64,000 nt of DNA from Candidatus Poribacteria bacterium. GTDB lineage: Bacteria; Poribacteria; WGA-4E; WGA-3G. Shown here piece after piece: positions 1 through 64,000 of the stretch (position 1 is its first letter; each line of letters opens with the position of its first letter). The notes under the pieces are model-generated. The model worked only from the letters and a program-made list of their open reading frames with translations, ran no database searches and had not been told where the DNA came from. The stretch lies in assembly GCA_965205015.1 (NCBI GenBank), contig OZ242029.1, forward strand, positions 4,064,001 to 4,128,000, given 5' to 3'. The position numbers were made by a program, and so were the translations under genes.

Positions 1-840
1 GGCTTACTCGTGCTGGTTTGGCAAGGGTTTCCCCTCGGTGAACCCGAAATTTTTCCACGCGTGCTTAGCATAACCCTCGCATCACTACTCTACATTGGGG
101 TGTTTTTTGCGATAGGAACAGTGATTTCTACCTACTTCGACAGTCCTAAGACCGCACTCATCATCGCCTTCACTGTCTGGGTATTCGCCGTGCTAATTAC
201 ACCACGCCTCGGTTTTCTGGCTGCGAAAATTATCACGCCGACACGCACTTCACAGAGCGTCTATATGGAAAAGACAGCGATGCGAGATAATTTCGATGCC
301 GAACTCAAAGATCAAAAAATGAAATTCTTCATGGAGGTCCCCCCAAATAAGGACGGCGCACGCATTATAGGTCCGGAAATTGCGGAAAAAATCGATGAAC
401 GTATGAAACCCTTGGAAGAGGAATATCGACTGAAATTCCAGAACCGTGCGAACAAATTGGATCGAGATTATGAACGTGAAACAGAGCGACAAGAACAGTT
501 GGGCGAGACGTTTTCCCGAATTACCCCTACATCTTCCTTAATCTATCTTACCACGAACTTAACACAGACAGGAAAAGTAGAAAGAAGCAACTATTTTCAA
601 ACAGGGGATCGCTATTATGAGATGCTTCATACAGATTTCTTTAGCAAAATTTCAGATCATATTTCTCATAGAGTGCACCGCCCGGAAGATAATGTCAAAA
701 TCACACAACCGCCACCTTTGGCAACAACACCCTTAGGGGAGATATTCAGTCAATCGGTGATAGATGTGCTGTTGCTCTGCTTCTTTGCTGTGGTATTGAC
801 AACCGTAGCATTTCTGAAATTCTTCCGCTCCGATATTTGA
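1..840 (+). CDS. ABC-2 type transporter permease (5'-truncated by window edge)
   Basis: Multiple TM helices; paralog of the C-terminal half of 958..2376, both ending ...AFLKFFRSDI; frame open from window start. Confidence 0.85.
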   Translation, partial: GLLVLVWQGFPLGEPEIFPRVLSITLASLLYIGVFFAIGTVISTYFDSPKTALIIAFTVWVFAVLITPRLGFLAAKIITPTRTSQSVYMEKTAMRDNFDAELKDQKMKFFMEVPPNKDGARIIGPEIAEKIDERMKPLEEEYRLKFQNRANKLDRDYERETERQEQLGETFSRITPTSSLIYLTTNLTQTGKVERSNYFQTGDRYYEMLHTDFFSKISDHISHRVHRPEDNVKITQPPPLATTPLGEIFSQSVIDVLLLCFFAVVLTTVAFLKFFRSDI

Positions 841-957
841 TGTCGATCATAACCGAATTGCCGACACCGTTTAAAAAGTCAGGACTTATAGCAGCGACCT
901 CACAATAACGGCCCCTCCTGACGAGTCAAATTAGAAAAAAATTAAAGGGAGTTCAAT

Positions 958-2376
958 ATGTTAATGACGATGATTCAAAAAGAGATTAGGCAGCACATTC
1001 TGAGCGTCCGGTTTGTTGCGCTCTTGTTGATGTGTCTCCTACTAATCCCGCTGACCCTTTCTATTAACTATCGAAACTATCGCCAAAACCTTGTCGACTA
1101 TCAAGAAGCCGTTAAACTGGCAAATATTGAAGAAAAGACAGTAAACCCGAAGATGCCGCTGGAACCGGAGGTTGAGATTTCTAAACTCTTTCTCAAACCG
1201 ATACCTTTGAGTGTGTTTGCAAATGGATTAGGAGACGCGCTGCCAAGCTACCTTGGCATGACCCGTAATGGGATTATTCAAGGAGCTCCAGTTTTGGTTT
1301 CGGATTCCCTTTCCTATCTTTTCGGACATCTCGACTTTCTTTTTCTGGTAGGCACTGTTTTCAGTTTGCTCGCGCTGCTATTTACCTTTGACGCGGTTGC
1401 CGGGGAACGAGAAGCGGGTACCCTTCGGGTCACCTTAGCGAATTCTCTGCCGCGTGATCTCTTTCTGTGGAGTAAATTAATTGGCGGATATATAGTGTTC
1501 GTAGTGCCGTTTTTGGTGTCCCTTCTATTCGGCTTATTGGTACTTGTTTGGCAAGGGTTTCCCCTCGGTGAATCCGAAATTTTTCCACGTGTGTTCAGTC
1601 TAACGCTCGCCTCGCTGCTCTATATTGCGGTCTTCTTTGCGATAGGGACAGTCATTTCAACCTACTTAGATAATTCCAAGACAGCCCTCATCGTCGCCTT
1701 TACGGTTTGGGTGTTTGCCGTGCTGATTACGCCGCGCGTCGGATTTATCGCAGCGAAATTTATCGCGCCAACGCGAACATCACAGAGTGTCTATCTGGAA
1801 AAGACGGCTCTCCGTGAGAATTTCAACGCAGAACTTGAAGAGAAAAAAAGGGAAATACACAAAGAAGTCTGGAAGGATCGTCGGCAACCTTCCTTTGAAG
1901 AACAGGGGGAAATCGGAAGAAAGGTGGATGAACGGATGAAACCTCTTGAAGAGGAATTTCGGCAGAAATTCAAAGCGCGCACTGATGAAATAGATCGAAA
2001 CTATCAACGTGAAAAAAAGCACCAAGAGCAGGTAGGTGAAACGCTTTCACGAATCACACCGACATCCTCCCTAACCTATCTCGCTACAAATTTAACACAG
2101 ACTGGAAAACGAAAGAGAAATACCTACTTTCAAGCAGGTGAGCGTTACTATGATGCGCTTCATACAGATGTGTTCAGCAAAATTATAGATCATGCTAGCG
2201 TGAGAATGTTCCACCCAGAGAGAGACATCATAAAAATCAGGCAGCCATCATCTTTAGAAACCCCAACCTTAGGAGAGACATTCCGTCAATCGGCAGTGGA
2301 TGTGCTGTTGCTCTGCTTCTTTGCTGTGGTATTAACAACCGTAGCATTCCTGAAATTCTTCCGTTCCGATATTTGA
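958..2376 (+). CDS. ABC-2 type transporter permease with large extracytoplasmic loops
   Basis: Motif FDAVAGEREAGTLRVTLANSLPR..LFLWSKLIGG typical of ABC2_membrane permeases; SD GGGAG upstream. Confidence 0.88.
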   Translation: MLMTMIQKEIRQHILSVRFVALLLMCLLLIPLTLSINYRNYRQNLVDYQEAVKLANIEEKTVNPKMPLEPEVEISKLFLKPIPLSVFANGLGDALPSYLGMTRNGIIQGAPVLVSDSLSYLFGHLDFLFLVGTVFSLLALLFTFDAVAGEREAGTLRVTLANSLPRDLFLWSKLIGGYIVFVVPFLVSLLFGLLVLVWQGFPLGESEIFPRVFSLTLASLLYIAVFFAIGTVISTYLDNSKTALIVAFTVWVFAVLITPRVGFIAAKFIAPTRTSQSVYLEKTALRENFNAELEEKKREIHKEVWKDRRQPSFEEQGEIGRKVDERMKPLEEEFRQKFKARTDEIDRNYQREKKHQEQVGETLSRITPTSSLTYLATNLTQTGKRKRNTYFQAGERYYDALHTDVFSKIIDHASVRMFHPERDIIKIRQPSSLETPTLGETFRQSAVDVLLLCFFAVVLTTVAFLKFFRSDI

Positions 2377-2524
2377 TCGCAATGAAATAAAAATTCAGGT
2401 TTTTGTTATTTTTTCTAAGTTATGCACCCTTTCCCTCTCAAAATAGTATCTTTTAATTATAAACGAGCTCGAGTAACGTGAGTTTAAAAATAAAACGGAA
2501 ATTATATTGGAAAGGAATACCATC

Positions 2525-3274
2525 ATGAAAGCCTTAAGCATTGGATTGGGCATATTTATTCTAACCTGTTCCGCAGGGGCAGAGGTGTTTCTGGAAACTT
2601 TTGATGATAGAAATATTATAAAACAGTGGCAGGAACTGACAATATTCCATGGACCTCCCGGTGTCCATTCTTGGAAAATTGTTGGCGGTCAACTTGAGTC
2701 TTTAGTAATTGGTGCTGATCGTGTGACGCGTTTATTTGTGATCGGGGATGAAGAGTGGCAAGATTACGATATTGAAGTTGACGTTAAACCGCTCCGAAAA
2801 CATGGACCTGCCCATATTGTGATTGCATCGCGGATTCATCAGGCCAAAAAAGATCAGACATGGGGAGTCCTCTGTACAATTGGAGACGTGCCGATGCTCG
2901 AACCTAAATCCATGGCTCGCTGTTCTGGGCGTCGCTTGCCGAATGGAGTGGCTATTCTGGATTATAAAAAGAAACCTTATCCTTCCTTAAGCGTGAAAAA
3001 ATGGTCTCACCTGAAGTTGAGTGTTCATGGAAAACACTTGACTTTTTGGATTAATGGCGAGCAAGTTCTCGGACCCGTAATTTTAGAAGCGAAAAAATTT
3101 GAACACATGGAGGTTGAGTTTCCTGACTATCCGAGGGGTAAAGTCGGTTTCGGAGTCTCAAATTACTCTGTGCTTTTTGATAACCTTAGCATCACCACCG
3201 GGGACGATATTCCAAAATCTGTAACACCGAGAACAAAACTTGCGACCACTTGGGGAAACTTGAAGCAGTTTTAG
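2525..3274 (+). CDS. Secreted DUF1080/concanavalin-like domain protein with C-terminal VxPxxKLATTWG tag
   Basis: Signal peptide MKALSIGLGIFILTCSAGA; W.DYDIEVDVK and GKVGF..VLFDNL features; ends VTPRTKLATTWGNLKQF; ATG 2525 preferred over TTG 2507 (GAAAGGA upstream). Confidence 0.7.
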   Translation: MKALSIGLGIFILTCSAGAEVFLETFDDRNIIKQWQELTIFHGPPGVHSWKIVGGQLESLVIGADRVTRLFVIGDEEWQDYDIEVDVKPLRKHGPAHIVIASRIHQAKKDQTWGVLCTIGDVPMLEPKSMARCSGRRLPNGVAILDYKKKPYPSLSVKKWSHLKLSVHGKHLTFWINGEQVLGPVILEAKKFEHMEVEFPDYPRGKVGFGVSNYSVLFDNLSITTGDDIPKSVTPRTKLATTWGNLKQF

Positions 3275-3419
3275 AGAAATATCTTTTATAGGTCGAATTC
3301 ACGTTAACGCTAATTCAATTTTTTTCCTATCACTCATTAAGTCCGAAAAACGCGTTGATAGAACAAAGTTTCGTGCCTCACCCATAATAACAGGCAAGAC
3401 ACGAGAAATTTGCTATGTC

Positions 3420-4355
3420 CTACAGCGCATGCTCTTCCGGACGGACACCTTTTGTAAACGTGCCGAAACCGAAGAACGTCGGGGCATAATCGCCGACATA
3501 ATCGACTACACTCTTATCGGCAATCGCATCCTCCATTCCCATACACCAATAGCAACCGTTGACGAGGAGACGGCGAAGTCCTTCGCTCTCCAAATCAACA
3601 GAAGCACCCATCGTCGTATTGAGGACGCGCGAGGTGTTGCCTTCATCGCCCGTATAGGTTTTAATCCACACCATCGGCATTGTGATGGTATCCGGTTTCG
3701 GTGCATCTGTTGGATCCATACCGACCAATACCTGCCCGTGGATGAGCACTTGGGAATCACCTGTCAAATCATTAATACCGTAAACATCGGACGGACCCCA
3801 AACGTCGTCAACGCCTTTGAGAATCGGATGGTCCTGCATCGCTGCGTCAATGACACCGCGTGCGCTCTCTTTGCCGTGATGTCCATGGTGGTTAACCCAT
3901 GTCTCGCCGAGGACCTGTCTGCCGTATCCACCCTCAAATTCCTCACTGTCAAAACTGTATTTTGCGTAGGGACTCTCGAGGTTGCGGCTATAACTGAAAG
4001 CGTGGGTCGCCGTGCGGAGCCCCATTACGGGTTTGCCGGCGTTCGTATAGTCAACGACATATTTCATCTGTTCATCGGGCAGTTCGCGGAAACGCGTGAA
4101 CAGCACCATCATATCCGCGGATTCTAAATGGTGGAGTCCGGGAATGTTCGTCTGCACCTCCGGATCGATGACGCCTGTTTCCGGATCGATAGCAAACAGC
4201 ACGGTACATGTAAATCCGTGGTGTGTGGCTAACACCTTCCCCAGCATCGGTAACGCTTCCTCAGAGCGATACTCTTCATCGCCACTGACGAGAACGATAT
4301 GCTTGCCCTTTCCGGGACCTTCGTTTCCTTCGTAAACAACCCATTCATTTTTCAT
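3420..4355 (-). CDS. ThuA-like (class I glutamine amidotransferase-like fold) protein
   Basis: HIVLVSGDEEYRSEE, GKPVMGLRTATHAF, HPILKGV, RVLNTTMGAS motifs. Confidence 0.75.
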   Translation of the reverse strand: MKNEWVVYEGNEGPGKGKHIVLVSGDEEYRSEEALPMLGKVLATHHGFTCTVLFAIDPETGVIDPEVQTNIPGLHHLESADMMVLFTRFRELPDEQMKYVVDYTNAGKPVMGLRTATHAFSYSRNLESPYAKYSFDSEEFEGGYGRQVLGETWVNHHGHHGKESARGVIDAAMQDHPILKGVDDVWGPSDVYGINDLTGDSQVLIHGQVLVGMDPTDAPKPDTITMPMVWIKTYTGDEGNTSRVLNTTMGASVDLESEGLRRLLVNGCYWCMGMEDAIADKSVVDYVGDYAPTFFGFGTFTKGVRPEEHAL

Positions 4356-4560
4356 CAAAAGATAAACTCCATAAAATAAGATTTTGCATAAGTATATCAG
4401 ATTTTCCTGAGAAAGTCACGTCGAATCTGTTTAGAGGGCATTCAAGGTTCTGTAGACATAGAGAAAAATTTTGACAAATATCCGAAGTTACCTTAAAATT
4501 AAAGGACAAGCTCGAAAACAGGATCCAAAACCGACTGGCAACCTGCAGGAGAACTCGTCC

Positions 4561-5280
4561 ATGCACTTAACGCCTCAGCAGCGAGACCACTATAAAGAGC
4601 AGGGTTTCGTGGTCATTCCTCATCTTTTTAGTCCAGCCACAGTAACCTTGATGCGTGAACATTACATGAAACGCCGCGCAGAAGGTCCAAAACCCGGCGA
4701 CTCCGGCGGCACAACCGACCACGCCGATGATCCAAATCATCAATTCCCACGTATGATCAATATGCACAACTGGGACGAATTAACCCAAGAATGGTCAACC
4801 GATATCGACTTACTTGCCATTACGGAACAACTGATTGATGATACGCCGGTGCTTTTACAAACAATGCTCTATTTCAAACCACCCGGCGCACGAGGTCAAG
4901 CGCTACACCAAGACGAACAATACATCCCCATAGATCCGATCATCGGTGTTTGGGTAGCATTGGATATATCGGACGAAGCTGTTGGACGTATGGTGCTCAT
5001 CCCACGTTCCCATCTATCCGGGCTGCTACCTGTTGAAACAGCAGACACCGCTATCTCGTTTACAAATGTACAAGCCGTCAAACCGAAGGACGCTGAGGAA
5101 TTGGGAATTGACATGTCGCCTGGTGATACACTTTTTTTTGACGGTAAGGTTATACACGGTTCCTACATGAATAAAACAGATGATCGGTGGCGGCGGAGTT
5201 TTATATGCCACTATATGGGCGAGAACTCACAACGGTTTGAACCAGCCGAAGGCACGCACGTCTCACATATAAAAAAATAG
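4561..5280 (+). CDS. Phytanoyl-CoA dioxygenase (PhyH) family 2OG-Fe(II) oxygenase
   Basis: YKEQGFVVI start, FKPPGARGQALHQD, distal HGS..N..RR; ATG 4561 follows AGGAG. Confidence 0.9.
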   Translation: MHLTPQQRDHYKEQGFVVIPHLFSPATVTLMREHYMKRRAEGPKPGDSGGTTDHADDPNHQFPRMINMHNWDELTQEWSTDIDLLAITEQLIDDTPVLLQTMLYFKPPGARGQALHQDEQYIPIDPIIGVWVALDISDEAVGRMVLIPRSHLSGLLPVETADTAISFTNVQAVKPKDAEELGIDMSPGDTLFFDGKVIHGSYMNKTDDRWRRSFICHYMGENSQRFEPAEGTHVSHIKK

Positions 5281-5301
5281 CATAAAATTGGAGGATCTGG
5301 A

Positions 5302-6654
5302 TTGTTAAAAGTATCAAAGTTCGGCGGAAGTTCACTTGCATCAGCGGAGCAAGTCCGTCGTGTTTGCGACATCATCACTGCCGATCCAGGACGCCGGCTC
5401 ATTGTCGTTTCTGCGCCTGGAAAACGCTATAGTCAAGACATCAAAGTAACAGACCTACTCATCGCTGCTGCATCCGAACGACTGACAGGAAAAATCGGTG
5501 CCTCGGAATGTGCTGAAGCGATTGAGCGGTATAGAAGCATTGCCGCTGAATTAGGGCTCCCGCTGGAGGTGGTCGAGCCTATCGCTCGTGATCTAACGGA
5601 ACGTTTGGAAAACAGCACAACCAATGCCGACCTCTATATGGACACAATGAAGGCAGGGGGTGAAGACAACTGCGCTCGTCTCATCGCACAAGTGCTGCAG
5701 GCACGCGGTGTAGACGCACATTATGTGAATCCGAAGGATGCGGGTTTATTACTTTCGGACGAGCCGGGCAACGCCCAAGTGCTACCCGAAGCATACAACC
5801 GATTGCGGGATTTACACGAGCGGCCCGGCATCACCATTTTTCCCGGCTTCTTCGGCTACTCGAAACAGGGCAACGTTGTAACGTTCTCACGTGGGGGGTC
5901 AGACATTACAGGTGCCATTCTCGCCAGTGCCGTTCGGGCGGAAGTCTATGAGAACTTTACGGATGTCGATTCCGTGTTCGCTGCGAATCCATCTATCGTT
6001 AAAGCGCCAGTGCCGATCGCCGAGTTAACCTACCGTGAGATGCGTGAGCTCTCTTACGCCGGGTTCTCTGTGTTCCACGATGAGGCACTTGAACCCGTCT
6101 ACCGAGCACAGGTGCCTGTCAACATTCGCAATACGAATAATCCGAAAGCAGACGGCACGCTGATCGTTCCAAACCGCACGTCGACGGATATGCCCGTTGT
6201 CGGTATCGCGGCAATGGACAGTGTGTGTTGTATCTATCTCAGCAAGTATCTGATGAACCGTCAAATCGGGTTCGGTCGGCGACTGTTGCAGATATTAGAA
6301 GCCGAAGACATCTCTTTTGAACACATTCCCTCCGGGATAGACAACATGTCCGTCATCCTTCGGGAAGATAATCTCTCGGCGCAGAAAGAGAAGAGAATTG
6401 TCGAACAGGTTCGACAGACGCTCGCACCGGAAGATATTTCCGTGGAACGCGGGTTATCCCTCATCATGGTCGTCGGTGAAGGCATGCGTCACACTGTCGG
6501 CATCGCCTCGCGTGCAACAGGAGCCTTAGCTGGCGCGAAAGTTAACATTGAGATGATTAACCAGGGTTCCAACGAAGTCAGTATGATGTTCGGCATAAAA
6601 TCTGAAGATATGGAGACTGCCGTTCAAGCCCTCTATGCCGAATTTTTTGGCTAA
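5302..6654 (+). CDS. lysC: Aspartate kinase (AKIII/YclM-like, two ACT domains)
   Basis: KFGGSSLA, VVSAPGKR, TFSRGGSDITG, ENFTDVD; TTG start after GGAGG. Confidence 0.92.
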   Translation: MLKVSKFGGSSLASAEQVRRVCDIITADPGRRLIVVSAPGKRYSQDIKVTDLLIAAASERLTGKIGASECAEAIERYRSIAAELGLPLEVVEPIARDLTERLENSTTNADLYMDTMKAGGEDNCARLIAQVLQARGVDAHYVNPKDAGLLLSDEPGNAQVLPEAYNRLRDLHERPGITIFPGFFGYSKQGNVVTFSRGGSDITGAILASAVRAEVYENFTDVDSVFAANPSIVKAPVPIAELTYREMRELSYAGFSVFHDEALEPVYRAQVPVNIRNTNNPKADGTLIVPNRTSTDMPVVGIAAMDSVCCIYLSKYLMNRQIGFGRRLLQILEAEDISFEHIPSGIDNMSVILREDNLSAQKEKRIVEQVRQTLAPEDISVERGLSLIMVVGEGMRHTVGIASRATGALAGAKVNIEMINQGSNEVSMMFGIKSEDMETAVQALYAEFFG

Positions 6655-6664
6655 AGGAAACATT

Positions 6665-7504
6665 ATGGAAATAACCGTTCAACCGGAAGAATTAGTCGCA
6701 GGAAAACTGACAGATGCACACGTGGCACAAGCCGTTAAGGCGATCTGTGTTGATGGCTACGTTGTCTTGGAGAACGTCGTCAGCCATGAGCACTTAGACA
6801 TTCTTCGCGAGCGGATGGATGCCGATTCACAAATCCTTATTAATGCGGAAAAATGGGGGGGCGCAGGCAAACTCGTAGGACATCTCCAACAGGGACCGCC
6901 ACCCTATGCGCCCTACATTTTTAAAGACATCGTCGCGAATCCTTATGTTGTGCAGGTGACCAAGGAACTGTTGGGTCCTGGACTCTATAATAACTTCTAC
7001 AACGGCAATACGAACTGTCCCGGTAGCATAACCCAACCGCTCCACAGAGACGGCGCGCACCTTTGGGATGATCAAGAGATCGCGCATCCGACAACGGAAG
7101 TTGTCGTCAACATCTCACCCCAGGATACAGCAGAGGAAAATGGCAGTGTCGAACTCTGGCCCGGTTCACATCTTCAGGTCGGTAATGGAGGGGTGGATGC
7201 GGAACAGGAGGAAGCCCGTCGCAAAATCTGTCCCCCGATCCGTGGAAATGCGAAAAAGGGGAGCGCCCTCATTCGAGATATGCGACTGTGGCACCGAGGG
7301 GTCCCCAATCCATCCGATAAGCCACGCCACATGATCGCGATGATTTACCGTGTCAATTGGCTGAAATCCAACCGGCGACTGAAGTATAAAATCGGGTGTG
7401 AAGCGGCTTTTGAAAACAGCGATCTCGATCACAATGCCGAGTTTCTTGACTTCGCCGAGAGAAAAATAGGTGATTACGATTATCTTTTCAATCCGAGTTT
7501 CTAA
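6665..7504 (+). CDS. PhyH family 2OG-Fe(II) dioxygenase
   Basis: DGYVVLENV, QPLHRD, RDMRLWHRGVPN.S..PR; ATG 6665 after AAGGA. Confidence 0.88.
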   Translation: MEITVQPEELVAGKLTDAHVAQAVKAICVDGYVVLENVVSHEHLDILRERMDADSQILINAEKWGGAGKLVGHLQQGPPPYAPYIFKDIVANPYVVQVTKELLGPGLYNNFYNGNTNCPGSITQPLHRDGAHLWDDQEIAHPTTEVVVNISPQDTAEENGSVELWPGSHLQVGNGGVDAEQEEARRKICPPIRGNAKKGSALIRDMRLWHRGVPNPSDKPRHMIAMIYRVNWLKSNRRLKYKIGCEAAFENSDLDHNAEFLDFAERKIGDYDYLFNPSF

Positions 7505-7554
7505 ATATGTATCGGCGGTGCTAACGCCGCTCTGAGTCCCGGACGGAGGTTACC

Positions 7555-8391
7555 ATGAACGCCCAAAGCACATGGCTCCCCGCTGAGCCTGACCTCGAAA
7601 CGGTTTGTAAAACCTACAGCGACCCGATTTACGCACTCTCCCAAGCTGAAATGCCCGCTATCATCCTTCGGAACGCCTATTCACCGGCGCACTGCCAAGC
7701 GCTTATCAACCGATTCACAAATATGGGCTTGATGCGAGACGAAGCCGACATCAACTCTCCTGACAAGCGGACCCGTATTGACATCGGCACCAGTCTCGGC
7801 AACCGCGGTAGCGATAAAGCAAAGTTTTTGGCACACGCCAAGGCGACACATCACCTTTTTAAATTTCTGTTTGATGGTTTCGATAATCCTGTCAATCTCA
7901 TCTACGATTCACTGACTGCGCTTTCCCCCAAACAAGAGGTGAAGGTCGCGCGGGAACCGGACGGTTCGCTCTACGGGCCCGCGATCTTCCGCGTCCACTA
8001 CGAAACGCACAGTTATAAGCCGCACATCGATCACGTCAAGTACCGTGAGAAGCGCACTGATTATCAAGTCTACCGCTTTGAGCATCAGTTTGCAGGCGTG
8101 TTGTGCGTCCAAAACGCAGATGAAAACGGAAAAGGCACGCAAGCCCTTTTACATCGCTGCCTCTGGTCTGAGGAGATTCAACCCCATATCATCGAAGAAA
8201 CCTTTGATGAATACGCCGCTGACAACGGGGTAGAGAACTATCAGGTCGATCTGCAGCAGGGGGATCTCTACTTTTTCAACACGCGATGTATCCACGAAGT
8301 GCCACCCGTGCAAGGCACACGCGCCCGAATTGTCTTGGCAGTATTTATCGGGTATTCCCCTGACGACGGCGAAATTTTCGTCTGGTCATAA
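7555..8391 (+). CDS. Putative 2OG-Fe(II) oxygenase
   Basis: HID motif plus GDLYFFNTRCIHEV..V.G..R; SD GGAGG. Confidence 0.7.
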   Translation: MNAQSTWLPAEPDLETVCKTYSDPIYALSQAEMPAIILRNAYSPAHCQALINRFTNMGLMRDEADINSPDKRTRIDIGTSLGNRGSDKAKFLAHAKATHHLFKFLFDGFDNPVNLIYDSLTALSPKQEVKVAREPDGSLYGPAIFRVHYETHSYKPHIDHVKYREKRTDYQVYRFEHQFAGVLCVQNADENGKGTQALLHRCLWSEEIQPHIIEETFDEYAADNGVENYQVDLQQGDLYFFNTRCIHEVPPVQGTRARIVLAVFIGYSPDDGEIFVWS

Positions 8392-8420
8392 ATGCAACCT
8401 TTATGGATACATTGTCGTCC

Positions 8421-8442
8421 GGCGAGGTTAAGAAACCTCGCC
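8421..8442. repeat. GGCGAGG-type palindromic repeat, copy 1
   Basis: GGCGAGGTT-aaga-AACCTCGCC; related copies at 11550-11570 and 40470-40491. Confidence 0.8.
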
Positions 8443-8468
8443 TCCCGCAGTGAAACGTTTTTATCCAT

Positions 8469-8595
8469 TTATAGTAGAGTCAATAATTACTTGGGCACCC
8501 CGATTGTAGCGCAAACTGTTAGTTTGCGTGCCTCCCCTGCACAAACTGGACAGTTTGTGCTACGAATGTTCACTTATTTTTGGGTTTTACTATAA
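8469..8595. mobile_element. MITE-like element with TTATAGTA terminal inverted repeats
   Basis: Starts TTATAGTAGAGTC, ends GGGTTTTACTATAA; interior GTAG...CTAC double hairpin; sister element at 11512-11630. Confidence 0.6.
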
Positions 8596-8842
8596 AATGC
8601 AAACTGGATGAAGTAATAGGAGATTCCACAATCACGAATACACGTTAGTTTGGCGTTGTCTGTTCAAATTGTGGACATTTCGTGCATCCGATGCACAATT
8701 CAGGACATCCGCCTCACCGTATTTTCACGTCAAACCGCACGCCGTACTACCCAAAATATCCACCATCCCACGCTACTGCTATACACTAAGTGCTACCGTT
8801 CTCAACCGCACCGAAGCGGACAGTGTGCAGCGCCTCCTTCAG

Positions 8843-8859
8843 TTGGCACGATACTTGCT
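8843..8859 (+). promoter_or_regulatory. sigma54 (-24/-12) promoter of the WD40 array
   Basis: TTGGCACGATACTTGCT matches YTGGCACGRNNNTTGCW with GG-N10-GC spacing, about 50 nt before the GTG start at 8912. Confidence 0.8.
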
Positions 8860-8911
8860 ACATCCTTGTGTAAATGATGTAAATGCGAAAAACCAACAGG
8901 AGGGCAGACCC

Positions 8912-11434
8912 GTGAAACACTCTCTTTCCCTCATCTATTTGCTGTCTGTTGTTTCGGTTTTGTACCTATCAACAAATTTTGGGTTACGAACCGCTGTGGC
9001 AGTGCCAAACAGTGCGTACATGGCGTTACCAGAAGGTGCCCGCGCTCGCCTCGGAAAGGGGATTATTCGTGGGATCGCATACACACCAGACGGAAACCAT
9101 CTCATCGTATCAAGCTCCATTGGTACTTGGACTTACGATGCTCACACTGGAGAGGCACTCGACCTGTTCAACGCGTATCCATTGACGGGGGACATCTCAG
9201 GCTTGAGCTCCGATGGCAGTAGGATCGCAATTGGAAGTCGGGATCACACGGTAGCACTGTGGGATCTCACCACTCGCCAACAGAAATCAAATCTAATAGG
9301 ACACACGGGTCCTATTTATAGGATGGCGTTCAGTTCGGATGGCAAAACATTCGCAAGCGGTAGCTGGGATAAGACAGTGCGGTTGTGGGACATTGACACT
9401 GGGCAACACTTAACCACCTTCGGTGGGAATACAGATGATGTCAGACTTGCTGCCTTCAGTCCTGATGGGAAAACGCTTGCAATTGGAGGCGAAAGTGGCA
9501 CAATACATCTGTGGGATATTGACAGTGGAAAACGCAAGGCAACCCTCAAAGAACATATCAGAAGTATCTCAGCACTCGCCTTCAGCTCGGATGGGAAAAC
9601 GCTCGCAAGTGTGAGTTCCCAAGAAAACAACGTGGAGTTGTGGCATGCAGTCACAGGGGAACACATACAGACACTCAAAACAGAAGGCGGAATCTCTTCT
9701 TTAGCATTTAGTCCGGACAGCCGGACCCTCGCAGGTAGCAGGGGGGCAGATTTACGGCTATGGGACGTTGCCAGTGGCACGCAAAAAGTTGCGTTCACGG
9801 GACATATAGAGCGGATCACTTCAATTGTCTTCAGTCCGGATGGGCACACAATGGCAAGTGGCGGGTACGACGAGTTATATCTGTGGGACAGTGTCACCGG
9901 TGCGCAAAAAGGAACGATTACCGGACATACAATAGGTGGGTCTGGATTTGCCCTCAGTCCGGACGGTCGAACCGTTGCAACTGGAAGCATAGAAAAGATC
10001 CGCTTGTGGGACACCGTCACTCTATCCCAAAAAGCAATACTCTTTGAGGACAGATGGGGGAATACGAGCTTAGCCTTCAACCCGGATGGACGCACACTCG
10101 CAAGTGAAATTGACTGGAACATACGGTTCTGGAATGTTGCGACTGAAACACACAAGTCAATCCTCAAAGCGTATATCGGAAGAAGTACCAGCGGCGTGAA
10201 ATCGAGCGGACGCCCAATAGCCTTTAGTCCAGACGGACGTTTCTTTGCAAGCGGAAACAGTCAAACGACGATACAGCTCTGGCTCGCCGATGGGCGCACA
10301 CATATAGCCACACTTTCTGGGCATGTATTAGGTGTCACCGCAATCGCTTTCAGCCCCGATAGCCGGACCCTTGCCAGTGGGAGTGAGGACGATTCCGTCC
10401 GGATATGGGATGTTAACACCAAAACGCACATAGCGACACTTACTGGGCACACAGACCGAATTCAGGCCGTCGCGTTTCGTCCGGATGGGAAAATTCTCGC
10501 CAGTGCAAGCTGGGATCAAACAATAAGACTCTGGGATACAATGACGGGTGAACACATACGAACGCTTGTTGGGCATACAGGTTGGATTACAGGAGTTGTG
10601 TTCAGTTGGGACGGGAAAACCCTCGCCAGTGGTGGTGGTCCGAATGACGGCACTGTCCGGTTATGGGATGTTGACACCGGTATACACAAAGCAACGTTTC
10701 CCATACAAACCTACGCGATTTCAGGTGTTAGCTTCAGTCCTGATGGCACTACGCTCCTAACTGGGAGTTCCGATGGAACAGTGCTGCTATGGGATTTCAC
10801 ACCAGCAACAGATACAACCGTAAAACGTGAAGACGTAAATCGGGATGGTGTGGTGAACGACCACGATCTAACTTTTGTTGCTTCGCGTTTCGGACAATCG
10901 GGGGCGAATGACGCCGATGTGAACGCGGACAGCATGGTCAACATCGTGGACCTCGTTCTGGTTGCTGGTTCACTTGGTGCCGGAGATAGCGCTCCTGCCG
11001 TACATTCCAAGATGAGAGAGATGTTCACCGCGGCGGACGTGCAGTTGTGGCTAACGCATGCGCAGCAAGTTAGCAGCACAACGCCTACTTTCCAGAGAGG
11101 CATCGCAATTCTTGAACGTCTGTTGGTAGCACTGTCCCCAGAAGAGACGGTGCTGCTGCCTAACTACCCAAATCCATTCAATCCAGAGACGTGGATACCC
11201 TATCAACTTTCAAAGCCTGCAGAAGTCACCGTGCATATCTATACGGCAAACGGAACACTGGTACGGACACTCGGATTGGGATACAAACCCACAGGAAGAT
11301 ATCAGGACCGAAAAGCCGCAGCGTATTGGGATGGGAAAAATTCTTTCGGTGAACCTGTCGCAAGCGGTGTCTATTTCTACGCGCTGTCTGCGGGTGAGTT
11401 CACGGCTACACGACGAATGGTAATCAGGAAGTAA
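8912..11434 (+). CDS. Secreted WD40-repeat protein with dockerin-like EF-hand and T9SS/FlgD-like CTD (type A)
   Basis: GTG 8912 after CAGGAGG gives a signal peptide; many GH...FSPDG..LAS...WD repeats; EDVNRDGVVN/DVNADSMVNIVDL; NYPNPFNPETWIPYQL...YWDG..RRMVIRK. Confidence 0.9.
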   Translation: MKHSLSLIYLLSVVSVLYLSTNFGLRTAVAVPNSAYMALPEGARARLGKGIIRGIAYTPDGNHLIVSSSIGTWTYDAHTGEALDLFNAYPLTGDISGLSSDGSRIAIGSRDHTVALWDLTTRQQKSNLIGHTGPIYRMAFSSDGKTFASGSWDKTVRLWDIDTGQHLTTFGGNTDDVRLAAFSPDGKTLAIGGESGTIHLWDIDSGKRKATLKEHIRSISALAFSSDGKTLASVSSQENNVELWHAVTGEHIQTLKTEGGISSLAFSPDSRTLAGSRGADLRLWDVASGTQKVAFTGHIERITSIVFSPDGHTMASGGYDELYLWDSVTGAQKGTITGHTIGGSGFALSPDGRTVATGSIEKIRLWDTVTLSQKAILFEDRWGNTSLAFNPDGRTLASEIDWNIRFWNVATETHKSILKAYIGRSTSGVKSSGRPIAFSPDGRFFASGNSQTTIQLWLADGRTHIATLSGHVLGVTAIAFSPDSRTLASGSEDDSVRIWDVNTKTHIATLTGHTDRIQAVAFRPDGKILASASWDQTIRLWDTMTGEHIRTLVGHTGWITGVVFSWDGKTLASGGGPNDGTVRLWDVDTGIHKATFPIQTYAISGVSFSPDGTTLLTGSSDGTVLLWDFTPATDTTVKREDVNRDGVVNDHDLTFVASRFGQSGANDADVNADSMVNIVDLVLVAGSLGAGDSAPAVHSKMREMFTAADVQLWLTHAQQVSSTTPTFQRGIAILERLLVALSPEETVLLPNYPNPFNPETWIPYQLSKPAEVTVHIYTANGTLVRTLGLGYKPTGRYQDRKAAAYWDGKNSFGEPVASGVYFYALSAGEFTATRRMVIRK

Positions 11435-11507
11435 TCGGTTGCCAGTCGTCAGTTATCGGTTAAGAGGTTTTCAATTACCCAACCTATCTCTTAATCGACA
11501 AGCGATA
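11435..11507. repeat. Heptamer-based palindromic intergenic repeat
   Basis: TCGGTTGCCAGTCGTCAGTTATCGGTTAAGAG...CTCTTAATCGACA; same family as spacers at 55.9-63.3 kb. Confidence 0.65.
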
Positions 11508-11511
11508 CCTA

Positions 11512-11630
11512 TTATAGTAAAGTTTAGAATTAATTAGACACTTTAAAGAGGCGAGGATACAATCCTCGCCAGCGGCGGAGAGGATTGTTTCGCTAAGCAA
11601 CTGTCTACATATTTTTCGACTTTACTATAA
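11512..11630. mobile_element. MITE-like element with 12-bp TIR TTATAGTAAAGT carrying a GGCGAGG hairpin
   Basis: TTATAGTAAAGT ... ACTTTACTATAA perfect inverted ends; interior GGCGAGGAT-aca-ATCCTCGCC. Confidence 0.65.
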
Positions 11631-11646
11631 AACAGGAGCAGAACCC

Positions 11647-13899
11647 ATGAAAGTCAAACTGTTGCCGATCATAACGCTACTTATGGTTCCAATCCTATTT
11701 TTAAAAAATATCTCCGCTCAGGATTACAGACAGTGGGGATTACCGACGGGTGCCAAAACACGCTTCGGAAAAGGCTGGATATCCGGTAATATCGCATTTT
11801 CACCCGATAATAACCTACTCGCTGTAGGCGCTGCTATTGGGATTTGGATTTACGATGCACAAACGGGTAAGGAACTGAAACTACTCACGGGGCATACAGA
11901 TGTCGTCCGTAGTGTTGCGTTCAGCCCTGATGGAAAAACGCTCGCAAGTAGTGGCGGTTATGACGACCCCACAGTGCGTCTGTGGGATGTCGCCACTGGG
12001 AAGCACAAAACGACCTTCACTGGGCATACGAGTTGGATTGGCAGTGTCGCCTTCAGTCCGGACGGCCACACACTGGCGAGCACTGGAGGATATGGGGATG
12101 GGACGGTGCGGCTATGGGATGTCACCACTGGAAAACATAAAGCAACATTCATCGGACATGCGGATAGTGTTAACAGTGTCGCCTTCAGTCCGGACGGAAA
12201 AATGCTCGCAAGCGGTGGAGATTACGATGACGACTCACCGCAATTAGACACCTCATTACAATTGTGGGATGTCGCGACTGGCGAACACATAATTACACTC
12301 ACTGGACATACAGGGGATATCGGGGCTATCGCCTTTAGTCCGGACGGGAAGACGCTCGCAGCGGGTTGCAGATGGACAGATGAAGCGATCCGATTATGGG
12401 ATGTTAGCACCGGTGAATTGAAAGCAACACTCACCGGACATACGGGGGGCATCAATCACGTTGGCTTCAGTCTTGATGGCAAAACGCTCGCAAGTGCAAG
12501 TGATGATGGCACGGTCTGTCTGTGGGATGTTGTAACCGGAACTTACAAAACCACGCTCGTTGCGCATACAGATGCCGTTAGCAGCGTTGCTTTTAGTTCG
12601 GATGGATACCAACTCGCAAGTGGTAGTTTGGACGGTACCGTGCGGCTATGGGATGCGGTGAGTCTACATCAGAACAGAGTGATTACCGGACATCTGACAG
12701 ATATTTCCTGTATCGCCTTTAGTCCGGACGGTCGCACGCTTGCGACAGGAGGTTGGGATCAAAAAGCGCGATTGTGGGACATCGCCACCGGTAATACCAA
12801 ACTTACCCTCGTTGGACATATCGGCAAAATTGAGTCGGTTGCTTTCAGTCCAGATGGTACGACACTCGCCACTGCCGGAGGTTCCGATGACCCTACAGTG
12901 AAATTCTGGGATACAACCACTGGCAGACACAAAATCACTCTCTTCGGGCATAGAAGCACTATCCATGACATTACATTCAGTCCCGATGGATACACCCTCG
13001 CAAGTACGAGTTGGGACACAAAGGTCTGTCTCTGGGACGTTGACACTGGCAATAACAAAATGACGCTGACCGGAGGGGCTAGCGAAGTCTCAAATGTCGC
13101 GTTCAGTCCGGATGGACAGATACTCGCAATCGGAGGTTGGTTAGGGATACGGTTATGGCATATCACCACCGGACCTTACAAAATCGGCGAAATAGATACA
13201 CAGTCAATCGACAGTATTGCCTTCAGTCCGGATGGAAAAACAATCGCTGGCGGAAAAAGAGATGGTACATTGACACTGTGGGATGCTTTCAACGGAGTAG
13301 AGAAAGCGACCTTCACAGGACATATAGGCGGTCGTGGGGCTGGGGTCAGCAGTGTTGTTTTTAGTATTGATGGTAGGATTCTTGCGAGTAGTGGTGGGTA
13401 TGGGGACAAAACAGTCCGTTTATGGGATGTCACAACTGCTACGCCTCATGCAACGCGCATCGGACATACGAGAGAGGTTTCAAGTGTCGCCTTCAGCCCT
13501 GATGGCACTATGCTCGCCAGTGCAAGTCGCGACGGCACAATATTACTCTGGGAATATCCGCTGCCGCAGCAAATCGCAGGAGCTCCCATGCAGCTGTTAA
13601 CCCGTGCAGAAACGTCTGTGTCGCAAAATTACCCGAACCCGTTCAATCCTGAAACGTGGATACCGTATCAATTGGCGAAGCCCGCGGAAGTCACTGTGTG
13701 TATCTATGCTGCAAATGGCACCTTGATTCGTACCTTAGTTGTCGGACACCGATCTGCTGGTAATTATCAGCAACGACACAGTGCTGTCTATTGGGATGGC
13801 AAAAATGCGAGGGGTGAACCCGTCTCAAGCGGTGTCTATTTCTATACCCTGACGGCAGGCGAGTTCACCGCCACAAAGAAAATGGTCATACGGAAATAG
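11647..13899 (+). CDS. Secreted WD40-repeat protein with CTD, no dockerin (type B)
   Basis: Signal peptide, WD40 repeats, linker WEYPLPQQIAG, QNYPNPFNPETWIPYQL CTD. Confidence 0.92.
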   Translation: MKVKLLPIITLLMVPILFLKNISAQDYRQWGLPTGAKTRFGKGWISGNIAFSPDNNLLAVGAAIGIWIYDAQTGKELKLLTGHTDVVRSVAFSPDGKTLASSGGYDDPTVRLWDVATGKHKTTFTGHTSWIGSVAFSPDGHTLASTGGYGDGTVRLWDVTTGKHKATFIGHADSVNSVAFSPDGKMLASGGDYDDDSPQLDTSLQLWDVATGEHIITLTGHTGDIGAIAFSPDGKTLAAGCRWTDEAIRLWDVSTGELKATLTGHTGGINHVGFSLDGKTLASASDDGTVCLWDVVTGTYKTTLVAHTDAVSSVAFSSDGYQLASGSLDGTVRLWDAVSLHQNRVITGHLTDISCIAFSPDGRTLATGGWDQKARLWDIATGNTKLTLVGHIGKIESVAFSPDGTTLATAGGSDDPTVKFWDTTTGRHKITLFGHRSTIHDITFSPDGYTLASTSWDTKVCLWDVDTGNNKMTLTGGASEVSNVAFSPDGQILAIGGWLGIRLWHITTGPYKIGEIDTQSIDSIAFSPDGKTIAGGKRDGTLTLWDAFNGVEKATFTGHIGGRGAGVSSVVFSIDGRILASSGGYGDKTVRLWDVTTATPHATRIGHTREVSSVAFSPDGTMLASASRDGTILLWEYPLPQQIAGAPMQLLTRAETSVSQNYPNPFNPETWIPYQLAKPAEVTVCIYAANGTLIRTLVVGHRSAGNYQQRHSAVYWDGKNARGEPVSSGVYFYTLTAGEFTATKKMVIRK

Positions 13900-13950
13900 T
13901 ATCAAATGACCATAGGAGACCCAACCGATGAAAACGATGCGACTTTCGAT
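13881..13950 (+). repeat. 70-bp gene-junction direct repeat, copy 1
   Basis: Identical to 16441-16510 except one base; contains ATGGTCAT/ATGACCAT inverted repeat, stop codon, SD and next start. Confidence 0.9.
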
Positions 13951-16459
13951 TTTGATGCCGCTTCTAATTTCAACGCTATTTTTACCAAATACTTCCGCGC
14001 AAGATTACGCACAATGGGATCTACCTGAAGGTGCCAGAACGCGCTTGGGTAAGGGACACATAGGGGAGATAGCGTATTCCCCAGATGGAAACCGCTTGGC
14101 AGTCGCCAGTAGCATCGGAATTTGGATTTACGATGCACACAGTCTTGTAGAACTTGACTTGTTCACTGGACACACAGATTCAATCACAAGCATTGCGTTC
14201 AGTCCGGATGGTAGCACCCTTGCAAGTAGCAGTTATGACAAGACAGTCCGACTGTGGGATCCTGCTACCGGTGCCCTTAAATCTATCCTCACTGGGCATA
14301 CGCACCGGATTATGAGCATAGTGTTCAGTCCGGATGGCAGTATCCTTGCGGGTGGGGGGTCAGATGATAGCGTGCACCTCTGGGATCCTGTGAAGGGTGA
14401 ACACATAACGGCACTCTCTGGGCATACCCGCCCTATCAGTACAATCGCGTTTAGTCCGGACGGAGAAACCCTCGCGAGTGGGGCTTGGGACAACACAGTG
14501 CGACTGTGGGACATCGCGACTGGAAAACAGAAATCTACCTTCATGGGGCATCCCTTCTTCGGTCAGCACACCTCTGGCATTTCTCGTGTAGCTTTCAGTG
14601 CTGATGGACAGACATTGGCGAGTGCGGCTTTCAACGAAGATGGGGTTCGTCTCTGGGATGCTGACACGGGAGAACTCGAAAGAATCCTTGAGATGGATAA
14701 AATTACAAGCCTTGCCTTCAGTCCGGACGGGAAAACACTCGCAATCACAGGGCGATACGAATTGAATCTATGGGATATTGCGAGTGGTGAACACAAAGTG
14801 GCACTCTCCGGGCACACCCGGTATGTTGGTTCCGTTGCCTTCAGTCCCGATGGTCAAACGCTCGCAAGTGAAGACGGGGAGCAAGTGTTTTTATGGGATG
14901 CGATGAGTGGTGCACAAAAGGGGGCAATTACCGGACATCTGCCAAATGGACGGCGTATCGCATTTGCCCCTGATGGCATCACGCTCGCCAGCACGGGAAA
15001 CCGACATATCGTGCATCTGTGGGATATCACCAACGGACACCACAAGGCAGCACTCATTGGCGCGAGAGTTGATGACTGGATCTCGAGTATTGCCTTCAGT
15101 CCGGACGGTCAAACGCTCGCAGGCGGAAGCGGATGGCGGATATGGCTCTGGGATATTGAAAAGAGATACCTCAAAACAGTCATCAAAGGGTTCACAGGAA
15201 GTGGTGCCTCCGGTGGAGGAATTACCGCTGTTGTGTTCAGTCCCGATGGACGCTTCTTGGCAAGTGGCAGTGGACATGGGGATAGAAAGGTACAGGTCTG
15301 GTACGGCGGTCGGACACATAAAGTGACGCTCACCGGGCATCGAGAAGGGATTACTGCTATCGCCTTCAATCGGGACAGCCGCACGCTCGCAAGTGGAAGT
15401 CAGGATCACACAGTGCGTCTGTGGGATGTTGTCAGTGGCACGCATAAAATGACGCTCACCGGACATACCGACTGGGTCAAGAGCATTGCGTTCAGTCCGG
15501 ATGGAAAACGCCTCGCGAGTGGCGGTGGACGAGATGACAAAACAGTACGGCTCTGGGATGCTGCTACGGGTGCACACGAAATCACACTGATAGGACACAT
15601 AGACAGTGTTGAAAGTGTTGCGTTCAGTCCGGATGGGAAGACCCTCGCGAGCGGCGGCGGTGGGCGAGATGGCAAAACAGTACGGCTCTGGGATATTGAC
15701 ACAGGTATTCACAAAAAGACGCTCGCCGGACATACGGACGCTGTCTCAAGTGTCGTATTCAGCCCAGACGGTCGCACACTCGCAAGCGGCAGTTGGGATG
15801 GCACGGTGATACTATGGGATTTTACATCTGAAGTAGAAATGCAGCGACTTGCTGAGGACGTAAACCGCGACGGCGTGGTAAACCTACAAGATTTGAGAAT
15901 CGTCGCATCGCAGTTCGGGCAGCACGAAACAAATGATGCGGATGTCAACGCCGATGGCGTTGTGAACATCGTGGATCTCGTTCTGGTCGCTGGGGCATTC
16001 GAGGTGGGAGGGGGCGCGCCGGATGCACATTCTAAAACGATAGAGATGTTCACCGCAGCAGATGTCCAAGCGTGGCTAACAAATGCACGGCACGTCTACA
16101 ATCCAACGCCCGCTTTTCAGAGAGGGGTCGCTATTCTTGAAGGTCTGTTGGTAGCACTGACTCCAAAAGAAACCGTGCTCCTGCCAAACTATCCGAACCC
16201 GTTCAATCCGGAGACATGGATACCGTATCAGTTGGCAAAGCCTGCGGAAGTTACTGTAGATATCTATACGTCAAACGGAATACGGGTGCGAACACTCGCA
16301 TTGGGATATAAACCTGCCGGCATCTATCATCATCGGAGCCGCGCAGTCTATTGGGACGGGAAAAATGAGGTCGGTGAACAGGTGGCAAGTGGTATCTATT
16401 TCTGCACACTCTCTGTAGGACAATCCGCAATGACACGAAGAATGGTCATACGGAAATAG
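13928..16459 (+). CDS. Secreted WD40-repeat protein with dockerin-like EF-hand and CTD (type A)
   Basis: Same architecture as 8912..11434. Confidence 0.92.
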   Translation: MKTMRLSILMPLLISTLFLPNTSAQDYAQWDLPEGARTRLGKGHIGEIAYSPDGNRLAVASSIGIWIYDAHSLVELDLFTGHTDSITSIAFSPDGSTLASSSYDKTVRLWDPATGALKSILTGHTHRIMSIVFSPDGSILAGGGSDDSVHLWDPVKGEHITALSGHTRPISTIAFSPDGETLASGAWDNTVRLWDIATGKQKSTFMGHPFFGQHTSGISRVAFSADGQTLASAAFNEDGVRLWDADTGELERILEMDKITSLAFSPDGKTLAITGRYELNLWDIASGEHKVALSGHTRYVGSVAFSPDGQTLASEDGEQVFLWDAMSGAQKGAITGHLPNGRRIAFAPDGITLASTGNRHIVHLWDITNGHHKAALIGARVDDWISSIAFSPDGQTLAGGSGWRIWLWDIEKRYLKTVIKGFTGSGASGGGITAVVFSPDGRFLASGSGHGDRKVQVWYGGRTHKVTLTGHREGITAIAFNRDSRTLASGSQDHTVRLWDVVSGTHKMTLTGHTDWVKSIAFSPDGKRLASGGGRDDKTVRLWDAATGAHEITLIGHIDSVESVAFSPDGKTLASGGGGRDGKTVRLWDIDTGIHKKTLAGHTDAVSSVVFSPDGRTLASGSWDGTVILWDFTSEVEMQRLAEDVNRDGVVNLQDLRIVASQFGQHETNDADVNADGVVNIVDLVLVAGAFEVGGGAPDAHSKTIEMFTAADVQAWLTNARHVYNPTPAFQRGVAILEGLLVALTPKETVLLPNYPNPFNPETWIPYQLAKPAEVTVDIYTSNGIRVRTLALGYKPAGIYHHRSRAVYWDGKNEVGEQVASGIYFCTLSVGQSAMTRRMVIRK

Positions 16460-16510
16460 TATCAAATGACCATAGGAGACCCAACCGATGAAAATGATGC
16501 GACTTTCGAT
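16441..16510 (+). repeat. 70-bp gene-junction direct repeat, copy 2
   Basis: Matches 13881-13950, 2560 bp apart. Confidence 0.9.
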
Positions 16511-18704
16511 CTTAACGCTACTTACGGTTTTAGCCCTATTTTTACAAAATACGTCTCCCGAGGAGTACACGCAATGGCATCTGCCTGAAAGCGCGAAAGC
16601 ACGGCTCGGAAAGGGTAGAATATCGGGCAATATCGCCTTTTCGCCCGATAGTAAGCTGCTCGCCGTTTCAAGCTCCATCGGGATCTGGATTTACGACATT
16701 CATACAAGGGAAGAGGTGAATCTGCTCACGGGGCATACAAGCCATGTTGAGAGTATTGCGTTCAGTCCAGATGGGAGCACGCTTGCGAGTGCGAGTGACG
16801 ACCATACAGTACAGGTGTGGGACGTTGCCACTGGCACACACAAAATGACCCTTATGGGACATACTTCCTGGGTTGGCAGTGTCGTTTTCAGTCCAGATGG
16901 ACAAACGCTCGCAAGTGGTGCAGGATATTGGGATAATCGGCTGCAGCTCTGGGATGTTGCTACGGGCGAACCCAAAGTCGATCCTATCAAGTTTACAAGT
17001 GCCGTTGATGCTATTGCGTTCAGTCCTGATGGACATCTACTCGCAAGTGCAAGTGACGGAATCGTGCATCTGTGGGATACGACCACTCTTGAAATCGAGA
17101 CAACCTTCGCCACAGATATAAATGATGAACGTACGGGTGATGTTAATTCAGTCGCCTTCAGTCCGGATGGCAATATTCTCGCAACCGGGAATTGGGACAC
17201 CACCGTGTCTCTATGGAGTGTTTCAACAGGTGAACGCAAAACTACACTGACTGGACATGTCGGGAGCATCAGTAGTGTTGCGTTCAGTCCGGATGGCACC
17301 ACCCTCGCCAGTGGGGGCGGGTGGAAAGATAGTACAGTGTGTCTGTGGGATGTGGCTACCGGTGCCTACAAAACCACTCTCACCGCACATACACATGAGA
17401 TCCTCAGCGTTGCGTTCAGCCCCGATGGGCGCCTGCTTGCGAGTGCAAGTTCAGATGGTACAGTGCGATTATGGGATGCCCTCAGCTACGATCAGAAGGG
17501 GGTGCTCACAGAGCATATAGTAGAAATTGAGGGTATCTCCTTTAGTCCGGATGGCACCACCCTCGCCAGTGCCGGAGGGTGGGACAAAAAGGTATACCTG
17601 TGGGATATCGCCAGTAGAAAACCCAAAGCCCCTCTTGTCGGTCATACCAATTTCGTTACATCAGTCGCTTTCAGTCCGGATGGACAAACGATCGCAAGTG
17701 GTGGCAGCTGGGATGATGAGACGGTACGATTGTGGGATGCCGTCAGTGGGAAACTCAAAATGATACTCACTGGACATAGACAAGGGGTCAGGAGTATTGC
17801 GTTTAGTCCTGATAGCCGTCTGCTCGCGAGTACCGGCAGCGGCGAAAAGGTGCGTCTGTGGGAGGCTGTTACCGGCTATCACTACGCCACATTTCTTGGG
17901 CATATAGATAGTGTTGCAAGTGTCAGGTTCAGTCCCGACGGGCAAATCCTCGCAAGCGCGGGCGGACAGCAGGACCAGACAGTACGACTGTGGAATGTTA
18001 TCAATAGACAACACGTGGCTACCCTCCGCGCACGCACACGGAGCCTCGCGTTCAGCCCCGATGGGAAAACCCTCGCCACTGGGTGGACAGACATATTATT
18101 GTGGGACGTTGCCAGCGCAATGGAGAAGGCGACACTCACAGGACCTACCGATGGGGCATTAAGTCTTGCGTTTAGCCCGGATGGCACCATCCTCGCAAGT
18201 GGCAGTTCCGACGGCACGGTGTGTTTGTGGGATGTTCCGAATGGCACGCAAGATACCACACTCCGGGGTCATATCGATGCGATCACCAGTCTTGCGTTTA
18301 GTCCCGATGGACGCACACTCGCAAGCGCGAGTCGTGATGCTACTATATTACTCTGGGAATATCCGCTGCGACAGCAAATCGCAGGAGTACCCGGGCAGCT
18401 GCTAACTCGTGCAGAAACATCTGTGTTACAAAATTATCCGAACCCGTTCAATCCGGAGACGTGGATACCTTATCAGTTGGCAAAGCCCGCGGAAGTCACT
18501 GTGTGTATCTATGCCACAAATGGCACCTTGATTCGCACGCTGGCACTCGGACACCGGTCTGCTGGCACCTACCACCAGCGGGGTGAAGCTATCTATTGGG
18601 ATGGTAAAAATGAGAAGGGTGATCCCGTCTCAAGTGGGGTCTATTTCTATACCCTGACGGCAGGCGAGTTCACCGCCACAAAGAAAATGGTGATTGTGAG
18701 GTAG
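16488..18704 (+). CDS. Secreted WD40-repeat protein with CTD, no dockerin (type B)
   Basis: Same architecture and WEYPL.QQIAG linker as 11647..13899. Confidence 0.92.
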   Translation: MKMMRLSILTLLTVLALFLQNTSPEEYTQWHLPESAKARLGKGRISGNIAFSPDSKLLAVSSSIGIWIYDIHTREEVNLLTGHTSHVESIAFSPDGSTLASASDDHTVQVWDVATGTHKMTLMGHTSWVGSVVFSPDGQTLASGAGYWDNRLQLWDVATGEPKVDPIKFTSAVDAIAFSPDGHLLASASDGIVHLWDTTTLEIETTFATDINDERTGDVNSVAFSPDGNILATGNWDTTVSLWSVSTGERKTTLTGHVGSISSVAFSPDGTTLASGGGWKDSTVCLWDVATGAYKTTLTAHTHEILSVAFSPDGRLLASASSDGTVRLWDALSYDQKGVLTEHIVEIEGISFSPDGTTLASAGGWDKKVYLWDIASRKPKAPLVGHTNFVTSVAFSPDGQTIASGGSWDDETVRLWDAVSGKLKMILTGHRQGVRSIAFSPDSRLLASTGSGEKVRLWEAVTGYHYATFLGHIDSVASVRFSPDGQILASAGGQQDQTVRLWNVINRQHVATLRARTRSLAFSPDGKTLATGWTDILLWDVASAMEKATLTGPTDGALSLAFSPDGTILASGSSDGTVCLWDVPNGTQDTTLRGHIDAITSLAFSPDGRTLASASRDATILLWEYPLRQQIAGVPGQLLTRAETSVLQNYPNPFNPETWIPYQLAKPAEVTVCIYATNGTLIRTLALGHRSAGTYHQRGEAIYWDGKNEKGDPVSSGVYFYTLTAGEFTATKKMVIVR

Positions 18705-18799
18705 GAAGAGGTTGATAACGAGGCAAATCGCATTATTTTATAACCGAAAACACATTTTTCGGAAATGTCTGTCAAGAAAAAGAATTATATGACTTTTTC

Positions 18800-18829
18800 T
18801 TGACATTTTTTTTACAAATATGTTAACAT
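18800..18829 (+). promoter_or_regulatory. Possible sigma70 promoter
   Basis: TTGACA-N18-TAACAT in an AT-rich spacer upstream of 18956. Confidence 0.4.
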
Positions 18830-18955
18830 TTTGTCAAATGAGGGCGGTAGCACTCATTTTATAACGTAGTATCAGTTCCATGATAAAATGGTCAGTGAGC
18901 TCTTATGTCTTGGAACATACAGTTTTCCATGGCATCAAAAGGAGGTATTCAAGAA

Positions 18956-19738
18956 ATGGAAAGGGTTACAATAACGAGATTTAATACTGTTTCGGTGTAT
19001 TTTTTCTGTTTTCTCCTGACTTTAGTGACGTTCTCCGTTACAGCAATGGCTGCGACAAAAAAAGTACTGATGTTGGGGAACAACATAACCAAGGTTGAAG
19101 CACCAACGATTAGTAAAGGTGTGAAAAAAGTTAAGAATTATACCTTCGATTACGAGATTACGCAAGATTCGAAACTCGCGAAAGCAGATGCCAAGGACTT
19201 TGATATCCTCTGGCTTGGGCAAGGTGAGATTTGCGAAGGTGGATGGCGTTTCACTGACCAGGGGTCAGATGCCGTTTTAGCGTTTGTTGAGGAGGGTGGG
19301 GTTTGCATTGTCGTTGAGCAGGACCACGATGATGCTGTGGGATGCCCAACCCCTTGGCTCCCGAAACCATTAAACGGTGATGAAACCGATGGCACACAGA
19401 ATTTTGAACCGACAAAAGCACCGGAGGTAGGAACGCTTTTCACCGAGCCAAACAAGATAAAAGTGATTGTGACGAACGATAAATGGCACAACCCCGATCG
19501 CGCGTATATTCCACTCGCGACACTCGGTAAGCATCTCATTGTTGCGCTCCTATATCATGATAAAGGCGCATATATCATCACATCGATGCAAAATGAAGAT
19601 CAAGCACAGGTCGATCTGAATCTTCCGTTTATTGAAAACCTGTTGTTCTATTCCGCTACCCTTCAGGATAAAATTCTTGCGGTTGAACCGCACCACAAAC
19701 TTGCTGTGGCATGGGCGCAACTCAAAACGAATCCATAA
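18956..19738 (+). CDS. Secreted hypothetical protein (GATase-like fold possible) with C-terminal VEPxxKLAxxW tag
   Basis: ATG 18956 after GGAGG; hydrophobic signal peptide; AFVEEGG; ends AVEPHHKLAVAWAQLKTNP. Confidence 0.7.
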   Translation: MERVTITRFNTVSVYFFCFLLTLVTFSVTAMAATKKVLMLGNNITKVEAPTISKGVKKVKNYTFDYEITQDSKLAKADAKDFDILWLGQGEICEGGWRFTDQGSDAVLAFVEEGGVCIVVEQDHDDAVGCPTPWLPKPLNGDETDGTQNFEPTKAPEVGTLFTEPNKIKVIVTNDKWHNPDRAYIPLATLGKHLIVALLYHDKGAYIITSMQNEDQAQVDLNLPFIENLLFYSATLQDKILAVEPHHKLAVAWAQLKTNP

Positions 19739-19814
19739 AACAATAGATGGATACAGTTTTCAGTAAGCCTTGCCAAGAACACAATAGTGCTTTAGCAATA
19801 TAGAGAGGGCTCTC

Positions 19815-20777
19815 ATGAAACTGCAACATATATTTACCCTCTGTTGTCTCGTCTTTGGGGTGCTATGCCCTGTTTTGGCAGAACAACTTGACAGCGAAAA
19901 GATTGTGTTTTCGTCAAATCGCGACGGCAATTGGGAAATTTACATGATGAACCCCGATGGCACTCGGCAAGAAAGGTTAACATACGACCGCGCCGTCGAT
20001 TGCGATCCAGTCATCTCACCAAAAGGTGACCAGATTCTCTTCAACTCCAACCGCAACGGAACACGCGACCTGTATCTGATGGACATAGATGGCAGAAATG
20101 TACGTCCGCTGTTTGGGTTCAGTGAAGCCTACAGAACCCATCCAACGTGGTCGCCCGATGGGAAGAGGATCGCCTATTCTCAGCGTGCTTTAGGTGGCAC
20201 AAACATTCACACCGCGAACGCTGATGGAACAGCAGTGAAACTGATTGTGCACTTAGAGAACGCCCTCAGTGGATATCCAACGTGGTCGTCGGATGCCAGG
20301 GAAATGGCGTTTGTTGTGGCGGATGAGATTCATTGGGCAAGCCGCCAAATCCGGTTTATGAATTTAGAAACCCGCAAACAGGAAACCCTTTTCCCTGACG
20401 ACTTCCCGCGAATGTTTAATCCTTCATGGGCACCCGTCGGCACCAGAATCGCATTCGTTTGGTTTAGACCGGCAGAAAAGCAGCAGGCCTTGTTCACTGT
20501 TAACCGGGACGGAAGCTACCTCAGACATATTGAGTCTTTCGTGGCGAATACGCCTGCTTGGGCACCCTTTGGGAACGAACTCATCTACGCCGAAGGTGTC
20601 ATCGGAAGTAATTCGCAGATCCTCAAAATCAATCTGGTAAGCCGGAAGGTTACACGACTTACAAAAGACGGAAGCAATTATCCCGGGAACTGGTTTGCCC
20701 CGAGGCAGCTGCCCGTTGCGCCATCGACATCGTTCTTAAGCACGGCGTGGGGTGATGTAAAAAACCCGACGAGGTAG
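19815..20777 (+). CDS. Secreted TolB-like (PD40) beta-propeller protein with degenerate KLATTWG-type tag
   Basis: IVFSSNRDGNWEIYMMNPDG and P.WSPDG repeats; ends VAPSTSFLSTAWGDVK. Confidence 0.85.
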   Translation: MKLQHIFTLCCLVFGVLCPVLAEQLDSEKIVFSSNRDGNWEIYMMNPDGTRQERLTYDRAVDCDPVISPKGDQILFNSNRNGTRDLYLMDIDGRNVRPLFGFSEAYRTHPTWSPDGKRIAYSQRALGGTNIHTANADGTAVKLIVHLENALSGYPTWSSDAREMAFVVADEIHWASRQIRFMNLETRKQETLFPDDFPRMFNPSWAPVGTRIAFVWFRPAEKQQALFTVNRDGSYLRHIESFVANTPAWAPFGNELIYAEGVIGSNSQILKINLVSRKVTRLTKDGSNYPGNWFAPRQLPVAPSTSFLSTAWGDVKNPTR

Positions 20778-20827
20778 CGAATGAACACCCGCCACCTTCA
20801 AACCAAAACCCATGGAGGTTGTATCTC

Positions 20828-21523
20828 CTATAACAATGCCGCCGCTAATTCCGTAAAATCGCTCACCGTTACGTCGGGTTGATAGGGTGTATTCTCATAC
20901 GGAAGTCGATAGCGATTCACAAACGCGCCTCTAAAGCCGCACGCCCGCGCCCCCATGATGTCAAACGAGTTCGCGGACACCATCAAGCACTCGCCAACTT
21001 CAAGCTTTAACTTCCCTGCCGCAGCACGGTAGACCGCCGGATGCGGCTTAAACGCACCCACCGATGTCACCGAGATCACATCGTCAAACTCCCACGCAAC
21101 CCGTTCCGTGACGAGATATTCTAAAAACGACGGATCCCCGTTGGACAATACCACTAACTGATACCAAGATTGCATCTCCGCAAGGGCATCCAACACTTCT
21201 GGAAAGGGAGAGAGGTGCTGCCAGCCGCGCATAAACTCTTCCACTGTTCCAGGCGTTGCGTCAATACCGTTTGCCCTCAGAACATAGTGCACCGCACGCT
21301 GAACCGTCTCTAAGTAACCGCTATGCCCGAGCATGACAATCGTATCTTGATACTGCTCGATCCGCTGACGGTACCGCCACTGCGCCCAGAATTCATCCGC
21401 TGATACATCGGCAGCACGTGCTTTCAACGATTCGTCAATGAAGGGGGTAAGACTCCCTCCCAAATCCAAAATCGTACCGAACAGGTCAAAGGTAAGAGCC
21501 TTCGTCTCTACAAAATTCGACAT
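20828..21523 (-). CDS. Haloacid dehalogenase type II
   Basis: FDLFGT, LSNG, FKPHPAVY, VSANSFDIMGA; ATG 21523 avoids overlap with upstream gene. Confidence 0.88.
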   Translation of the reverse strand: MSNFVETKALTFDLFGTILDLGGSLTPFIDESLKARAADVSADEFWAQWRYRQRIEQYQDTIVMLGHSGYLETVQRAVHYVLRANGIDATPGTVEEFMRGWQHLSPFPEVLDALAEMQSWYQLVVLSNGDPSFLEYLVTERVAWEFDDVISVTSVGAFKPHPAVYRAAAGKLKLEVGECLMVSANSFDIMGARACGFRGAFVNRYRLPYENTPYQPDVTVSDFTELAAALL

Positions 21524-21527
21524 TCTG

Positions 21528-22547
21528 TTATCCCAATTCGACTGTTCGTCCAGTTGCCATTGCTTCAAATGCCGCATCAATGACACGCATCTGATTCACG
21601 CAACTCTCTGGTGAGATACGGTGCGGTTTTCCGGTCGCTACAACCTCGCACATATGCTCCAATTGCAGGGCAAACTGGAAACAGGGTTCAAAATCAATGA
21701 CTTCTGTGCCTTCTCGCGTGGTCAGCTCAATGTTGACTGCTGAGTTCTCATTGTTCCAAACCCGATCGAGTCGGCACATACCGCCGGTACCTGACATTTC
21801 GGCATACTGTCCACCGGCGCAATTAAAACCGGTAGAAATTTGTGCAACCCGTTCACCCGGGAATACTAACAATAGATAGGAACCATCGTCCACTTCTAAC
21901 CCGGCTTGAGACATCCCCGACACCCGAATCGGTTCGGCGCCAAACATAAAGCGGGCGTGGTGGATATTGTAACACGCCAGATCGTAAATACTGCCGCCAC
22001 CTTTCGCTTTATTAAACCGCCAATTCATCTCAGGGCGTCGCGTTTCGGGTCCGCCGCCACCGCCGCCTGTACAGAAGGTACTGCGGATCGCCTTAAAGTC
22101 CCCAATTGCCCCCGAATCAATAAGTTCTTTCGCCTTCAGGTGCATCGGATGATGCCGGAATTTAAATGCTTCCGCCACCAGCACACCGTTCTCTTGCGCC
22201 GCACCCACGAACGCTTCCGCCTCCGCAGCTGTTGACGTGAACGGCTTCTCACATAAAATCGCTTTGACTTGACGGGACTCAGAAAGCTGGATACCGACCT
22301 CAGCGTGGAAAGCACCCCAGGTACAAATAACCGCTATATCCAAGTCTTCAGCGTCTAACATCTCTTCTAAAGAGAGGTAGCGGTTTTCAGGAGCCACATC
22401 GAATCGTTCACCGAAATTTGCTAATGCGTTTTCCGACACGTCACAGATCGCAGCCAATTCAGCACTGGGGGCTTGTTGGCACGCGTTGCCGTGTGCGTTG
22501 GCGATGCCACCTGCGCCGACAAGTCCGACACGGTAAGTAGTTGACAT
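21528..22547 (-). CDS. Gfo/Idh/MocA family oxidoreductase
   Basis: GLVGAGGIA, LCEKP, GGGSIYDLACY. Confidence 0.92.
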   Translation of the reverse strand: MSTTYRVGLVGAGGIANAHGNACQQAPSAELAAICDVSENALANFGERFDVAPENRYLSLEEMLDAEDLDIAVICTWGAFHAEVGIQLSESRQVKAILCEKPFTSTAAEAEAFVGAAQENGVLVAEAFKFRHHPMHLKAKELIDSGAIGDFKAIRSTFCTGGGGGGPETRRPEMNWRFNKAKGGGSIYDLACYNIHHARFMFGAEPIRVSGMSQAGLEVDDGSYLLLVFPGERVAQISTGFNCAGGQYAEMSGTGGMCRLDRVWNNENSAVNIELTTREGTEVIDFEPCFQFALQLEHMCEVVATGKPHRISPESCVNQMRVIDAAFEAMATGRTVELG

Positions 22548-22564
22548 AATAGTTCCTTTCTCTG

Positions 22565-23323
22565 TTACGTTGCTGTTAAGGGATAACCGTTTTCAACGAT
22601 TGCTTTTTTCAGAAACTCAAACTCGTATTGTGGTAACGCTGCGCCCGGCTCCAATGCTGCGACATCTTTTTTCCAACGCGCGATTGCGTCTGCCCGGACG
22701 ATTATCCTACCCAATGGGATTCCCAAGAACACCTCAAGCTTTTTGAGGGTTGCCTCCTGATTCAGGACGAAGTCCTCAAAACGGATCTGGATGACATTCT
22801 TGGGCATCGGTGTGGCTTGCATAAGCTTATACTGATAGATCCACGAAATCGCCCGTCTTTCATAGATATCGTCCGTTTCAGGATAGAAGACCCCAAAATC
22901 CCGAAGGTCATCGGTTTTATGACTGCCCCGGATACAATCCCGTGGATCCCGAATCCAGTGGATGAACTTTATCTCAGGAAACATCCGAATTATCCATGGA
23001 TAGACTAACGTCGTCTCTGGTATCTTCCAGCCTTTATGGGGTGCCGGATTCTGTAGCACGTCTTCAAGATAGGTAGTGATGAGCCGCTCAAATTCCGGAT
23101 CAATCGGCATCGTAAACAGGGGTTCAAAATCCCATGAGAGTCCGCCTTCCCACTTGACATATTGTGCCATCACTCGGCACGCATCATACATCGCGAACGG
23201 TGGAATCTTATCACCGGAGGGGTTCAGCTGGCTTCCCATGAAAACCCCACTGGCGTATAACGTATGAGAAATGGCGCGCGTCCCAGAATGACCGCGTCCA
23301 ATCACTGTAATCAAACTTTTCAT
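22565..23323 (-). CDS. Sulfotransferase family protein
   Basis: PAPS motifs GRGHSGT, WKIPET, IHWIRDPRD, IRFEDFV. Confidence 0.85.
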   Translation of the reverse strand: MKSLITVIGRGHSGTRAISHTLYASGVFMGSQLNPSGDKIPPFAMYDACRVMAQYVKWEGGLSWDFEPLFTMPIDPEFERLITTYLEDVLQNPAPHKGWKIPETTLVYPWIIRMFPEIKFIHWIRDPRDCIRGSHKTDDLRDFGVFYPETDDIYERRAISWIYQYKLMQATPMPKNVIQIRFEDFVLNQEATLKKLEVFLGIPLGRIIVRADAIARWKKDVAALEPGAALPQYEFEFLKKAIVENGYPLTAT

Positions 23324-23660
23324 AGTAGAGAGTGTAACATAGAAATCACTTGTTTATTTCAGGAAATTAAAGGATAATAAGTATAGAAAAGGGCACGCAT
23401 TGCTCTCAGAGACTTACCCAATTTTTGTCTCCAATTGTTTGAAAGATATTGTAGCAAATATCTAAAACAAAACAAATCATTTTTTACAAAGGGTTTCATA
23501 CCATGTGCAAATTCCTATCATTAACGCGTCTCATTGTCCTATTAGTCGCACTCGTCAAATGTGACAGTGTCCAAGAAACGGCAAAAAGCAGTTTCACAAG
23601 CAGAGCGATCCCTTCTAACCCGAACAGCAATGGACCCAAGTTTCTCCAACACATTCTGAT

Positions 23661-25673
23661 ATGAGAATTTCTATTTTCCTGAGATTGACACTACTGACAC
23701 TCTTTATCTGCTGTTTCTCGGCTATCGCTCAAGATTCCACCCAATTCAGTCTACCCGAGGGGGCAATCGCACGGCTCGGTAAAGGAACGTTAGGCAAAAT
23801 CCATTTCTCTCCGGATGGCAGTCGATTTGCGGTTTCGAGTTCTATCGGTATCTGGTTCTATGATCCAAAAACCGGTAAAGAATTAGAGCTGCTGCGGTAC
23901 ACAGACGGGGTCTCTCCTTTCGCGTTTGCGTATTCACCCGATGGAAACACCATCGCCAGTGCGGGCACCAACGAGATGACAGTGATAACAGGAACACGCG
24001 AGGCGAGGCTTCCGTCAATTTCTGGGCATGTAGTACAGATGCGCGATGTTACAACCGGAGAGAAAAGAACGACAGTCAGCGTCCAGACCCAGCGAGTTGC
24101 TAACATCGTATACGCGCCCGATGGAAACACGATCGCGACGGCAAGAAAGCAGGACCACACGGTCTATTTGTGGGACACTGCGACAGGAAAATCCAAGGGA
24201 ACACTCCAAAGGGTGGGGAGAGGAAGCGTTCAGTCTTTCGTATATGCACCCGATGGGAAGACGATCGCGACGGCTGGTGGTTGGACAGGCACCTTTGTGC
24301 AGGTGTGGGACGCACAAACGGGTGCCCACAAAAAAACATTTACTGGACATACGAAGCAAGTCAATGCCGTTGCATATTCACTTGATGGCAAGACGCTCGT
24401 TTCTGGGAGCACAGATGGCACAGTGCGGCTGTGGGAGGTAACCACCGGAGCACAGAAAGTCGTTCTGGGACGGACGAGTTGGATTAATTTTCTGTTTCCG
24501 TGGCTGAATCCCCCTGTTAATTCTGTGGCATATTCACCCGATGGGAAGACCGTGGCTGCTGCAAGTTGGGATCGCAAATTACGCTTATGCGATACACGAA
24601 CAACAAAACTTAAAGCAACACTTATTGGACATACGGGTCCAGTAGACGCTGTCGTATATTCACCCGATGGAAAGACAATTGCCACTGCTGGAGGTTGGGA
24701 AGACCATACTGTGCGATTATGGGATGCTCGCACGGGTGAAACCACAGCCGTTCTCACAGGATATACCCATATCAGTTCTGTCGCATATTCGTCTGATGGC
24801 AAGACGCTCGCCACGGGTGGGGGATCTCGTAGCAACTCACTGCAGTTGTGGGATGTTCCGACAAGGAAACGCAAAACGACATATACCGAACACACGGACG
24901 GCATGCTCTCTTCTATCGTGTATTCGCCTGATGGCAAGACGCTCGCTGCGGTGGACCTGGAAAATGATACGGTTCGGTTGTGGAGTAGCGGAACGGGCAA
25001 ACACAAAGCCACATTCAAACATACCAACGCAAGGCGTGAGTACGACATATCCTCGGTGGTATACTCACCCGATGGACATACCCTTGCTGTCGTCGGCGGA
25101 TATTATAAACAGCATAAAGGGACGGTGTACCTCTGGCACGTGCAGACACGGAGACGCAAGATCATATATGAAGGACCCGATTATATATCTTCGGTAGCGT
25201 ATTCGCCAGACGGCAGAACGATCGCTACCGGAAGCTGGAACGGCAAGATACAGGTGTGGCATACTGTAACGGGTGAGGAACTTAAAGCAATCCCTACAAA
25301 ACACAAAGGCGGGGTCGAGTCATTAGCCTATTCACCCGATGGAAAGACCCTCGTTTCTGGTGGAGGCTATCGCGACGATCTTGTGCAATTGTGGGACGCA
25401 ACAACGGGGGAACATAAAACCATACTCAGGGGACATACGCAGACTGTCAGTGCTGTCGTGTATTCACCCGATGGTAAGACGATCGCTTCTGGGAGTACAG
25501 ATGGCACGCTTCGTCTCTGGGATGCGATAACAAGGGAACACAAAGCCACTTTCACCGCACATACGGACATCGTTTCTGTCGTGTATTCACCTGACGGAAA
25601 GACGATCGTTACCAGAAGTACCGACGGCACAGTACTCCTCTGGAAAATCAAACCGATAACTGATAGCCATTAA
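23661..25673 (+). CDS. Secreted WD40-repeat protein lacking the CTD
   Basis: Signal peptide, LPEGAIARLGKG cap, YSPDG-type repeats, ends right after the last blade. Confidence 0.9.
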   Translation: MRISIFLRLTLLTLFICCFSAIAQDSTQFSLPEGAIARLGKGTLGKIHFSPDGSRFAVSSSIGIWFYDPKTGKELELLRYTDGVSPFAFAYSPDGNTIASAGTNEMTVITGTREARLPSISGHVVQMRDVTTGEKRTTVSVQTQRVANIVYAPDGNTIATARKQDHTVYLWDTATGKSKGTLQRVGRGSVQSFVYAPDGKTIATAGGWTGTFVQVWDAQTGAHKKTFTGHTKQVNAVAYSLDGKTLVSGSTDGTVRLWEVTTGAQKVVLGRTSWINFLFPWLNPPVNSVAYSPDGKTVAAASWDRKLRLCDTRTTKLKATLIGHTGPVDAVVYSPDGKTIATAGGWEDHTVRLWDARTGETTAVLTGYTHISSVAYSSDGKTLATGGGSRSNSLQLWDVPTRKRKTTYTEHTDGMLSSIVYSPDGKTLAAVDLENDTVRLWSSGTGKHKATFKHTNARREYDISSVVYSPDGHTLAVVGGYYKQHKGTVYLWHVQTRRRKIIYEGPDYISSVAYSPDGRTIATGSWNGKIQVWHTVTGEELKAIPTKHKGGVESLAYSPDGKTLVSGGGYRDDLVQLWDATTGEHKTILRGHTQTVSAVVYSPDGKTIASGSTDGTLRLWDAITREHKATFTAHTDIVSVVYSPDGKTIVTRSTDGTVLLWKIKPITDSH

Positions 25674-25690
25674 AAAAACAGGAGATTGAT

Positions 25691-26695
25691 ATGAACAGAC
25701 CACCAGAAGCCTTCGTTCACGTAGACGAAGAGCGTTTGCTTAACTTTTCTACCGCTTGTTTTGAAAAAGCTGGTATTACACACGAACACGCCGCACTCAT
25801 CAGCCGCTTGCTCGTCAATTCCGACTTACGGGGTGTCCGGAGTCACGGTACCCGAACCGTCAACGGATATTGTGGCGGTTTTGAAAACGGGAGTTTCAAT
25901 CCCAACCCCGATATCCGTGTCATCCGTGAAACGCCAACCGCTGTCGTGTTGGATGGCAACGGTACCCTCGGCTATCTCCCGATGGTGCGCGCCACCGAAC
26001 ACGCCATCGCCAAAGCGAAAGAGGTCGGCATCGGGATGGGGCTCGTCCGCTACATTGGACACTACGGATCTGCAGGACACTATGCGCGTATCTGTAACGA
26101 AGCCGGGTGTATCGGTTTTTCAGTGCAGGGGTATCAGAACCAAGGCAACGCTGAAAACCAAGACCCGAAACCGCAACTCGGCTACTACGGCAATCCACCC
26201 ATCTGTTTCGCGATCCCCGCTAACGAGGAACCCCCGGTCGTGCTGGATGCCGCAACCTGTATCATGGCGGATTACCAACGCGGTCCCGATTTCGATACCC
26301 TGCTTTCGATGATACCAGCGGCTTTCTTCAAGAGCGTCGGCTACACCGCCGTCGCGAGTCTGCTCGGGGGTGCTTTAACCGGTTTCACTGAACCCCCACC
26401 CGAAGATACCGCAAAATGGGGTGGGGCAGGCATGGGCGGAATGGTGCTCGCTATAGACATCGAATCCGTTGTGCCATCTGCTGTTTTCCACGCCGAAGTC
26501 GACCGCATGGTGCATGATGTTCGTGAAACTTACGAACCGATGCCGGGGACAGACAGAGCGCTCCTACCGGGTGCGATCGAAACGGAGCGCACGGAACAGC
26601 ATCGTCGTGACGGCATCCGTTACGGTGAGATGGAACAGGAATCCGCCCGCGGAGTCAGTGAACGGTTAGGGGTGCCACTCCCTTGGGACGAATAA
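25691..26695 (+). CDS. Ldh_2 family (malate/L-lactate/ureidoglycolate-type) dehydrogenase, copy 1
   Basis: SDLRGVRSHG, GHYGSAGHYA, GNPPICFAIP, LDAAT, LLPG.E. Confidence 0.85.
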   Translation: MNRPPEAFVHVDEERLLNFSTACFEKAGITHEHAALISRLLVNSDLRGVRSHGTRTVNGYCGGFENGSFNPNPDIRVIRETPTAVVLDGNGTLGYLPMVRATEHAIAKAKEVGIGMGLVRYIGHYGSAGHYARICNEAGCIGFSVQGYQNQGNAENQDPKPQLGYYGNPPICFAIPANEEPPVVLDAATCIMADYQRGPDFDTLLSMIPAAFFKSVGYTAVASLLGGALTGFTEPPPEDTAKWGGAGMGGMVLAIDIESVVPSAVFHAEVDRMVHDVRETYEPMPGTDRALLPGAIETERTEQHRRDGIRYGEMEQESARGVSERLGVPLPWDE

Positions 26696-26714
26696 CCTTG
26701 CTCAGGAGGAAAAC

Positions 26715-27716
26715 ATGAATAGACCACCAGAAGCTTTCGTCGTCGTAGATGAGGAACGACTTCTCAACTTCTCTACCGCTTGCTTTGAGAAAGCCGGCGT
26801 TCCCCATGAACACGCCGCACTCATCAGCCGCTTGCTCGTCAATTCCGACTTACGGGGTGTCCGCAGTCACGGCACGCAGACTGTGAATCGGTATTGTGCA
26901 GGCTTTGAAAACGGAAACCTCAACCCGAACCCGGATATCCGCATCATCCATGAGACACCGACTGCTGTTGTGCTTGATGGCAACGGCACGCTCGGCTATC
27001 TCCCGATGGTGCGTGCCACCGAACACGCCATCGCCAAAGCGAAAGCGGTCGGCATCGGAATGGGACTCGTTCGTTACATTGGACACTACGGGTCTGCAGG
27101 GCATTATGCACGTATGTGTAACGAAGCCGGATGCATCGGTTTTTCGGTCCAAGGATCCCGGAACCACGGCAATGCCGGAAACCAAGACCCGAAACCGCAA
27201 CTCGGCTACTACGGCAACCCACCCATCTGTTTCGCCATTCCCTCCGATGAGGAACCCCCGGTTGTGCTGGATGCTGCAACCTGTATCATGGCGGATTACC
27301 AACGCGGTCCCGATTTCGATGCCCTGCTTTCGATGATACCCGCTGCTTTCTTCAAGAGTATTGGCTATACCGCCGTGGCACACCTCCTTGGTGGTGGACT
27401 CACCGGCTTCACGGAACCCCCACCGGAGGACACCGCAAAATGGAAACCTCCACAAGGTGGAATGGTCCTCGCCATAGATATCGAATCCGTTGTACCACTT
27501 GATGTTTTCCGTGCCGAAGTCGATCGGATGGTGCACGACGTTCGTGAAACATACGAACCGATGCCGGGAACCGACAAGGCACTCCTACCCGGAGCAATTG
27601 AAACGCAACGCACAGAACTGCATCGGCGTGAAGGCATCCGTTACGGGGAAGCGGAACAGGAATCCGCACGTGCGGTCAGTAAACGTTTAGGCGTGCCACT
27701 CCCTTGGGACGAATAA
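26715..27716 (+). CDS. Ldh_2 family dehydrogenase, copy 2
   Basis: Close tandem paralog of 25691..26695. Confidence 0.85.
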   Translation: MNRPPEAFVVVDEERLLNFSTACFEKAGVPHEHAALISRLLVNSDLRGVRSHGTQTVNRYCAGFENGNLNPNPDIRIIHETPTAVVLDGNGTLGYLPMVRATEHAIAKAKAVGIGMGLVRYIGHYGSAGHYARMCNEAGCIGFSVQGSRNHGNAGNQDPKPQLGYYGNPPICFAIPSDEEPPVVLDAATCIMADYQRGPDFDALLSMIPAAFFKSIGYTAVAHLLGGGLTGFTEPPPEDTAKWKPPQGGMVLAIDIESVVPLDVFRAEVDRMVHDVRETYEPMPGTDKALLPGAIETQRTELHRREGIRYGEAEQESARAVSKRLGVPLPWDE

Positions 27717-27724
27717 CTTTTATC

Positions 27725-27847
27725 GGACTTACGCAGGCCGCTCTTTTGTAGCATAGGAGACCTTTAGTTTCCTCTGCTACGAGAACGTCTGCGTTTTTTA
27801 TACGCGCGCTCATGGCACCGGCGTTGATCAAAATTGCGTCCATCCTG
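27725..27847. repeat. Degenerate GGACTTACGCA-bounded element with GTAG...CTAC hairpin
   Basis: GGACTTACGCA start, TGCGTCCATCCT end, interior GTAGCATAGGA...TCCTCTGCTAC; compare 38194-38394. Confidence 0.5.
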
Positions 27848-28125
27848 TTTTATACTGTTGTAGAAGAAAGAAAATCAAAAAACAGATGAGATTTTCATTG
27901 TCTTTTTTTGGAAAATGTTGCATACTTTCTTACAGGATTTTTGGATACCCCAAGATAGCCTGTCTATATGACATTGCCAAAACACGTGTTCCAGTAGCAG
28001 TGATCTCCGAATCGCGACACTCAACAGAAAATCGGTAGAAAACCGAAAACTGAATGGCTCTGGAAGAGGGTACCTAATATACTATTTTTTATCTTTGAGT
28101 TTTACATTTTAAGAAAGGTTTCGTT

Positions 28126-30831
28126 ATGCACACTCCTATTAAAACCAGATTTTTATTTTACACATTCACATTGCTTATATGCCTCAATTCCTTTTTCATA
28201 AGGAACACCGCTGCACAAGTCAGCGATGAACCCGTTGTCGCACCCGCCAATGCCAACTATACCTTTGAGACGATCGACGTTCCCGGTGTAGACTTCTTAG
28301 CAGTGACGGCAAGTAGCGACTTTGAGGACTACGCCGGCAACACCCCGAGTGCGGATGGTGAAAAAATGGTCGGTTTTACACTCATTGATGGCGTTTTTAC
28401 CACCCACGATTTCCCTGGGGCACAAGGCACGTATTTCTATGCGCTCGGTAATAATGGGGTCGCCGCTGGACACTACCAGGATAGCAACGGACTGTACCAC
28501 GGTGTCATCTTAGGAGAAGATGGTGAGTTGCGGCAATACGATTTTCCAGGTGCCGTCGAAACCCAAATCTTCGGTTATAGTGACGCCACCGGGAGACTGA
28601 CGGGTAATTTTACAGATACGTCCGGCGTTCGTCGTGGATTCTCAGGAGAGACAATAATTGAGTTCCCGGGGGCAACGGAAACTTATGCCGATTTTGTGAG
28701 CAGCTTAGGAAATGTCGTGGGTAGCTACGTAGATGCTGAAGGTACATATCATGCATACCTACGGGGTCCGAGCGGTAGTTTTGCAACATTCGACCTTCCA
28801 CTCGAAGGAGAGTTGGACTACTTTTTTCTCCACGGTCTCAACGATAGAGTGATTGCTGTTGGCCGCGCCAAACCGGTAGAGGGTGTCCCGCGCACTTATG
28901 TCGGCAACTTCCTCAACCTACAAGAATTACGGGTTCCGGATAGCGTTGGCACAGAGGGGTGGAATGTCAATCAGGACGGTTCCGTCGTCGGACACTATGA
29001 CTCCGCCGATGGGCGCAGACACGGATTTATTGCAAGACCCGTCCAGGACACTGCCCCACCAGTTAGCAATAGACGATCTGGCGCACCGCCCGGCTTTACT
29101 TTTGAGAGTATTGATGTTCCGGGTGTAGCGTTTTTAGCGTTGACGGCGAGTAGCGACTTTGAGGATTACGCTGGCTACACGAAAAGTGCCGATGGTGAAA
29201 AAATGGTCGGTTTTACGCTCATTGATGGGGTTTTTACCACTTATGATTTCCCGGGTTCGCAGAACACCTATTTCTATGCGCTCGGTAATAATGGGGTCGC
29301 CGCCGGACACTACGAGGATAGCGAAGGTCTCTACCACGGTGTCATCCTACAAGATGGCGAGTTGCGCCAATACGATTTCCCAGGTGCTGTTGAAACCCAA
29401 ATCTTCGGTTATAGTGATGCGACGGGTGCACTGACGGGTAATTTCATAGATGCTTCGGGTGTTCGCCGTGGTTTCTCAGGAGATTCAATAATTGAAGTCT
29501 CCGGAGCATCAACAACTTATGCCAATTTTGTGAATTGGACAGGCAATATCGTGGGTAGCTATGCTGATGCTGCAGGCATATATCACGCATACGTACGGGG
29601 TCGGACGGGTAGGTTTGTATATATCGACCTTCCAACAGTACTCAATCTGGAATACTTTTTTCTCCACGGTAACAACGAATCAAGAAGTGTCGTTGGCCGC
29701 GCGAAAGAGGTGGGGGATGTCCCGCGCACTTATGTCGGCAATCCCCTTAATCTACGTGAGTTGCGGTTTCCGGGCAGCGTTAGCACGGAGGGCTGGAATA
29801 TCAATCAGGACGACTCTGTCGTTGGGTACTACGACTCACCGGATGGGCGCAGACACGGGTTCATCGCAAAACCCGCTGATGAGACAGAGAGCCATCATTT
29901 TGGCAACTTCTACACTGTTACGCTCTCAAAAGGGTTGAACATGCTCTCTGTACCACTGGCATCTCCAACACCGATGAATGCGAAATCACTCGTCGCTATG
30001 GCAGGGGCGACAACCATCATCAGGTTTGATGCGCCAAACCAAAAATTCGTTGCGTGGACCCCAGATGCACCCAATGATGGTTTCTCAATTGAGGGTGGAC
30101 ACGGCTATATCGTTAATGTTCCAGAAACTCGTAACTTCGCCTTCGTCGGCGCACCGTGGACGGATCCAGTTCCAGAAACAACGGAGGTTTCCGCTGCCGC
30201 ACCCTCTGCGCTCTCTACAGGGAATCCCCAAGCAGCGTGGGCATTCGTTGTGAGTGGGAATTTGGCAGGCAAACCCGCACTTCTTGACGGATACAAAGTC
30301 ATCGTCCGCAATCTGAGAACAAACACCACCATAACCGCCGCAGTGCAAGGCGATTACTTCGCCGCCGCAACTGCCGATTTACAAAAACGGAGCGTCGTCC
30401 AAGTTGGAGACGTGGTTGAGCTGCGCGTTATCGGTCCGAGTGGAAACTTTGAATCACAAACTGTGAGTTTTGAAGTGACCCCTGAACATTTGGCGAACGC
30501 TGTTCTATCTGTCAGACTTGATGGCATAGGTCAACCGGAACAGAACCTGTTGCTACAGAACTACCCGAATCCGTTCAACCCTGAGACTTGGATTCCCTAT
30601 CAACTCTCGGAAGGCAGTCCCGTATCAATATCCATATACGATACAACAGGTAAGTTAGTTCGCACGCTTTCGCTGGGTTTTCAATCCGCGGGCTTCTACA
30701 ATAGTCAGGGACGTGCGGCGTATTGGGATGGGCGCAATGCCCTCGGGGAACGTGTTGCGAGTGGTATCTATTTCTACCAGCTGACAACCCCCTCCTTCCA
30801 GCAAACACGGCGGCTCGTCATTCTAAAGTAA
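28126..30831 (+). CDS. Secreted protein: 2 HAF-like propeller modules + shared stalk + CTD
   Basis: Signal peptide; two ~270-aa units YTFETIDVPG...GRRHGFIARP; LSKGLNMLSVPL, AWAFVVSG, QNYPNPFNPETWIPYQL. Confidence 0.88.
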   Translation: MHTPIKTRFLFYTFTLLICLNSFFIRNTAAQVSDEPVVAPANANYTFETIDVPGVDFLAVTASSDFEDYAGNTPSADGEKMVGFTLIDGVFTTHDFPGAQGTYFYALGNNGVAAGHYQDSNGLYHGVILGEDGELRQYDFPGAVETQIFGYSDATGRLTGNFTDTSGVRRGFSGETIIEFPGATETYADFVSSLGNVVGSYVDAEGTYHAYLRGPSGSFATFDLPLEGELDYFFLHGLNDRVIAVGRAKPVEGVPRTYVGNFLNLQELRVPDSVGTEGWNVNQDGSVVGHYDSADGRRHGFIARPVQDTAPPVSNRRSGAPPGFTFESIDVPGVAFLALTASSDFEDYAGYTKSADGEKMVGFTLIDGVFTTYDFPGSQNTYFYALGNNGVAAGHYEDSEGLYHGVILQDGELRQYDFPGAVETQIFGYSDATGALTGNFIDASGVRRGFSGDSIIEVSGASTTYANFVNWTGNIVGSYADAAGIYHAYVRGRTGRFVYIDLPTVLNLEYFFLHGNNESRSVVGRAKEVGDVPRTYVGNPLNLRELRFPGSVSTEGWNINQDDSVVGYYDSPDGRRHGFIAKPADETESHHFGNFYTVTLSKGLNMLSVPLASPTPMNAKSLVAMAGATTIIRFDAPNQKFVAWTPDAPNDGFSIEGGHGYIVNVPETRNFAFVGAPWTDPVPETTEVSAAAPSALSTGNPQAAWAFVVSGNLAGKPALLDGYKVIVRNLRTNTTITAAVQGDYFAAATADLQKRSVVQVGDVVELRVIGPSGNFESQTVSFEVTPEHLANAVLSVRLDGIGQPEQNLLLQNYPNPFNPETWIPYQLSEGSPVSISIYDTTGKLVRTLSLGFQSAGFYNSQGRAAYWDGRNALGERVASGIYFYQLTTPSFQQTRRLVILK

Positions 30832-30930
30832 GGGTCATCCGTACCTACTTTTTTAAGGCGAGCTCACGTAATTTTAAATACAAAACAAGCAAGTCCCAGC
30901 GGGACGGCATGTCTATAGAAAGGTTTCGTT
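30832..30930 (+). repeat. Duplicated intergenic spacer with REP-like hairpin, copy 1
   Basis: Nearly identical to 33628-33727; GTCCCAGCGGGAC-GGCATGTCTATAG. Confidence 0.9.
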
Positions 30931-33627
30931 ATGCATATTCATATTAAAAAAACCAGCATTTTATTTTACATGTTTACGTTGTTCATGTGCCTCAATTTCT
31001 TTTTCCTAAGGAACACCGCCGCACAAGACAACGCTGAACCCGCTGACGCACCTGCCAGTGACACCTATACTTTTGAGACGATTGAGGTTCCGGGTGTAGA
31101 CTTCTTAGCACTGACGGCGAGTAGCGACTTTGAGGACTACGCTGGCTACACGAAAAGTGCCGATGGTGAAAAAGACGTCGCCTTTACCCTCATTGATGAC
31201 GTTTTTACGACCTATGAGTTCCCGGACGCACAGAATACTTATTTCTACGCGCTCGGTAATGATGGGCGCGCTGCGGGCTACTACGAAGATAGCGAGGGTT
31301 TGCACCACGGTGTTATCTTGGAAAATGGCGAGTTACGTCAATACGATTTCCCTGATGCTGTGCAAACAGAGATATACGGTATTTCTGATGCGACGGGCGT
31401 ATTGACGGGTAATTGGATAGATGCTGCGGGTGTTCGGCGTGGATTTACAGGAGACACCATCCTTGAGTTTCCCGGGGCAATAGCAACATTCGCCGATTTT
31501 GTCAACTCGGATGGTAATTTGTTTGCCAGCTACATAGATGCTAACGGGGTATTTCAAGAATACGCATATTCCTCGGATGGCAGGTATGTAGCTTTTGAAC
31601 TCACAAATGCAGAAAACCTTGAATTCTTTTATGTCCATGGTGTTAACGATGCATTAGTAAGGATCGCCCGAGGTAAAGTGTTCGGTGATGTCATTCGCAC
31701 GTATCTGGGTACATTTACTGACGGTCTACGAGAATTGAAGGTTCCGGACAGTGTTAGCACACAAGGTTATAATATCAATCAGGATGGCTCTGTTGTCGGG
31801 TTCTATGACTCCCCTGATGGACGGAGACACGGGTTTATCGCCAAACCCATTGAAGTCGTTAATCAACCCGTTTTCCAAATCAGTGGTTTCAACTATACTT
31901 ACGAGAGTATTGATGTGCCGGGCGTAGATTTTTTAGCATTGACGGCGAGTTCTGACTTTGAAGATTATGCGGGTTACACGAAAAGTGCCGATGGCGAAAA
32001 AATGGTCGCCTTTACCCTCATTGATGGTGTTTTTAAGACGTATGATTTTCCGGGTTCACAGAACACCTATTTCTATGCCCTCGGTAATGATGGACGTGCT
32101 GCCGGACACTACGAGGATAGCGAGGGGCGCCACCGCGGTATCATCCTACAAGATGGCGAGTTACACCCATACGATTTTCCGGGATCCGTTGAAACGGAGC
32201 TATGGGGTATCAGTGATGCGACGGGGAATCTGACGGGTAATTGGACAGATGCTTCGGGCGTGCGTCGCGGATTCACCGGGGACATCATCGTTGAGTATCC
32301 GGGGGCAGTGGAAACTTATGCCGATTTTATCAACGCGTTAGGGGGTATGTTTGGTAGCTACGTAGATGACGAAGGGACATATACGCCATACCTACGCGCA
32401 CCGGATGGCAGGTATGTATCTTTCACCCCTCCAACCCAAGAAACTTATGAATTCTTTTTTGTGCACGGTTTCACCGATACAAAGATTTCCGTTTCCCGAG
32501 GCAAAGTGGTCGGCGAGGTCACCCGCACTTATGTCGGTACATTCCTTGGGGGGCTTCATGAATTGAAAGTTCCTGGCAGCGTTAGAACGGAAGGCTACAA
32601 TATCAATCAGGACGCTTCTGTGGTTGGGCACTATGACTCCCCTGATGGACGTAGACACGGATTTATTGCCAGACTCGGTACCGAGGAAGAAAGCGATGCT
32701 TTCAGCAATGCTTACACCGTCTCGCTGTCCAAAGGCTTGAACATGCTTTCTGTGCCACTGGCACCGCCAACACCGATGACTGCCAAGAACCTTGTCGCGA
32801 TAACAGGGGCGACAACCATCATCAGGTTTGATGCGCCAAACCAGAAATTCGTGGCATGGACACCGGATGCACCCAATGATGGTTTCTCAATTGAAGGTGG
32901 ACACGGCTATATCGTTAATGTCCCACAAGCCCGAAACTTCGCATTCGTCGGCGCACCGTGGACGGATCCAATGCCAAAAACAACGGAAGTCGCTGCCGCA
33001 CCCTCTGCGCTCTCTGCAGGGAATCCTCAAACAGCGTGGGCATTCGTTGTGAGTGGGCATTTGGCAGGCAAACCCACACTTGACGGATACAAAGTCATCG
33101 TCCGCAATCTGAGAACAAACACCACCATAACCGCCGCAGTGCAAGGCGATTACTTCGCCGCCGCAACTGCCGATTTACAAAAACGGAGCGTCGTCCAAGT
33201 TGGAGACGTGGTTGAGCTGCGCGTCATCGATCCCAGTGGAAACTTTGAATCACAAACTGTGAGTTTTGAAGTGACCCCTGAACATTTGGCGAATGCTGTT
33301 CTATCTGTCAGGCTTGATGGCATTGGTAGACCGGCGCAGAACTTGTTGCTACAGAACTATCCGAATCCGTTCAACCCTGAGACATGGATTCCGTATCAAC
33401 TCTCGGAAGGCAGTCCAGTATCAATATCCATATACGATACAACAGGTAAGTTAGTTCGCACGCTTTCGCTGGGTTTTCAATCCGCGGGCTTCTACAATAG
33501 TCAGGGACGTGCGGCGTATTGGGATGGGCGCAATGCCCTCGGTGAACGCGTTGCGAGTGGTATCTATTTCTACCAGTTGACGACCCGCTCCTTCCAGCAG
33601 ACACGGCGACTCGTCATTCTAAAGTAA
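30931..33627 (+). CDS. Secreted protein: 2 HAF-like propeller modules + stalk + CTD
   Basis: Paralog of 28126..30831 with near-identical C-terminal ~300 aa. Confidence 0.88.
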   Translation: MHIHIKKTSILFYMFTLFMCLNFFFLRNTAAQDNAEPADAPASDTYTFETIEVPGVDFLALTASSDFEDYAGYTKSADGEKDVAFTLIDDVFTTYEFPDAQNTYFYALGNDGRAAGYYEDSEGLHHGVILENGELRQYDFPDAVQTEIYGISDATGVLTGNWIDAAGVRRGFTGDTILEFPGAIATFADFVNSDGNLFASYIDANGVFQEYAYSSDGRYVAFELTNAENLEFFYVHGVNDALVRIARGKVFGDVIRTYLGTFTDGLRELKVPDSVSTQGYNINQDGSVVGFYDSPDGRRHGFIAKPIEVVNQPVFQISGFNYTYESIDVPGVDFLALTASSDFEDYAGYTKSADGEKMVAFTLIDGVFKTYDFPGSQNTYFYALGNDGRAAGHYEDSEGRHRGIILQDGELHPYDFPGSVETELWGISDATGNLTGNWTDASGVRRGFTGDIIVEYPGAVETYADFINALGGMFGSYVDDEGTYTPYLRAPDGRYVSFTPPTQETYEFFFVHGFTDTKISVSRGKVVGEVTRTYVGTFLGGLHELKVPGSVRTEGYNINQDASVVGHYDSPDGRRHGFIARLGTEEESDAFSNAYTVSLSKGLNMLSVPLAPPTPMTAKNLVAITGATTIIRFDAPNQKFVAWTPDAPNDGFSIEGGHGYIVNVPQARNFAFVGAPWTDPMPKTTEVAAAPSALSAGNPQTAWAFVVSGHLAGKPTLDGYKVIVRNLRTNTTITAAVQGDYFAAATADLQKRSVVQVGDVVELRVIDPSGNFESQTVSFEVTPEHLANAVLSVRLDGIGRPAQNLLLQNYPNPFNPETWIPYQLSEGSPVSISIYDTTGKLVRTLSLGFQSAGFYNSQGRAAYWDGRNALGERVASGIYFYQLTTRSFQQTRRLVILK

Positions 33628-33727
33628 GGTCCATCCGTACCTACTTTTTTAAGGCGAGCTCACGTAATTTTAAATACAAAACAAGCAAGCCCCAGCGGGG
33701 CGGCATGTCTATAGAGAGGTTTTCATT
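33628..33727 (+). repeat. Duplicated intergenic spacer with REP-like hairpin, copy 2
   Basis: GCCCCAGCGGGGC-GGCATGTCTATAG; matches 30832-30930. Confidence 0.9.
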
Positions 33728-36700
33728 ATGCATACTCAGATTAAAACCAATTTTTTATTTTACACGCTTACGTTGTTCATGTGCCTCAATTGCGTTTTCG
33801 TAGGAAGAACCGCCGCACAAGACAACGCTGAATCCACTGAGGCACCCGCCAGTGACAACTACACTTTTGAGACGATCGACGTTCCGGGCGTAGCGTTCTT
33901 ACAGTTGAGTGCCAGTAGCGACTTTGAGGATTACGCCGGCAGCACGCGGAGTGCGGATGGCGAAAAAATAGTCGCCTTTACGCTCATTGATGGTGTTTTT
34001 AAAACCTACGATTTCCCGGGTTCAAAAAATACTTATTTCTTTGCGCTCGGTAATAATGGCGACGCTGCCGGACACTACGAGGATAGCGACGGTCTATTCC
34101 ATGGGGTTGTCTTGAGAGATGGTGAATTGCAGCAATTCGATTTCCCGGGTGCTGTTGAGACGGAACTCTGGGGTATTAGTGATTCAACCGGCGCACTAAC
34201 GGGTAATTTTATAGATGCGTCTGGCATCCGTCGCGGATTCACAGGAGACGAAATTATTGAGTTCCCTGGGGCATCGGAAACGTATGCCGATTTTGTGAAC
34301 TCGAGCGGAGGGATGGTCGGCAGCTACGTAGACGCTGACGGTCTATATCATCCATACATACGTACGCCGACTGGCAGGTTTGTCCCTCTCAAGCTTCCAA
34401 GAGCAGCAAGTCTGGAATACTATTTTGTGCACGGTATCAACGATGCAAATGTGGTCGTTTCACGAGCCAAACCGGTGGATGGTGTCCCGCTCACTTATGT
34501 CGGCTCATTCCAAGAGGGGCTAAAGGAATTTAAAGTTCCGGGCAGTGTGAGCACGGAAGGCTATAATATCAATCAGGACGGTTCAATCGTCGGGCACTAT
34601 GATACAGCAGATGGACGCAGACACGGGTTCATCGCTAGACCCATAACGGACACCGCTGCACCCGTTGAGGATCAACCTGTTGCCACACCTGCTGATCTCA
34701 ACTATACCTTTGAGAGTATTGATGTTCCGGGTGTAGACTTTTTAGCGTTGGCGGCGAGTAGCGACTTTGAGGATTACGCTGGCTACACGAAAAGTGCTGA
34801 TGGTGAAAAAGAGGTCGCCTTTACGTTGATAGATGGGGTTTTTACAACCTACGATTTCCCCGGCTCACAGAGTACTTATTTCTTTGCGCTCGGTAATGAT
34901 GGACGAGCTGCAGGACATTACCAAGATAGCGAGGGTCTCTACCATGGTGTCGTTTTAGAAGATGGCGAGTTACGGCAATACGATTTTCCGGGTGCCGTCG
35001 AAACAGAGATATATGGCATCAGTGATGCAACAGGGGCATTGACGGGTAATTTCACAGATGCGTCTGGTGTTCGGCGTGGATTCTCAGGGGAGACAATAGT
35101 TGAAGCTCCCGGGGCACCGGAAACGTATGCCGATTTTATAAACGCGAGTGGTCGTATGGTGGGCAGCTACATAGATGCTGACGGCATATATCATCCATAC
35201 ACGCGTAGCTCGGAGGGCAGGTTTATATCTCTCAAACTCCCACAAGCAGCACAATTTGAATACTTTTTTGTGCACGGTATCAACGACGTAGGGGTTCTCG
35301 TTGGCAGATCCAAACGAGTCGGTGGTGTCCCGCGCACCTACGTCGGCTCATTCCAGCATGGGCTACATGAATTGGAGTTTCCGGGCAGCGTTAGCACGGA
35401 GGGGTGGAACATCAATCAGGACGGCTCTGTTGTCGGGCACTATGATTCAGTCGATGGACGCAGACACGGGTTCATTGCCAGACCCGCAACGGACACTGCT
35501 GCACATGCCGACCCTCAGCCCGTTGTTACACCGACTGAACCTGTAGTTGAAGCCGGCGACTCCAACTACACATTTGAGAGTATTGATGTTCCGGACGTAG
35601 ACTTTTTAGAGTTGACGGCGAGTAGCGACTTTGGGGATTACGCGGGGAACACCCGGAGTGCTGATGGTCAAAAAATCGTCGGCTTTACACTCATTGATGG
35701 CGTTTTTACGACTTACGATTTTCCCGGTTCGCAGAACACTTATTTCTATGCCCTCGGTAACAATGGACAAGCCGCAGGACACTATGAGGATAGCGACGGT
35801 CTTCATCATGGTGTCATCTTAGAAAACGGCGAGTTGAGGCAATATGATTTTCCGAGTGCCGTCGAAACGTTCCTCTACGGTATCTCTGATGCGACGGGTG
35901 CCCTGACGGGTAATTTTATAGATGCTTCGGGGGTGCGTCGAGGTTTCACAGGGGACGAAATTATTGAGGTCCCTGGTGCCTTGGAAACGTATGCCGATTT
36001 CGTGAGCGCGGGTCGGCTCGTCGGCAGCTACATAGATGCTTCGGGTATATATCATGCCTACATACGTTCTCCACAAGGCAAGTATACATCTATTGAGCTG
36101 CCAGACGGACCGAAGCTGGCGTACTATTTTCTGCACGGTATCAATGATGCAGGGACTTACGTTGCCCGCGCGAAAGTCGTGGATGATATTCCGCGGACAT
36201 ACGTCGGCACATTCACCGGGCGGGAGGAGTTGCGTTTTCCGGGCAGTGTCAGTACACAGGGTTATAATATCAATCAAGACGGCTCTATCGTCGGAAACTA
36301 TGACACTTCTGATGGACGCAGACACGGGTTCATCGCCAGACCTGCTGGAGGGATGGCTGCGCAACCGGTTGTCCCTACCAGTTTCAACTATACTTTTGAG
36401 AGTATTGCTGTTCCGGGAGTCGCCTATTTACAGTTGACAGCAAGTAGCGACTTTGAGGATTACGCCGGCAACACGCGGAGTGCTGACGGTGAAAAAATCG
36501 TCGGCTTTACGCTCATTGATGGCGTTTTTACAACCTACGATTTCCCCGGCTCACAGAACACTTTTTTCTATGCACTGGGTAACAACGGTCAAGCCGCCGG
36601 ACACTACGAAGATAGCAACGGCCTGTTCCACGGGGTCATCTTAGAAAACGGCGAGTTAAGGCAATATGATTTCCCGGGTGCCGTTGAGACGGAGATATAC

Positions 36701-38119
36701 GGTATCTCTGATGCGACCGGTGCCTTGACGGGAAATTTTATAGATGCTTCGGGTATACGTCGCGGCTTCTCTGGAGAGACCATCGTTGAGTTTCCCGGTG
36801 CCACAGCAACTTATGCCGATTTTATCGCCGCGGGTCGGCTCGTCGGCAGCTATGTAGATGCTGAAGGTGTATATCGTCCCTACATACGTGATACCGATGG
36901 CAAGATGAGATCTATTAACATCCCAGCAGCAGAAAATATGGAGTACCTCTTTTCGCACGGTATCAATGATGCGGGGGTTTCCGTCAATCGTGCAAAAGTC
37001 GTGGATGATATTCCGCGGACATACGTCGGCACACTCCAAGGATTCCATGAGTTGCGTTTTCCGGGCAGCGTTAGCACGGAGGGGTGGAATATCAATCAGG
37101 ACGGCTCCGTCGTCGGACACTATGACTCACCCGATGGACGGAGGCACGGGTTCATCGCCAGACCTGTTGATGCGGCAGAGAGCACTCAGTTTGGCAACTT
37201 CTACACCGTTACGCTGTCTAAAGGGTTGAACATGCTTTCTGTGCCGTTAGCACCTGCAACGCCGATGACTGCCAAGGCACTTGTCGCGATGGCAGGGGCG
37301 ACAACTATCATCAGGTTTGATGCGCCAAATCAGAAATTCGTGGCGTGGACACCAGATGCACCCAATGATGGTTTCTCAATTGAAGGCGGAAAAGGTTATA
37401 TCGTCAATGTCCCAGAAACCCGAAACTTCGCTTTCGTCGGTGCACCGTGGACGGATCCAATGCCAAAAACAACGGAGGTTTCCGCTGCCGCACCCTCTGC
37501 CATATCCACGGAGATGCCGCAAGCAGCGTGGGCATTCGTTGTGAGTGGGCATTTGGCAGGCAAACCCGCGTTCAATGGATACCAAGTCAGCGTCCGTAAC
37601 CTGAGAACCAACCGCATCATAACCGCATCCTTGCAAGGTGATTACTTCGCTGCTGCAACTGCCGACTTAACGCGGCGAAGCGTCGTCCAAGTTGGAGACG
37701 TGATTGAATTACGCGTCATCGGTCCGGGTGGAAACGCTGAATCGCAACCTCTCACTTTCAAAGTGACCCCTGAGCATCTTGCGAATGCGGTCTTGTCTGT
37801 CAGGCTTGATGGCATCGGTCAACCGCAGCAGAATCTCTTGTTGCAGAACTACCCGAATCCGTTTAACCCGGAGACATGGATTCCATACCAACTCTCGGAA
37901 GACAGTCCCGTATCGATATCCATATACGATACAACGGGTAAGTTGGTTCGCACGCTTTCACTCGGTTTCCAATCCGCAGGTTTTTACAATAGTCAGGGAC
38001 GTGCGGCGTATTGGGATGGACGCAATGCCCTTGGGGAACGCGTTGCGAGTGGTATCTATTTCTACCAGTTGACGACCCCCTCCTTCCAGCAGACACGGCG
38101 ACTCGTCATTCTAAAGTAG
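33728..38119 (+). CDS. Secreted protein: 4 HAF-like propeller modules + stalk + CTD
   Basis: Four NYTFE(T/S)I units beginning near 33857, 34700, 35564, 36386 with P/T/A-rich linkers. Confidence 0.88.
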   Translation: MHTQIKTNFLFYTLTLFMCLNCVFVGRTAAQDNAESTEAPASDNYTFETIDVPGVAFLQLSASSDFEDYAGSTRSADGEKIVAFTLIDGVFKTYDFPGSKNTYFFALGNNGDAAGHYEDSDGLFHGVVLRDGELQQFDFPGAVETELWGISDSTGALTGNFIDASGIRRGFTGDEIIEFPGASETYADFVNSSGGMVGSYVDADGLYHPYIRTPTGRFVPLKLPRAASLEYYFVHGINDANVVVSRAKPVDGVPLTYVGSFQEGLKEFKVPGSVSTEGYNINQDGSIVGHYDTADGRRHGFIARPITDTAAPVEDQPVATPADLNYTFESIDVPGVDFLALAASSDFEDYAGYTKSADGEKEVAFTLIDGVFTTYDFPGSQSTYFFALGNDGRAAGHYQDSEGLYHGVVLEDGELRQYDFPGAVETEIYGISDATGALTGNFTDASGVRRGFSGETIVEAPGAPETYADFINASGRMVGSYIDADGIYHPYTRSSEGRFISLKLPQAAQFEYFFVHGINDVGVLVGRSKRVGGVPRTYVGSFQHGLHELEFPGSVSTEGWNINQDGSVVGHYDSVDGRRHGFIARPATDTAAHADPQPVVTPTEPVVEAGDSNYTFESIDVPDVDFLELTASSDFGDYAGNTRSADGQKIVGFTLIDGVFTTYDFPGSQNTYFYALGNNGQAAGHYEDSDGLHHGVILENGELRQYDFPSAVETFLYGISDATGALTGNFIDASGVRRGFTGDEIIEVPGALETYADFVSAGRLVGSYIDASGIYHAYIRSPQGKYTSIELPDGPKLAYYFLHGINDAGTYVARAKVVDDIPRTYVGTFTGREELRFPGSVSTQGYNINQDGSIVGNYDTSDGRRHGFIARPAGGMAAQPVVPTSFNYTFESIAVPGVAYLQLTASSDFEDYAGNTRSADGEKIVGFTLIDGVFTTYDFPGSQNTFFYALGNNGQAAGHYEDSNGLFHGVILENGELRQYDFPGAVETEIYGISDATGALTGNFIDASGIRRGFSGETIVEFPGATATYADFIAAGRLVGSYVDAEGVYRPYIRDTDGKMRSINIPAAENMEYLFSHGINDAGVSVNRAKVVDDIPRTYVGTLQGFHELRFPGSVSTEGWNINQDGSVVGHYDSPDGRRHGFIARPVDAAESTQFGNFYTVTLSKGLNMLSVPLAPATPMTAKALVAMAGATTIIRFDAPNQKFVAWTPDAPNDGFSIEGGKGYIVNVPETRNFAFVGAPWTDPMPKTTEVSAAAPSAISTEMPQAAWAFVVSGHLAGKPAFNGYQVSVRNLRTNRIITASLQGDYFAAATADLTRRSVVQVGDVIELRVIGPGGNAESQPLTFKVTPEHLANAVLSVRLDGIGQPQQNLLLQNYPNPFNPETWIPYQLSEDSPVSISIYDTTGKLVRTLSLGFQSAGFYNSQGRAAYWDGRNALGERVASGIYFYQLTTPSFQQTRRLVILK

Positions 38120-38193
38120 GGGCCACCCGTATAAAACTAACAGGTGTCACAGGGATGCTATCGGCGTAACTGTGACACTTCTTTAAACCTAAT

Positions 38194-38394
38194 AGGACTT
38201 ATGCAGCTTGCTCATTTTCGTGCGACCTTTGGTTCGTAGTCGCGCAATGGCGCAAGTCGCGTGTGGACTTGCGGTTAACCATCAACTCGCCTCCGATACA
38301 ATATTCAAAGGAAACCCGAGTTGATGGTTAAAATGCGCATTCTTGTGTTCTAAATAATCAATTTCGTCGTGGAATCCAAATTTGCGTAAGTCCT
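38194..38394. mobile_element. MITE-like element with AGGACTTA(C/T)GCA terminal inverted repeats
   Basis: AGGACTTATGCA ... TGCGTAAGTCCT (11/12 match). Confidence 0.6.
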
Positions 38395-38621
38395 GCCCAA
38401 AAAAAGATGTGTAAGTTCTAACCTGCCGAATTGCCTCCTTCACCCATTTGTTTTTCCGATTCTTAGGGATCAATAAAAATTGCTCAATATCACAGAAAAG
38501 TGCTATAATATCCATAGCGCGCGCGTTTCCATACCGGTTTAAGTGCCTCATTATACTATAGGCGTTCCTCCTTGGAATCACAGCTACATTTACATCAAAC
38601 TCAAGTTAAAAAAGGATAGCT

Positions 38622-40439
38622 ATGAATCACAAAATCAAAACGAAACTTCCCTTGTTCATAAGTCTAATTATCTGTTTCACGGGATATGCCCTTGCACAGG
38701 TTGAAACCGAAATACCGATTGCGGATTACACCTTCGAAACCATCGAAGTGCCGGGCATCGATTTTCTGGAGGTGGCCGCAAGTAACGACTTCGGAGACTA
38801 CGCCGGGAACACCCGAACCCCTGACGGTGAGAAAACCATCGGTTTCACGTTGATAGATGGTGTGTTTACAACCTACGATTTCCCGGATTCCCTGAATACC
38901 TATTTCTATGCACTCGACAACGCTGGAAAAGCAGCCGGACACTACAAAGATATGGATGGACTTTACCACGGTGTCATCATGGAAGATGGGGAACTCACGC
39001 AATACGATTTTCCCGGTGCAGCCGAAACCCACATCTACGGTCTTAGCGATGAAACAGGGGCACTGAGCGGTAATATTGTTGATGAAACAGGTGCCACTCG
39101 CGCCTTTTCAGGCGATCTGATAATTACGGTCCCTGGTGCGGTCACAACTTATGGGGACTTCGTCAACGCCGCAGGTGCTGTCGTTGGGAGCTACGTGGAT
39201 GCCGATGGAAGGCCTCATGGGTTCATACGTAACCCCGACGGCAGTTTCACCACTATTGACGTTCCAGAAATGCCAAATCTTGAATTCCTATTTGTAAACA
39301 CCATCACCGATTTCGGTGTTGTCGCTTTCAGAGCGAAAGCTGTAAATGATATTCTGCGGTCCTATATCCTCCTGCCAGATGGTATCCTCTATGAAGTGCG
39401 GCTCCCAGGCAGTGTGAACACCGTCGTCCGAAATGTGAATCAGGATGGGAGTATTATCGGTTATTACGACTTAACAGACAGGCGTAGATACGGCTTCGTC
39501 GGTAGACCGACACCACAATCAGATGGGAAAAATTTGGGTAATATCTTCTCCATGCACCTCTCTAAAGGCTTGAACCTGTTGTCTGTGCCGTTGAAACCAA
39601 CTGTCTACATGACAGCACGCTCGCTCGCAGTCAAGACAGGCGCGACAGCCGTTGTTATGTTTGATGCCGCGAACCAACGGTTCGTCGGATGGACGCCAAA
39701 CGCACCCGACGACGGATTCCCCATTGAAGGCGCAAGAGGATATATCGCCAATCTACCAGAAGCTCGTGATGTCGTTTTCACTGGGACAAAGTGGACAAAT
39801 CAGATGGAGGTCGCTGCAGCACCGATTGCAACGCCTCTCAATCAGACGTGGGCCTTCGTCGTCAACGGGTATTTAGGAGGCACACAACGCTTCAACGGGT
39901 ATCTCGTCACAATCCGAAACACACGGACGAACACTACCATGACAGCGCGGGTGCGCGGTAATTACTTTGCCGCTGCGACTGCCGATCTCAACTACCGCAG
40001 CGTTGTGGAAGTCGGGGATAGGTTAGAATTAACCGTAACGGACACACACGGAAACATCGCTTCAGAAAGATTCAATTTCACGGTGAATCCGATGAATCTG
40101 GCAAACGCCGCTCTGAATGTGACGCTGGATGGCATCGGGACACCGAAACAGAATCTTCTGTTGCAGAACTATCCGAACCCTTTCAATCCTGAGACGTGGA
40201 TACCCTATCGGCTTTCAGAGGGCGGTGACGTGTTCTTGTCCATCTATGACACAAAAGGCGCGCGCATCCGAACGCTTTCGCTCGGCTATCAGTCCGCGGG
40301 TTTCTATCAGGATCAAGGACGTGCCGCCTATTGGGATGGGCGCAACGACTTAGGGGAACCGGTTGCAAGTGGGGTCTATTTTTACCAACTGACAACGGCA
40401 TCTTTCCAGCAAACCCGGCGGATGCTTATTTTCAAATAG
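38622..40439 (+). CDS. Secreted protein: 1 divergent HAF-like propeller module + stalk + CTD
   Basis: Single DYTFETIEVPG unit, LSKGLNLLSVPL, TWAFVVNG, CTD. Confidence 0.88.
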   Translation: MNHKIKTKLPLFISLIICFTGYALAQVETEIPIADYTFETIEVPGIDFLEVAASNDFGDYAGNTRTPDGEKTIGFTLIDGVFTTYDFPDSLNTYFYALDNAGKAAGHYKDMDGLYHGVIMEDGELTQYDFPGAAETHIYGLSDETGALSGNIVDETGATRAFSGDLIITVPGAVTTYGDFVNAAGAVVGSYVDADGRPHGFIRNPDGSFTTIDVPEMPNLEFLFVNTITDFGVVAFRAKAVNDILRSYILLPDGILYEVRLPGSVNTVVRNVNQDGSIIGYYDLTDRRRYGFVGRPTPQSDGKNLGNIFSMHLSKGLNLLSVPLKPTVYMTARSLAVKTGATAVVMFDAANQRFVGWTPNAPDDGFPIEGARGYIANLPEARDVVFTGTKWTNQMEVAAAPIATPLNQTWAFVVNGYLGGTQRFNGYLVTIRNTRTNTTMTARVRGNYFAAATADLNYRSVVEVGDRLELTVTDTHGNIASERFNFTVNPMNLANAALNVTLDGIGTPKQNLLLQNYPNPFNPETWIPYRLSEGGDVFLSIYDTKGARIRTLSLGYQSAGFYQDQGRAAYWDGRNDLGEPVASGVYFYQLTTASFQQTRRMLIFK

Positions 40440-40469
40440 TAACATCCAGACCTTGGTTGGCATACTGCT

Positions 40470-40491
40470 GGCGAGGTTCCCTAACCTCGCC
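40470..40491. repeat. GGCGAGG-type palindromic repeat, copy 3 (possible 3' hairpin)
   Basis: GGCGAGGTT-ccct-AACCTCGCC 30 nt after a stop codon. Confidence 0.75.
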
Positions 40492-40519
40492 GCTTAAGTC
40501 TGTCAAACACACGTGAACA

Positions 40520-41623
40520 ATGCAATATCAATGCGGCAAATGCAGCAACACCTATCAGATCTCACCGTTGCGCTATAAGTGCGACTGTGGAAACCCACTG
40601 AACCTCGTCAGAGATTCACGCGTAATCCCGAATCCACAGGTCCCAGGGGCGATGTCGCTCTGGCGGTATCGCGAAGCACTACCGATCGGTGAGGAGACAG
40701 AGATTGTCACGCTCGGTGAAGGCATGACCCCGCTTGTTCCACTTGACGTTAATGCTCCTGAACACTTCGCAAAATTGGATTATCTCTGTCCGACCGGTTC
40801 CTATAAGGATCGAGGGGCATCTGTCCTACTGACGCACCTCAAATCACTTGGTGTGGATACGATTGTTGAAGATTCATCGGGCAACGCGGGTGCCGCGATA
40901 GCCGCCTACAGCGCGAGGGCAGGCATTCACTGCACTATCTACTGTCCTGCGGCCACTTCAAAAGGTAAATTGAGACAGATTTCCGCTTACGGTGCCGAGT
41001 TAAAACTGGTGGCAGGCAACCGTATGGCAACGACGGAAGCCGTAAAACTCGCCGCGGAGACCACCTGTTATGCTTCTCATAACTGGCACCCGTTTTTCTT
41101 GGAAGGCACAAAGACGCTCGCGTATGAGATTACCGAACAACTCGGGTGGCGTGCACCGACACATGTCTTGTGTCCAGTCGGGTTCGGGAGCATTTATCTC
41201 GGACTCGCTATCGGATTTCGTGAATTGCAGACCCAAGGGATTATTGAAGGCATCCCTCGACTTCTCGGGGTTCAATCCGATGTTTGTTGCCCAATCCACA
41301 ACGCGTATGTTGAAACCCTAACGTCAATCTCAAGAATGCAGCAAACTGGAGACACACTTGCTGAGGGTATTACCGCTGAGCTCCCCATCCGAGGCGACAA
41401 TATTTTGGAGGCACTCCATTTCTCGAACGGTGCATTTACCACAGTCAACGACACAGACATTAAGGAAGGCATGAAACTGCTTGCCGCCAAAGGGATGTAT
41501 GTGGAACCTACGTCTGCTGTGATCGTTAAAGCGTATCAGAAGTTCAAAGCGTCAGGTATCATCCAAGAAGGTGATATGACAGTCTCGATCCTCACCGGTA
41601 TCGGTTTAAAGGCGAGTAAGTAA
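40520..41623 (+). CDS. Threonine synthase-like PLP-dependent enzyme with N-terminal Zn ribbon
   Basis: CxxC..CxC, LGEGMTPL, PTGSYKDRG (PLP lysine), DSSGNAG, VEPTSA, LTGIGLK. Confidence 0.85.
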   Translation: MQYQCGKCSNTYQISPLRYKCDCGNPLNLVRDSRVIPNPQVPGAMSLWRYREALPIGEETEIVTLGEGMTPLVPLDVNAPEHFAKLDYLCPTGSYKDRGASVLLTHLKSLGVDTIVEDSSGNAGAAIAAYSARAGIHCTIYCPAATSKGKLRQISAYGAELKLVAGNRMATTEAVKLAAETTCYASHNWHPFFLEGTKTLAYEITEQLGWRAPTHVLCPVGFGSIYLGLAIGFRELQTQGIIEGIPRLLGVQSDVCCPIHNAYVETLTSISRMQQTGDTLAEGITAELPIRGDNILEALHFSNGAFTTVNDTDIKEGMKLLAAKGMYVEPTSAVIVKAYQKFKASGIIQEGDMTVSILTGIGLKASK

Positions 41624-41628
41624 AACTC

Positions 41629-42933
41629 ATGAGAGAAAACAGACTTGACTTCACGCGACTCATTACCGTCTGCGCGCTGATCCTACTTTTTATTTTCGTG
41701 ATTGGCGCGTTGCGCGCCCGAGAGCGTTCGTTTTTCCGCATCGGTGCCAGCAAGAGTAGAAACCAAGAGGCATTTCCCGACACTGTCAAACGGCGCGATG
41801 AACTCCACAGCGATCGATGGCCCAAAGGTTTTCGACTGCTTCGGTATTGGTGGACGGGTGGCGCAGCGGTCTATATTGCCGAGATGGACCGCACGGCGAA
41901 AAATCTCCAATTCGCTGTTGAACTCGCCAACGATCAGATTTTAGGACGCGAAACCATCACGGATGCGACCAAGCGCCTCATGGCAAAAGACGTGCTGCCG
42001 CTCGCAGGTGTCAACGGCAGCTTTGGCATCCGAGAGGACAATCGCGGACGCGGTGGGATGATGTTCAATCTGCATATCCAAAACGGTGAACTGATCAGTA
42101 TCTCCACACCCCTGGATAGATGGGGATATTCGCCGCCATCCCCGTGGGGTGAGACGAGTTTCGGCGTAACACCCGATGGCGAGTTCCTCTTGGATAGGGT
42201 GAAACTCAACGGTAAACTCAAGATTGCCGGTGATACACTTCCGATTGATGCGGTCAACCAAATTTGCGATTCAGCGTGTCCTGCTGTACTCTATACATCA
42301 CGTTTTGGACGTAGAACTTTAACACGCCGATGCTACGAGTTTACACTCAGACAAATTCAACTGCCGCTGACCGGAAAATACACAAGTAGATTCGTCGTTA
42401 CGGATGTGAACCCGCGCGGCAACAGTATCATCCCGTTTGATGGTATCGTTCTTGCGGTCGAACCGCGTTTGGCACGGGACTGGACAGATAAAATCGTCAA
42501 ATCCACAGCGGGCACATTGGAAATTGCGCTCACGCCTAAAAAATGGCAACGTGTTCAGCAGGGGATTGGTGGGAATTTGCGGCTTGTCCGGGAGGGTAAG
42601 GTCGAACCTGAACTCATCGCGTTTGGCGAGTCGCGTGGGGGGAGTGCCTACCGGCATCGGAATGCCGCGTCCCGTCACCCGCGCAGTGCCCTCGGATTTA
42701 ACGATGAAAAGTTGTTCCTCATCGCTATTGACGGCAGGCAGCCGGGGTACAGTATGGGGATGACGCTCTATCAGATGGGAACGTTTTTCAGCGAACTCGG
42801 CATCAAACACGCCATCAACTTCGACGGTGGAAGCTCCTCGACCTTATGGGCACTCGGGAGGGTCGCAAACAGTCCGGCGCACGGCTACGAACGCCGTATT
42901 TTCAACGTTGCGATGATCCGCGCGAAAAAATAA
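41629..42933 (+). CDS. Phosphodiester glycosidase (NAGPA/DUF2233) family protein
   Basis: N-terminal TM; AGVNGSF, RHPRSALG, IDGRQ, AINFDGGSSS. Confidence 0.85.
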   Translation: MRENRLDFTRLITVCALILLFIFVIGALRARERSFFRIGASKSRNQEAFPDTVKRRDELHSDRWPKGFRLLRYWWTGGAAVYIAEMDRTAKNLQFAVELANDQILGRETITDATKRLMAKDVLPLAGVNGSFGIREDNRGRGGMMFNLHIQNGELISISTPLDRWGYSPPSPWGETSFGVTPDGEFLLDRVKLNGKLKIAGDTLPIDAVNQICDSACPAVLYTSRFGRRTLTRRCYEFTLRQIQLPLTGKYTSRFVVTDVNPRGNSIIPFDGIVLAVEPRLARDWTDKIVKSTAGTLEIALTPKKWQRVQQGIGGNLRLVREGKVEPELIAFGESRGGSAYRHRNAASRHPRSALGFNDEKLFLIAIDGRQPGYSMGMTLYQMGTFFSELGIKHAINFDGGSSSTLWALGRVANSPAHGYERRIFNVAMIRAKK

Positions 42934-42938
42934 GCACA

Positions 42939-43331
42939 ATGCAATCTAAATATTTCCTACTTCCTATCCTGTTCATACTCGCGTGTTCAAACAGGAACAC
43001 ACCGCAAGCCGTCAGCGAAGATTTTATCTATAACTACTATCAGCGTGCCGACCAAGCGGCAGCGTTACAACTCAGCCATGGGCTCGCCGCAGAAAAATTG
43101 GAAGACGAAATCGCTCGTGTGCGTGAAGTCCGGTCTCCGGGGCAACAGATGGAGGAGATGCCGAAGATTGAATACGAAGCAATTGGAAAAGAAGAGGAAC
43201 CAACACACGTCCTATTCAACTATAAGCTCACTATCACAACACGAGGCACAATAACCTACACCCGGAACGTCATTATCAATACCGAACAGATTGATGGACG
43301 CTGGAAAGTCGTCAACTTCGACGAATATTAA
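42939..43331 (+). CDS. Hypothetical lipoprotein (NTF2-like possible)
   Basis: Lipobox ILAC after MQSKYFLLPILF; ends DGRWKVVNF. Confidence 0.7.
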   Translation: MQSKYFLLPILFILACSNRNTPQAVSEDFIYNYYQRADQAAALQLSHGLAAEKLEDEIARVREVRSPGQQMEEMPKIEYEAIGKEEEPTHVLFNYKLTITTRGTITYTRNVIINTEQIDGRWKVVNFDEY

Positions 43332-43382
43332 GGAAGTTGTGCGTAGACATGCGATCATTGGGCTTTGTCGAGATCGTTATCC

Positions 43383-43411
43383 TTGAAAAATTATATCCAT
43401 TTGGTTATAAT
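43383..43411 (+). promoter_or_regulatory. sigma70 promoter, probably leaderless toxin mRNA
   Basis: TTGAAA-N17-TATAAT ending 5 nt before ATG 43417. Confidence 0.65.
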
Positions 43412-43416
43412 ATATT

Positions 43417-43791
43417 ATGGATCATGATAGGATGAACTTAAGAGAAGCTATATGGATAGGGGATTCTAAGACGAGACTGAAGGAATTTCCGCAGCCCATC
43501 CAAAAAGATATTGGCGACGCTTTATTTGTTGCCCAGGCTGGAAGTATGTCTCCAATGGCGAAACCATTTAAAGGCGTTGGCTCAGGGGTTTTTGAGATAC
43601 GATCGGATTATCGGACTGATACTTATCGCGCCGTATATGCGGTGAAGATTGGAGAGCGAGTTTACGTGCTGCATTGTTTTCAAAAGAAATCGAAGCGCGG
43701 AATTAAAACCCCCAAAAAAGAAGTAGACCTTATCAAGAGACGCCTCAGAATGGCGCAAGAACTGGAGGAAAATTATGAGCAAGCAGATTAA
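43417..43791 (+). CDS. Type II TA toxin, RelE/ParE (HigB/Gp49-like)
   Basis: KPFKGVGSGVFEIR, YRAVY, YVLHCFQKKS..TP. Confidence 0.9.
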   Translation: MDHDRMNLREAIWIGDSKTRLKEFPQPIQKDIGDALFVAQAGSMSPMAKPFKGVGSGVFEIRSDYRTDTYRAVYAVKIGERVYVLHCFQKKSKRGIKTPKKEVDLIKRRLRMAQELEENYEQAD

Positions 43792-44098
43792 ATTTGAAAA
43801 GAGTTCAGGCAATGTCTTTAAGGATTTAGACCTGCCAGACGCGGAGGAACTATTTCTTAAAGCGAAGCTTGGGTTTGAAGTGTTTCAAATTATAGAAGAT
43901 CGCAAGTTAACTCAAGTTGAAGCGGCAAAGATTTTAGGTGTGAAGCAGCCCGAGATCTCCAGACTAAAGCAAGGAAGGTTTAATCATTATAGTGTAGAAC
44001 GACTGTTAGCGTTTCTGAACCAATTGAATCGCGATATTGAAATCCGCATTATTCCCTCAGAGGATAGAAAGGGACAACAACGAGTTGTCGCCGTTTAG
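43775..44098 (+). CDS. XRE-family HTH antitoxin (HigA-like)
   Basis: SSGNVFKDL, LTQVEAAKILGVKQPEISRL; overlaps toxin. Confidence 0.9.
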   Translation: MSKQIKFEKSSGNVFKDLDLPDAEELFLKAKLGFEVFQIIEDRKLTQVEAAKILGVKQPEISRLKQGRFNHYSVERLLAFLNQLNRDIEIRIIPSEDRKGQQRVVAV

Positions 44099-44159
44099 TT
44101 ACAGAAATGGACATCAATCCTCAGACTCGCCGCATCGAACCGCAAGGAAAATTAAAAAA

Positions 44160-45257
44160 ATGAAAACTGGAAAAGTTGCTGTTTTCACAGAAGCGCAAAC
44201 ACCCATGGAATTCCGGGAATACCCGATCCCATCCGTTACACCCGATGATCTGCTCGTCCGAATCCGTATGGCGAACATCTGCGGCTCCGACCTACATTTT
44301 TGGCGCGGACATGGACCGAAAATCGAGAGCGGTATCCCCCAAGTGCTCGGACACGAAATGATCGGCACGATCGAAGCCATGGGACGCAATATCACAACGG
44401 ATAGCATGGGACAACCCCTAACCGAAGGCGATCGCATCGCCTATTCCTACTTCAAACCGTGTCAACGCTGTTGGATGTGTCTCAACGGAAAACCCGGATG
44501 TCCGAACCGCTATCGAGATTGGCTCGGTGTCTCCAGTGAGCAATCGCCTCACTTTCACGGTGCTTACGGCGAGTACTACTACATGAAACCCGGACATTGG
44601 GTGTTCAAGGTCCCTGATGCACTCTCGGACGCACTCGTATCCCCCATCAACTGCGCCTTGTCTGAAGTCATTTACGGGCTCAACCAGATCGGCATCACAC
44701 TCGGTGATACCGTGGTCATCCAAGGTGCGGGTGGACTCGGACTCTACGCCACCGCAGTCGCAAAGGAGATGGGTGCGGGAAAAATCATCGTTTTTGATCG
44801 GCTCCCTGCACGCCTTGCACTCGCGCAGGAGTTTGGCGCCGATGAGACGCTCAACGTCGACGAAATTGACATGAAATCACGTGTCGAATACGTCCTCGAC
44901 CAGACACGCGGCATCGGTGCAGACCTTGTCGCCGAGTTTGTCGGATCCCCGCGCGTCCTCGCCGAAGGCGTGGAGATGCTCCGGTGGGGTGGACGTTACC
45001 TCTGGATCGGCAACATCAATCTCGGATTCCCCACAGAGATCGATCCCGGCAACATCGTCCGCTGCAGTAAAGCGATTCGCGGCGTGATCGTCTACGAACC
45101 GTGGGTCATCCCGCGTGCCCTCGATTTCCTCAGCCGAACACGAGACAGGTATCCGTTCCACAAAATCATCTCCGATACCTTCTCGTTCAGCGACATCAAC
45201 GAAGCGTTCTCTTACGCCGATAGCGGCGAGGCAATCCGAGTCGGATTGGAATTTTGA
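44160..45257 (+). CDS. Zinc-binding alcohol dehydrogenase (MDR family)
   Basis: ICGSD, GHE, CxxCxxC..C, GAGGLG; ATG 44160. Confidence 0.92.
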   Translation: MKTGKVAVFTEAQTPMEFREYPIPSVTPDDLLVRIRMANICGSDLHFWRGHGPKIESGIPQVLGHEMIGTIEAMGRNITTDSMGQPLTEGDRIAYSYFKPCQRCWMCLNGKPGCPNRYRDWLGVSSEQSPHFHGAYGEYYYMKPGHWVFKVPDALSDALVSPINCALSEVIYGLNQIGITLGDTVVIQGAGGLGLYATAVAKEMGAGKIIVFDRLPARLALAQEFGADETLNVDEIDMKSRVEYVLDQTRGIGADLVAEFVGSPRVLAEGVEMLRWGGRYLWIGNINLGFPTEIDPGNIVRCSKAIRGVIVYEPWVIPRALDFLSRTRDRYPFHKIISDTFSFSDINEAFSYADSGEAIRVGLEF

Positions 45258-45271
45258 CGCGGAGTTAAAAG

Positions 45272-45595
45272 ATGCGTAACTACAGAAAATTCAAAGACTA
45301 TCATATCCAGCAGCTGCGCGATCCAGAGGACGCAAAAATATACCTTTCCGTCGCTCTTGAGGATTACGAAAAAAATGAGGATATAGATGCGTTTTTACTT
45401 GCAGTCAGAGATGTAGCAGAGGCACAAGGCGGTATATCTAAGTTAGCCGAACGTCTCAGCCTTACCGATGATGGACTCAACAAAGTTCTATCCGAAAATG
45501 GAAATCCGCAACTCAACACGATACGCAAAATACTGCACGAGTTAGGGTTTAAATTTTCGATAGAAGCACGAGAGAATCGACCATACGCAGTATGA
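45272..45595 (+). CDS. Orphan addiction-module antidote (HI1420-like HTH) protein
   Basis: YL..ALE..FLLAVRDVAEAQGGISKLAE..LSENGNP.L.T; no adjacent toxin. Confidence 0.8.
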   Translation: MRNYRKFKDYHIQQLRDPEDAKIYLSVALEDYEKNEDIDAFLLAVRDVAEAQGGISKLAERLSLTDDGLNKVLSENGNPQLNTIRKILHELGFKFSIEARENRPYAV

Positions 45596-46734
45596 ACTAT
45601 CCTCCTAAAACCGCTTCTTCTGTCTATATTCACATCCCATTTTGCGCGACGAAATGCTACTACTGTGCTTTCAATACCTATACCTTTCACAAAGAGGAGG
45701 CGAAAGCATACCTAACCGCACTCCGCACAGAAATGGAACTCTATGCCGCTGAAACCGAGCCTCTACAAACGGTTTTCATTGGCGGTGGCACGCCTTCCAT
45801 CCTCTCTGCGGACGCTTTGGCACGGTTATTTACGGATATACATCAGCATTTCCAACTAACGCCAAACGCGGAGATCACCGTAGAATGTAATCCGGGGACC
45901 GTTGATAGTGAGAAGTTACGTGTAATGCGAGATAACGGTGTGAATCGGCTCAGCTTCGGTTTGCAAGCCATGCAAGACGAGACCTTGAAACAGTTAGGCA
46001 GGATCCACACCGTCGCTGAATTCTTGCAGAGTTATCGCCTCGCGCGCGAAGGCGGTTTTGAGAACATCAACATCGACCTGATTTTCGCACTTCCCGACCA
46101 AACGCTGGCAGCGTGGCAGCACACCCTCAACAAAGTGATCTCCCTTGAACCCGACCACATTTCAGCCTATAATCTCGTTATGGAGGAGGCGACCCCCTTC
46201 TATGAAGGGTGGCAAGCCGGTGAACTCCACCTCCCGACCGAGGACACGGAAGCCGATATGTTCCAATACACCATTGATACACTCACCACGCACGGGTATA
46301 CACATTATGAAATCTGTAACTTTACCAAGCCGAACCACTTTGCGAGACACAATCTCGTCTACTGGAACAACCAGCCGTGTATCGGGCTCGGCGCAGGCGC
46401 GTGTGGGTATATCAACGGCGTTCGTTACACCAACATTCGGGGTATCGCGCCCTATATTCGCGAACTCTCCCAACGTCATAAACCGATCGCCGATACCGAA
46501 CGCATGACGGGACACGCTGAAAAGTCGGAAACGCTCATGCTCGCACTTCGGAAGCGCGAAGGCATTTCTCTTGACGTTTATAAAGACCGGTTCGGTGAAG
46601 ATATCGAAGTCGCCTTTGGAAGCATCCTCAAAAAATGGTTAGACATGGAATTGCTGGAACGCACAGCCACACATCTCCGCCTCACACCTCGCGGTCTCTT
46701 CCTCGCAAACGAAGTCTTCGTCGAATTGATGTGA
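45592..46734 (+). CDS. hemW: Radical SAM heme chaperone HemW
   Basis: YIHIPFCATKCYYCAF, GGGTPS, YEICNF..HNLVYW. Confidence 0.9.
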   Translation: MNYPPKTASSVYIHIPFCATKCYYCAFNTYTFHKEEAKAYLTALRTEMELYAAETEPLQTVFIGGGTPSILSADALARLFTDIHQHFQLTPNAEITVECNPGTVDSEKLRVMRDNGVNRLSFGLQAMQDETLKQLGRIHTVAEFLQSYRLAREGGFENINIDLIFALPDQTLAAWQHTLNKVISLEPDHISAYNLVMEEATPFYEGWQAGELHLPTEDTEADMFQYTIDTLTTHGYTHYEICNFTKPNHFARHNLVYWNNQPCIGLGAGACGYINGVRYTNIRGIAPYIRELSQRHKPIADTERMTGHAEKSETLMLALRKREGISLDVYKDRFGEDIEVAFGSILKKWLDMELLERTATHLRLTPRGLFLANEVFVELM

Positions 46735-46928
46735 GGTTTTTCGACACGACAGGCGGATCACAATCTGACAGATCGTACTGCGATTCTCCTTTTTGCTTTT
46801 TTAATTGGCTTTATATCCTGGACATGCTATCCTATATAGGCTTCACATAGCAGGGTTTATACCAAATTAACCCGATTTGTATTGTCTTTTCCTCAAGGAA
46901 TAGCCCACGAAGTGGAGGCGGTGTGCAA

Positions 46929-47186
46929 ATGGCTGATCAAGATTTTCGGGAAAGAGTCCTTAAATCCTTGGCACGGATTGAGGCACAATCTAGAGAAAAT
47001 AATGCACGTTTGGAAAAACGTCTTGATTCTTTGGATACCCGCGTAGGCTCTTTGGAGCGTGATGTTGGGTGGATTAAAGGAAAACTGGAAGGAAAGCAAG
47101 AGGGCACGAGTAAAGTGTTGACTGTCCTTACTGTATGTACCGCTGTAGGTGCCGCGATTATAGCTCTTATTGCCTTGCTAACCTAA
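46929..47186 (+). CDS. Small coiled-coil protein with C-terminal membrane anchor
   Basis: Heptad LEKRLDSLDTRVGSLERDVGWIKG followed by hydrophobic tail; GGAGG upstream. Confidence 0.7.
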   Translation: MADQDFRERVLKSLARIEAQSRENNARLEKRLDSLDTRVGSLERDVGWIKGKLEGKQEGTSKVLTVLTVCTAVGAAIIALIALLT

Positions 47187-47242
47187 TATCCGCGATTTGG
47201 ATTTCCGATTGCCTTATTCCCTAAATCTACTATCATACCTCC

Positions 47243-50200
47243 ATGCCGAACCTCAATCTCAAACCCAATCACAAAGCAGTCCGTGATTACTACGCCACAC
47301 TGCAGGAATACGATAAACACGACATCAGACACGAAGGCGCGGTCAGCTCACCTTTTGAAACCCTCCTGCACGCCTGTGCAAAACAAGTGAACGCTACGCT
47401 TGTTCCACAATACACCCTGCGTGTCCCACAAGGAAACCGCATCGTTATCGACGGCGCAATACTCGACGAATACGGACTCCCTCTCGCCTATTGGGAAGCG
47501 AAAGATATAGATGACAATCTCTCAAGGTCCGTACAGGAGAAACGCGAGGCAGGCTACCCGCTTGATAATATCCTTTTCCAAACTCCACAACGCGCTATCC
47601 TGTATCAGAACGGAGTAGAGGTGCTTGATTTCGATATCACCGAACCAGCAGACTTGATTGCCGCACTCCAACATCTATTCTCTTACGTGCCACCCGCACT
47701 CGACAACTGGCAGACAGCCGTCGCTGATTTTAGAGAACATGTTTCAGACCTCTCGGTCGAACTCAAAGAACGTATCGAGCAACGCTACGAAACCGATCCA
47801 GCCTTCAAAAAATCGTTCTTCGATTTCTACGAAACCTGCCGCACTTCCATAAACCCTGAACTTTCACAGGATGCCGTCGAAGAGATGCTCATCCAACATA
47901 TTCTCACTGAGCGGATCTTCCGCACCGTCTTCGAGCGATCGGATTTCACCCGTCGAAACGTCATCGCACGCGAGATTGAAAACGTCAGCGACGTGCTGAT
48001 GCGGGAGTACATAAGCCGCGACGCATTCTTGGGACGACTGAACCCGTTCTATATCGCAATTGAGCAGGCAGCGACACTCTGCAAAGACTTCTCCCAAAAA
48101 CAGCACTTTCTCAACACGTTCTACGAGAAATTCTTTCAAGGATTCTCTGAGGACGTAGCAGACACGCACGGCATCGTCTACACACCACAACCGATCGTTG
48201 ATTTCATGGTGAACAGTGTGGAACATATCTTGAAAACCGAGTTTGGTCGGTCGTTGTCGGATAGGGGAGTACATATCATCGATCCGTTCGTCGGGACGGG
48301 GAACTTTATCGTCCGACTCATGCGGGACATCCAAGGCACGGCGTTGGAAGAGAAATACCGTCAGGAACTCTACTGCAACGAGGTGATGCTCCTGCCTTAC
48401 TACATCGCCAGCCTGAACATTGAGCAGGAGTACTACCGACGCACAGGCACATATCTACCGTTTGAAGGGATCGCCCTTGCGGATACGTTTGAGTTGCTTG
48501 AGCAGCAACAGACAGAATTCTTCACGCAGGAAAACACAGAACGGGTGAAAAAACAGAAGGCAGCGGATATGTTCGTTGTAATCGGCAACCCACCTTACAA
48601 TACAAAGCAAATTGATGAAAATGATAATAATAGGAATCGAACGTATGAGACGATGGATACACTTCTGCAAGAAACGTATTCCCAAGCTTCAAAGGCAACG
48701 AATAAAAGACCCCTCTCGGATCCGTATGTGAAGGCAATCTTGTGGGCGTCAAAACGGATTGGAGAGGAAGGCATCGTTGCGTTTGTGACAAACAACGGCT
48801 TCCTCGATGGTATCGCGTTTGACGGGATGCGGAAACATCTCGCACAGGATTTCGACGCGATTTACATTCTGGATCTTGGTGGGAACGTCCGTAAGAACCC
48901 GAAGTTGTCAGGGACAACGCATAACGTCTTCGGAATTCGGGTCGGGGTGAGTATCAATCTTTTCATCAAAAGAAATACGGTAATAACAGATCAGAAACCC
49001 ACTGAAATCTTCTATGCAAGTGTCGACGAATTTTGGCAGAAAGAGGAGAAATATAACTATCTCGATTCAAAGGGACATTACCAAAATATTGAATGGCAGC
49101 AGATAACACCTGATAATCGACATGCCTGGCTCACTGAAGGTCTTGACCCCGAATTTGATACCTTTCTTCCTATGGGAACGAAGGAAGCGAAGGCACAAAA
49201 AAGTGCCGCGGTGGATGTAATTTTCAAAACATATAGTAACGGAGTTAAGACCAATCGTGATGCGTGGACTTACAATTTCAACGCAAATACCCTTGCTCAG
49301 AACGTTCAGAAGATGATGAATTTCTACAATGCACAGGTTCTGAAGTGGCTTGTCACACCAGAGAAGTCGATTGTGAAAATTGATAACTTCGTATCGTATG
49401 ACGACACGAGAATCAGTTGGAGTCGGGACTTAAAGGCAAAATTGAAACGAGGGACAATTACCGAATATACAGAGCACAAGGTAAGGACATCATTCTACCG
49501 TCCGTTTACGAAATCAAATCTCTACTTTGACCGGACGATGAATGATGTTGTATATGTGTTTCCATCCATCTTCCCAACTTTGGAGACAGAAGTCGAAAAT
49601 CGAGTAATCTGCGCCAGTGGTATTGGAAGTAATAATCCTTTTCATTTGTTGATGGTTGATGTAATTCCGTATCTCCATGTTACAAACAATGGTCAATGTT
49701 TTCCCTTCTACACCTACGACGAAGATGGCTCAAACCGACGAGAGAACATCACCGATTGGGCGTTATCGGAATTCCGAACGCATTACGGCGACGACACCAT
49801 CACCAAGTGGGACATCTTCCACTACACCTACGGACTCTTACACCATCCCACCTATCGCGAGAAATACGGAAGGAACCTCAAACGCGATCTACCGCACATC
49901 CCCTTCACCGAAGATTTTTGGGGGTTCGCCAACGCAGGGGCACAGTTAGCAGATCTCCACATTAACTACGAATCCGTACCAAAATATGATCAACTGAGAA
50001 ATGTCGAAACGCCGGGGCTACCGATAGATTGGCGCGTCGAAAAAATGCGATTGTCGAAAGATAAGACGCAGCTGAAATACAACGACTTCCTGACGCTGGA
50101 CGCTATCCCGCCAGCGGTCTACGACTATAAACTCGGCAATCGTTCCGCGTTGGAGTGGATCATCGATCAATATCGCGTCAAGACGGACAAACGGAGCGGT

Positions 50201-50317
50201 ATCGTCAACGACCCGAATCGAACCGATGAGCCGCGGTATATTGTAGATCTGATTGGCAGCGTCATCACCGTCAGTTTGAAGACGGTAGAGATTGTCAACA
50301 ATTTGCCATCTTTGTAA
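47243..50317 (+). CDS. Single-polypeptide restriction-modification enzyme (N6-adenine MTase + Type ISP-like C-terminal specificity domain, no helicase)
   Basis: IDG...WEAKD nuclease-like motif, GIVYTP, DPFVGTGNF (motif I), GNPPY (motif IV), YRPF, SALEWIIDQY. Confidence 0.88.
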   Translation: MPNLNLKPNHKAVRDYYATLQEYDKHDIRHEGAVSSPFETLLHACAKQVNATLVPQYTLRVPQGNRIVIDGAILDEYGLPLAYWEAKDIDDNLSRSVQEKREAGYPLDNILFQTPQRAILYQNGVEVLDFDITEPADLIAALQHLFSYVPPALDNWQTAVADFREHVSDLSVELKERIEQRYETDPAFKKSFFDFYETCRTSINPELSQDAVEEMLIQHILTERIFRTVFERSDFTRRNVIAREIENVSDVLMREYISRDAFLGRLNPFYIAIEQAATLCKDFSQKQHFLNTFYEKFFQGFSEDVADTHGIVYTPQPIVDFMVNSVEHILKTEFGRSLSDRGVHIIDPFVGTGNFIVRLMRDIQGTALEEKYRQELYCNEVMLLPYYIASLNIEQEYYRRTGTYLPFEGIALADTFELLEQQQTEFFTQENTERVKKQKAADMFVVIGNPPYNTKQIDENDNNRNRTYETMDTLLQETYSQASKATNKRPLSDPYVKAILWASKRIGEEGIVAFVTNNGFLDGIAFDGMRKHLAQDFDAIYILDLGGNVRKNPKLSGTTHNVFGIRVGVSINLFIKRNTVITDQKPTEIFYASVDEFWQKEEKYNYLDSKGHYQNIEWQQITPDNRHAWLTEGLDPEFDTFLPMGTKEAKAQKSAAVDVIFKTYSNGVKTNRDAWTYNFNANTLAQNVQKMMNFYNAQVLKWLVTPEKSIVKIDNFVSYDDTRISWSRDLKAKLKRGTITEYTEHKVRTSFYRPFTKSNLYFDRTMNDVVYVFPSIFPTLETEVENRVICASGIGSNNPFHLLMVDVIPYLHVTNNGQCFPFYTYDEDGSNRRENITDWALSEFRTHYGDDTITKWDIFHYTYGLLHHPTYREKYGRNLKRDLPHIPFTEDFWGFANAGAQLADLHINYESVPKYDQLRNVETPGLPIDWRVEKMRLSKDKTQLKYNDFLTLDAIPPAVYDYKLGNRSALEWIIDQYRVKTDKRSGIVNDPNRTDEPRYIVDLIGSVITVSLKTVEIVNNLPSL

Positions 50318-50401
50318 CCCCATGCCGGTCAGGGTGGTTTTGCATAGTAGTAGGCACACTCCGTGTGCCGTAACTCCAGACCCGGTATGTTCGGTTTCCT
50401 A

Positions 50402-50554
50402 CCCCTGTCTGAATCTCGGATTTATCGGATTACGCAGATTATGCGGATTTTCATAATTTTTTATATCGTTAGGTATCGAGCCCCGGAGGGGCGGTATCTG
50501 TGTAGAAACACGTTTTGCCCAAAAAATAAAGCCCCAGTGGGGTGCCATGTTTAT
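50402..50554 (+). repeat. Composite repeat (GGATT 9-mer tract + two GCCCC..GGGG REP-like units), left copy
   Basis: Reverse-complement similar to 52921-53065, e.g. TGTCTGAATC.CGGATTT and AGCCCCG.AGGGG.GG.ATCTGTGTAGAAAC. Confidence 0.75.
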
Positions 50555-52074
50555 CAAAACCTCCGAGTCTAAAACCCTCTGCTTCAGCTGGGGGATACAG
50601 ACTCGCTTTTGTGGACAGGGCCACGGGGTTATCTGTGAAAATTAATGTGCTTTTGCAGGCAAATCGTGGTATAATGAAAGTATCGTATGAGGACCGGCAT
50701 TATCAGCGTTACGGACTTGGGAGCGTGTCGGTTCCACCCACTGAGAAGGGGTAAAAGATGCGATATGCGAGAATCCAGCAATGCCGAAGTTTCACCGCAC
50801 CGATATCCTGAAAATAGAACCTCAACCGATATATGCTGAGATCAATGAGGCGTCGGGGTCTGTATGGAACGAGTGTCTCTCTCAAATGTCAATGTATCAG
50901 TGGCGCCGTGGGTATCCTCACGCGTGGGACTTTTTCTACTTTGGTCCGGAGTGTGAAGGCTGGATTGATAAAAGGCTTACCAAATCCCAACCTTTGCATT
51001 CACAAAGTATTCAAGCTGTTCGTGAACGTTACTTTAAATCTTGGGAGTCCTATCGTATTCTGAAAAAGGGTAACCCAACTGCGAGACCTCCACGGAAGCC
51101 GAAACGCTTTTTGACGACCCGTTGGAAAAAATCAGCGATTCGCTTTCAAGACGGCTGCGTCTCTCTGTCAATGGGACTGGGTAGAGATCGCCTCTGTATC
51201 CCTTTGCCTTCCAACTTCAATATGTCCAAAACAGAGCAGATTGCGACGATTGATTTGGTCTACACCTTCGGTCAATGGGAACTCCATTTCTCCTATAGAT
51301 ACGAGTTGGAAAAGACCGAAACAGGTAAAGGGGTTGTCGGCGTTGATATTGGTGAAATACACCCGATTGTGAGTCATGACGGAACAGACACACGGATTTT
51401 CAATGGACGGTATATCCGCTCGCTCTATCGCCATAGAAACAAAGTGATTGCCGAGTTCAGTCAAGCCATCAGTCGGTGTAAACGCCATTCGAAACGCTGG
51501 TGGAAACTCACGCGTCGGAAGTGGAAATGTATCAAAAAGATTGACAATCAGCTTAAAGATGCGTTGCATCAACATACCTGTAAGTTTCTAAAGTATTGCA
51601 ACCTCAAAGGCATCGGCACGATTGTGCTTGGCGACCTCACCGGTATCCGTCATCGCATTCACTACGGAAAACGTGCCAACCAGAAACTTCACCAGTGGGC
51701 TTTTGGTAAAATCACAGCATTGCTAACCTACAAAGCGAAGGTGTTTGGTATCAAGGTTGTGCAGATTGACGAAGCCTACACCTCACAAACTTGCCCAAGC
51801 TGTGGCAATCGGAAGAAACCTACAAATCGGACCTATACCTGCCCCTGCGGGTTCAAATACCATCGCGACGGTGTAGGTGCTATCAATATCAGAGCAAAGT
51901 ATCTGGGACACTTTGGTGTCCCCGTAGTGGCGGACATGGACCTGGGAACCATGAAGATGACACCGCCCTTGGGCTTTCGATTGAAAGTCCCTGTTGCCTC
52001 GTCTTAGACGCGAGGAATGTTCCTACAAGGAACAAAAGAACCCCTGGTTTCCTTTAGGCTTGGGAGTATGTCAG
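50555..52074 (+). mobile_element. Non-autonomous IS200/IS605 (IS1341-type) element
   Basis: Follows TTTAT; left-end hairpin CGAGTCT...AGACTCG; tnpB; right end ...CCTTTAGGCTTGGGAGTATGTCAG; no intact tnpA, no target duplication. Confidence 0.8.
50781..52007 (+). CDS. tnpB: RNA-guided endonuclease TnpB
   Basis: GVDIGE (RuvC-I), IVLGDL, DEAYTSQTCPSCG..CPCG zinc finger, HRDGVGAINI (RuvC-III). Confidence 0.93.
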   Translation: MPKFHRTDILKIEPQPIYAEINEASGSVWNECLSQMSMYQWRRGYPHAWDFFYFGPECEGWIDKRLTKSQPLHSQSIQAVRERYFKSWESYRILKKGNPTARPPRKPKRFLTTRWKKSAIRFQDGCVSLSMGLGRDRLCIPLPSNFNMSKTEQIATIDLVYTFGQWELHFSYRYELEKTETGKGVVGVDIGEIHPIVSHDGTDTRIFNGRYIRSLYRHRNKVIAEFSQAISRCKRHSKRWWKLTRRKWKCIKKIDNQLKDALHQHTCKFLKYCNLKGIGTIVLGDLTGIRHRIHYGKRANQKLHQWAFGKITALLTYKAKVFGIKVVQIDEAYTSQTCPSCGNRKKPTNRTYTCPCGFKYHRDGVGAINIRAKYLGHFGVPVVADMDLGTMKMTPPLGFRLKVPVASS

Positions 52075-52094
52075 AGTGGTTAATTGCTATCAGA
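51900..52094 (+). ncRNA. Predicted omegaRNA/reRNA scaffold plus flanking guide (5' limit approximate)
   Basis: Hairpins CCTCGTCTTAGACGCGAGG, GTTCCTACAAGGAAC and the RE stem; TnpB RNAs derive from the right end plus the adjacent flank. Confidence 0.55.
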
Positions 52095-52139
52095 GGACGC
52101 GCAGAAGAAATTTCACAGAAATTCACTATTAGGAATTTG

Positions 52140-52335
52140 CAGGTGTTCTTCGTACAAACTCCTGTCAGGTCACTGAGCCGTTCTCTGCCGACGCGTCTAT
52201 AAGTCTCATGATGCACTTGTGTTGCGCGTCTGTTTCCACATTTCCGACATTTGTAACCCGCACGCTTCATAATCATCCGGCGTTTAGTTTGCCATCGTCT
52301 TGATTTCGGTATCTTTTATATGATTTCCTGTTCAT
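52140..52335 (-). pseudogene. HNH endonuclease remnant
   Basis: MNRKSYKRY, one-base frameshift near 52308, then KSRRWQTKRRMIMKRAGYKCRKCG..QVHHETY..ERLSDLTGVC; final CxxCH incomplete. Confidence 0.7.
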
Positions 52336-52460
52336 TCTTTACCCTCAAAATAAGCTTCAGTATGTTCCAGAATATCGTTGTTCTTACTTCTTAAAATTAT
52401 AGCATATTTGATGAGAACATTCGAGGAAGAACCGCTATCTGTTAAATTCCACAGGTCGTG

Positions 52461-52533
52461 TACACATGCCGCCCTTACAGGGCTTATTTGTGATTGCAAC
52501 GTTTTCTATAAACATAACGCCCCTACGGGGCTC
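52461..52533 (-). repeat. Two REP-like GCCCC..GGGG units (reverse orientation)
   Basis: TACACATGCCGCCCTTACAGGGCT and CTATAAACATAACGCCCCTACGGGGCT. Confidence 0.7.
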
Positions 52534-52584
52534 AGAGGCTTTTATGTGAGAATCAAATGCCTCTGTCGGCCCGAACTTCCTAAC

Positions 52585-52613
52585 TTGATTTTCATAAATG
52601 AAACTGCTATAAT
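52585..52613 (+). promoter_or_regulatory. sigma70 promoter (extended -10)
   Basis: TTGATT-N17-TATAAT with TGn. Confidence 0.6.
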
Positions 52614-52653
52614 TTGCTATGAATAACTTTGACTTTTCTCTAAAGGAGAACCT

Positions 52654-52875
52654 ATGAGTCAAGCAACATCCAATCAACATGATCCAGATATGCTCGATGA
52701 ATATGATTTCAGTGAAGGGGTTCGAGGCAAATATGCAAAGCACTACCACGCAGGAACAAATTTGGTTCGGCTTGACGACGACGTAGCCGAAATGTTTCCA
52801 GATGCGAAGTCGGTCAACGATGCCTTGAGAGCGTTAGGAAAAATCATCGCCAAACACCAGCAAAAAGCTTCATAA
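52654..52875 (+). CDS. Orphan BrnA-like antitoxin
   Basis: EYDFSEGVRGKY..VRLDDDVAEMFPDAKSVNDALR; SD AAGGAG. Confidence 0.7.
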   Translation: MSQATSNQHDPDMLDEYDFSEGVRGKYAKHYHAGTNLVRLDDDVAEMFPDAKSVNDALRALGKIIAKHQQKAS

Positions 52876-52920
52876 GCTGCGATACACCTGTTGAAGAAAT
52901 CCCCAAGAATACCCCAGCAA

Positions 52921-53065
52921 ATACCTTTACTGGGGCTTGGATTTCTCAACAAACACGTTTCTACACAGATGCCTCCCCTACGGGGCTGAAGATGCCGGAA
53001 TATACACAATCACCATAATCCGCGGAATCCGTTGAATCTGCGAAAATCCGCGATTCAGACAAGGG
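52921..53065 (-). repeat. Composite repeat, right (inverted) copy
   Basis: Mirror of 50402-50554. Confidence 0.75.
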
Positions 53066-53075
53066 ATGTTATATA

Positions 53076-53420
53076 TTACCGCCACCGATCTTTCAGATAT
53101 TCATAGGAACCCTCAACAGTCTCACCTTCACATATCGGCGCGAGTGCTTGCCCAGTTTCCGTGAGAACCGTAACCCCAACATCAAGTGCGTTGTCAGTAT
53201 CCTTCGACATCACCAAACGAAACAGCCTACCGTAATAACTCGCGACGACGTACTTGGATAAAACGGGTAATCTGAAGCCATGGGACCCCTGAAATTGAAC
53301 AAGTCCAGCCGCCTCAAGGCACGTCAAAGCCTCACGGTTAATCCCGTGCTTGTTATAGATTTCTGACATTTCAGAGAACACCAGCGGCACAATCCCCTGA
53401 TCCTCAATCTCACACGCGAA
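53076..53420 (-). pseudogene. C-terminal fragment of a DUF2806-like protein
   Basis: PLVF..IYNKHGIN..L..L.AAGLV..G...LT..G..LA.IC; 5' part replaced by a GTAG REP (53427-53483); family call from memory. Confidence 0.5.
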
Positions 53421-53497
53421 ACCGCAGTAGGGGCAGGTCTTGTACCTGCCCGTATCGGAATCACGAGCACAGCCGCTCCTACAAGAAGAGTAAAGGT

Positions 53498-53526
53498 TTG
53501 ACATGCGCCACAATTTCTGATACAGT
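53498..53526 (+). promoter_or_regulatory. sigma70 promoter, probably leaderless mRNA
   Basis: TTGACA-N17-TACAGT with TGn; ATG 53533 lies 6 nt downstream, no SD. Confidence 0.65.
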
Positions 53527-53532
53527 GTATTT

Positions 53533-54024
53533 ATGCCACGCGAAAACAAGATTCTCAACATCGGTGATACTGCACCATTATTCACACTCCCATCGCATCA
53601 ACGTGGAGAGGTATCGCTTGCAACGTATCAAGAAACACACCACGTCATCCTCACCTTTTTCCGAGGGACGTGGTGACCGAACAGCCGTCGCCAGTTGGCG
53701 GCAGTGCAAGAAAACGTTGAAGGCTACACAGCGTATGCAGCCACCCCACTCGCCATTGCTGGGCAGTGGCCCCGTGAACTCCGAGGCTATGCCGAGAAAA
53801 ACGGCATCACGTTCCCGCTACTGGTAGACAAAACCCGGAGCATTATCAAAAGTTACGGTGTCTACCACTGGCTCAGCTTAGAGGCTTACAACATCGCACG
53901 TCCGGCGACATTTATTATTGACAAAACAGGGATTGTTAGATATATGTACATCGGTTCGCATCAATTTGACCTCCCGAAACAGATAGAAATCCTCGAATCC
54001 CTGAAAGAGATCACGTCACTATAA
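53533..54024 (+). CDS. AhpC/TSA peroxiredoxin-like selenoprotein (163 aa, Sec48)
   Basis: MPRENKILNIGDTAPLFTLP...LTFFRGTW-TGA(53674)-PNSRRQL continues in frame into the called ORF 53695..54024 (FPLLVD, RPATFIIDKTG). Confidence 0.85.
53687..53702 (+). promoter_or_regulatory. Candidate bacterial SECIS hairpin
   Basis: GTCGCC-AGTT-GGCGGC stem-loop with G in the loop, stem starting 11 nt after the UGA. Confidence 0.6.
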
Positions 54025-54032
54025 AAATGATT

Positions 54033-54060
54033 TTGACTTCTCATCAAAATGTGATATAAT
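54033..54060 (+). promoter_or_regulatory. sigma70 promoter of rib operon
   Basis: TTGACT-N16-TATAAT with TGn extension. Confidence 0.65.
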
Positions 54061-54098
54061 TTAAAAAACGGACTTTCGGGTGTAGATAACGCATCGCC

Positions 54099-55202
54099 AT
54101 GGACGAAATACACAAAGCCTTTATGCAACGCGCACTGGATTTAGCACAGCGGGCAAAAGGACGCACGAGTCCCAACCCACTTGTCGGCGCGGTCATTGTA
54201 AAAGACGGAAAGATTATCGGTGAAGGGTATCACCAGAAAGCAGGGACACCACACGCCGAAGTCCATGCGCTCAAGGCTGCGGGCGAAGCCGCCAAAGGTG
54301 CGACGCTTTACACAAACCTTGAGCCGTGTTGCCATTGGGGACGGACACCTCCCTGCACAGAGGCACTGATTCAAGCGGGTATCGCGCAGGTCTATATCGC
54401 GGAAGTCGATCCGAATCCGAGTGTCGCCGGCAAGGGGGTCCAACAACTCCAAAATGCCGGTATAGACGTCCATGTAGGTGTTTACCGGCAGGAAGCGTCT
54501 GACTTAAACGAGGTGCATCGGAAATACATTCAAACCGGCAAGCCGTTTGTAATTCTCAAAACCGCTATGAGTCTTGACGGGAAGATCGCCACCGCTTCCG
54601 GAGAATCGCAATGGATTACGTCCGAGGCCTCGCGACAGCGGGGGCATGAAGTTCGGGACGCGGTCGATGCAATCCTCGTCGGTAGAGGTACAGTCGCCCG
54701 CGATAATCCTGCCCTGACGACACGACTTCAGAATAGAGAGGGACAAGACGCAACCCGGATTGTGTTAGATTCACACGGGAGAACGCGTGCGGACGCACAC
54801 ATTTTCAACCCCGATAGTGAGGCTGGAATTATCGTGGCAGTAACATCAGAGGCACCTTCTGAAAACATCGATGCCCTCGAAAAGGTTGGGGCAGAAGTAC
54901 TGACCGTTCCAGCAGCGCACGGAAACCAAGTCTGTTTCAGGTGTTTGATGGAAATATTAGGGAAACGTGAGATAACAAGTGTCCTGATAGAAGGGGGTAG
55001 CGAAATCAATGCCTCAGCCCTCGCTGCTGGTGTTGTAGACAAGGTGATGTGCTTCATTGCACCCAAACTCATCGGCGGACAGGATGCCCCTGGACCGATC
55101 GGCGGTGTAGGAATCCACAGTTTAACCGAGGCAGTGAACCTACAGCGAGTGAGCGTCACACCGATTGCTGAACACGACTTTCTAATGGAAGGGTATCTAT
55201 AG
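54099..55202 (+). CDS. ribD: Riboflavin biosynthesis deaminase/reductase
   Basis: PNPLVGAV, HAE, LEPCCHWGRTPPC, SLDGKIA, EGG. Confidence 0.97.
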   Translation: MDEIHKAFMQRALDLAQRAKGRTSPNPLVGAVIVKDGKIIGEGYHQKAGTPHAEVHALKAAGEAAKGATLYTNLEPCCHWGRTPPCTEALIQAGIAQVYIAEVDPNPSVAGKGVQQLQNAGIDVHVGVYRQEASDLNEVHRKYIQTGKPFVILKTAMSLDGKIATASGESQWITSEASRQRGHEVRDAVDAILVGRGTVARDNPALTTRLQNREGQDATRIVLDSHGRTRADAHIFNPDSEAGIIVAVTSEAPSENIDALEKVGAEVLTVPAAHGNQVCFRCLMEILGKREITSVLIEGGSEINASALAAGVVDKVMCFIAPKLIGGQDAPGPIGGVGIHSLTEAVNLQRVSVTPIAEHDFLMEGYL

Positions 55203-55203
55203 C

Positions 55204-55875
55204 ATGTTCACCGGAATCGTCGAAGAACTCGGAACGATTAGAGGCATTCAGATCAAATCTCAAGATGCTATCCTTGAGATCCAAGCGACCGACGTCCTCA
55301 GTGATGCGAAAGTCGGCGACAGTATCTCCGTTGACGGCGCGTGTCTTACGATCCGTTTCCTCACATCGGAGACATTCACTGTGGATGTTTCCGCGGAGAC
55401 CTTGCGCCTCACAACCTTGGGGGAGCGGAAGGTAGGAGAGCGTGTCAATTTAGAGCGTTCCCTCCGGCTCAGTGATAGGTTAGGGGGGCATCTCGTTTTG
55501 GGGCACGTCGATGAGGTGGCGACAATTCGCTCGTGGAAAGATGAGGGGGATGCTTCTGTGATGCAGGTTACAATGAGTCGCACCAGCAAGCCATACATCG
55601 CATATAAGGGCTCCATCACGATTGACGGGGTGAGTTTAACCGTATCAAATGTGCTCGCAGATGCCTTTGAAGTCACGCTGATCCCGCATACAAAGGACGT
55701 TACGACCTTCGGGACGAAACGGGATGGGGCTAAGGTGAACCTCGAAGTCGACATCGTCGCGCGTTATCTTGAAACACTACTTAAAAATACCGAAGATAAA
55801 ACGGAATGGAGCAAACAGTCTTCTTCTGAAACCCTTGATTTGAACTTTTTAGCGAGACACGGCTATATCGAATAG
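55204..55875 (+). CDS. ribE: Riboflavin synthase (alpha chain)
   Basis: MFTGIVEE, GDSISVDGACLT, GGHLVLGHVD. Confidence 0.97.
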   Translation: MFTGIVEELGTIRGIQIKSQDAILEIQATDVLSDAKVGDSISVDGACLTIRFLTSETFTVDVSAETLRLTTLGERKVGERVNLERSLRLSDRLGGHLVLGHVDEVATIRSWKDEGDASVMQVTMSRTSKPYIAYKGSITIDGVSLTVSNVLADAFEVTLIPHTKDVTTFGTKRDGAKVNLEVDIVARYLETLLKNTEDKTEWSKQSSSETLDLNFLARHGYIE

Positions 55876-55962
55876 TTGTCAGCCGTTAGCCGCCAGTCGT
55901 CAGTGAAGGGGGTTTCGTCCACAAGTTGCCGCTCCTAACTAATAACTGATAACCGATAACTA
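55873..55962. repeat. Heptamer-based palindromic repeat (ribE-ribBA)
   Basis: TAGTTGTCAG...AACTAATAACTGATAACCGATAACTA. Confidence 0.75.
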
Positions 55963-55977
55963 TTAAAGTAGGCAAGA

Positions 55978-57210
55978 ATGCCAGACATATTTAATACCAT
56001 TCCTGAAGCACTCTCTGCAATCCAGAACGGGGAAATGATTATTGTCGTTGATGAACCCGACCGTGAAAACGAAGGCGATCTCATCATGGCGGCGGAAAAG
56101 GTGACAGCAGAGCGGATCAATTTCATGGCGAAATACGGTAGGGGCTTGATATGCTTACCGACCTGCTCAGAACGCCTTGCTGAACTTGAACTTTACCCGA
56201 TGGTGGCATCCAATACGGCGCAGATGCAAACCGCCTTCACGGTCACGATTGACGCGAAAGAAGTAACGACTGGCATTTCTGCCCATGAACGCGCCTATAC
56301 CATCCAGAAATTCGTTGATGCTAACGCTGTTCCGTCAGATTTCGTCCGTCCCGGACACATCTTTCCCTTAGAAGCGAAACCGGGGGGCGTCCTCCGGCGC
56401 GCCGGGCATACCGAAGCCACTGTCGATTTAGCGCGAATGGCAGGACTCTATCCGGCGGGAGTCCTCTGTGAGATACTCAACGAAGACGGCAGCATGGCAC
56501 GCGTGCCTGAACTGATGAAGTTCGCCGCACAACATCAACTCAAAATTATCACGATCGCTGACCTCATCGCATACCGTCGGGAAACGGAAACGCTCATTCG
56601 ACGCGTCGCCACTGCGGATATACCCACCGAACACGGTGAATTCAAACTCTACGCCTACGAAAGCACGGATACAGCGGGTGAAATCGTTGAGGGAGATAAA
56701 ACGCACATTGCACTCACAAAAGGAGATGTGACCGATCCAGCGCCAATCTTAGTCCGTGTGCATTCACAATGTCTCACGGGGGATGTCTTCGGCTCCCTGA
56801 GATGCGATTGCGGCGAACAACTCGAAATCGCACTTAAAACCATTGAGAAGGAGGGCAGAGGGGTCCTCGTCTATATGCGACAAGAGGGCAGAGGCATGGG
56901 ACTCAAAGGGAAACTCAGGGCATATCAGTTACAAGACAACGATGGATTGGACACCGTTGAAGCGAACGAACATCTTGGATTCCCCGCAGATTTGCGAGAT
57001 TACGGCATCGGGGCACAGATCTTAGCCGATTTAGGCGTTCAAAAGATGCGACTCATGACCAACAACCCACAAAAAGTCACAGGATTGTCTGGACACGGAC
57101 TGGAAATCGTCGAGCGTCTCCCGTTGCAAACCACACCGAATGCATTTAACCGCCGGTATTTAGAAACAAAGCGTTCCAAACTCGGCCACCTCCTCCTACA
57201 TGAGGAGTAA
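55978..57210 (+). CDS. ribBA: DHBP synthase / GTP cyclohydrolase II
   Basis: [39 protein letters not shown]. Confidence 0.97.
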
Positions 57211-57220
57211 AGAATGGAGG

Positions 57221-57317
57221 GTTGTCGGTTGTCGGTTAACAGGGGTCAGTGAAAGAGGTACCTTGTCGGACCAAACTTTCTCTTAACTGGTAACCAAAAA
57301 CTGAAAACCGAAAACTA
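57221..57317. repeat. Heptamer-based palindromic repeat (ribBA-ribH)
   Basis: GTTGTCGGTTGTCGG...AAGAG...CTCTTAACTGG..ACTGAAAACCGAAAACTA. Confidence 0.75.
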
Positions 57318-57325
57318 ATAAAAAA

Positions 57326-57805
57326 ATGCCAAACGTTTATGAAGGACATCTCCTCGGTGAAGGGCTTACGTTCGGTATCGTCGTCAGCCGATTTAATAGT
57401 TTCGTCACCGAAAAACTCCTCGCTGGTGCGTTGGATGCCCTAAAACGGCACGGTGTCGATTTGGACACCGTCGATGTTTTCTGGACCCCTGGTGCCTTTG
57501 AAATTCCGGGAATCGCCAAACGTCTCGCACAGAGTGAACGCTATGACGCTGTCCTCTGCCTCGGCGCGGTTATCCGAGGTGCGACCCCTCATTTTGATTA
57601 TGTTGCCGCCGAAAGCGCGAAGGGAATCGCTAACATATCCTCCAGTACCAACATTCCTGTTATCTACGGTGTCATCACCACAGATACGATAGAACAAGCC
57701 CTGGAGCGCGCCGGTATCAAGGCAGGCAACAAGGGGTCCGAAGCCGCTATCGCAGGAATTGAGACAGCCAATCTTTACAAGACTATTGAAAAAGTCATTA
57801 CATAA
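57326..57805 (+). CDS. ribH: 6,7-dimethyl-8-ribityllumazine synthase
   Basis: [29 protein letters not shown]. Confidence 0.97.
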
Positions 57806-57899
57806 GGTATCAGTTCGCTGTGCAGTGAGAACGCTCATGGAGTATTGACATCCGCTATCAACTGTCACAAGGATCTCTTAACTGATAACCGATAACTAT
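57806..57899. repeat. Heptamer-based palindromic repeat (ribH-hisH)
   Basis: GGTATCAGTT...CTCTTAACTGATAACCGATAACTA. Confidence 0.7.
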
Positions 57900-57904
57900 A
57901 AAAA

Positions 57905-58525
57905 ATGATTGCAATTATAGATTACGAAGCCGGGAACCTTACGAGTGTTGCGAGAGCCTTGACACACCTCGGATATAAAAACGAAATTACATCTGCCGCA
58001 GAAAAGATACTCACTGCTGAACGCGTGATTTTCCCCGGTGTCGGTGCCGCAAAAGCCACGATGCAAACGTTACAGAAACGCGGATTGAGTCAAGTACTCA
58101 CAGACTTTTTTCACACCGGCAAACCTATGCTCGGTATCTGCATCGGTATCCAGATCCTCTTTGAACATAGCGAAGAGGAGGATGCCGATTGCTTAAACCT
58201 CCTACCGGGGTGTGTAAAGAAATATCCAATGACAGATACAGAAACGCAAACCGGAATACTCAAGGTCCCACAGATCGGTTGGAACGAAGTGTATCAGACA
58301 AAACCGCACGCAATCTTTGAAGGTGTTCCGAATCCCGCACACTTCTATTTCGTCAATTCCTACTATCCTGAGCCAGCATCAGAGGATATCGTCATTGGAA
58401 AGACGAAGTATGGGCTTGAATTCTGTAGCGCGATTGCCCACGATAATCTCATTGCAACACAGTTCCACCTCGAGAAGAGTGGACGCGTCGGGCTAAAGAT
58501 GCTTAATAACTTTCTGGAGTTTTAG
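57905..58525 (+). CDS. hisH: Imidazole glycerol phosphate synthase glutaminase subunit
   Basis: IIDYEAGNLTSV, PGVG, GICIG, VPQIGWN, QFHLEKS. Confidence 0.92.
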   Translation: MIAIIDYEAGNLTSVARALTHLGYKNEITSAAEKILTAERVIFPGVGAAKATMQTLQKRGLSQVLTDFFHTGKPMLGICIGIQILFEHSEEEDADCLNLLPGCVKKYPMTDTETQTGILKVPQIGWNEVYQTKPHAIFEGVPNPAHFYFVNSYYPEPASEDIVIGKTKYGLEFCSAIAHDNLIATQFHLEKSGRVGLKMLNNFLEF

Positions 58526-58581
58526 GTTATCAGTTAACAGTTTTCAGTTACTGAAAACCGAGGACTGAAAACTGAAAACTA
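58525..58581. repeat. Heptamer-based palindromic repeat (hisH-kinase)
   Basis: GGTTATCAGTTAACAGTTTTCAGT/ACTGAAAACCGAGGACTGAAAACTGAAAACTA. Confidence 0.75.
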
Positions 58582-58588
58582 TAAAAAG

Positions 58589-60160
58589 ATGCTAACGTTC
58601 TTTCTCGCGGCCTTTGTGCTTCTCATCAACATCAGTGCGCATCTGTTCCAGATATCGGAGTACTATCCGGCGATAAGCCATTTCTACTATGGCGTGGTCG
58701 TTCTGTCGGTTCTTTACACGACACCTCGTGGGCAGAACATTTTGTTCGGGATTACGACGGTAGCCAATTGGATTTACGTCTTCCGTTATCCGAAGCATGC
58801 TGAAACTATTATCATAGCACTCCTCTATCCGTTTGCCGCCTATGCGGTGATCCGCATTATTCGTCAACTGCAAACCCAAAGGCGTAGCAGGGTTGAACAA
58901 ATAGAGGAGATAAACAGTGTCAACGCGAATTTAGAAAAACAGGTCCGGGACATCTCTACACTTTTTGAGGTGAGCCAATCGGCGAACACCAACCTTGATC
59001 TGGAGGGACTCTTCCAGCGTATCATTGAAATTTTATCCAAGCGGCTCGGTATCTACCGCGGTGCTTTGCATCTCTATGAAGACGGGAAGGTTGTTACGTC
59101 CACAGAAGTCGTTTTAGGACTTACACCCGCAGAGATGAAACGCGGTACTGACAATCAGATAGAAGACATCCAGAAACAGGTGCTCGCATCAGGGAAAGCG
59201 ATAGGCGTTCCACAAACCCGAAGTCCACGGAGTTCCATCAAACTTTTTGAGCCGGAACGTGTCAAATCCAAAGACGTGATCGCCTTCTGGTGCATCCCAA
59301 TTATCGTGGAAGAAAACGTTATCGGTACGCTGACGATCGACAAAGCCTCAGATGAATTTTCCGCAGAGGATGACCGGCGACTCTTGACGATTATCGCTTC
59401 CATTATCGCACAGCGCGTCAAAATCCAACAGACAATCGACGCACTCGTTGAATCCGAACGGATGGCGACCTTGGGGCGGTTGGTCCGAACTATCGCACAC
59501 GAGGTCCGAAATCCTTTAGGGAGCATCCGACTCGGTACACAACTGCTTCAACACAACGATGTAGAGTTCGGTTCATCAATCGAAACCTATTCTGAAGACA
59601 TCCAGCTCTCTCAAAATGAGATTAAGGAATACACAGGGATCATTATAAAAGAGGTGGACAGGCTGAACCGATTCATTGAACAATTACTCGCCTTCAGCAA
59701 ACCCACAATGGAAGTCGCAAAACAGAGCGATATCCATCAACTCCTTGATAGCAGTTTGGCTATCTGTCGACCAGAGTTGGAACTTCGTGCTACGACAGTG
59801 ATCACACAATACGGCGACTGTCCAGAGGTCAATGTCAATGAGGATGGAATCACACAAGTACTTCTGAATCTATTCTATAACGCTATAGAAGCAATGGACA
59901 CAGACGGAACTTTGACAATTCAGACAGAATACGTCCTAGAAACGGAAATCGTGCGTGTCCGCGTCCAAGATGATGGACCCGGGATTCCACCTGAGGATAT
60001 ACCGATGCTGTTTGATCCTTTTTATACCACTAAACAGAAAGGAACAGGGTTGGGACTTTACATCAGCCAAAAAATTCTCGCTGAACACCGAGGGCGCATT
60101 GAAGTCGATGCGAACCTTGAAGTCGGTACAGCGTTTGTTATGTCGCTCCCTGTCCGTTGA
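58589..60160 (+). CDS. Membrane-bound GAF-domain sensor histidine kinase (NtrB-like)
   Basis: N-terminal TMs, GAF, IAHEVRNPL, NLFYNAIEA, DDGPGI, FYTTKQKGTGLGL. Confidence 0.92.
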   Translation: MLTFFLAAFVLLINISAHLFQISEYYPAISHFYYGVVVLSVLYTTPRGQNILFGITTVANWIYVFRYPKHAETIIIALLYPFAAYAVIRIIRQLQTQRRSRVEQIEEINSVNANLEKQVRDISTLFEVSQSANTNLDLEGLFQRIIEILSKRLGIYRGALHLYEDGKVVTSTEVVLGLTPAEMKRGTDNQIEDIQKQVLASGKAIGVPQTRSPRSSIKLFEPERVKSKDVIAFWCIPIIVEENVIGTLTIDKASDEFSAEDDRRLLTIIASIIAQRVKIQQTIDALVESERMATLGRLVRTIAHEVRNPLGSIRLGTQLLQHNDVEFGSSIETYSEDIQLSQNEIKEYTGIIIKEVDRLNRFIEQLLAFSKPTMEVAKQSDIHQLLDSSLAICRPELELRATTVITQYGDCPEVNVNEDGITQVLLNLFYNAIEAMDTDGTLTIQTEYVLETEIVRVRVQDDGPGIPPEDIPMLFDPFYTTKQKGTGLGLYISQKILAEHRGRIEVDANLEVGTAFVMSLPVR

Positions 60161-60184
60161 AAATATAGCCATCGCACCCAGGAG

Positions 60185-60323
60185 TGGTTTTCGATTTCGG
60201 GGTATCAGTTATCGGCTAAGATGCACTTTGTAACAATCTACCGCACCTAGAATATTTCAAGACGCTGTGCATTGTTACAGGAAACCTCTTAACTGAAGAC
60301 TGATAACCGATAACTGACAACTA
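60185..60323. repeat. Heptamer-based palindromic repeat (kinase-regulator)
   Basis: GGTATCAGTTATCGG..TGTAACAAT/ATTGTTACA..CTCTTAACTGAAGACTGATAACCGATAACTGACAACTA. Confidence 0.75.
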
Positions 60324-60330
60324 TTAAAAA

Positions 60331-61752
60331 ATGTCAAATCTTGTGCTTATTGCTGACGATGACGACAGCCTCCGACAAATACTCGCTGCGACGTTACAGA
60401 GAGCCGGCTATCGGACCCTCAAAGCCCGAAATGGCGCCGAAACGCTCGCCTGTATCAAGGAAACGAATGTCGATGTCATTCTGCTTGACATTTGGTTAGG
60501 GGATGCCAACGGAATTGAACTCATCGAGGACATTCAGGGGTACAATAGCACTGCGTCTATTATTATAATCACTGCCCACGGAACGACTCAAACTGCTATT
60601 GACGCGGCAAAGCAACGCGCCTATGGATACCTCACAAAACCGATCGATCAACGGCAATTGCTCGATCTCGTGTCGCGCGCTGCAGATGCCAGCAACCAAA
60701 CGAAAAACGTCAAGACCTCTACAACTCCCGTTGACGTTGACGGACAGGGGCGGATGGTCGGTCAGAGTCCAGCAATGCAGGAGGTCTATCATAAGATTGG
60801 ACGTGCCGCTGTCAGTGACGAAACCGTCCTCGTTTTAGGTGAAAGCGGAACGGGTAAAGAACTGGTCGCCCAACTTATTCATCAAAACAGTGATCGAGTC
60901 GACAATCCATTCGTCGTTGTTGATTGTGGTGCCATGCCTTCGAGTCTTATCGAAAGCGCACTCTTTGGGCACGTCAAAGGTGCGTATACCGATGCACACA
61001 CCGCAAGGAAAGGGAAATTCCAACAGGCAGACAGTGGGACGATCTTCCTCGATGAAATCGGTGAATTGCCGATTGAAGTTCAGATGAAATTGCTGCGGGT
61101 CCTCCAAGAACGAGAAGTCGAACCGATGGGCGGTACCGAGACCCACGCCGTTGATGTCAGAATCATCGCTGCAACCAACCGGCGCCTTGAAACAGCGATT
61201 GAGCAGAAAACCTTCAGGGAGGACCTCTACTATCGTCTGAACGTCATTCCCATTTCTCTGCCCCCGCTGCGGGAACGAAAAGAGGATATCCCGGAACTCA
61301 TAGACCTGTTCATCCGCCGATTCGTCGAAGAATATCAACTCCCCAAAATCGGTATCTCCGCGGACGTTGCGAAACTTCTTACGGCGCATGAGTGGCCCGG
61401 GAACGTCCGCGAATTAGAAAATGCTATCAAACGGGCACTCGTGATGTGTTCAGGACAAATGTTATTGCCCGAGCATTTCGATCCGATGCTCGAAAAATCG
61501 ATCCCGACCAGTGAGCTGGGAAATCTTGACACACAAATTTATCATCTGCTTCAAACCCACATTCAGCACTCTATGGAATCTGAAGCATCTCCCGAGGAAC
61601 TTTATGCTGAAATTCGAGCGATCTTTGAGAAACCGCTCTTTAAAATCGTGCTTGAGCATACCAAAGGAAATCGGAGTAAAGCGTCAGACATCCTCGGCAT
61701 TAACCGAAATACGCTCCATACAAAACTTGTTGAGTACAATCTCGTTTCTTAG
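60331..61752 (+). CDS. sigma54-dependent response regulator (NtrC family)
   Basis: Receiver, GESGTGKE, LFGHVKGAYTDA, FLDEIGE, WPGNVREL, Fis HTH LGINRNTL. Confidence 0.95.
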   Translation: MSNLVLIADDDDSLRQILAATLQRAGYRTLKARNGAETLACIKETNVDVILLDIWLGDANGIELIEDIQGYNSTASIIIITAHGTTQTAIDAAKQRAYGYLTKPIDQRQLLDLVSRAADASNQTKNVKTSTTPVDVDGQGRMVGQSPAMQEVYHKIGRAAVSDETVLVLGESGTGKELVAQLIHQNSDRVDNPFVVVDCGAMPSSLIESALFGHVKGAYTDAHTARKGKFQQADSGTIFLDEIGELPIEVQMKLLRVLQEREVEPMGGTETHAVDVRIIAATNRRLETAIEQKTFREDLYYRLNVIPISLPPLRERKEDIPELIDLFIRRFVEEYQLPKIGISADVAKLLTAHEWPGNVRELENAIKRALVMCSGQMLLPEHFDPMLEKSIPTSELGNLDTQIYHLLQTHIQHSMESEASPEELYAEIRAIFEKPLFKIVLEHTKGNRSKASDILGINRNTLHTKLVEYNLVS

Positions 61753-61929
61753 AAGATATAGGTGTGTTCTCTTAATTAGAAAGATGGAGCCTGCAACAAT
61801 ACGCAGAAACACCCCGCTGAATGCCACACGCGCATTCAGCGTTGATTCGCAAAAACACGCAGGCGGATTCTCTGAGGGGCACGTTAAAGTTCAAACCCAC
61901 GTTGTTTAACCGCAAGGTAAGCTTAAAAA

Positions 61930-62217
61930 ATGGATTTAGGAAAAGTAATTGGAACCGTCGTCGCAACTCGAAAAGACGCGAGTTTAGAAGGTTCACGTCT
62001 CCTTATCGTGCAACCCTTAGACGAGAAACGCGACCCCATTTCTGAACCGATCGTCGCTGTGGATACACTACACGACGCAGGCGTTGGTGAAACCGTCTAC
62101 TATGTTACGGGTGGGGACGCCGTAAGCGTCATACCCGGTAAGCGGATGCCGGTCGATGTTGCCATCGTTGGCCTCGTCGATTCTATTTCGCTGGTCGACA
62201 CAAAGAATAGCAGTTAA
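61930..62217 (+). CDS. EutN/CcmL microcompartment vertex (BMC-P) protein
   Basis: M.LGKVIGTVVATRK..L.G.RLLIVQP..VAVD..AGVGE..D.AIVGLVD. Confidence 0.93.
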   Translation: MDLGKVIGTVVATRKDASLEGSRLLIVQPLDEKRDPISEPIVAVDTLHDAGVGETVYYVTGGDAVSVIPGKRMPVDVAIVGLVDSISLVDTKNSS

Positions 62218-62306
62218 AAATCTGAATTATGATCATCAGATTTGTCATGATTGGGTATACTTGTCATCATGGTAAATCACATAAATCACGGTAATCCTGA
62301 TAAAAA

Positions 62307-62594
62307 ATGTACATTGCCAAAGTAATCGGAAAAGTCGTTTCTATCGTTAAACATCCTGCATACGAAAATCGCACCCTGCTGCTCATCCAACCGTTGAGCG
62401 TCAAATCTAAACTCGTTCGTACCCCCACGATTGCTGTCGACTATGTCGGTGCTGGCGAAGGAGATACAGTGATAGTCGGTGCAGGTCCGGGGGTAGCACA
62501 AGAGGTATTCGGCATTGAAGACGCACCGATCCGAGAACTCGTCATGGGGATTGTCGATCGGGTTGATATAACACTTCAGGAGGAACCAACATGA
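62307..62594 (+). CDS. EutN/CcmL microcompartment vertex protein 2
   Basis: MYIAKVIGKVVSIVKH..AVDYVGAGEGD..MGIVD. Confidence 0.92.
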   Translation: MYIAKVIGKVVSIVKHPAYENRTLLLIQPLSVKSKLVRTPTIAVDYVGAGEGDTVIVGAGPGVAQEVFGIEDAPIRELVMGIVDRVDITLQEEPT

Positions 62595-63184
62595 GACGCA
62601 TGATTCTAACGCTCTGCTGCCTTACGATGATCTGCTTACACCTCAATGCGTGTAGAGTTGCGCAGGTGTTATCCACACAGTACAGCGAAAATATAGCGAG
62701 TGCCGCCTACGGCACCGAAGCGAACCACCCCGGCATAAACGATGGAAATCTGGAAACTTTGGCGACACTCCCGGCGCGTAATGAACGGAATTTCATCATC
62801 AGATTCGCTGAGGTCCATCCAGTACGAAAAATTATTATTCACAACATCAACCTCTTCCGGTTCGAGATGGACTATCTGAACCCTGAAACCGGTGAATGGG
62901 AGACTTTTCATACAGTCATTCAACGACGTAATATCGGCGACGAACGCGCGCAACCCGAATTCGTCTTTGATCGATTGAACTTCCAGACAAAGATGATTCG
63001 CGTCGCCGTTACCCGAACTGTCGATGATGTCATTGTCAATAAGATAGTGGCAGAACCGGGGGACAAAGTCGTTGACCGGCGGACGACCCTTGTCGGTCAA
63101 TACTACCCACATTATCGCGTCATGCAACCCGCAGCCGCTCAAATCCGTGAAATTGAGGTCTATCACCTCGCTGAGAACAAGTAG
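62591..63184 (+). CDS. Hypothetical exported/lipoprotein, discoidin-like sandwich possible
   Basis: Signal with LNAC; INDGNLET and terminal IREIEVY; ATGA overlap with eutN. Confidence 0.6.
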   Translation: MRRMILTLCCLTMICLHLNACRVAQVLSTQYSENIASAAYGTEANHPGINDGNLETLATLPARNERNFIIRFAEVHPVRKIIIHNINLFRFEMDYLNPETGEWETFHTVIQRRNIGDERAQPEFVFDRLNFQTKMIRVAVTRTVDDVIVNKIVAEPGDKVVDRRTTLVGQYYPHYRVMQPAAAQIREIEVYHLAENK

Positions 63185-63197
63185 GCACGACCTCTTT

Positions 63198-63314
63198 ATG
63201 GTTTTCGGTGCGGGGTACTACGCAACCCTTTCGGTACTCGGTTTTCGGTTAAGAGGTCTTCGTTTAGCAAAGGTTCCTTGTAACCGAGAACCGTTAACCG
63301 AGAACTAAAAACTA
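63198..63314. repeat. Heptamer-based palindromic repeat
   Basis: GGTTTTCGG..GGTTTTCGGTTAAGAGG...AACCGAGAACCGTTAACCGAGAACTAAAAACTA. Confidence 0.7.
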
Positions 63315-63375
63315 TTTTAAAGAAAAATGAAACCACTCGCAACGAACACTGTAAAGAGTTTATCTAATCACGGAT

Positions 63376-64000
63376 ATGATAATGCAAATTTGTCTCATAG
63401 CACTGCGCGCGCCTACGTATAAACGGTTCCTACAATTATTAATAGCACTTTTCCTTTGCTTGAATACCTCTTCCCTGCCTATCTCGACCTCGGAAACCCG
63501 TTCTTTTGGAATTGCAGCTGCAGCACCGATTCCGTTGAGAAACCAAAGTACCGCTGCTGCGACAAGGAACAGCGCAAAAACCCAAAGAGAGATTGAATTG
63601 GTGCGTAGTACCTCACAAGGTGTAACGATCCAACTCGTCATCCCTAAATCTGATTTCTTTATAGCAGACGGCGGTCAGCAATCGGCAGTCAGCAATCAGC
63701 AAGAGGGAATTGAGAGAAATCCGGGTTACAAACCCCTCCCCCAACCTTTTACCGACAGCCAATTCATATCTTTCCCCGGCTGTAACTTCACTTCCGAATT
63801 CGGGATGCCGCGCCTTCCGACGCAATCTACGCTCATTGGTGTTCCATCAGACGTAGGTTTCCAATTGCGGGTGATTGATAAAGATTTTAGCACGCGTAAG
63901 ATAGAGACAAATGCACCCACTTTGAGCCAACAAAGAGATAGTTTCTTCCCGACGCGTCTCGCAGAGATCAGAGAAGCGGGTTGGATCCGAGAGAACCGCG
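63376..64000 (+). CDS. C25 (gingipain/PorU-like) propeptide-containing protein, 3'-truncated by window
   Basis: Not in ORF track; frame open from ATG 63376 to the end; signal-like N-terminus, GMPRLPTQSTLIGVP and FFP..LAEIREAGWIRENR resemble Propeptide_C25. Confidence 0.6.
   Translation, partial: MIMQICLIALRAPTYKRFLQLLIALFLCLNTSSLPISTSETRSFGIAAAAPIPLRNQSTAAATRNSAKTQREIELVRSTSQGVTIQLVIPKSDFFIADGGQQSAVSNQQEGIERNPGYKPLPQPFTDSQFISFPGCNFTSEFGMPRLPTQSTLIGVPSDVGFQLRVIDKDFSTRKIETNAPTLSQQRDSFFPTRLAEIREAGWIRENR

Follow-up and report, generated by a model that had tools for sequence, protein, structure and literature searches.

A four-gene array of HAF-like propeller proteins in Candidatus Poribacteria: a candidate repertoire of surface-displayed binding proteins

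Results

The array and its four genes

Candidatus Poribacteria are symbionts of sponges. The stretch of DNA analysed here, 64 kb in length and called the window below, contains an array of four complete open reading frames (ORFs) at positions 28126-40439 of the forward strand, on which all features described here lie. Each gene encodes a signal peptide, one or more propeller modules, a stalk and a C-terminal domain (CTD). Gene 1 (28126..30831, 901 amino acids) and gene 2 (30931..33627, 898 amino acids) have two modules each; gene 3 (33728..38119, 1463 amino acids) is a mosaic with four; and gene 4 (38622..40439, 605 amino acids), a conserved single-module orthologue, has one. The original prediction of four secreted-type genes with 2, 2, 4 and 1 modules is confirmed: a motif scan and a module profile find exactly nine modules in the window.

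The leaders resemble signal peptides, with guessed cleavage sites that place them at 28126..28215, 30931-31023, 33728-33817 and 38622-38696 for genes 1 to 4. All four have one to three K or R within residues 1-9, no D or E in residues 1-25, and a hydrophobic 12-mer with a mean KD of 2.3-2.5; in the predicted model of gene 4, residues 3-20 form a helix. Cleavage would probably occur after A-A or A-L-A. The spacer that separates genes 1 and 2 (30832..30930) contains a 5-bp hairpin, both sides of which carry a change, and is almost equal to that between genes 2 and 3 (33628-33727). The five linkers between modules are 17-29 amino acids long, with a P/T/A/V share of 0.29-0.62: the description of the linkers as rich in P, T and A applies to four of them, and fails for the fifth.

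The modules are HAF-like propellers

The modules lie at 28258..29034 and 29095..29868 in gene 1 (g1m1, g1m2), 31066..31842 and 31894..32670 in gene 2 (g2m1, g2m2), 33860..34636, 34703..35479, 35567..36337 and 36389..37159 in gene 3 (g3m1 to g3m4), and 38727..39503 in gene 4 (g4m1). All nine are 257-259 amino acids long and, in line with the six subrepeats of about 42 residues first proposed, consist of six repeats of 40-46 amino acids with one motif common to all.

The AlphaFold2 model of the 605-residue gene 4 protein has 24 strands, or six blades of four strands each, in residues 31-290, with block-mean pLDDT values of 83-97. A Foldseek search with the module model gives as first match the sensor domain of PknD (1rwi, E 3.7e-7, TM 0.64 by target), and a second fold search (VIA) returns six-bladed propellers at Z 17-20, among them 1rwi (Z 19.5, rmsd 3.1, 239 residues aligned). 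By sequence, no relative in the PDB falls below E 0.027.

For the large database searches, we used g3m2 as the query. Compared by phmmer with 1.84 billion representatives, one module yields 13,584 matches at E<=1e-3, 4,301 at E<=1e-10 and 67 at E<=1e-30. The HAF-repeat model TIGR02913 scores above its cut-off in 13 of the 16 distant phmmer matches scanned, and in gene 1 (28.0 against 22.65); in the Pfam and NCBIfam scans gene 4 is under that cut-off, and the DUF3466 model is also below its own. In the atlas, the module has DUF3466 clusters as neighbours, at 0.95. Across 536 modules, the residues that 97% or more share (G, P, T, D/N, F/Y) recur blade by blade. As modelled, then, the module is a divergent HAF-repeat six-bladed beta-propeller, as was originally proposed.

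Variation is concentrated in blades 4 and 5

Substitution rates were computed for the 28 pairs formed by the eight modules of genes 1-3, with alignment columns split into 1-139, 140-229 and 230-260. The value of dN is 0.08-0.17 in the first and last segments versus 0.38-0.39 in the middle one, which bears out the contrast first noticed by eye between a conserved first half and last subrepeat and a variable penultimate part. For paralogous modules compared with one another, dN/dS reaches 0.49-0.52 in blades 4-5 versus 0.07-0.15 elsewhere, and stays below 1 in the variable sector too. Between orthologous modules, three of the four pairs give 0.20, 0.21 and 0.14 for blades 4-5, suggesting that the sector is constrained once fixed, each variant being kept once made.

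The pattern holds well beyond this locus. Among 455 modules of multi-module proteins, the entropy of blades 4 and 5 is 1.44 and 1.66 bits, and that of the other four blades 0.56-0.72 bits. Single linkage at 80% identity yields 119 types for the sector versus 9 for the core. Sector types recur across proteins, as the largest of their clusters contain 56, 53 and 38 modules. The expectation that variation lies on one face is not supported: judged by strand order, the variable residues occupy a sector of two neighbouring blades, in the loops of both faces and in the outer strands at the rim.

A common stalk and a T9SS-type domain

All four proteins end in a stalk that, with the CTD, is 311-320 amino acids long (29869..30831, 32671-33627, 37160-38119 and 39504-40439 for genes 1 to 4). 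The stalk model has three domains and a mean pLDDT of 84.7. In gene 1, the first domain (29905..30156, stalk residues 13-96) is predicted as mixed beta with one helix (pLDDT 83-95); no fold was identified for it in the fold-search lists, which scarcely cover that region. The second (30241..30534, residues 125-222) is a predicted beta-sandwich that resembles the CBM41 domain 2j71 (Z 8.3, rmsd 2.7, 87 aligned) as well as FN3-like strings. The third is a T9SS (type IX secretion system) CTD of type A, at 30538..30828, with equivalents at roughly 33334-33624, 37826-38116 and 40146-40436 in genes 2 to 4. TIGR04183, whose cut-off is 23 bits, scores 39.2 and 27.5, and the CTD model aligns with the CTD of PorU (6za2: Z 10.4, rmsd 2.6, 91 aligned, 21% identity) and with those of PorZ and mirolase (Z 8.2). 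The proposal of a single export tag for all four proteins is supported, with the T9SS type A CTD as that tag.

The stalk is shared by the four proteins as claimed, but it is not special to the array: in four Poribacteria genomes, 23 other ORFs, one of them frameshifted, end in a collinear stalk and CTD at 27-60% identity. The other heads include a 5'-nucleotidase in the closest genome (G001), a protein with cohesin and Spondin_N, and two DUF3108-like proteins. By sequence, the stalk is a general pedestal for various heads in Poribacteria. Four large WD40 propeller genes upstream in the window (8669..18704) carry the same type of CTD; they match the stalk profile only at positions 187/208-304 (168-180 bits), and lack the two stalk domains.

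Duplication, recombination and gene conversion

Modules of the same gene pair in the tree with supports 96/95, 98/98 and 94/91; the first value is that of gene 2, whose two modules are mutually nearest. The modules of gene 1 are orthologous to those of the second array gene of G001 (100/99 and 89/85). In g3m1, g3m2 and g3m3, the nearest kin differ for core and sector: the core of g3m1 is nearest to gene C of G001 (87% of nucleotides), and the variable sectors of g3m1 and g3m2 are nearest to gene A (81% and 84%).

The stalk-plus-CTD cassettes had been called nearly identical in genes 1-3 at the DNA level, which is an overstatement: identities are 91.5% (genes 1 and 2), 85.8% (1 and 3) and 85.1% (2 and 3), and some windows of 60 nucleotides are 100% identical between genes 1 and 2. 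Gene 4 has 65-66% identity to the three others. The dS of the stalk is 0.24 between genes 1 and 2, versus 1.31 between gene 1 and its orthologue and 0.53-0.66 for flanking orthologues, and an identical run of 146 nucleotides (30283-30428) is reached by none of 10,000 permutations. Together, these values show gene conversion, by which the cassettes of genes 1-3 have been homogenised in concerted evolution. The tree pairing, the mismatch between the kin of core and sector, and the conversion of the stalk all agree with the proposed diversification by module duplication and recombination.

Spread among Poribacteria

Of 175 Poribacteria genomes, 137 contain a module at E<=1e-40. A gene has 1-5 modules, and the module matches in a genome number from 1 to at least 15; within G001's family, 97 of 111 genomes are positive at E<=1e-90. 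Relatives of gene 4 are 602-614 amino acids long with 79-92% identity; a further search lists at least 84 matches to it, from 83 genomes, at 69-94% identity. All rows that name an organism among the matches listed (3 of 120 and 6 of 121) name Candidatus Poribacteria. Nine loci (L001-L009) are titled Poribacteria, and among 76 loci only L001 and L002 match the whole 605-residue query. The four genes are paralogous members of a family that we find only in Candidatus Poribacteria. Evidence for their expression comes from the contigs of a single sponge RNA library, in which DNA may be present.

In G001, there are three giant PorU-like ORFs, two of which were scanned and match Peptidase_C25 with 292 and 278 bits, each with its own CTD; at least 45 additional CTD matches occur in that genome. 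PorV-like ORFs are below the cut-offs (89.8 versus 250; 26.4 versus 27), as are SprA-like ORFs (best piece 64 versus 200; 20.9 versus 27). GldL and GldM have no match in the four genomes searched, where the controls gave no signal either. Por structural genes are given as not found in Poribacteria in the available excerpts of Kamke et al. 2014 (PMC3909097).

Discussion

The explanation that we hold to be fairly probable is that the array encodes a repertoire of binding proteins displayed on the cell surface, in which binding, ligand, surface location and export are what we infer. A Sec-type signal peptide would take each product into the periplasm, and the T9SS type A domain would direct it across the outer membrane, where a PorU-like C25 peptidase would cut off the CTD and fix the protein on the surface. 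The two stalk domains, beta-sandwich and mixed-beta, and the flexible linker would hold one to four propellers off the cell. The propellers would do the protein's work, most likely as binding modules without catalytic activity, with blades 1-3 and 6 as a constant scaffold and blades 4-5, which vary by module, setting what is bound. That the ligand is a host or particle glycan is a guess. The repertoire would change by tandem duplication of modules inside genes and by recombination that shifts the blade 4-5 sector between scaffolds and alters the number of modules per gene; gene conversion would keep stalk and tag alike.

The propellers could alternatively attach to one another, or to envelope polymers of the same cell, as structural coat or cohesion proteins that form a surface layer or keep cells together and recognise no foreign ligands. 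High copy number, presence in 97 of the 111 genomes of G001's family and the strong conservation of the single-module member (79-92% identity) suit a coat, as do the fit of the CTD model to an S-layer protein that forms pentamers (7ptp: Z 9.1, rmsd 2.3, 86 aligned) and the SlaA/SlaB S-layer assembly among the Foldseek matches. However, neither 119 distinct sector types nor a number of module matches that ranges, among genomes, from 1 to at least 15 is expected of a coat protein, and we consider this explanation unlikely.

It is also conceivable that the propellers are surface enzymes (lactonases, lyases or sialidase-like glycoside hydrolases) acting on sponge or particle substrates, with blades 4-5 tuning the choice of substrate. 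The top structural matches are indeed sialidases (2a75, Z 20.0; 2vvz, Z 19.6) together with other propeller enzymes, virginiamycin B lyase is a Foldseek match (E 1.1e-6) and a faint sequence match (E 0.056), and G001 has a 5'-nucleotidase head on the same stalk. Yet identity to such enzymes is only 4-9%, and the lectins fishelectin (Z 17.5) and tectonin (Z 17.2) rank below sialidases (Z 18-20) within a generic six-blade likeness, so that binders and enzymes cannot be told apart by fold. Other evidence speaks against catalysis: Pfam and NCBIfam give no enzyme family for the array proteins, Asp-box and RIP motifs are absent from all nine modules, the residues conserved in 97% or more of the modules form a blade-wise structural repeat, not a single catalytic set, and up to five serial heads are unusual for an enzyme. 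Catalytic heads are thus very unlikely.

The proteins might also be released as soluble factors that act on the host, for example by interfering with phagocytosis, as proposed for eukaryote-like repeat proteins in symbionts of sponges. T9SS cargo can be released too in Bacteroidota, and the genes share a block with the four WD40 proteins that bear the same CTD. In the available excerpts of Kamke et al. 2014 (PMC3909097), CTD-bearing repeat proteins are grouped among the eukaryote-like proteins of Poribacteria. However, HAF repeats are a bacterial family, not eukaryote-like, and a two-domain stalk with a flexible linker is better suited to display, which makes release highly doubtful.

Finally, that the assembly of a repeated gene produced the array as an artefact can practically be dismissed: short-read contigs do break all along it and none spans it, but its modules differ by 20-41% at the DNA level with all ORFs intact, the cluster of gene 4 has a longest listed contig of 5.65 Mb, a similar array with the same flanks (PALP and NAGPA) lies in a 5.54-Mb contig of G001, multi-gene sets occur in three further contigs of 2-6.8 Mb, and, in two studies, three DNA-like runs have contigs that cover 29-30 of 30 bins.

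Comparison with known systems

As the original prediction stated of its function, we found no description of this architecture in the literature; nor did we find there a function for the HAF family, or a binding activity, ligand or location for any HAF-repeat protein. Several known systems share parts of the surface-displayed repertoire proposed here.

The type A cargo of the T9SS of Bacteroidota (gingipains, PorU, PorZ, mirolase) has the same N-terminal signal peptide and C-terminal Ig-like CTD, and the close relative G001 has a C25 peptidase with its own CTD. However, Poribacteria lie outside the groups in which T9SS was studied, their PorV- and SprA-like ORFs match weakly, and GldL and GldM are unmatched in the four genomes.

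The sensor of PknD from Mycobacterium tuberculosis and the NHL propellers are likewise six-bladed, with about 250 residues in repeats of about 42, and lie outside the cell, as those of the array would. Identity is 13-15% and the array proteins have no Pfam NHL match; moreover, the propeller of PknD is joined to a kinase through a membrane helix, and those of the array to a stalk and an export tag. The propeller lectins tectonin 2 and fishelectin, also six-bladed and of similar size (rmsd 2.7-2.8 over 207-208 residues), are multivalent binders, and the array modules might bind sugars too; identity is 12-13%, and enzymes match at least as well.

The Poribacteria WD40 proteins with a Por CTD share the phylum, the CTD and the propeller heads, according to the available excerpts of Kamke et al. 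2014 (PMC3909097), in which we found no mention of the HAF family; the four such genes of the window lie 9-20 kb upstream. They differ from the array proteins in having WD40 instead of HAF repeats, and no stalk domains 1 and 2.

The HAF repeat proteins (TIGR02913; DUF3466, PF11949) are homologous with the module, gene 1 being above the cut-off. Like the array proteins, they sit on surface-sorting devices: the sources, as far as excerpted, describe a HAF protein with GlyGly-CTERM (PMC3237569) and one with an autotransporter (PMC8685578), and those scanned here include choice-of-anchor D. The TIGR02913 model, however, recognises only one repeat per array module, and the array differs by a closed six-repeat unit that is itself repeated one to five times, by a variable two-blade sector, and by a stalk and CTD that we find in Poribacteria only.

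The four genes and their modules

Four open reading frames of the + strand, genes 1 to 4, follow one shared plan. Gene 1 (28126-30831) encodes 901 aa, gene 2 (30931-33627) 898 aa, gene 3 (33728-38119) 1463 aa and gene 4 (38622-40439) 605 aa, and a tail of 311-320 aa is common to the four proteins. A motif scan finds nine modules of 257-259 aa each, in the order 2, 2, 4, 1 across the genes, and a module profile recovers the same nine, and no others, in the six frames of the 64-kb window: the two methods agree with the original prediction of nine modules split 2, 2, 4 and 1 over four genes. Among the modules of genes 1-3, pairwise identity is 66-78% for protein and 71-80% for DNA, and the module of gene 4 has 52-61% protein identity to the others. 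The linkers between modules measure 17-29 aa; the P/T/A-rich composition ascribed to them holds for four of the five, where P, T, A and V abound, but not for the remaining one. All four products begin with a short run of basic residues that leads into a hydrophobic segment, as judged from charge and hydrophobicity, and the gene 4 model places a helix at residues 3-20: these leaders look like Sec signal peptides.

The spacer between genes 1 and 2 and that between genes 2 and 3 are near-identical. Each contains a 5-bp hairpin (30880-30905 and 33676-33701), whose two versions are changed in both arms of the stem with pairing kept; on the minus strand, a T-rich run follows the hairpin. The long spacer between genes 3 and 4 (38120-38621) holds a minus-strand ORF of 99 aa (38282-38581) that has no Pfam match. 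In three DNA-like runs, the contig depth of bin 38228-38674 is 3-7 times that of neighbour bins, and many contigs end around 38227-38395; this spacer may be a repeated element. Rfam gives nothing at E ≤ 0.1 over 27000-41000, PADLOC gives nothing on genes 1, 3 and 4, and a scan for promoters and terminators is uninformative, with 22 promoter-like sites versus 13.9 expected and 10 terminator-like sites versus 13.1 expected.

Just upstream of the array are two tandem Ldh_2 (malate/L-lactate dehydrogenase-like) genes of 334 and 333 aa (25691-27716). On the other side, Gp49/HigB-like toxin and HTH_37 antitoxin-like genes (43417-44098) lie between NAGPA and alcohol dehydrogenase, a stretch with no counterpart in the syntenic locus of the nearest relative, G001. 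At 47243-52007, the gene of a Type ISP restriction-modification enzyme of 1024 aa precedes a TnpB/Cas12f-like gene of 408 aa.

A six-bladed propeller

No Pfam family matches the module in a scan of genes 1-4. The NCBIfam scan, which covered genes 1 and 4, gives the HAF repeat TIGR02913 at 28.0 bits in gene 1, above the cut-off of 22.65, for one repeat at residues 281-301, and at 19.9 bits, under that cut-off, in gene 4. A phmmer search with g3m2, the second module of gene 3, against 1.84 billion representatives yields 13,584 proteins at E ≤ 1e-3, 4,301 at E ≤ 1e-10 and 67 at E ≤ 1e-30, with identity falling to 30-40% beyond the close family. Thirteen of the 16 matches scanned are TIGR02913 HAF-repeat proteins (phmmer E 1e-26 to 1e-46, TIGR02913 35-137 bits), and their architectures vary, with a choice-of-anchor D protein and an RHS protein among them. 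The whole module is a homologue of HAF-repeat proteins. Atlas neighbours of the module named DUF3466 are a lead only: the sole match of that family (PF11949) in genes 1-4 is to gene 3, at 17.9 bits, under the gathering threshold of 25.1 bits.

The fold was modelled with AlphaFold2 from gene 4 and 59 relatives. Residues 31-296 form 24 strands, with block-mean pLDDT of 83-97; cutting one module wherever its 'PG' motif recurs leaves six subrepeats, each 40-46 aa long, with a common motif on which they align. For the module model, Foldseek ranks the PknD sensor 1rwi first (E 3.7e-7), and in VIA-align solved six-bladed propellers form a plateau at Z 17-20, with 207-264 residues aligned; among them are sialidases, PknD (Z 19.5, rmsd 3.1, 239 aligned), TolB, and the lectins fishelectin (17.5) and tectonin (17.2). 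The plateau reflects a generic fold match and not a family. The predicted structure is a six-bladed beta-propeller with four strands per blade and, in our reading of the strand order, the ring would be closed by the N-terminal strand of the module. Strands, structure searches and TIGR02913 homology together bear out the HAF-like propeller that had been proposed.

A pedestal shared with other heads

The stalk half of the gene 4 model is poor (pLDDT <50), and the final 320 aa of gene 1 were therefore modelled separately, together with 30 relatives at 32-91% identity; the mean pLDDT of this model is 84.7. Along this gene 1 tail, the model delimits a first stalk domain (tail residues 13-96), a disordered linker (100-111), a beta-sandwich as middle domain (125-222) and a C-terminal Ig-like domain (224-320). 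TIGR04183 scores 39.2 bits in gene 1 and 27.5 bits in gene 4, with a cut-off of 23, and PF18962 scores 27.1, 28.2, 26.0 and 18.6 in genes 1 to 4, with a cut-off of 27. The fold of the C-terminal domain (CTD) matches that of the PorU CTD 6za2 (Z 10.4, rmsd 2.6, 91 aligned, 21% identity) and those of the PorZ and mirolase CTDs (Z 8.2). Profile scores and model alike identify the last domain as a T9SS type A sorting domain. For the middle domain, the structural likeness is to CBM41 and to sandwiches of FN3 type, at about Z 8; the first stalk domain has no fold match assigned, the search lists for the tail being filled by the CTD and the middle domain.

The stalk is indeed common to all four genes, as was claimed, but it also stands under other heads. 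Searched with the two stalk domains, four Poribacteria genomes give 50 matches at E ≤ 1e-5, and in 23 of 23 fetched ORF ends with other heads, one of them frameshifted, stalk and CTD are collinear with gene 1 at 27-60% identity. Four of these heads were scanned: one is a 5'-nucleotidase, one combines cohesin and Spondin_N, and two are DUF3108-like. Consequently, the stalk is a general pedestal for CTD-tagged proteins in Poribacteria.

A variable sector

We call sector the variable blades 4-5 of a module, and core the rest. Genes 1-3 hold eight modules, which form 28 pairs; across these, alignment columns 140-229 have dN/dS values of 0.49-0.52, and the remaining columns 0.07-0.15. Over 455 modules, mean entropy is 1.44 bits in blade 4, 1.66 bits in blade 5 and 0.56-0.72 in the other four blades; median identity is 53% among sectors and 79% among cores; and single linkage at 80% yields 119 sector clusters versus 9 core clusters, the largest sector clusters having 56, 53 and 38 modules. 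Entropy is flat across blades, at 0.24-0.47 bits, in 81 single-module orthologues.

Between orthologous modules of two genomes, dN/dS in blades 4-5 is 0.20, 0.21 and 0.14 for three pairs; the fourth pair, the first module of gene 3 (g3m1) and gene C of the G001 array, is a mosaic and has 0.44. A sector at about 0.2 between orthologues is not the result of mere drift, and this constraint is the best evidence that the sector would carry a module-specific function.

When variable residues are placed by the strand order of the model, entropy peaks in the 5C-5D loop, at 2.67 bits. Next come the 4D-5A connection with 2.45, the loops 4A-4B and 4C-4D with 2.09 each, and strand 4D with 2.07. The variability had been expected on one face of the propeller and not evenly spread. 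Entropy along the strand order is uneven, but it does not keep to one face: on the model, it would form a two-blade sector that reaches both faces and the rim.

Distribution in Poribacteria

Among the matches listed, every organism-named relative belongs to Candidatus Poribacteria, and in databases the relatives are named either 'hypothetical protein' or 'T9SS type A sorting domain-containing protein'. The gene 1 search finds 1,786 relatives among 8,000 scored candidates, and the gene 4 search 1,854. Among the matches listed, 120 rows of the gene 1 search have one module in 1 protein, two in 40, three in 25 and four in 54, and 117 rows of the gene 4 search have one module in 79 and two in 38; as both listings follow score order and have a length limit, the counts are not frequencies. 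With a five-module ORF of 1739 aa in another genome, G112, comparison across related genomes gives one to five modules per gene.

Genome-level tests used the four relatives G001-G004 and a phylum genome set. At E ≤ 1e-40, the module is present in 137 of 175 Poribacteria genomes (one per species), with 1 to at least 15 matches each. Relatives of gene 4 with 602-614 aa and 79-92% identity fill the gene 4 search among the matches listed and, again among the matches listed, the wider set has 84 rows at 69-94% identity, drawn from 83 genomes: gene 4, with its single module, is a stable orthologue. In G002, a block of about 56 kb (contig C2, 2582002-2638226) contains many HAF-module genes, one with an internal stop, and makes up a large part of the 24 module matches of that genome.

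Evolution of the array

The like array of G001, at locus L001, consists of two genes with two modules each (900 and 898 aa), two opposite-strand DUF1670 genes, a gene of 633 aa with one module, and the orthologue of gene 4. Downstream of gene 4, both loci have a PALP enzyme and then a NAGPA-like gene; from gene 4 through NAGPA, window and G001 are 85.6% identical over 4.7 kb. Genes 1-3 reach just 72-84% identity to any G001 gene, in a patchwork. The two tandem DUF1670 genes (L001 6021-7729) lie inside the array of G001 and none is found in that of the window; the gene that comes after them has one module instead of four.

In the module tree, the two modules of gene 2 are nearest kin (support 96/95), as are those of a distant G001 gene (98/98), and the two modules of gene 1 group with each other and with their orthologues (94/91). 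Modules of the same gene being often nearest kin, duplication or homogenisation inside genes is the likely cause. In gene 3, cores and sectors have different kin. The core of g3m1 is nearest to G001 gene C (87% nt), and its blades 4-5 to gene A of the same array (81%); the sector of g3m2 is nearest to the second module of A (84%); and one other protein has a sector 98% identical to that of g3m3 on a core of only 87% identity. With these mismatches, gene 3 looks like an A-like front joined to a C-like back, and the variable sector moves between modules. Tree pairs and mismatches thus speak for diversification by module duplication and shuffling, as originally predicted.

Between the window and G001, dS is 0.47-0.66 for flanking orthologues and orthologous modules. 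The gene 1 stalk is at dS 1.31 from its own orthologue versus 0.24 from the gene 2 stalk, and the first two stalks within G001 are at 0.41. When genes 1 and 2 are aligned, the heads are 59-87% identical, and from 30067 on the figure is 91-97%; their stalks share an identical run of 146 nt, a length reached in 0 of 10,000 shuffles of the 87 stalk mismatches. Behind genes 1 and 2, both the spacers and the leaders next to them are nearly the same. The stalk therefore evolves in concert among neighbouring genes.

Possible function and its alternatives

The array belongs to a real, well-defined gene family with a clear evolutionary signature: HAF-repeat proteins, predicted to lie on the surface, with a T9SS-type tag. 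Its architecture and the way it evolves are established by the comparisons above. We consider it fairly probable that these proteins are multivalent binders, which would be displayed on the cell surface and would combine a constant scaffold with an exchangeable specificity sector. Binding is suggested by the lack of catalytic marks, by the serial heads and by a sector that is paralogue-specific yet conserved.

Only tentatively do we extend this reading to a recombining receptor repertoire. Gene conversion would keep scaffold, pedestal and tag uniform; a two-blade cassette, with more than 100 types phylum-wide, would be swapped between modules and stacked 1-5 deep, and would set the surface recognition of host, prey or phage-related ligands. 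If this is true, the array is part of a combinatorial surface-recognition system in an uncultivated symbiont, with working T9SS-like sorting in a phylum where none has been found.

The proteins could also be coat or cohesion proteins that bind themselves, which we judge unlikely, or host-directed factors released from the cell, which we judge slightly less likely still.

It is equally hard to favour heads that are enzymes. Sialidases (GH33) come structurally close to the module, at Z 18-20, with 4-9% identity. The marks of sialidases are Asp-box repeats and the RIP arginine motif: strict or loose, both are absent from 9 of 9 modules, and there is no Pfam sialidase match. Pfam, for the four array proteins, and NCBIfam, for those of genes 1 and 4, give no enzyme family, and the PDB, searched by sequence, gives FlgD-like and PorU-like CTD matches and a chance-level Vgb lyase only, with none for the module. 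Residues conserved in at least 97% of 536 family modules recur blade by blade, like structural repeat positions. The match to a characterised enzyme family that would have spoken against the original prediction is thus missing in families, PDB relatives and motifs alike.

Finally, that the array is an assembly artefact is scarcely credible. Read support was judged from Logan contigs of sequencing runs: those of the run with the best independent share, a sponge metagenome by its label, cover 29 of 30 bins, and no contig spans the whole array. Several contig 'joints', whose sides are 20-31 letters inside repeats, were taken as cross-joins between paralogues. Of the runs with small shares (X6-X20), X19 alone entered the analysis. 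In X19, a sponge RNA run, contigs fall in 27 of 30 bins, with little or none in two flanking bins; this is a weak hint of array expression, as DNA may be in the library, and depth cannot rank genes.

In print, the HAF repeat has a passing mention, in the passage concerned, as a surface protein in Agrobacterium (PMC8685578), and DUF3466 is listed among GlyGly-CTERM proteins in a passage of PMC3237569. The full-text literature, which leaves out most subscription journals, yields nothing on the HAF repeat in Poribacteria and nothing related to a eukaryote-like beta-propeller there; on Poribacteria with T9SS, Por secretion or sorting domains, it is relevant only in Kamke et al. 2014 (PMC3909097), whose supplementary tables S8 and S9 may list array genes. 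Within that same scope, no function is described for the architecture, as the original prediction had it.

How Poribacteria are recognised, tolerated or attached in their host is an open question. They are among the most abundant sponge symbionts, and are not cultivable. The family occurs in most genomes of the phylum, often in many copies, with a predicted surface location and the mark of specialised, maintained variants; it is thus a candidate for the contact of the symbiont with its surroundings. Single modules are small enough for expression and testing, and the HAF-repeat superfamily, with 13,584 representative clusters and almost no literature, gains a predicted fold and a testable role.

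Export route and comparison with known systems

The family also reopens a question raised by Kamke et al. 2014 (PMC3909097), namely how CTD-tagged proteins exit the poribacterial cell. The relevant passages of that paper report that many repeat proteins of Poribacteria, chiefly those with WD40, bear the Por CTD, and that no Por structural genes were found in Poribacteria.

G001 has three giant ORFs with PorU-like matches, one of them about 20 kb beyond the HAF array. The two that were scanned have Peptidase_C25 at 292 and 278 bits, together with Propeptide_C25 and a CTD of their own, and stretches of NF033707 at 250-284 bits, under its cut-off of 420: a putative sortase-like enzyme is there. 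The giant C25 peptidases at loci L105 and L106 have 1732 and 2121 aa, and behind one giant C25 ORF lies a 356-aa ORF that matches PorV faintly. A SprA-like ORF of 2282 aa matches weakly: its pieces, which are collinear, score 64, 49, 24 and 19 bits against a cut-off of 200. A PorV-like ORF of 374 aa is also a weak match, and the PorV-like scores are 89.8 bits (cut-off 250) and 26.4 (cut-off 27). Searches for the GldL and GldM families give no match in four genomes and are uninformative, as 14 control genomes are equally silent. We infer the export route from the tag and the C25 peptidase.

With the NHL repeat and the PknD sensor, the likeness of the array proteins is one of fold only, none of the four having a Pfam NHL match at E ≤ 0.1. 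The window also contains, in a row at 8669-18704, four WD40 propeller genes (921, 750, 843 and 738 aa) with a CTD of the same type; WD40 genes lie both there and at 23661-25673, and a fifth, of 670 aa, has no CTD match. Eight CTD-tagged propeller proteins, four WD40 and four HAF, are thus found in 32 kb. The WD40-CTD proteins are without the two stalk domains, whereas the HAF proteins have both.
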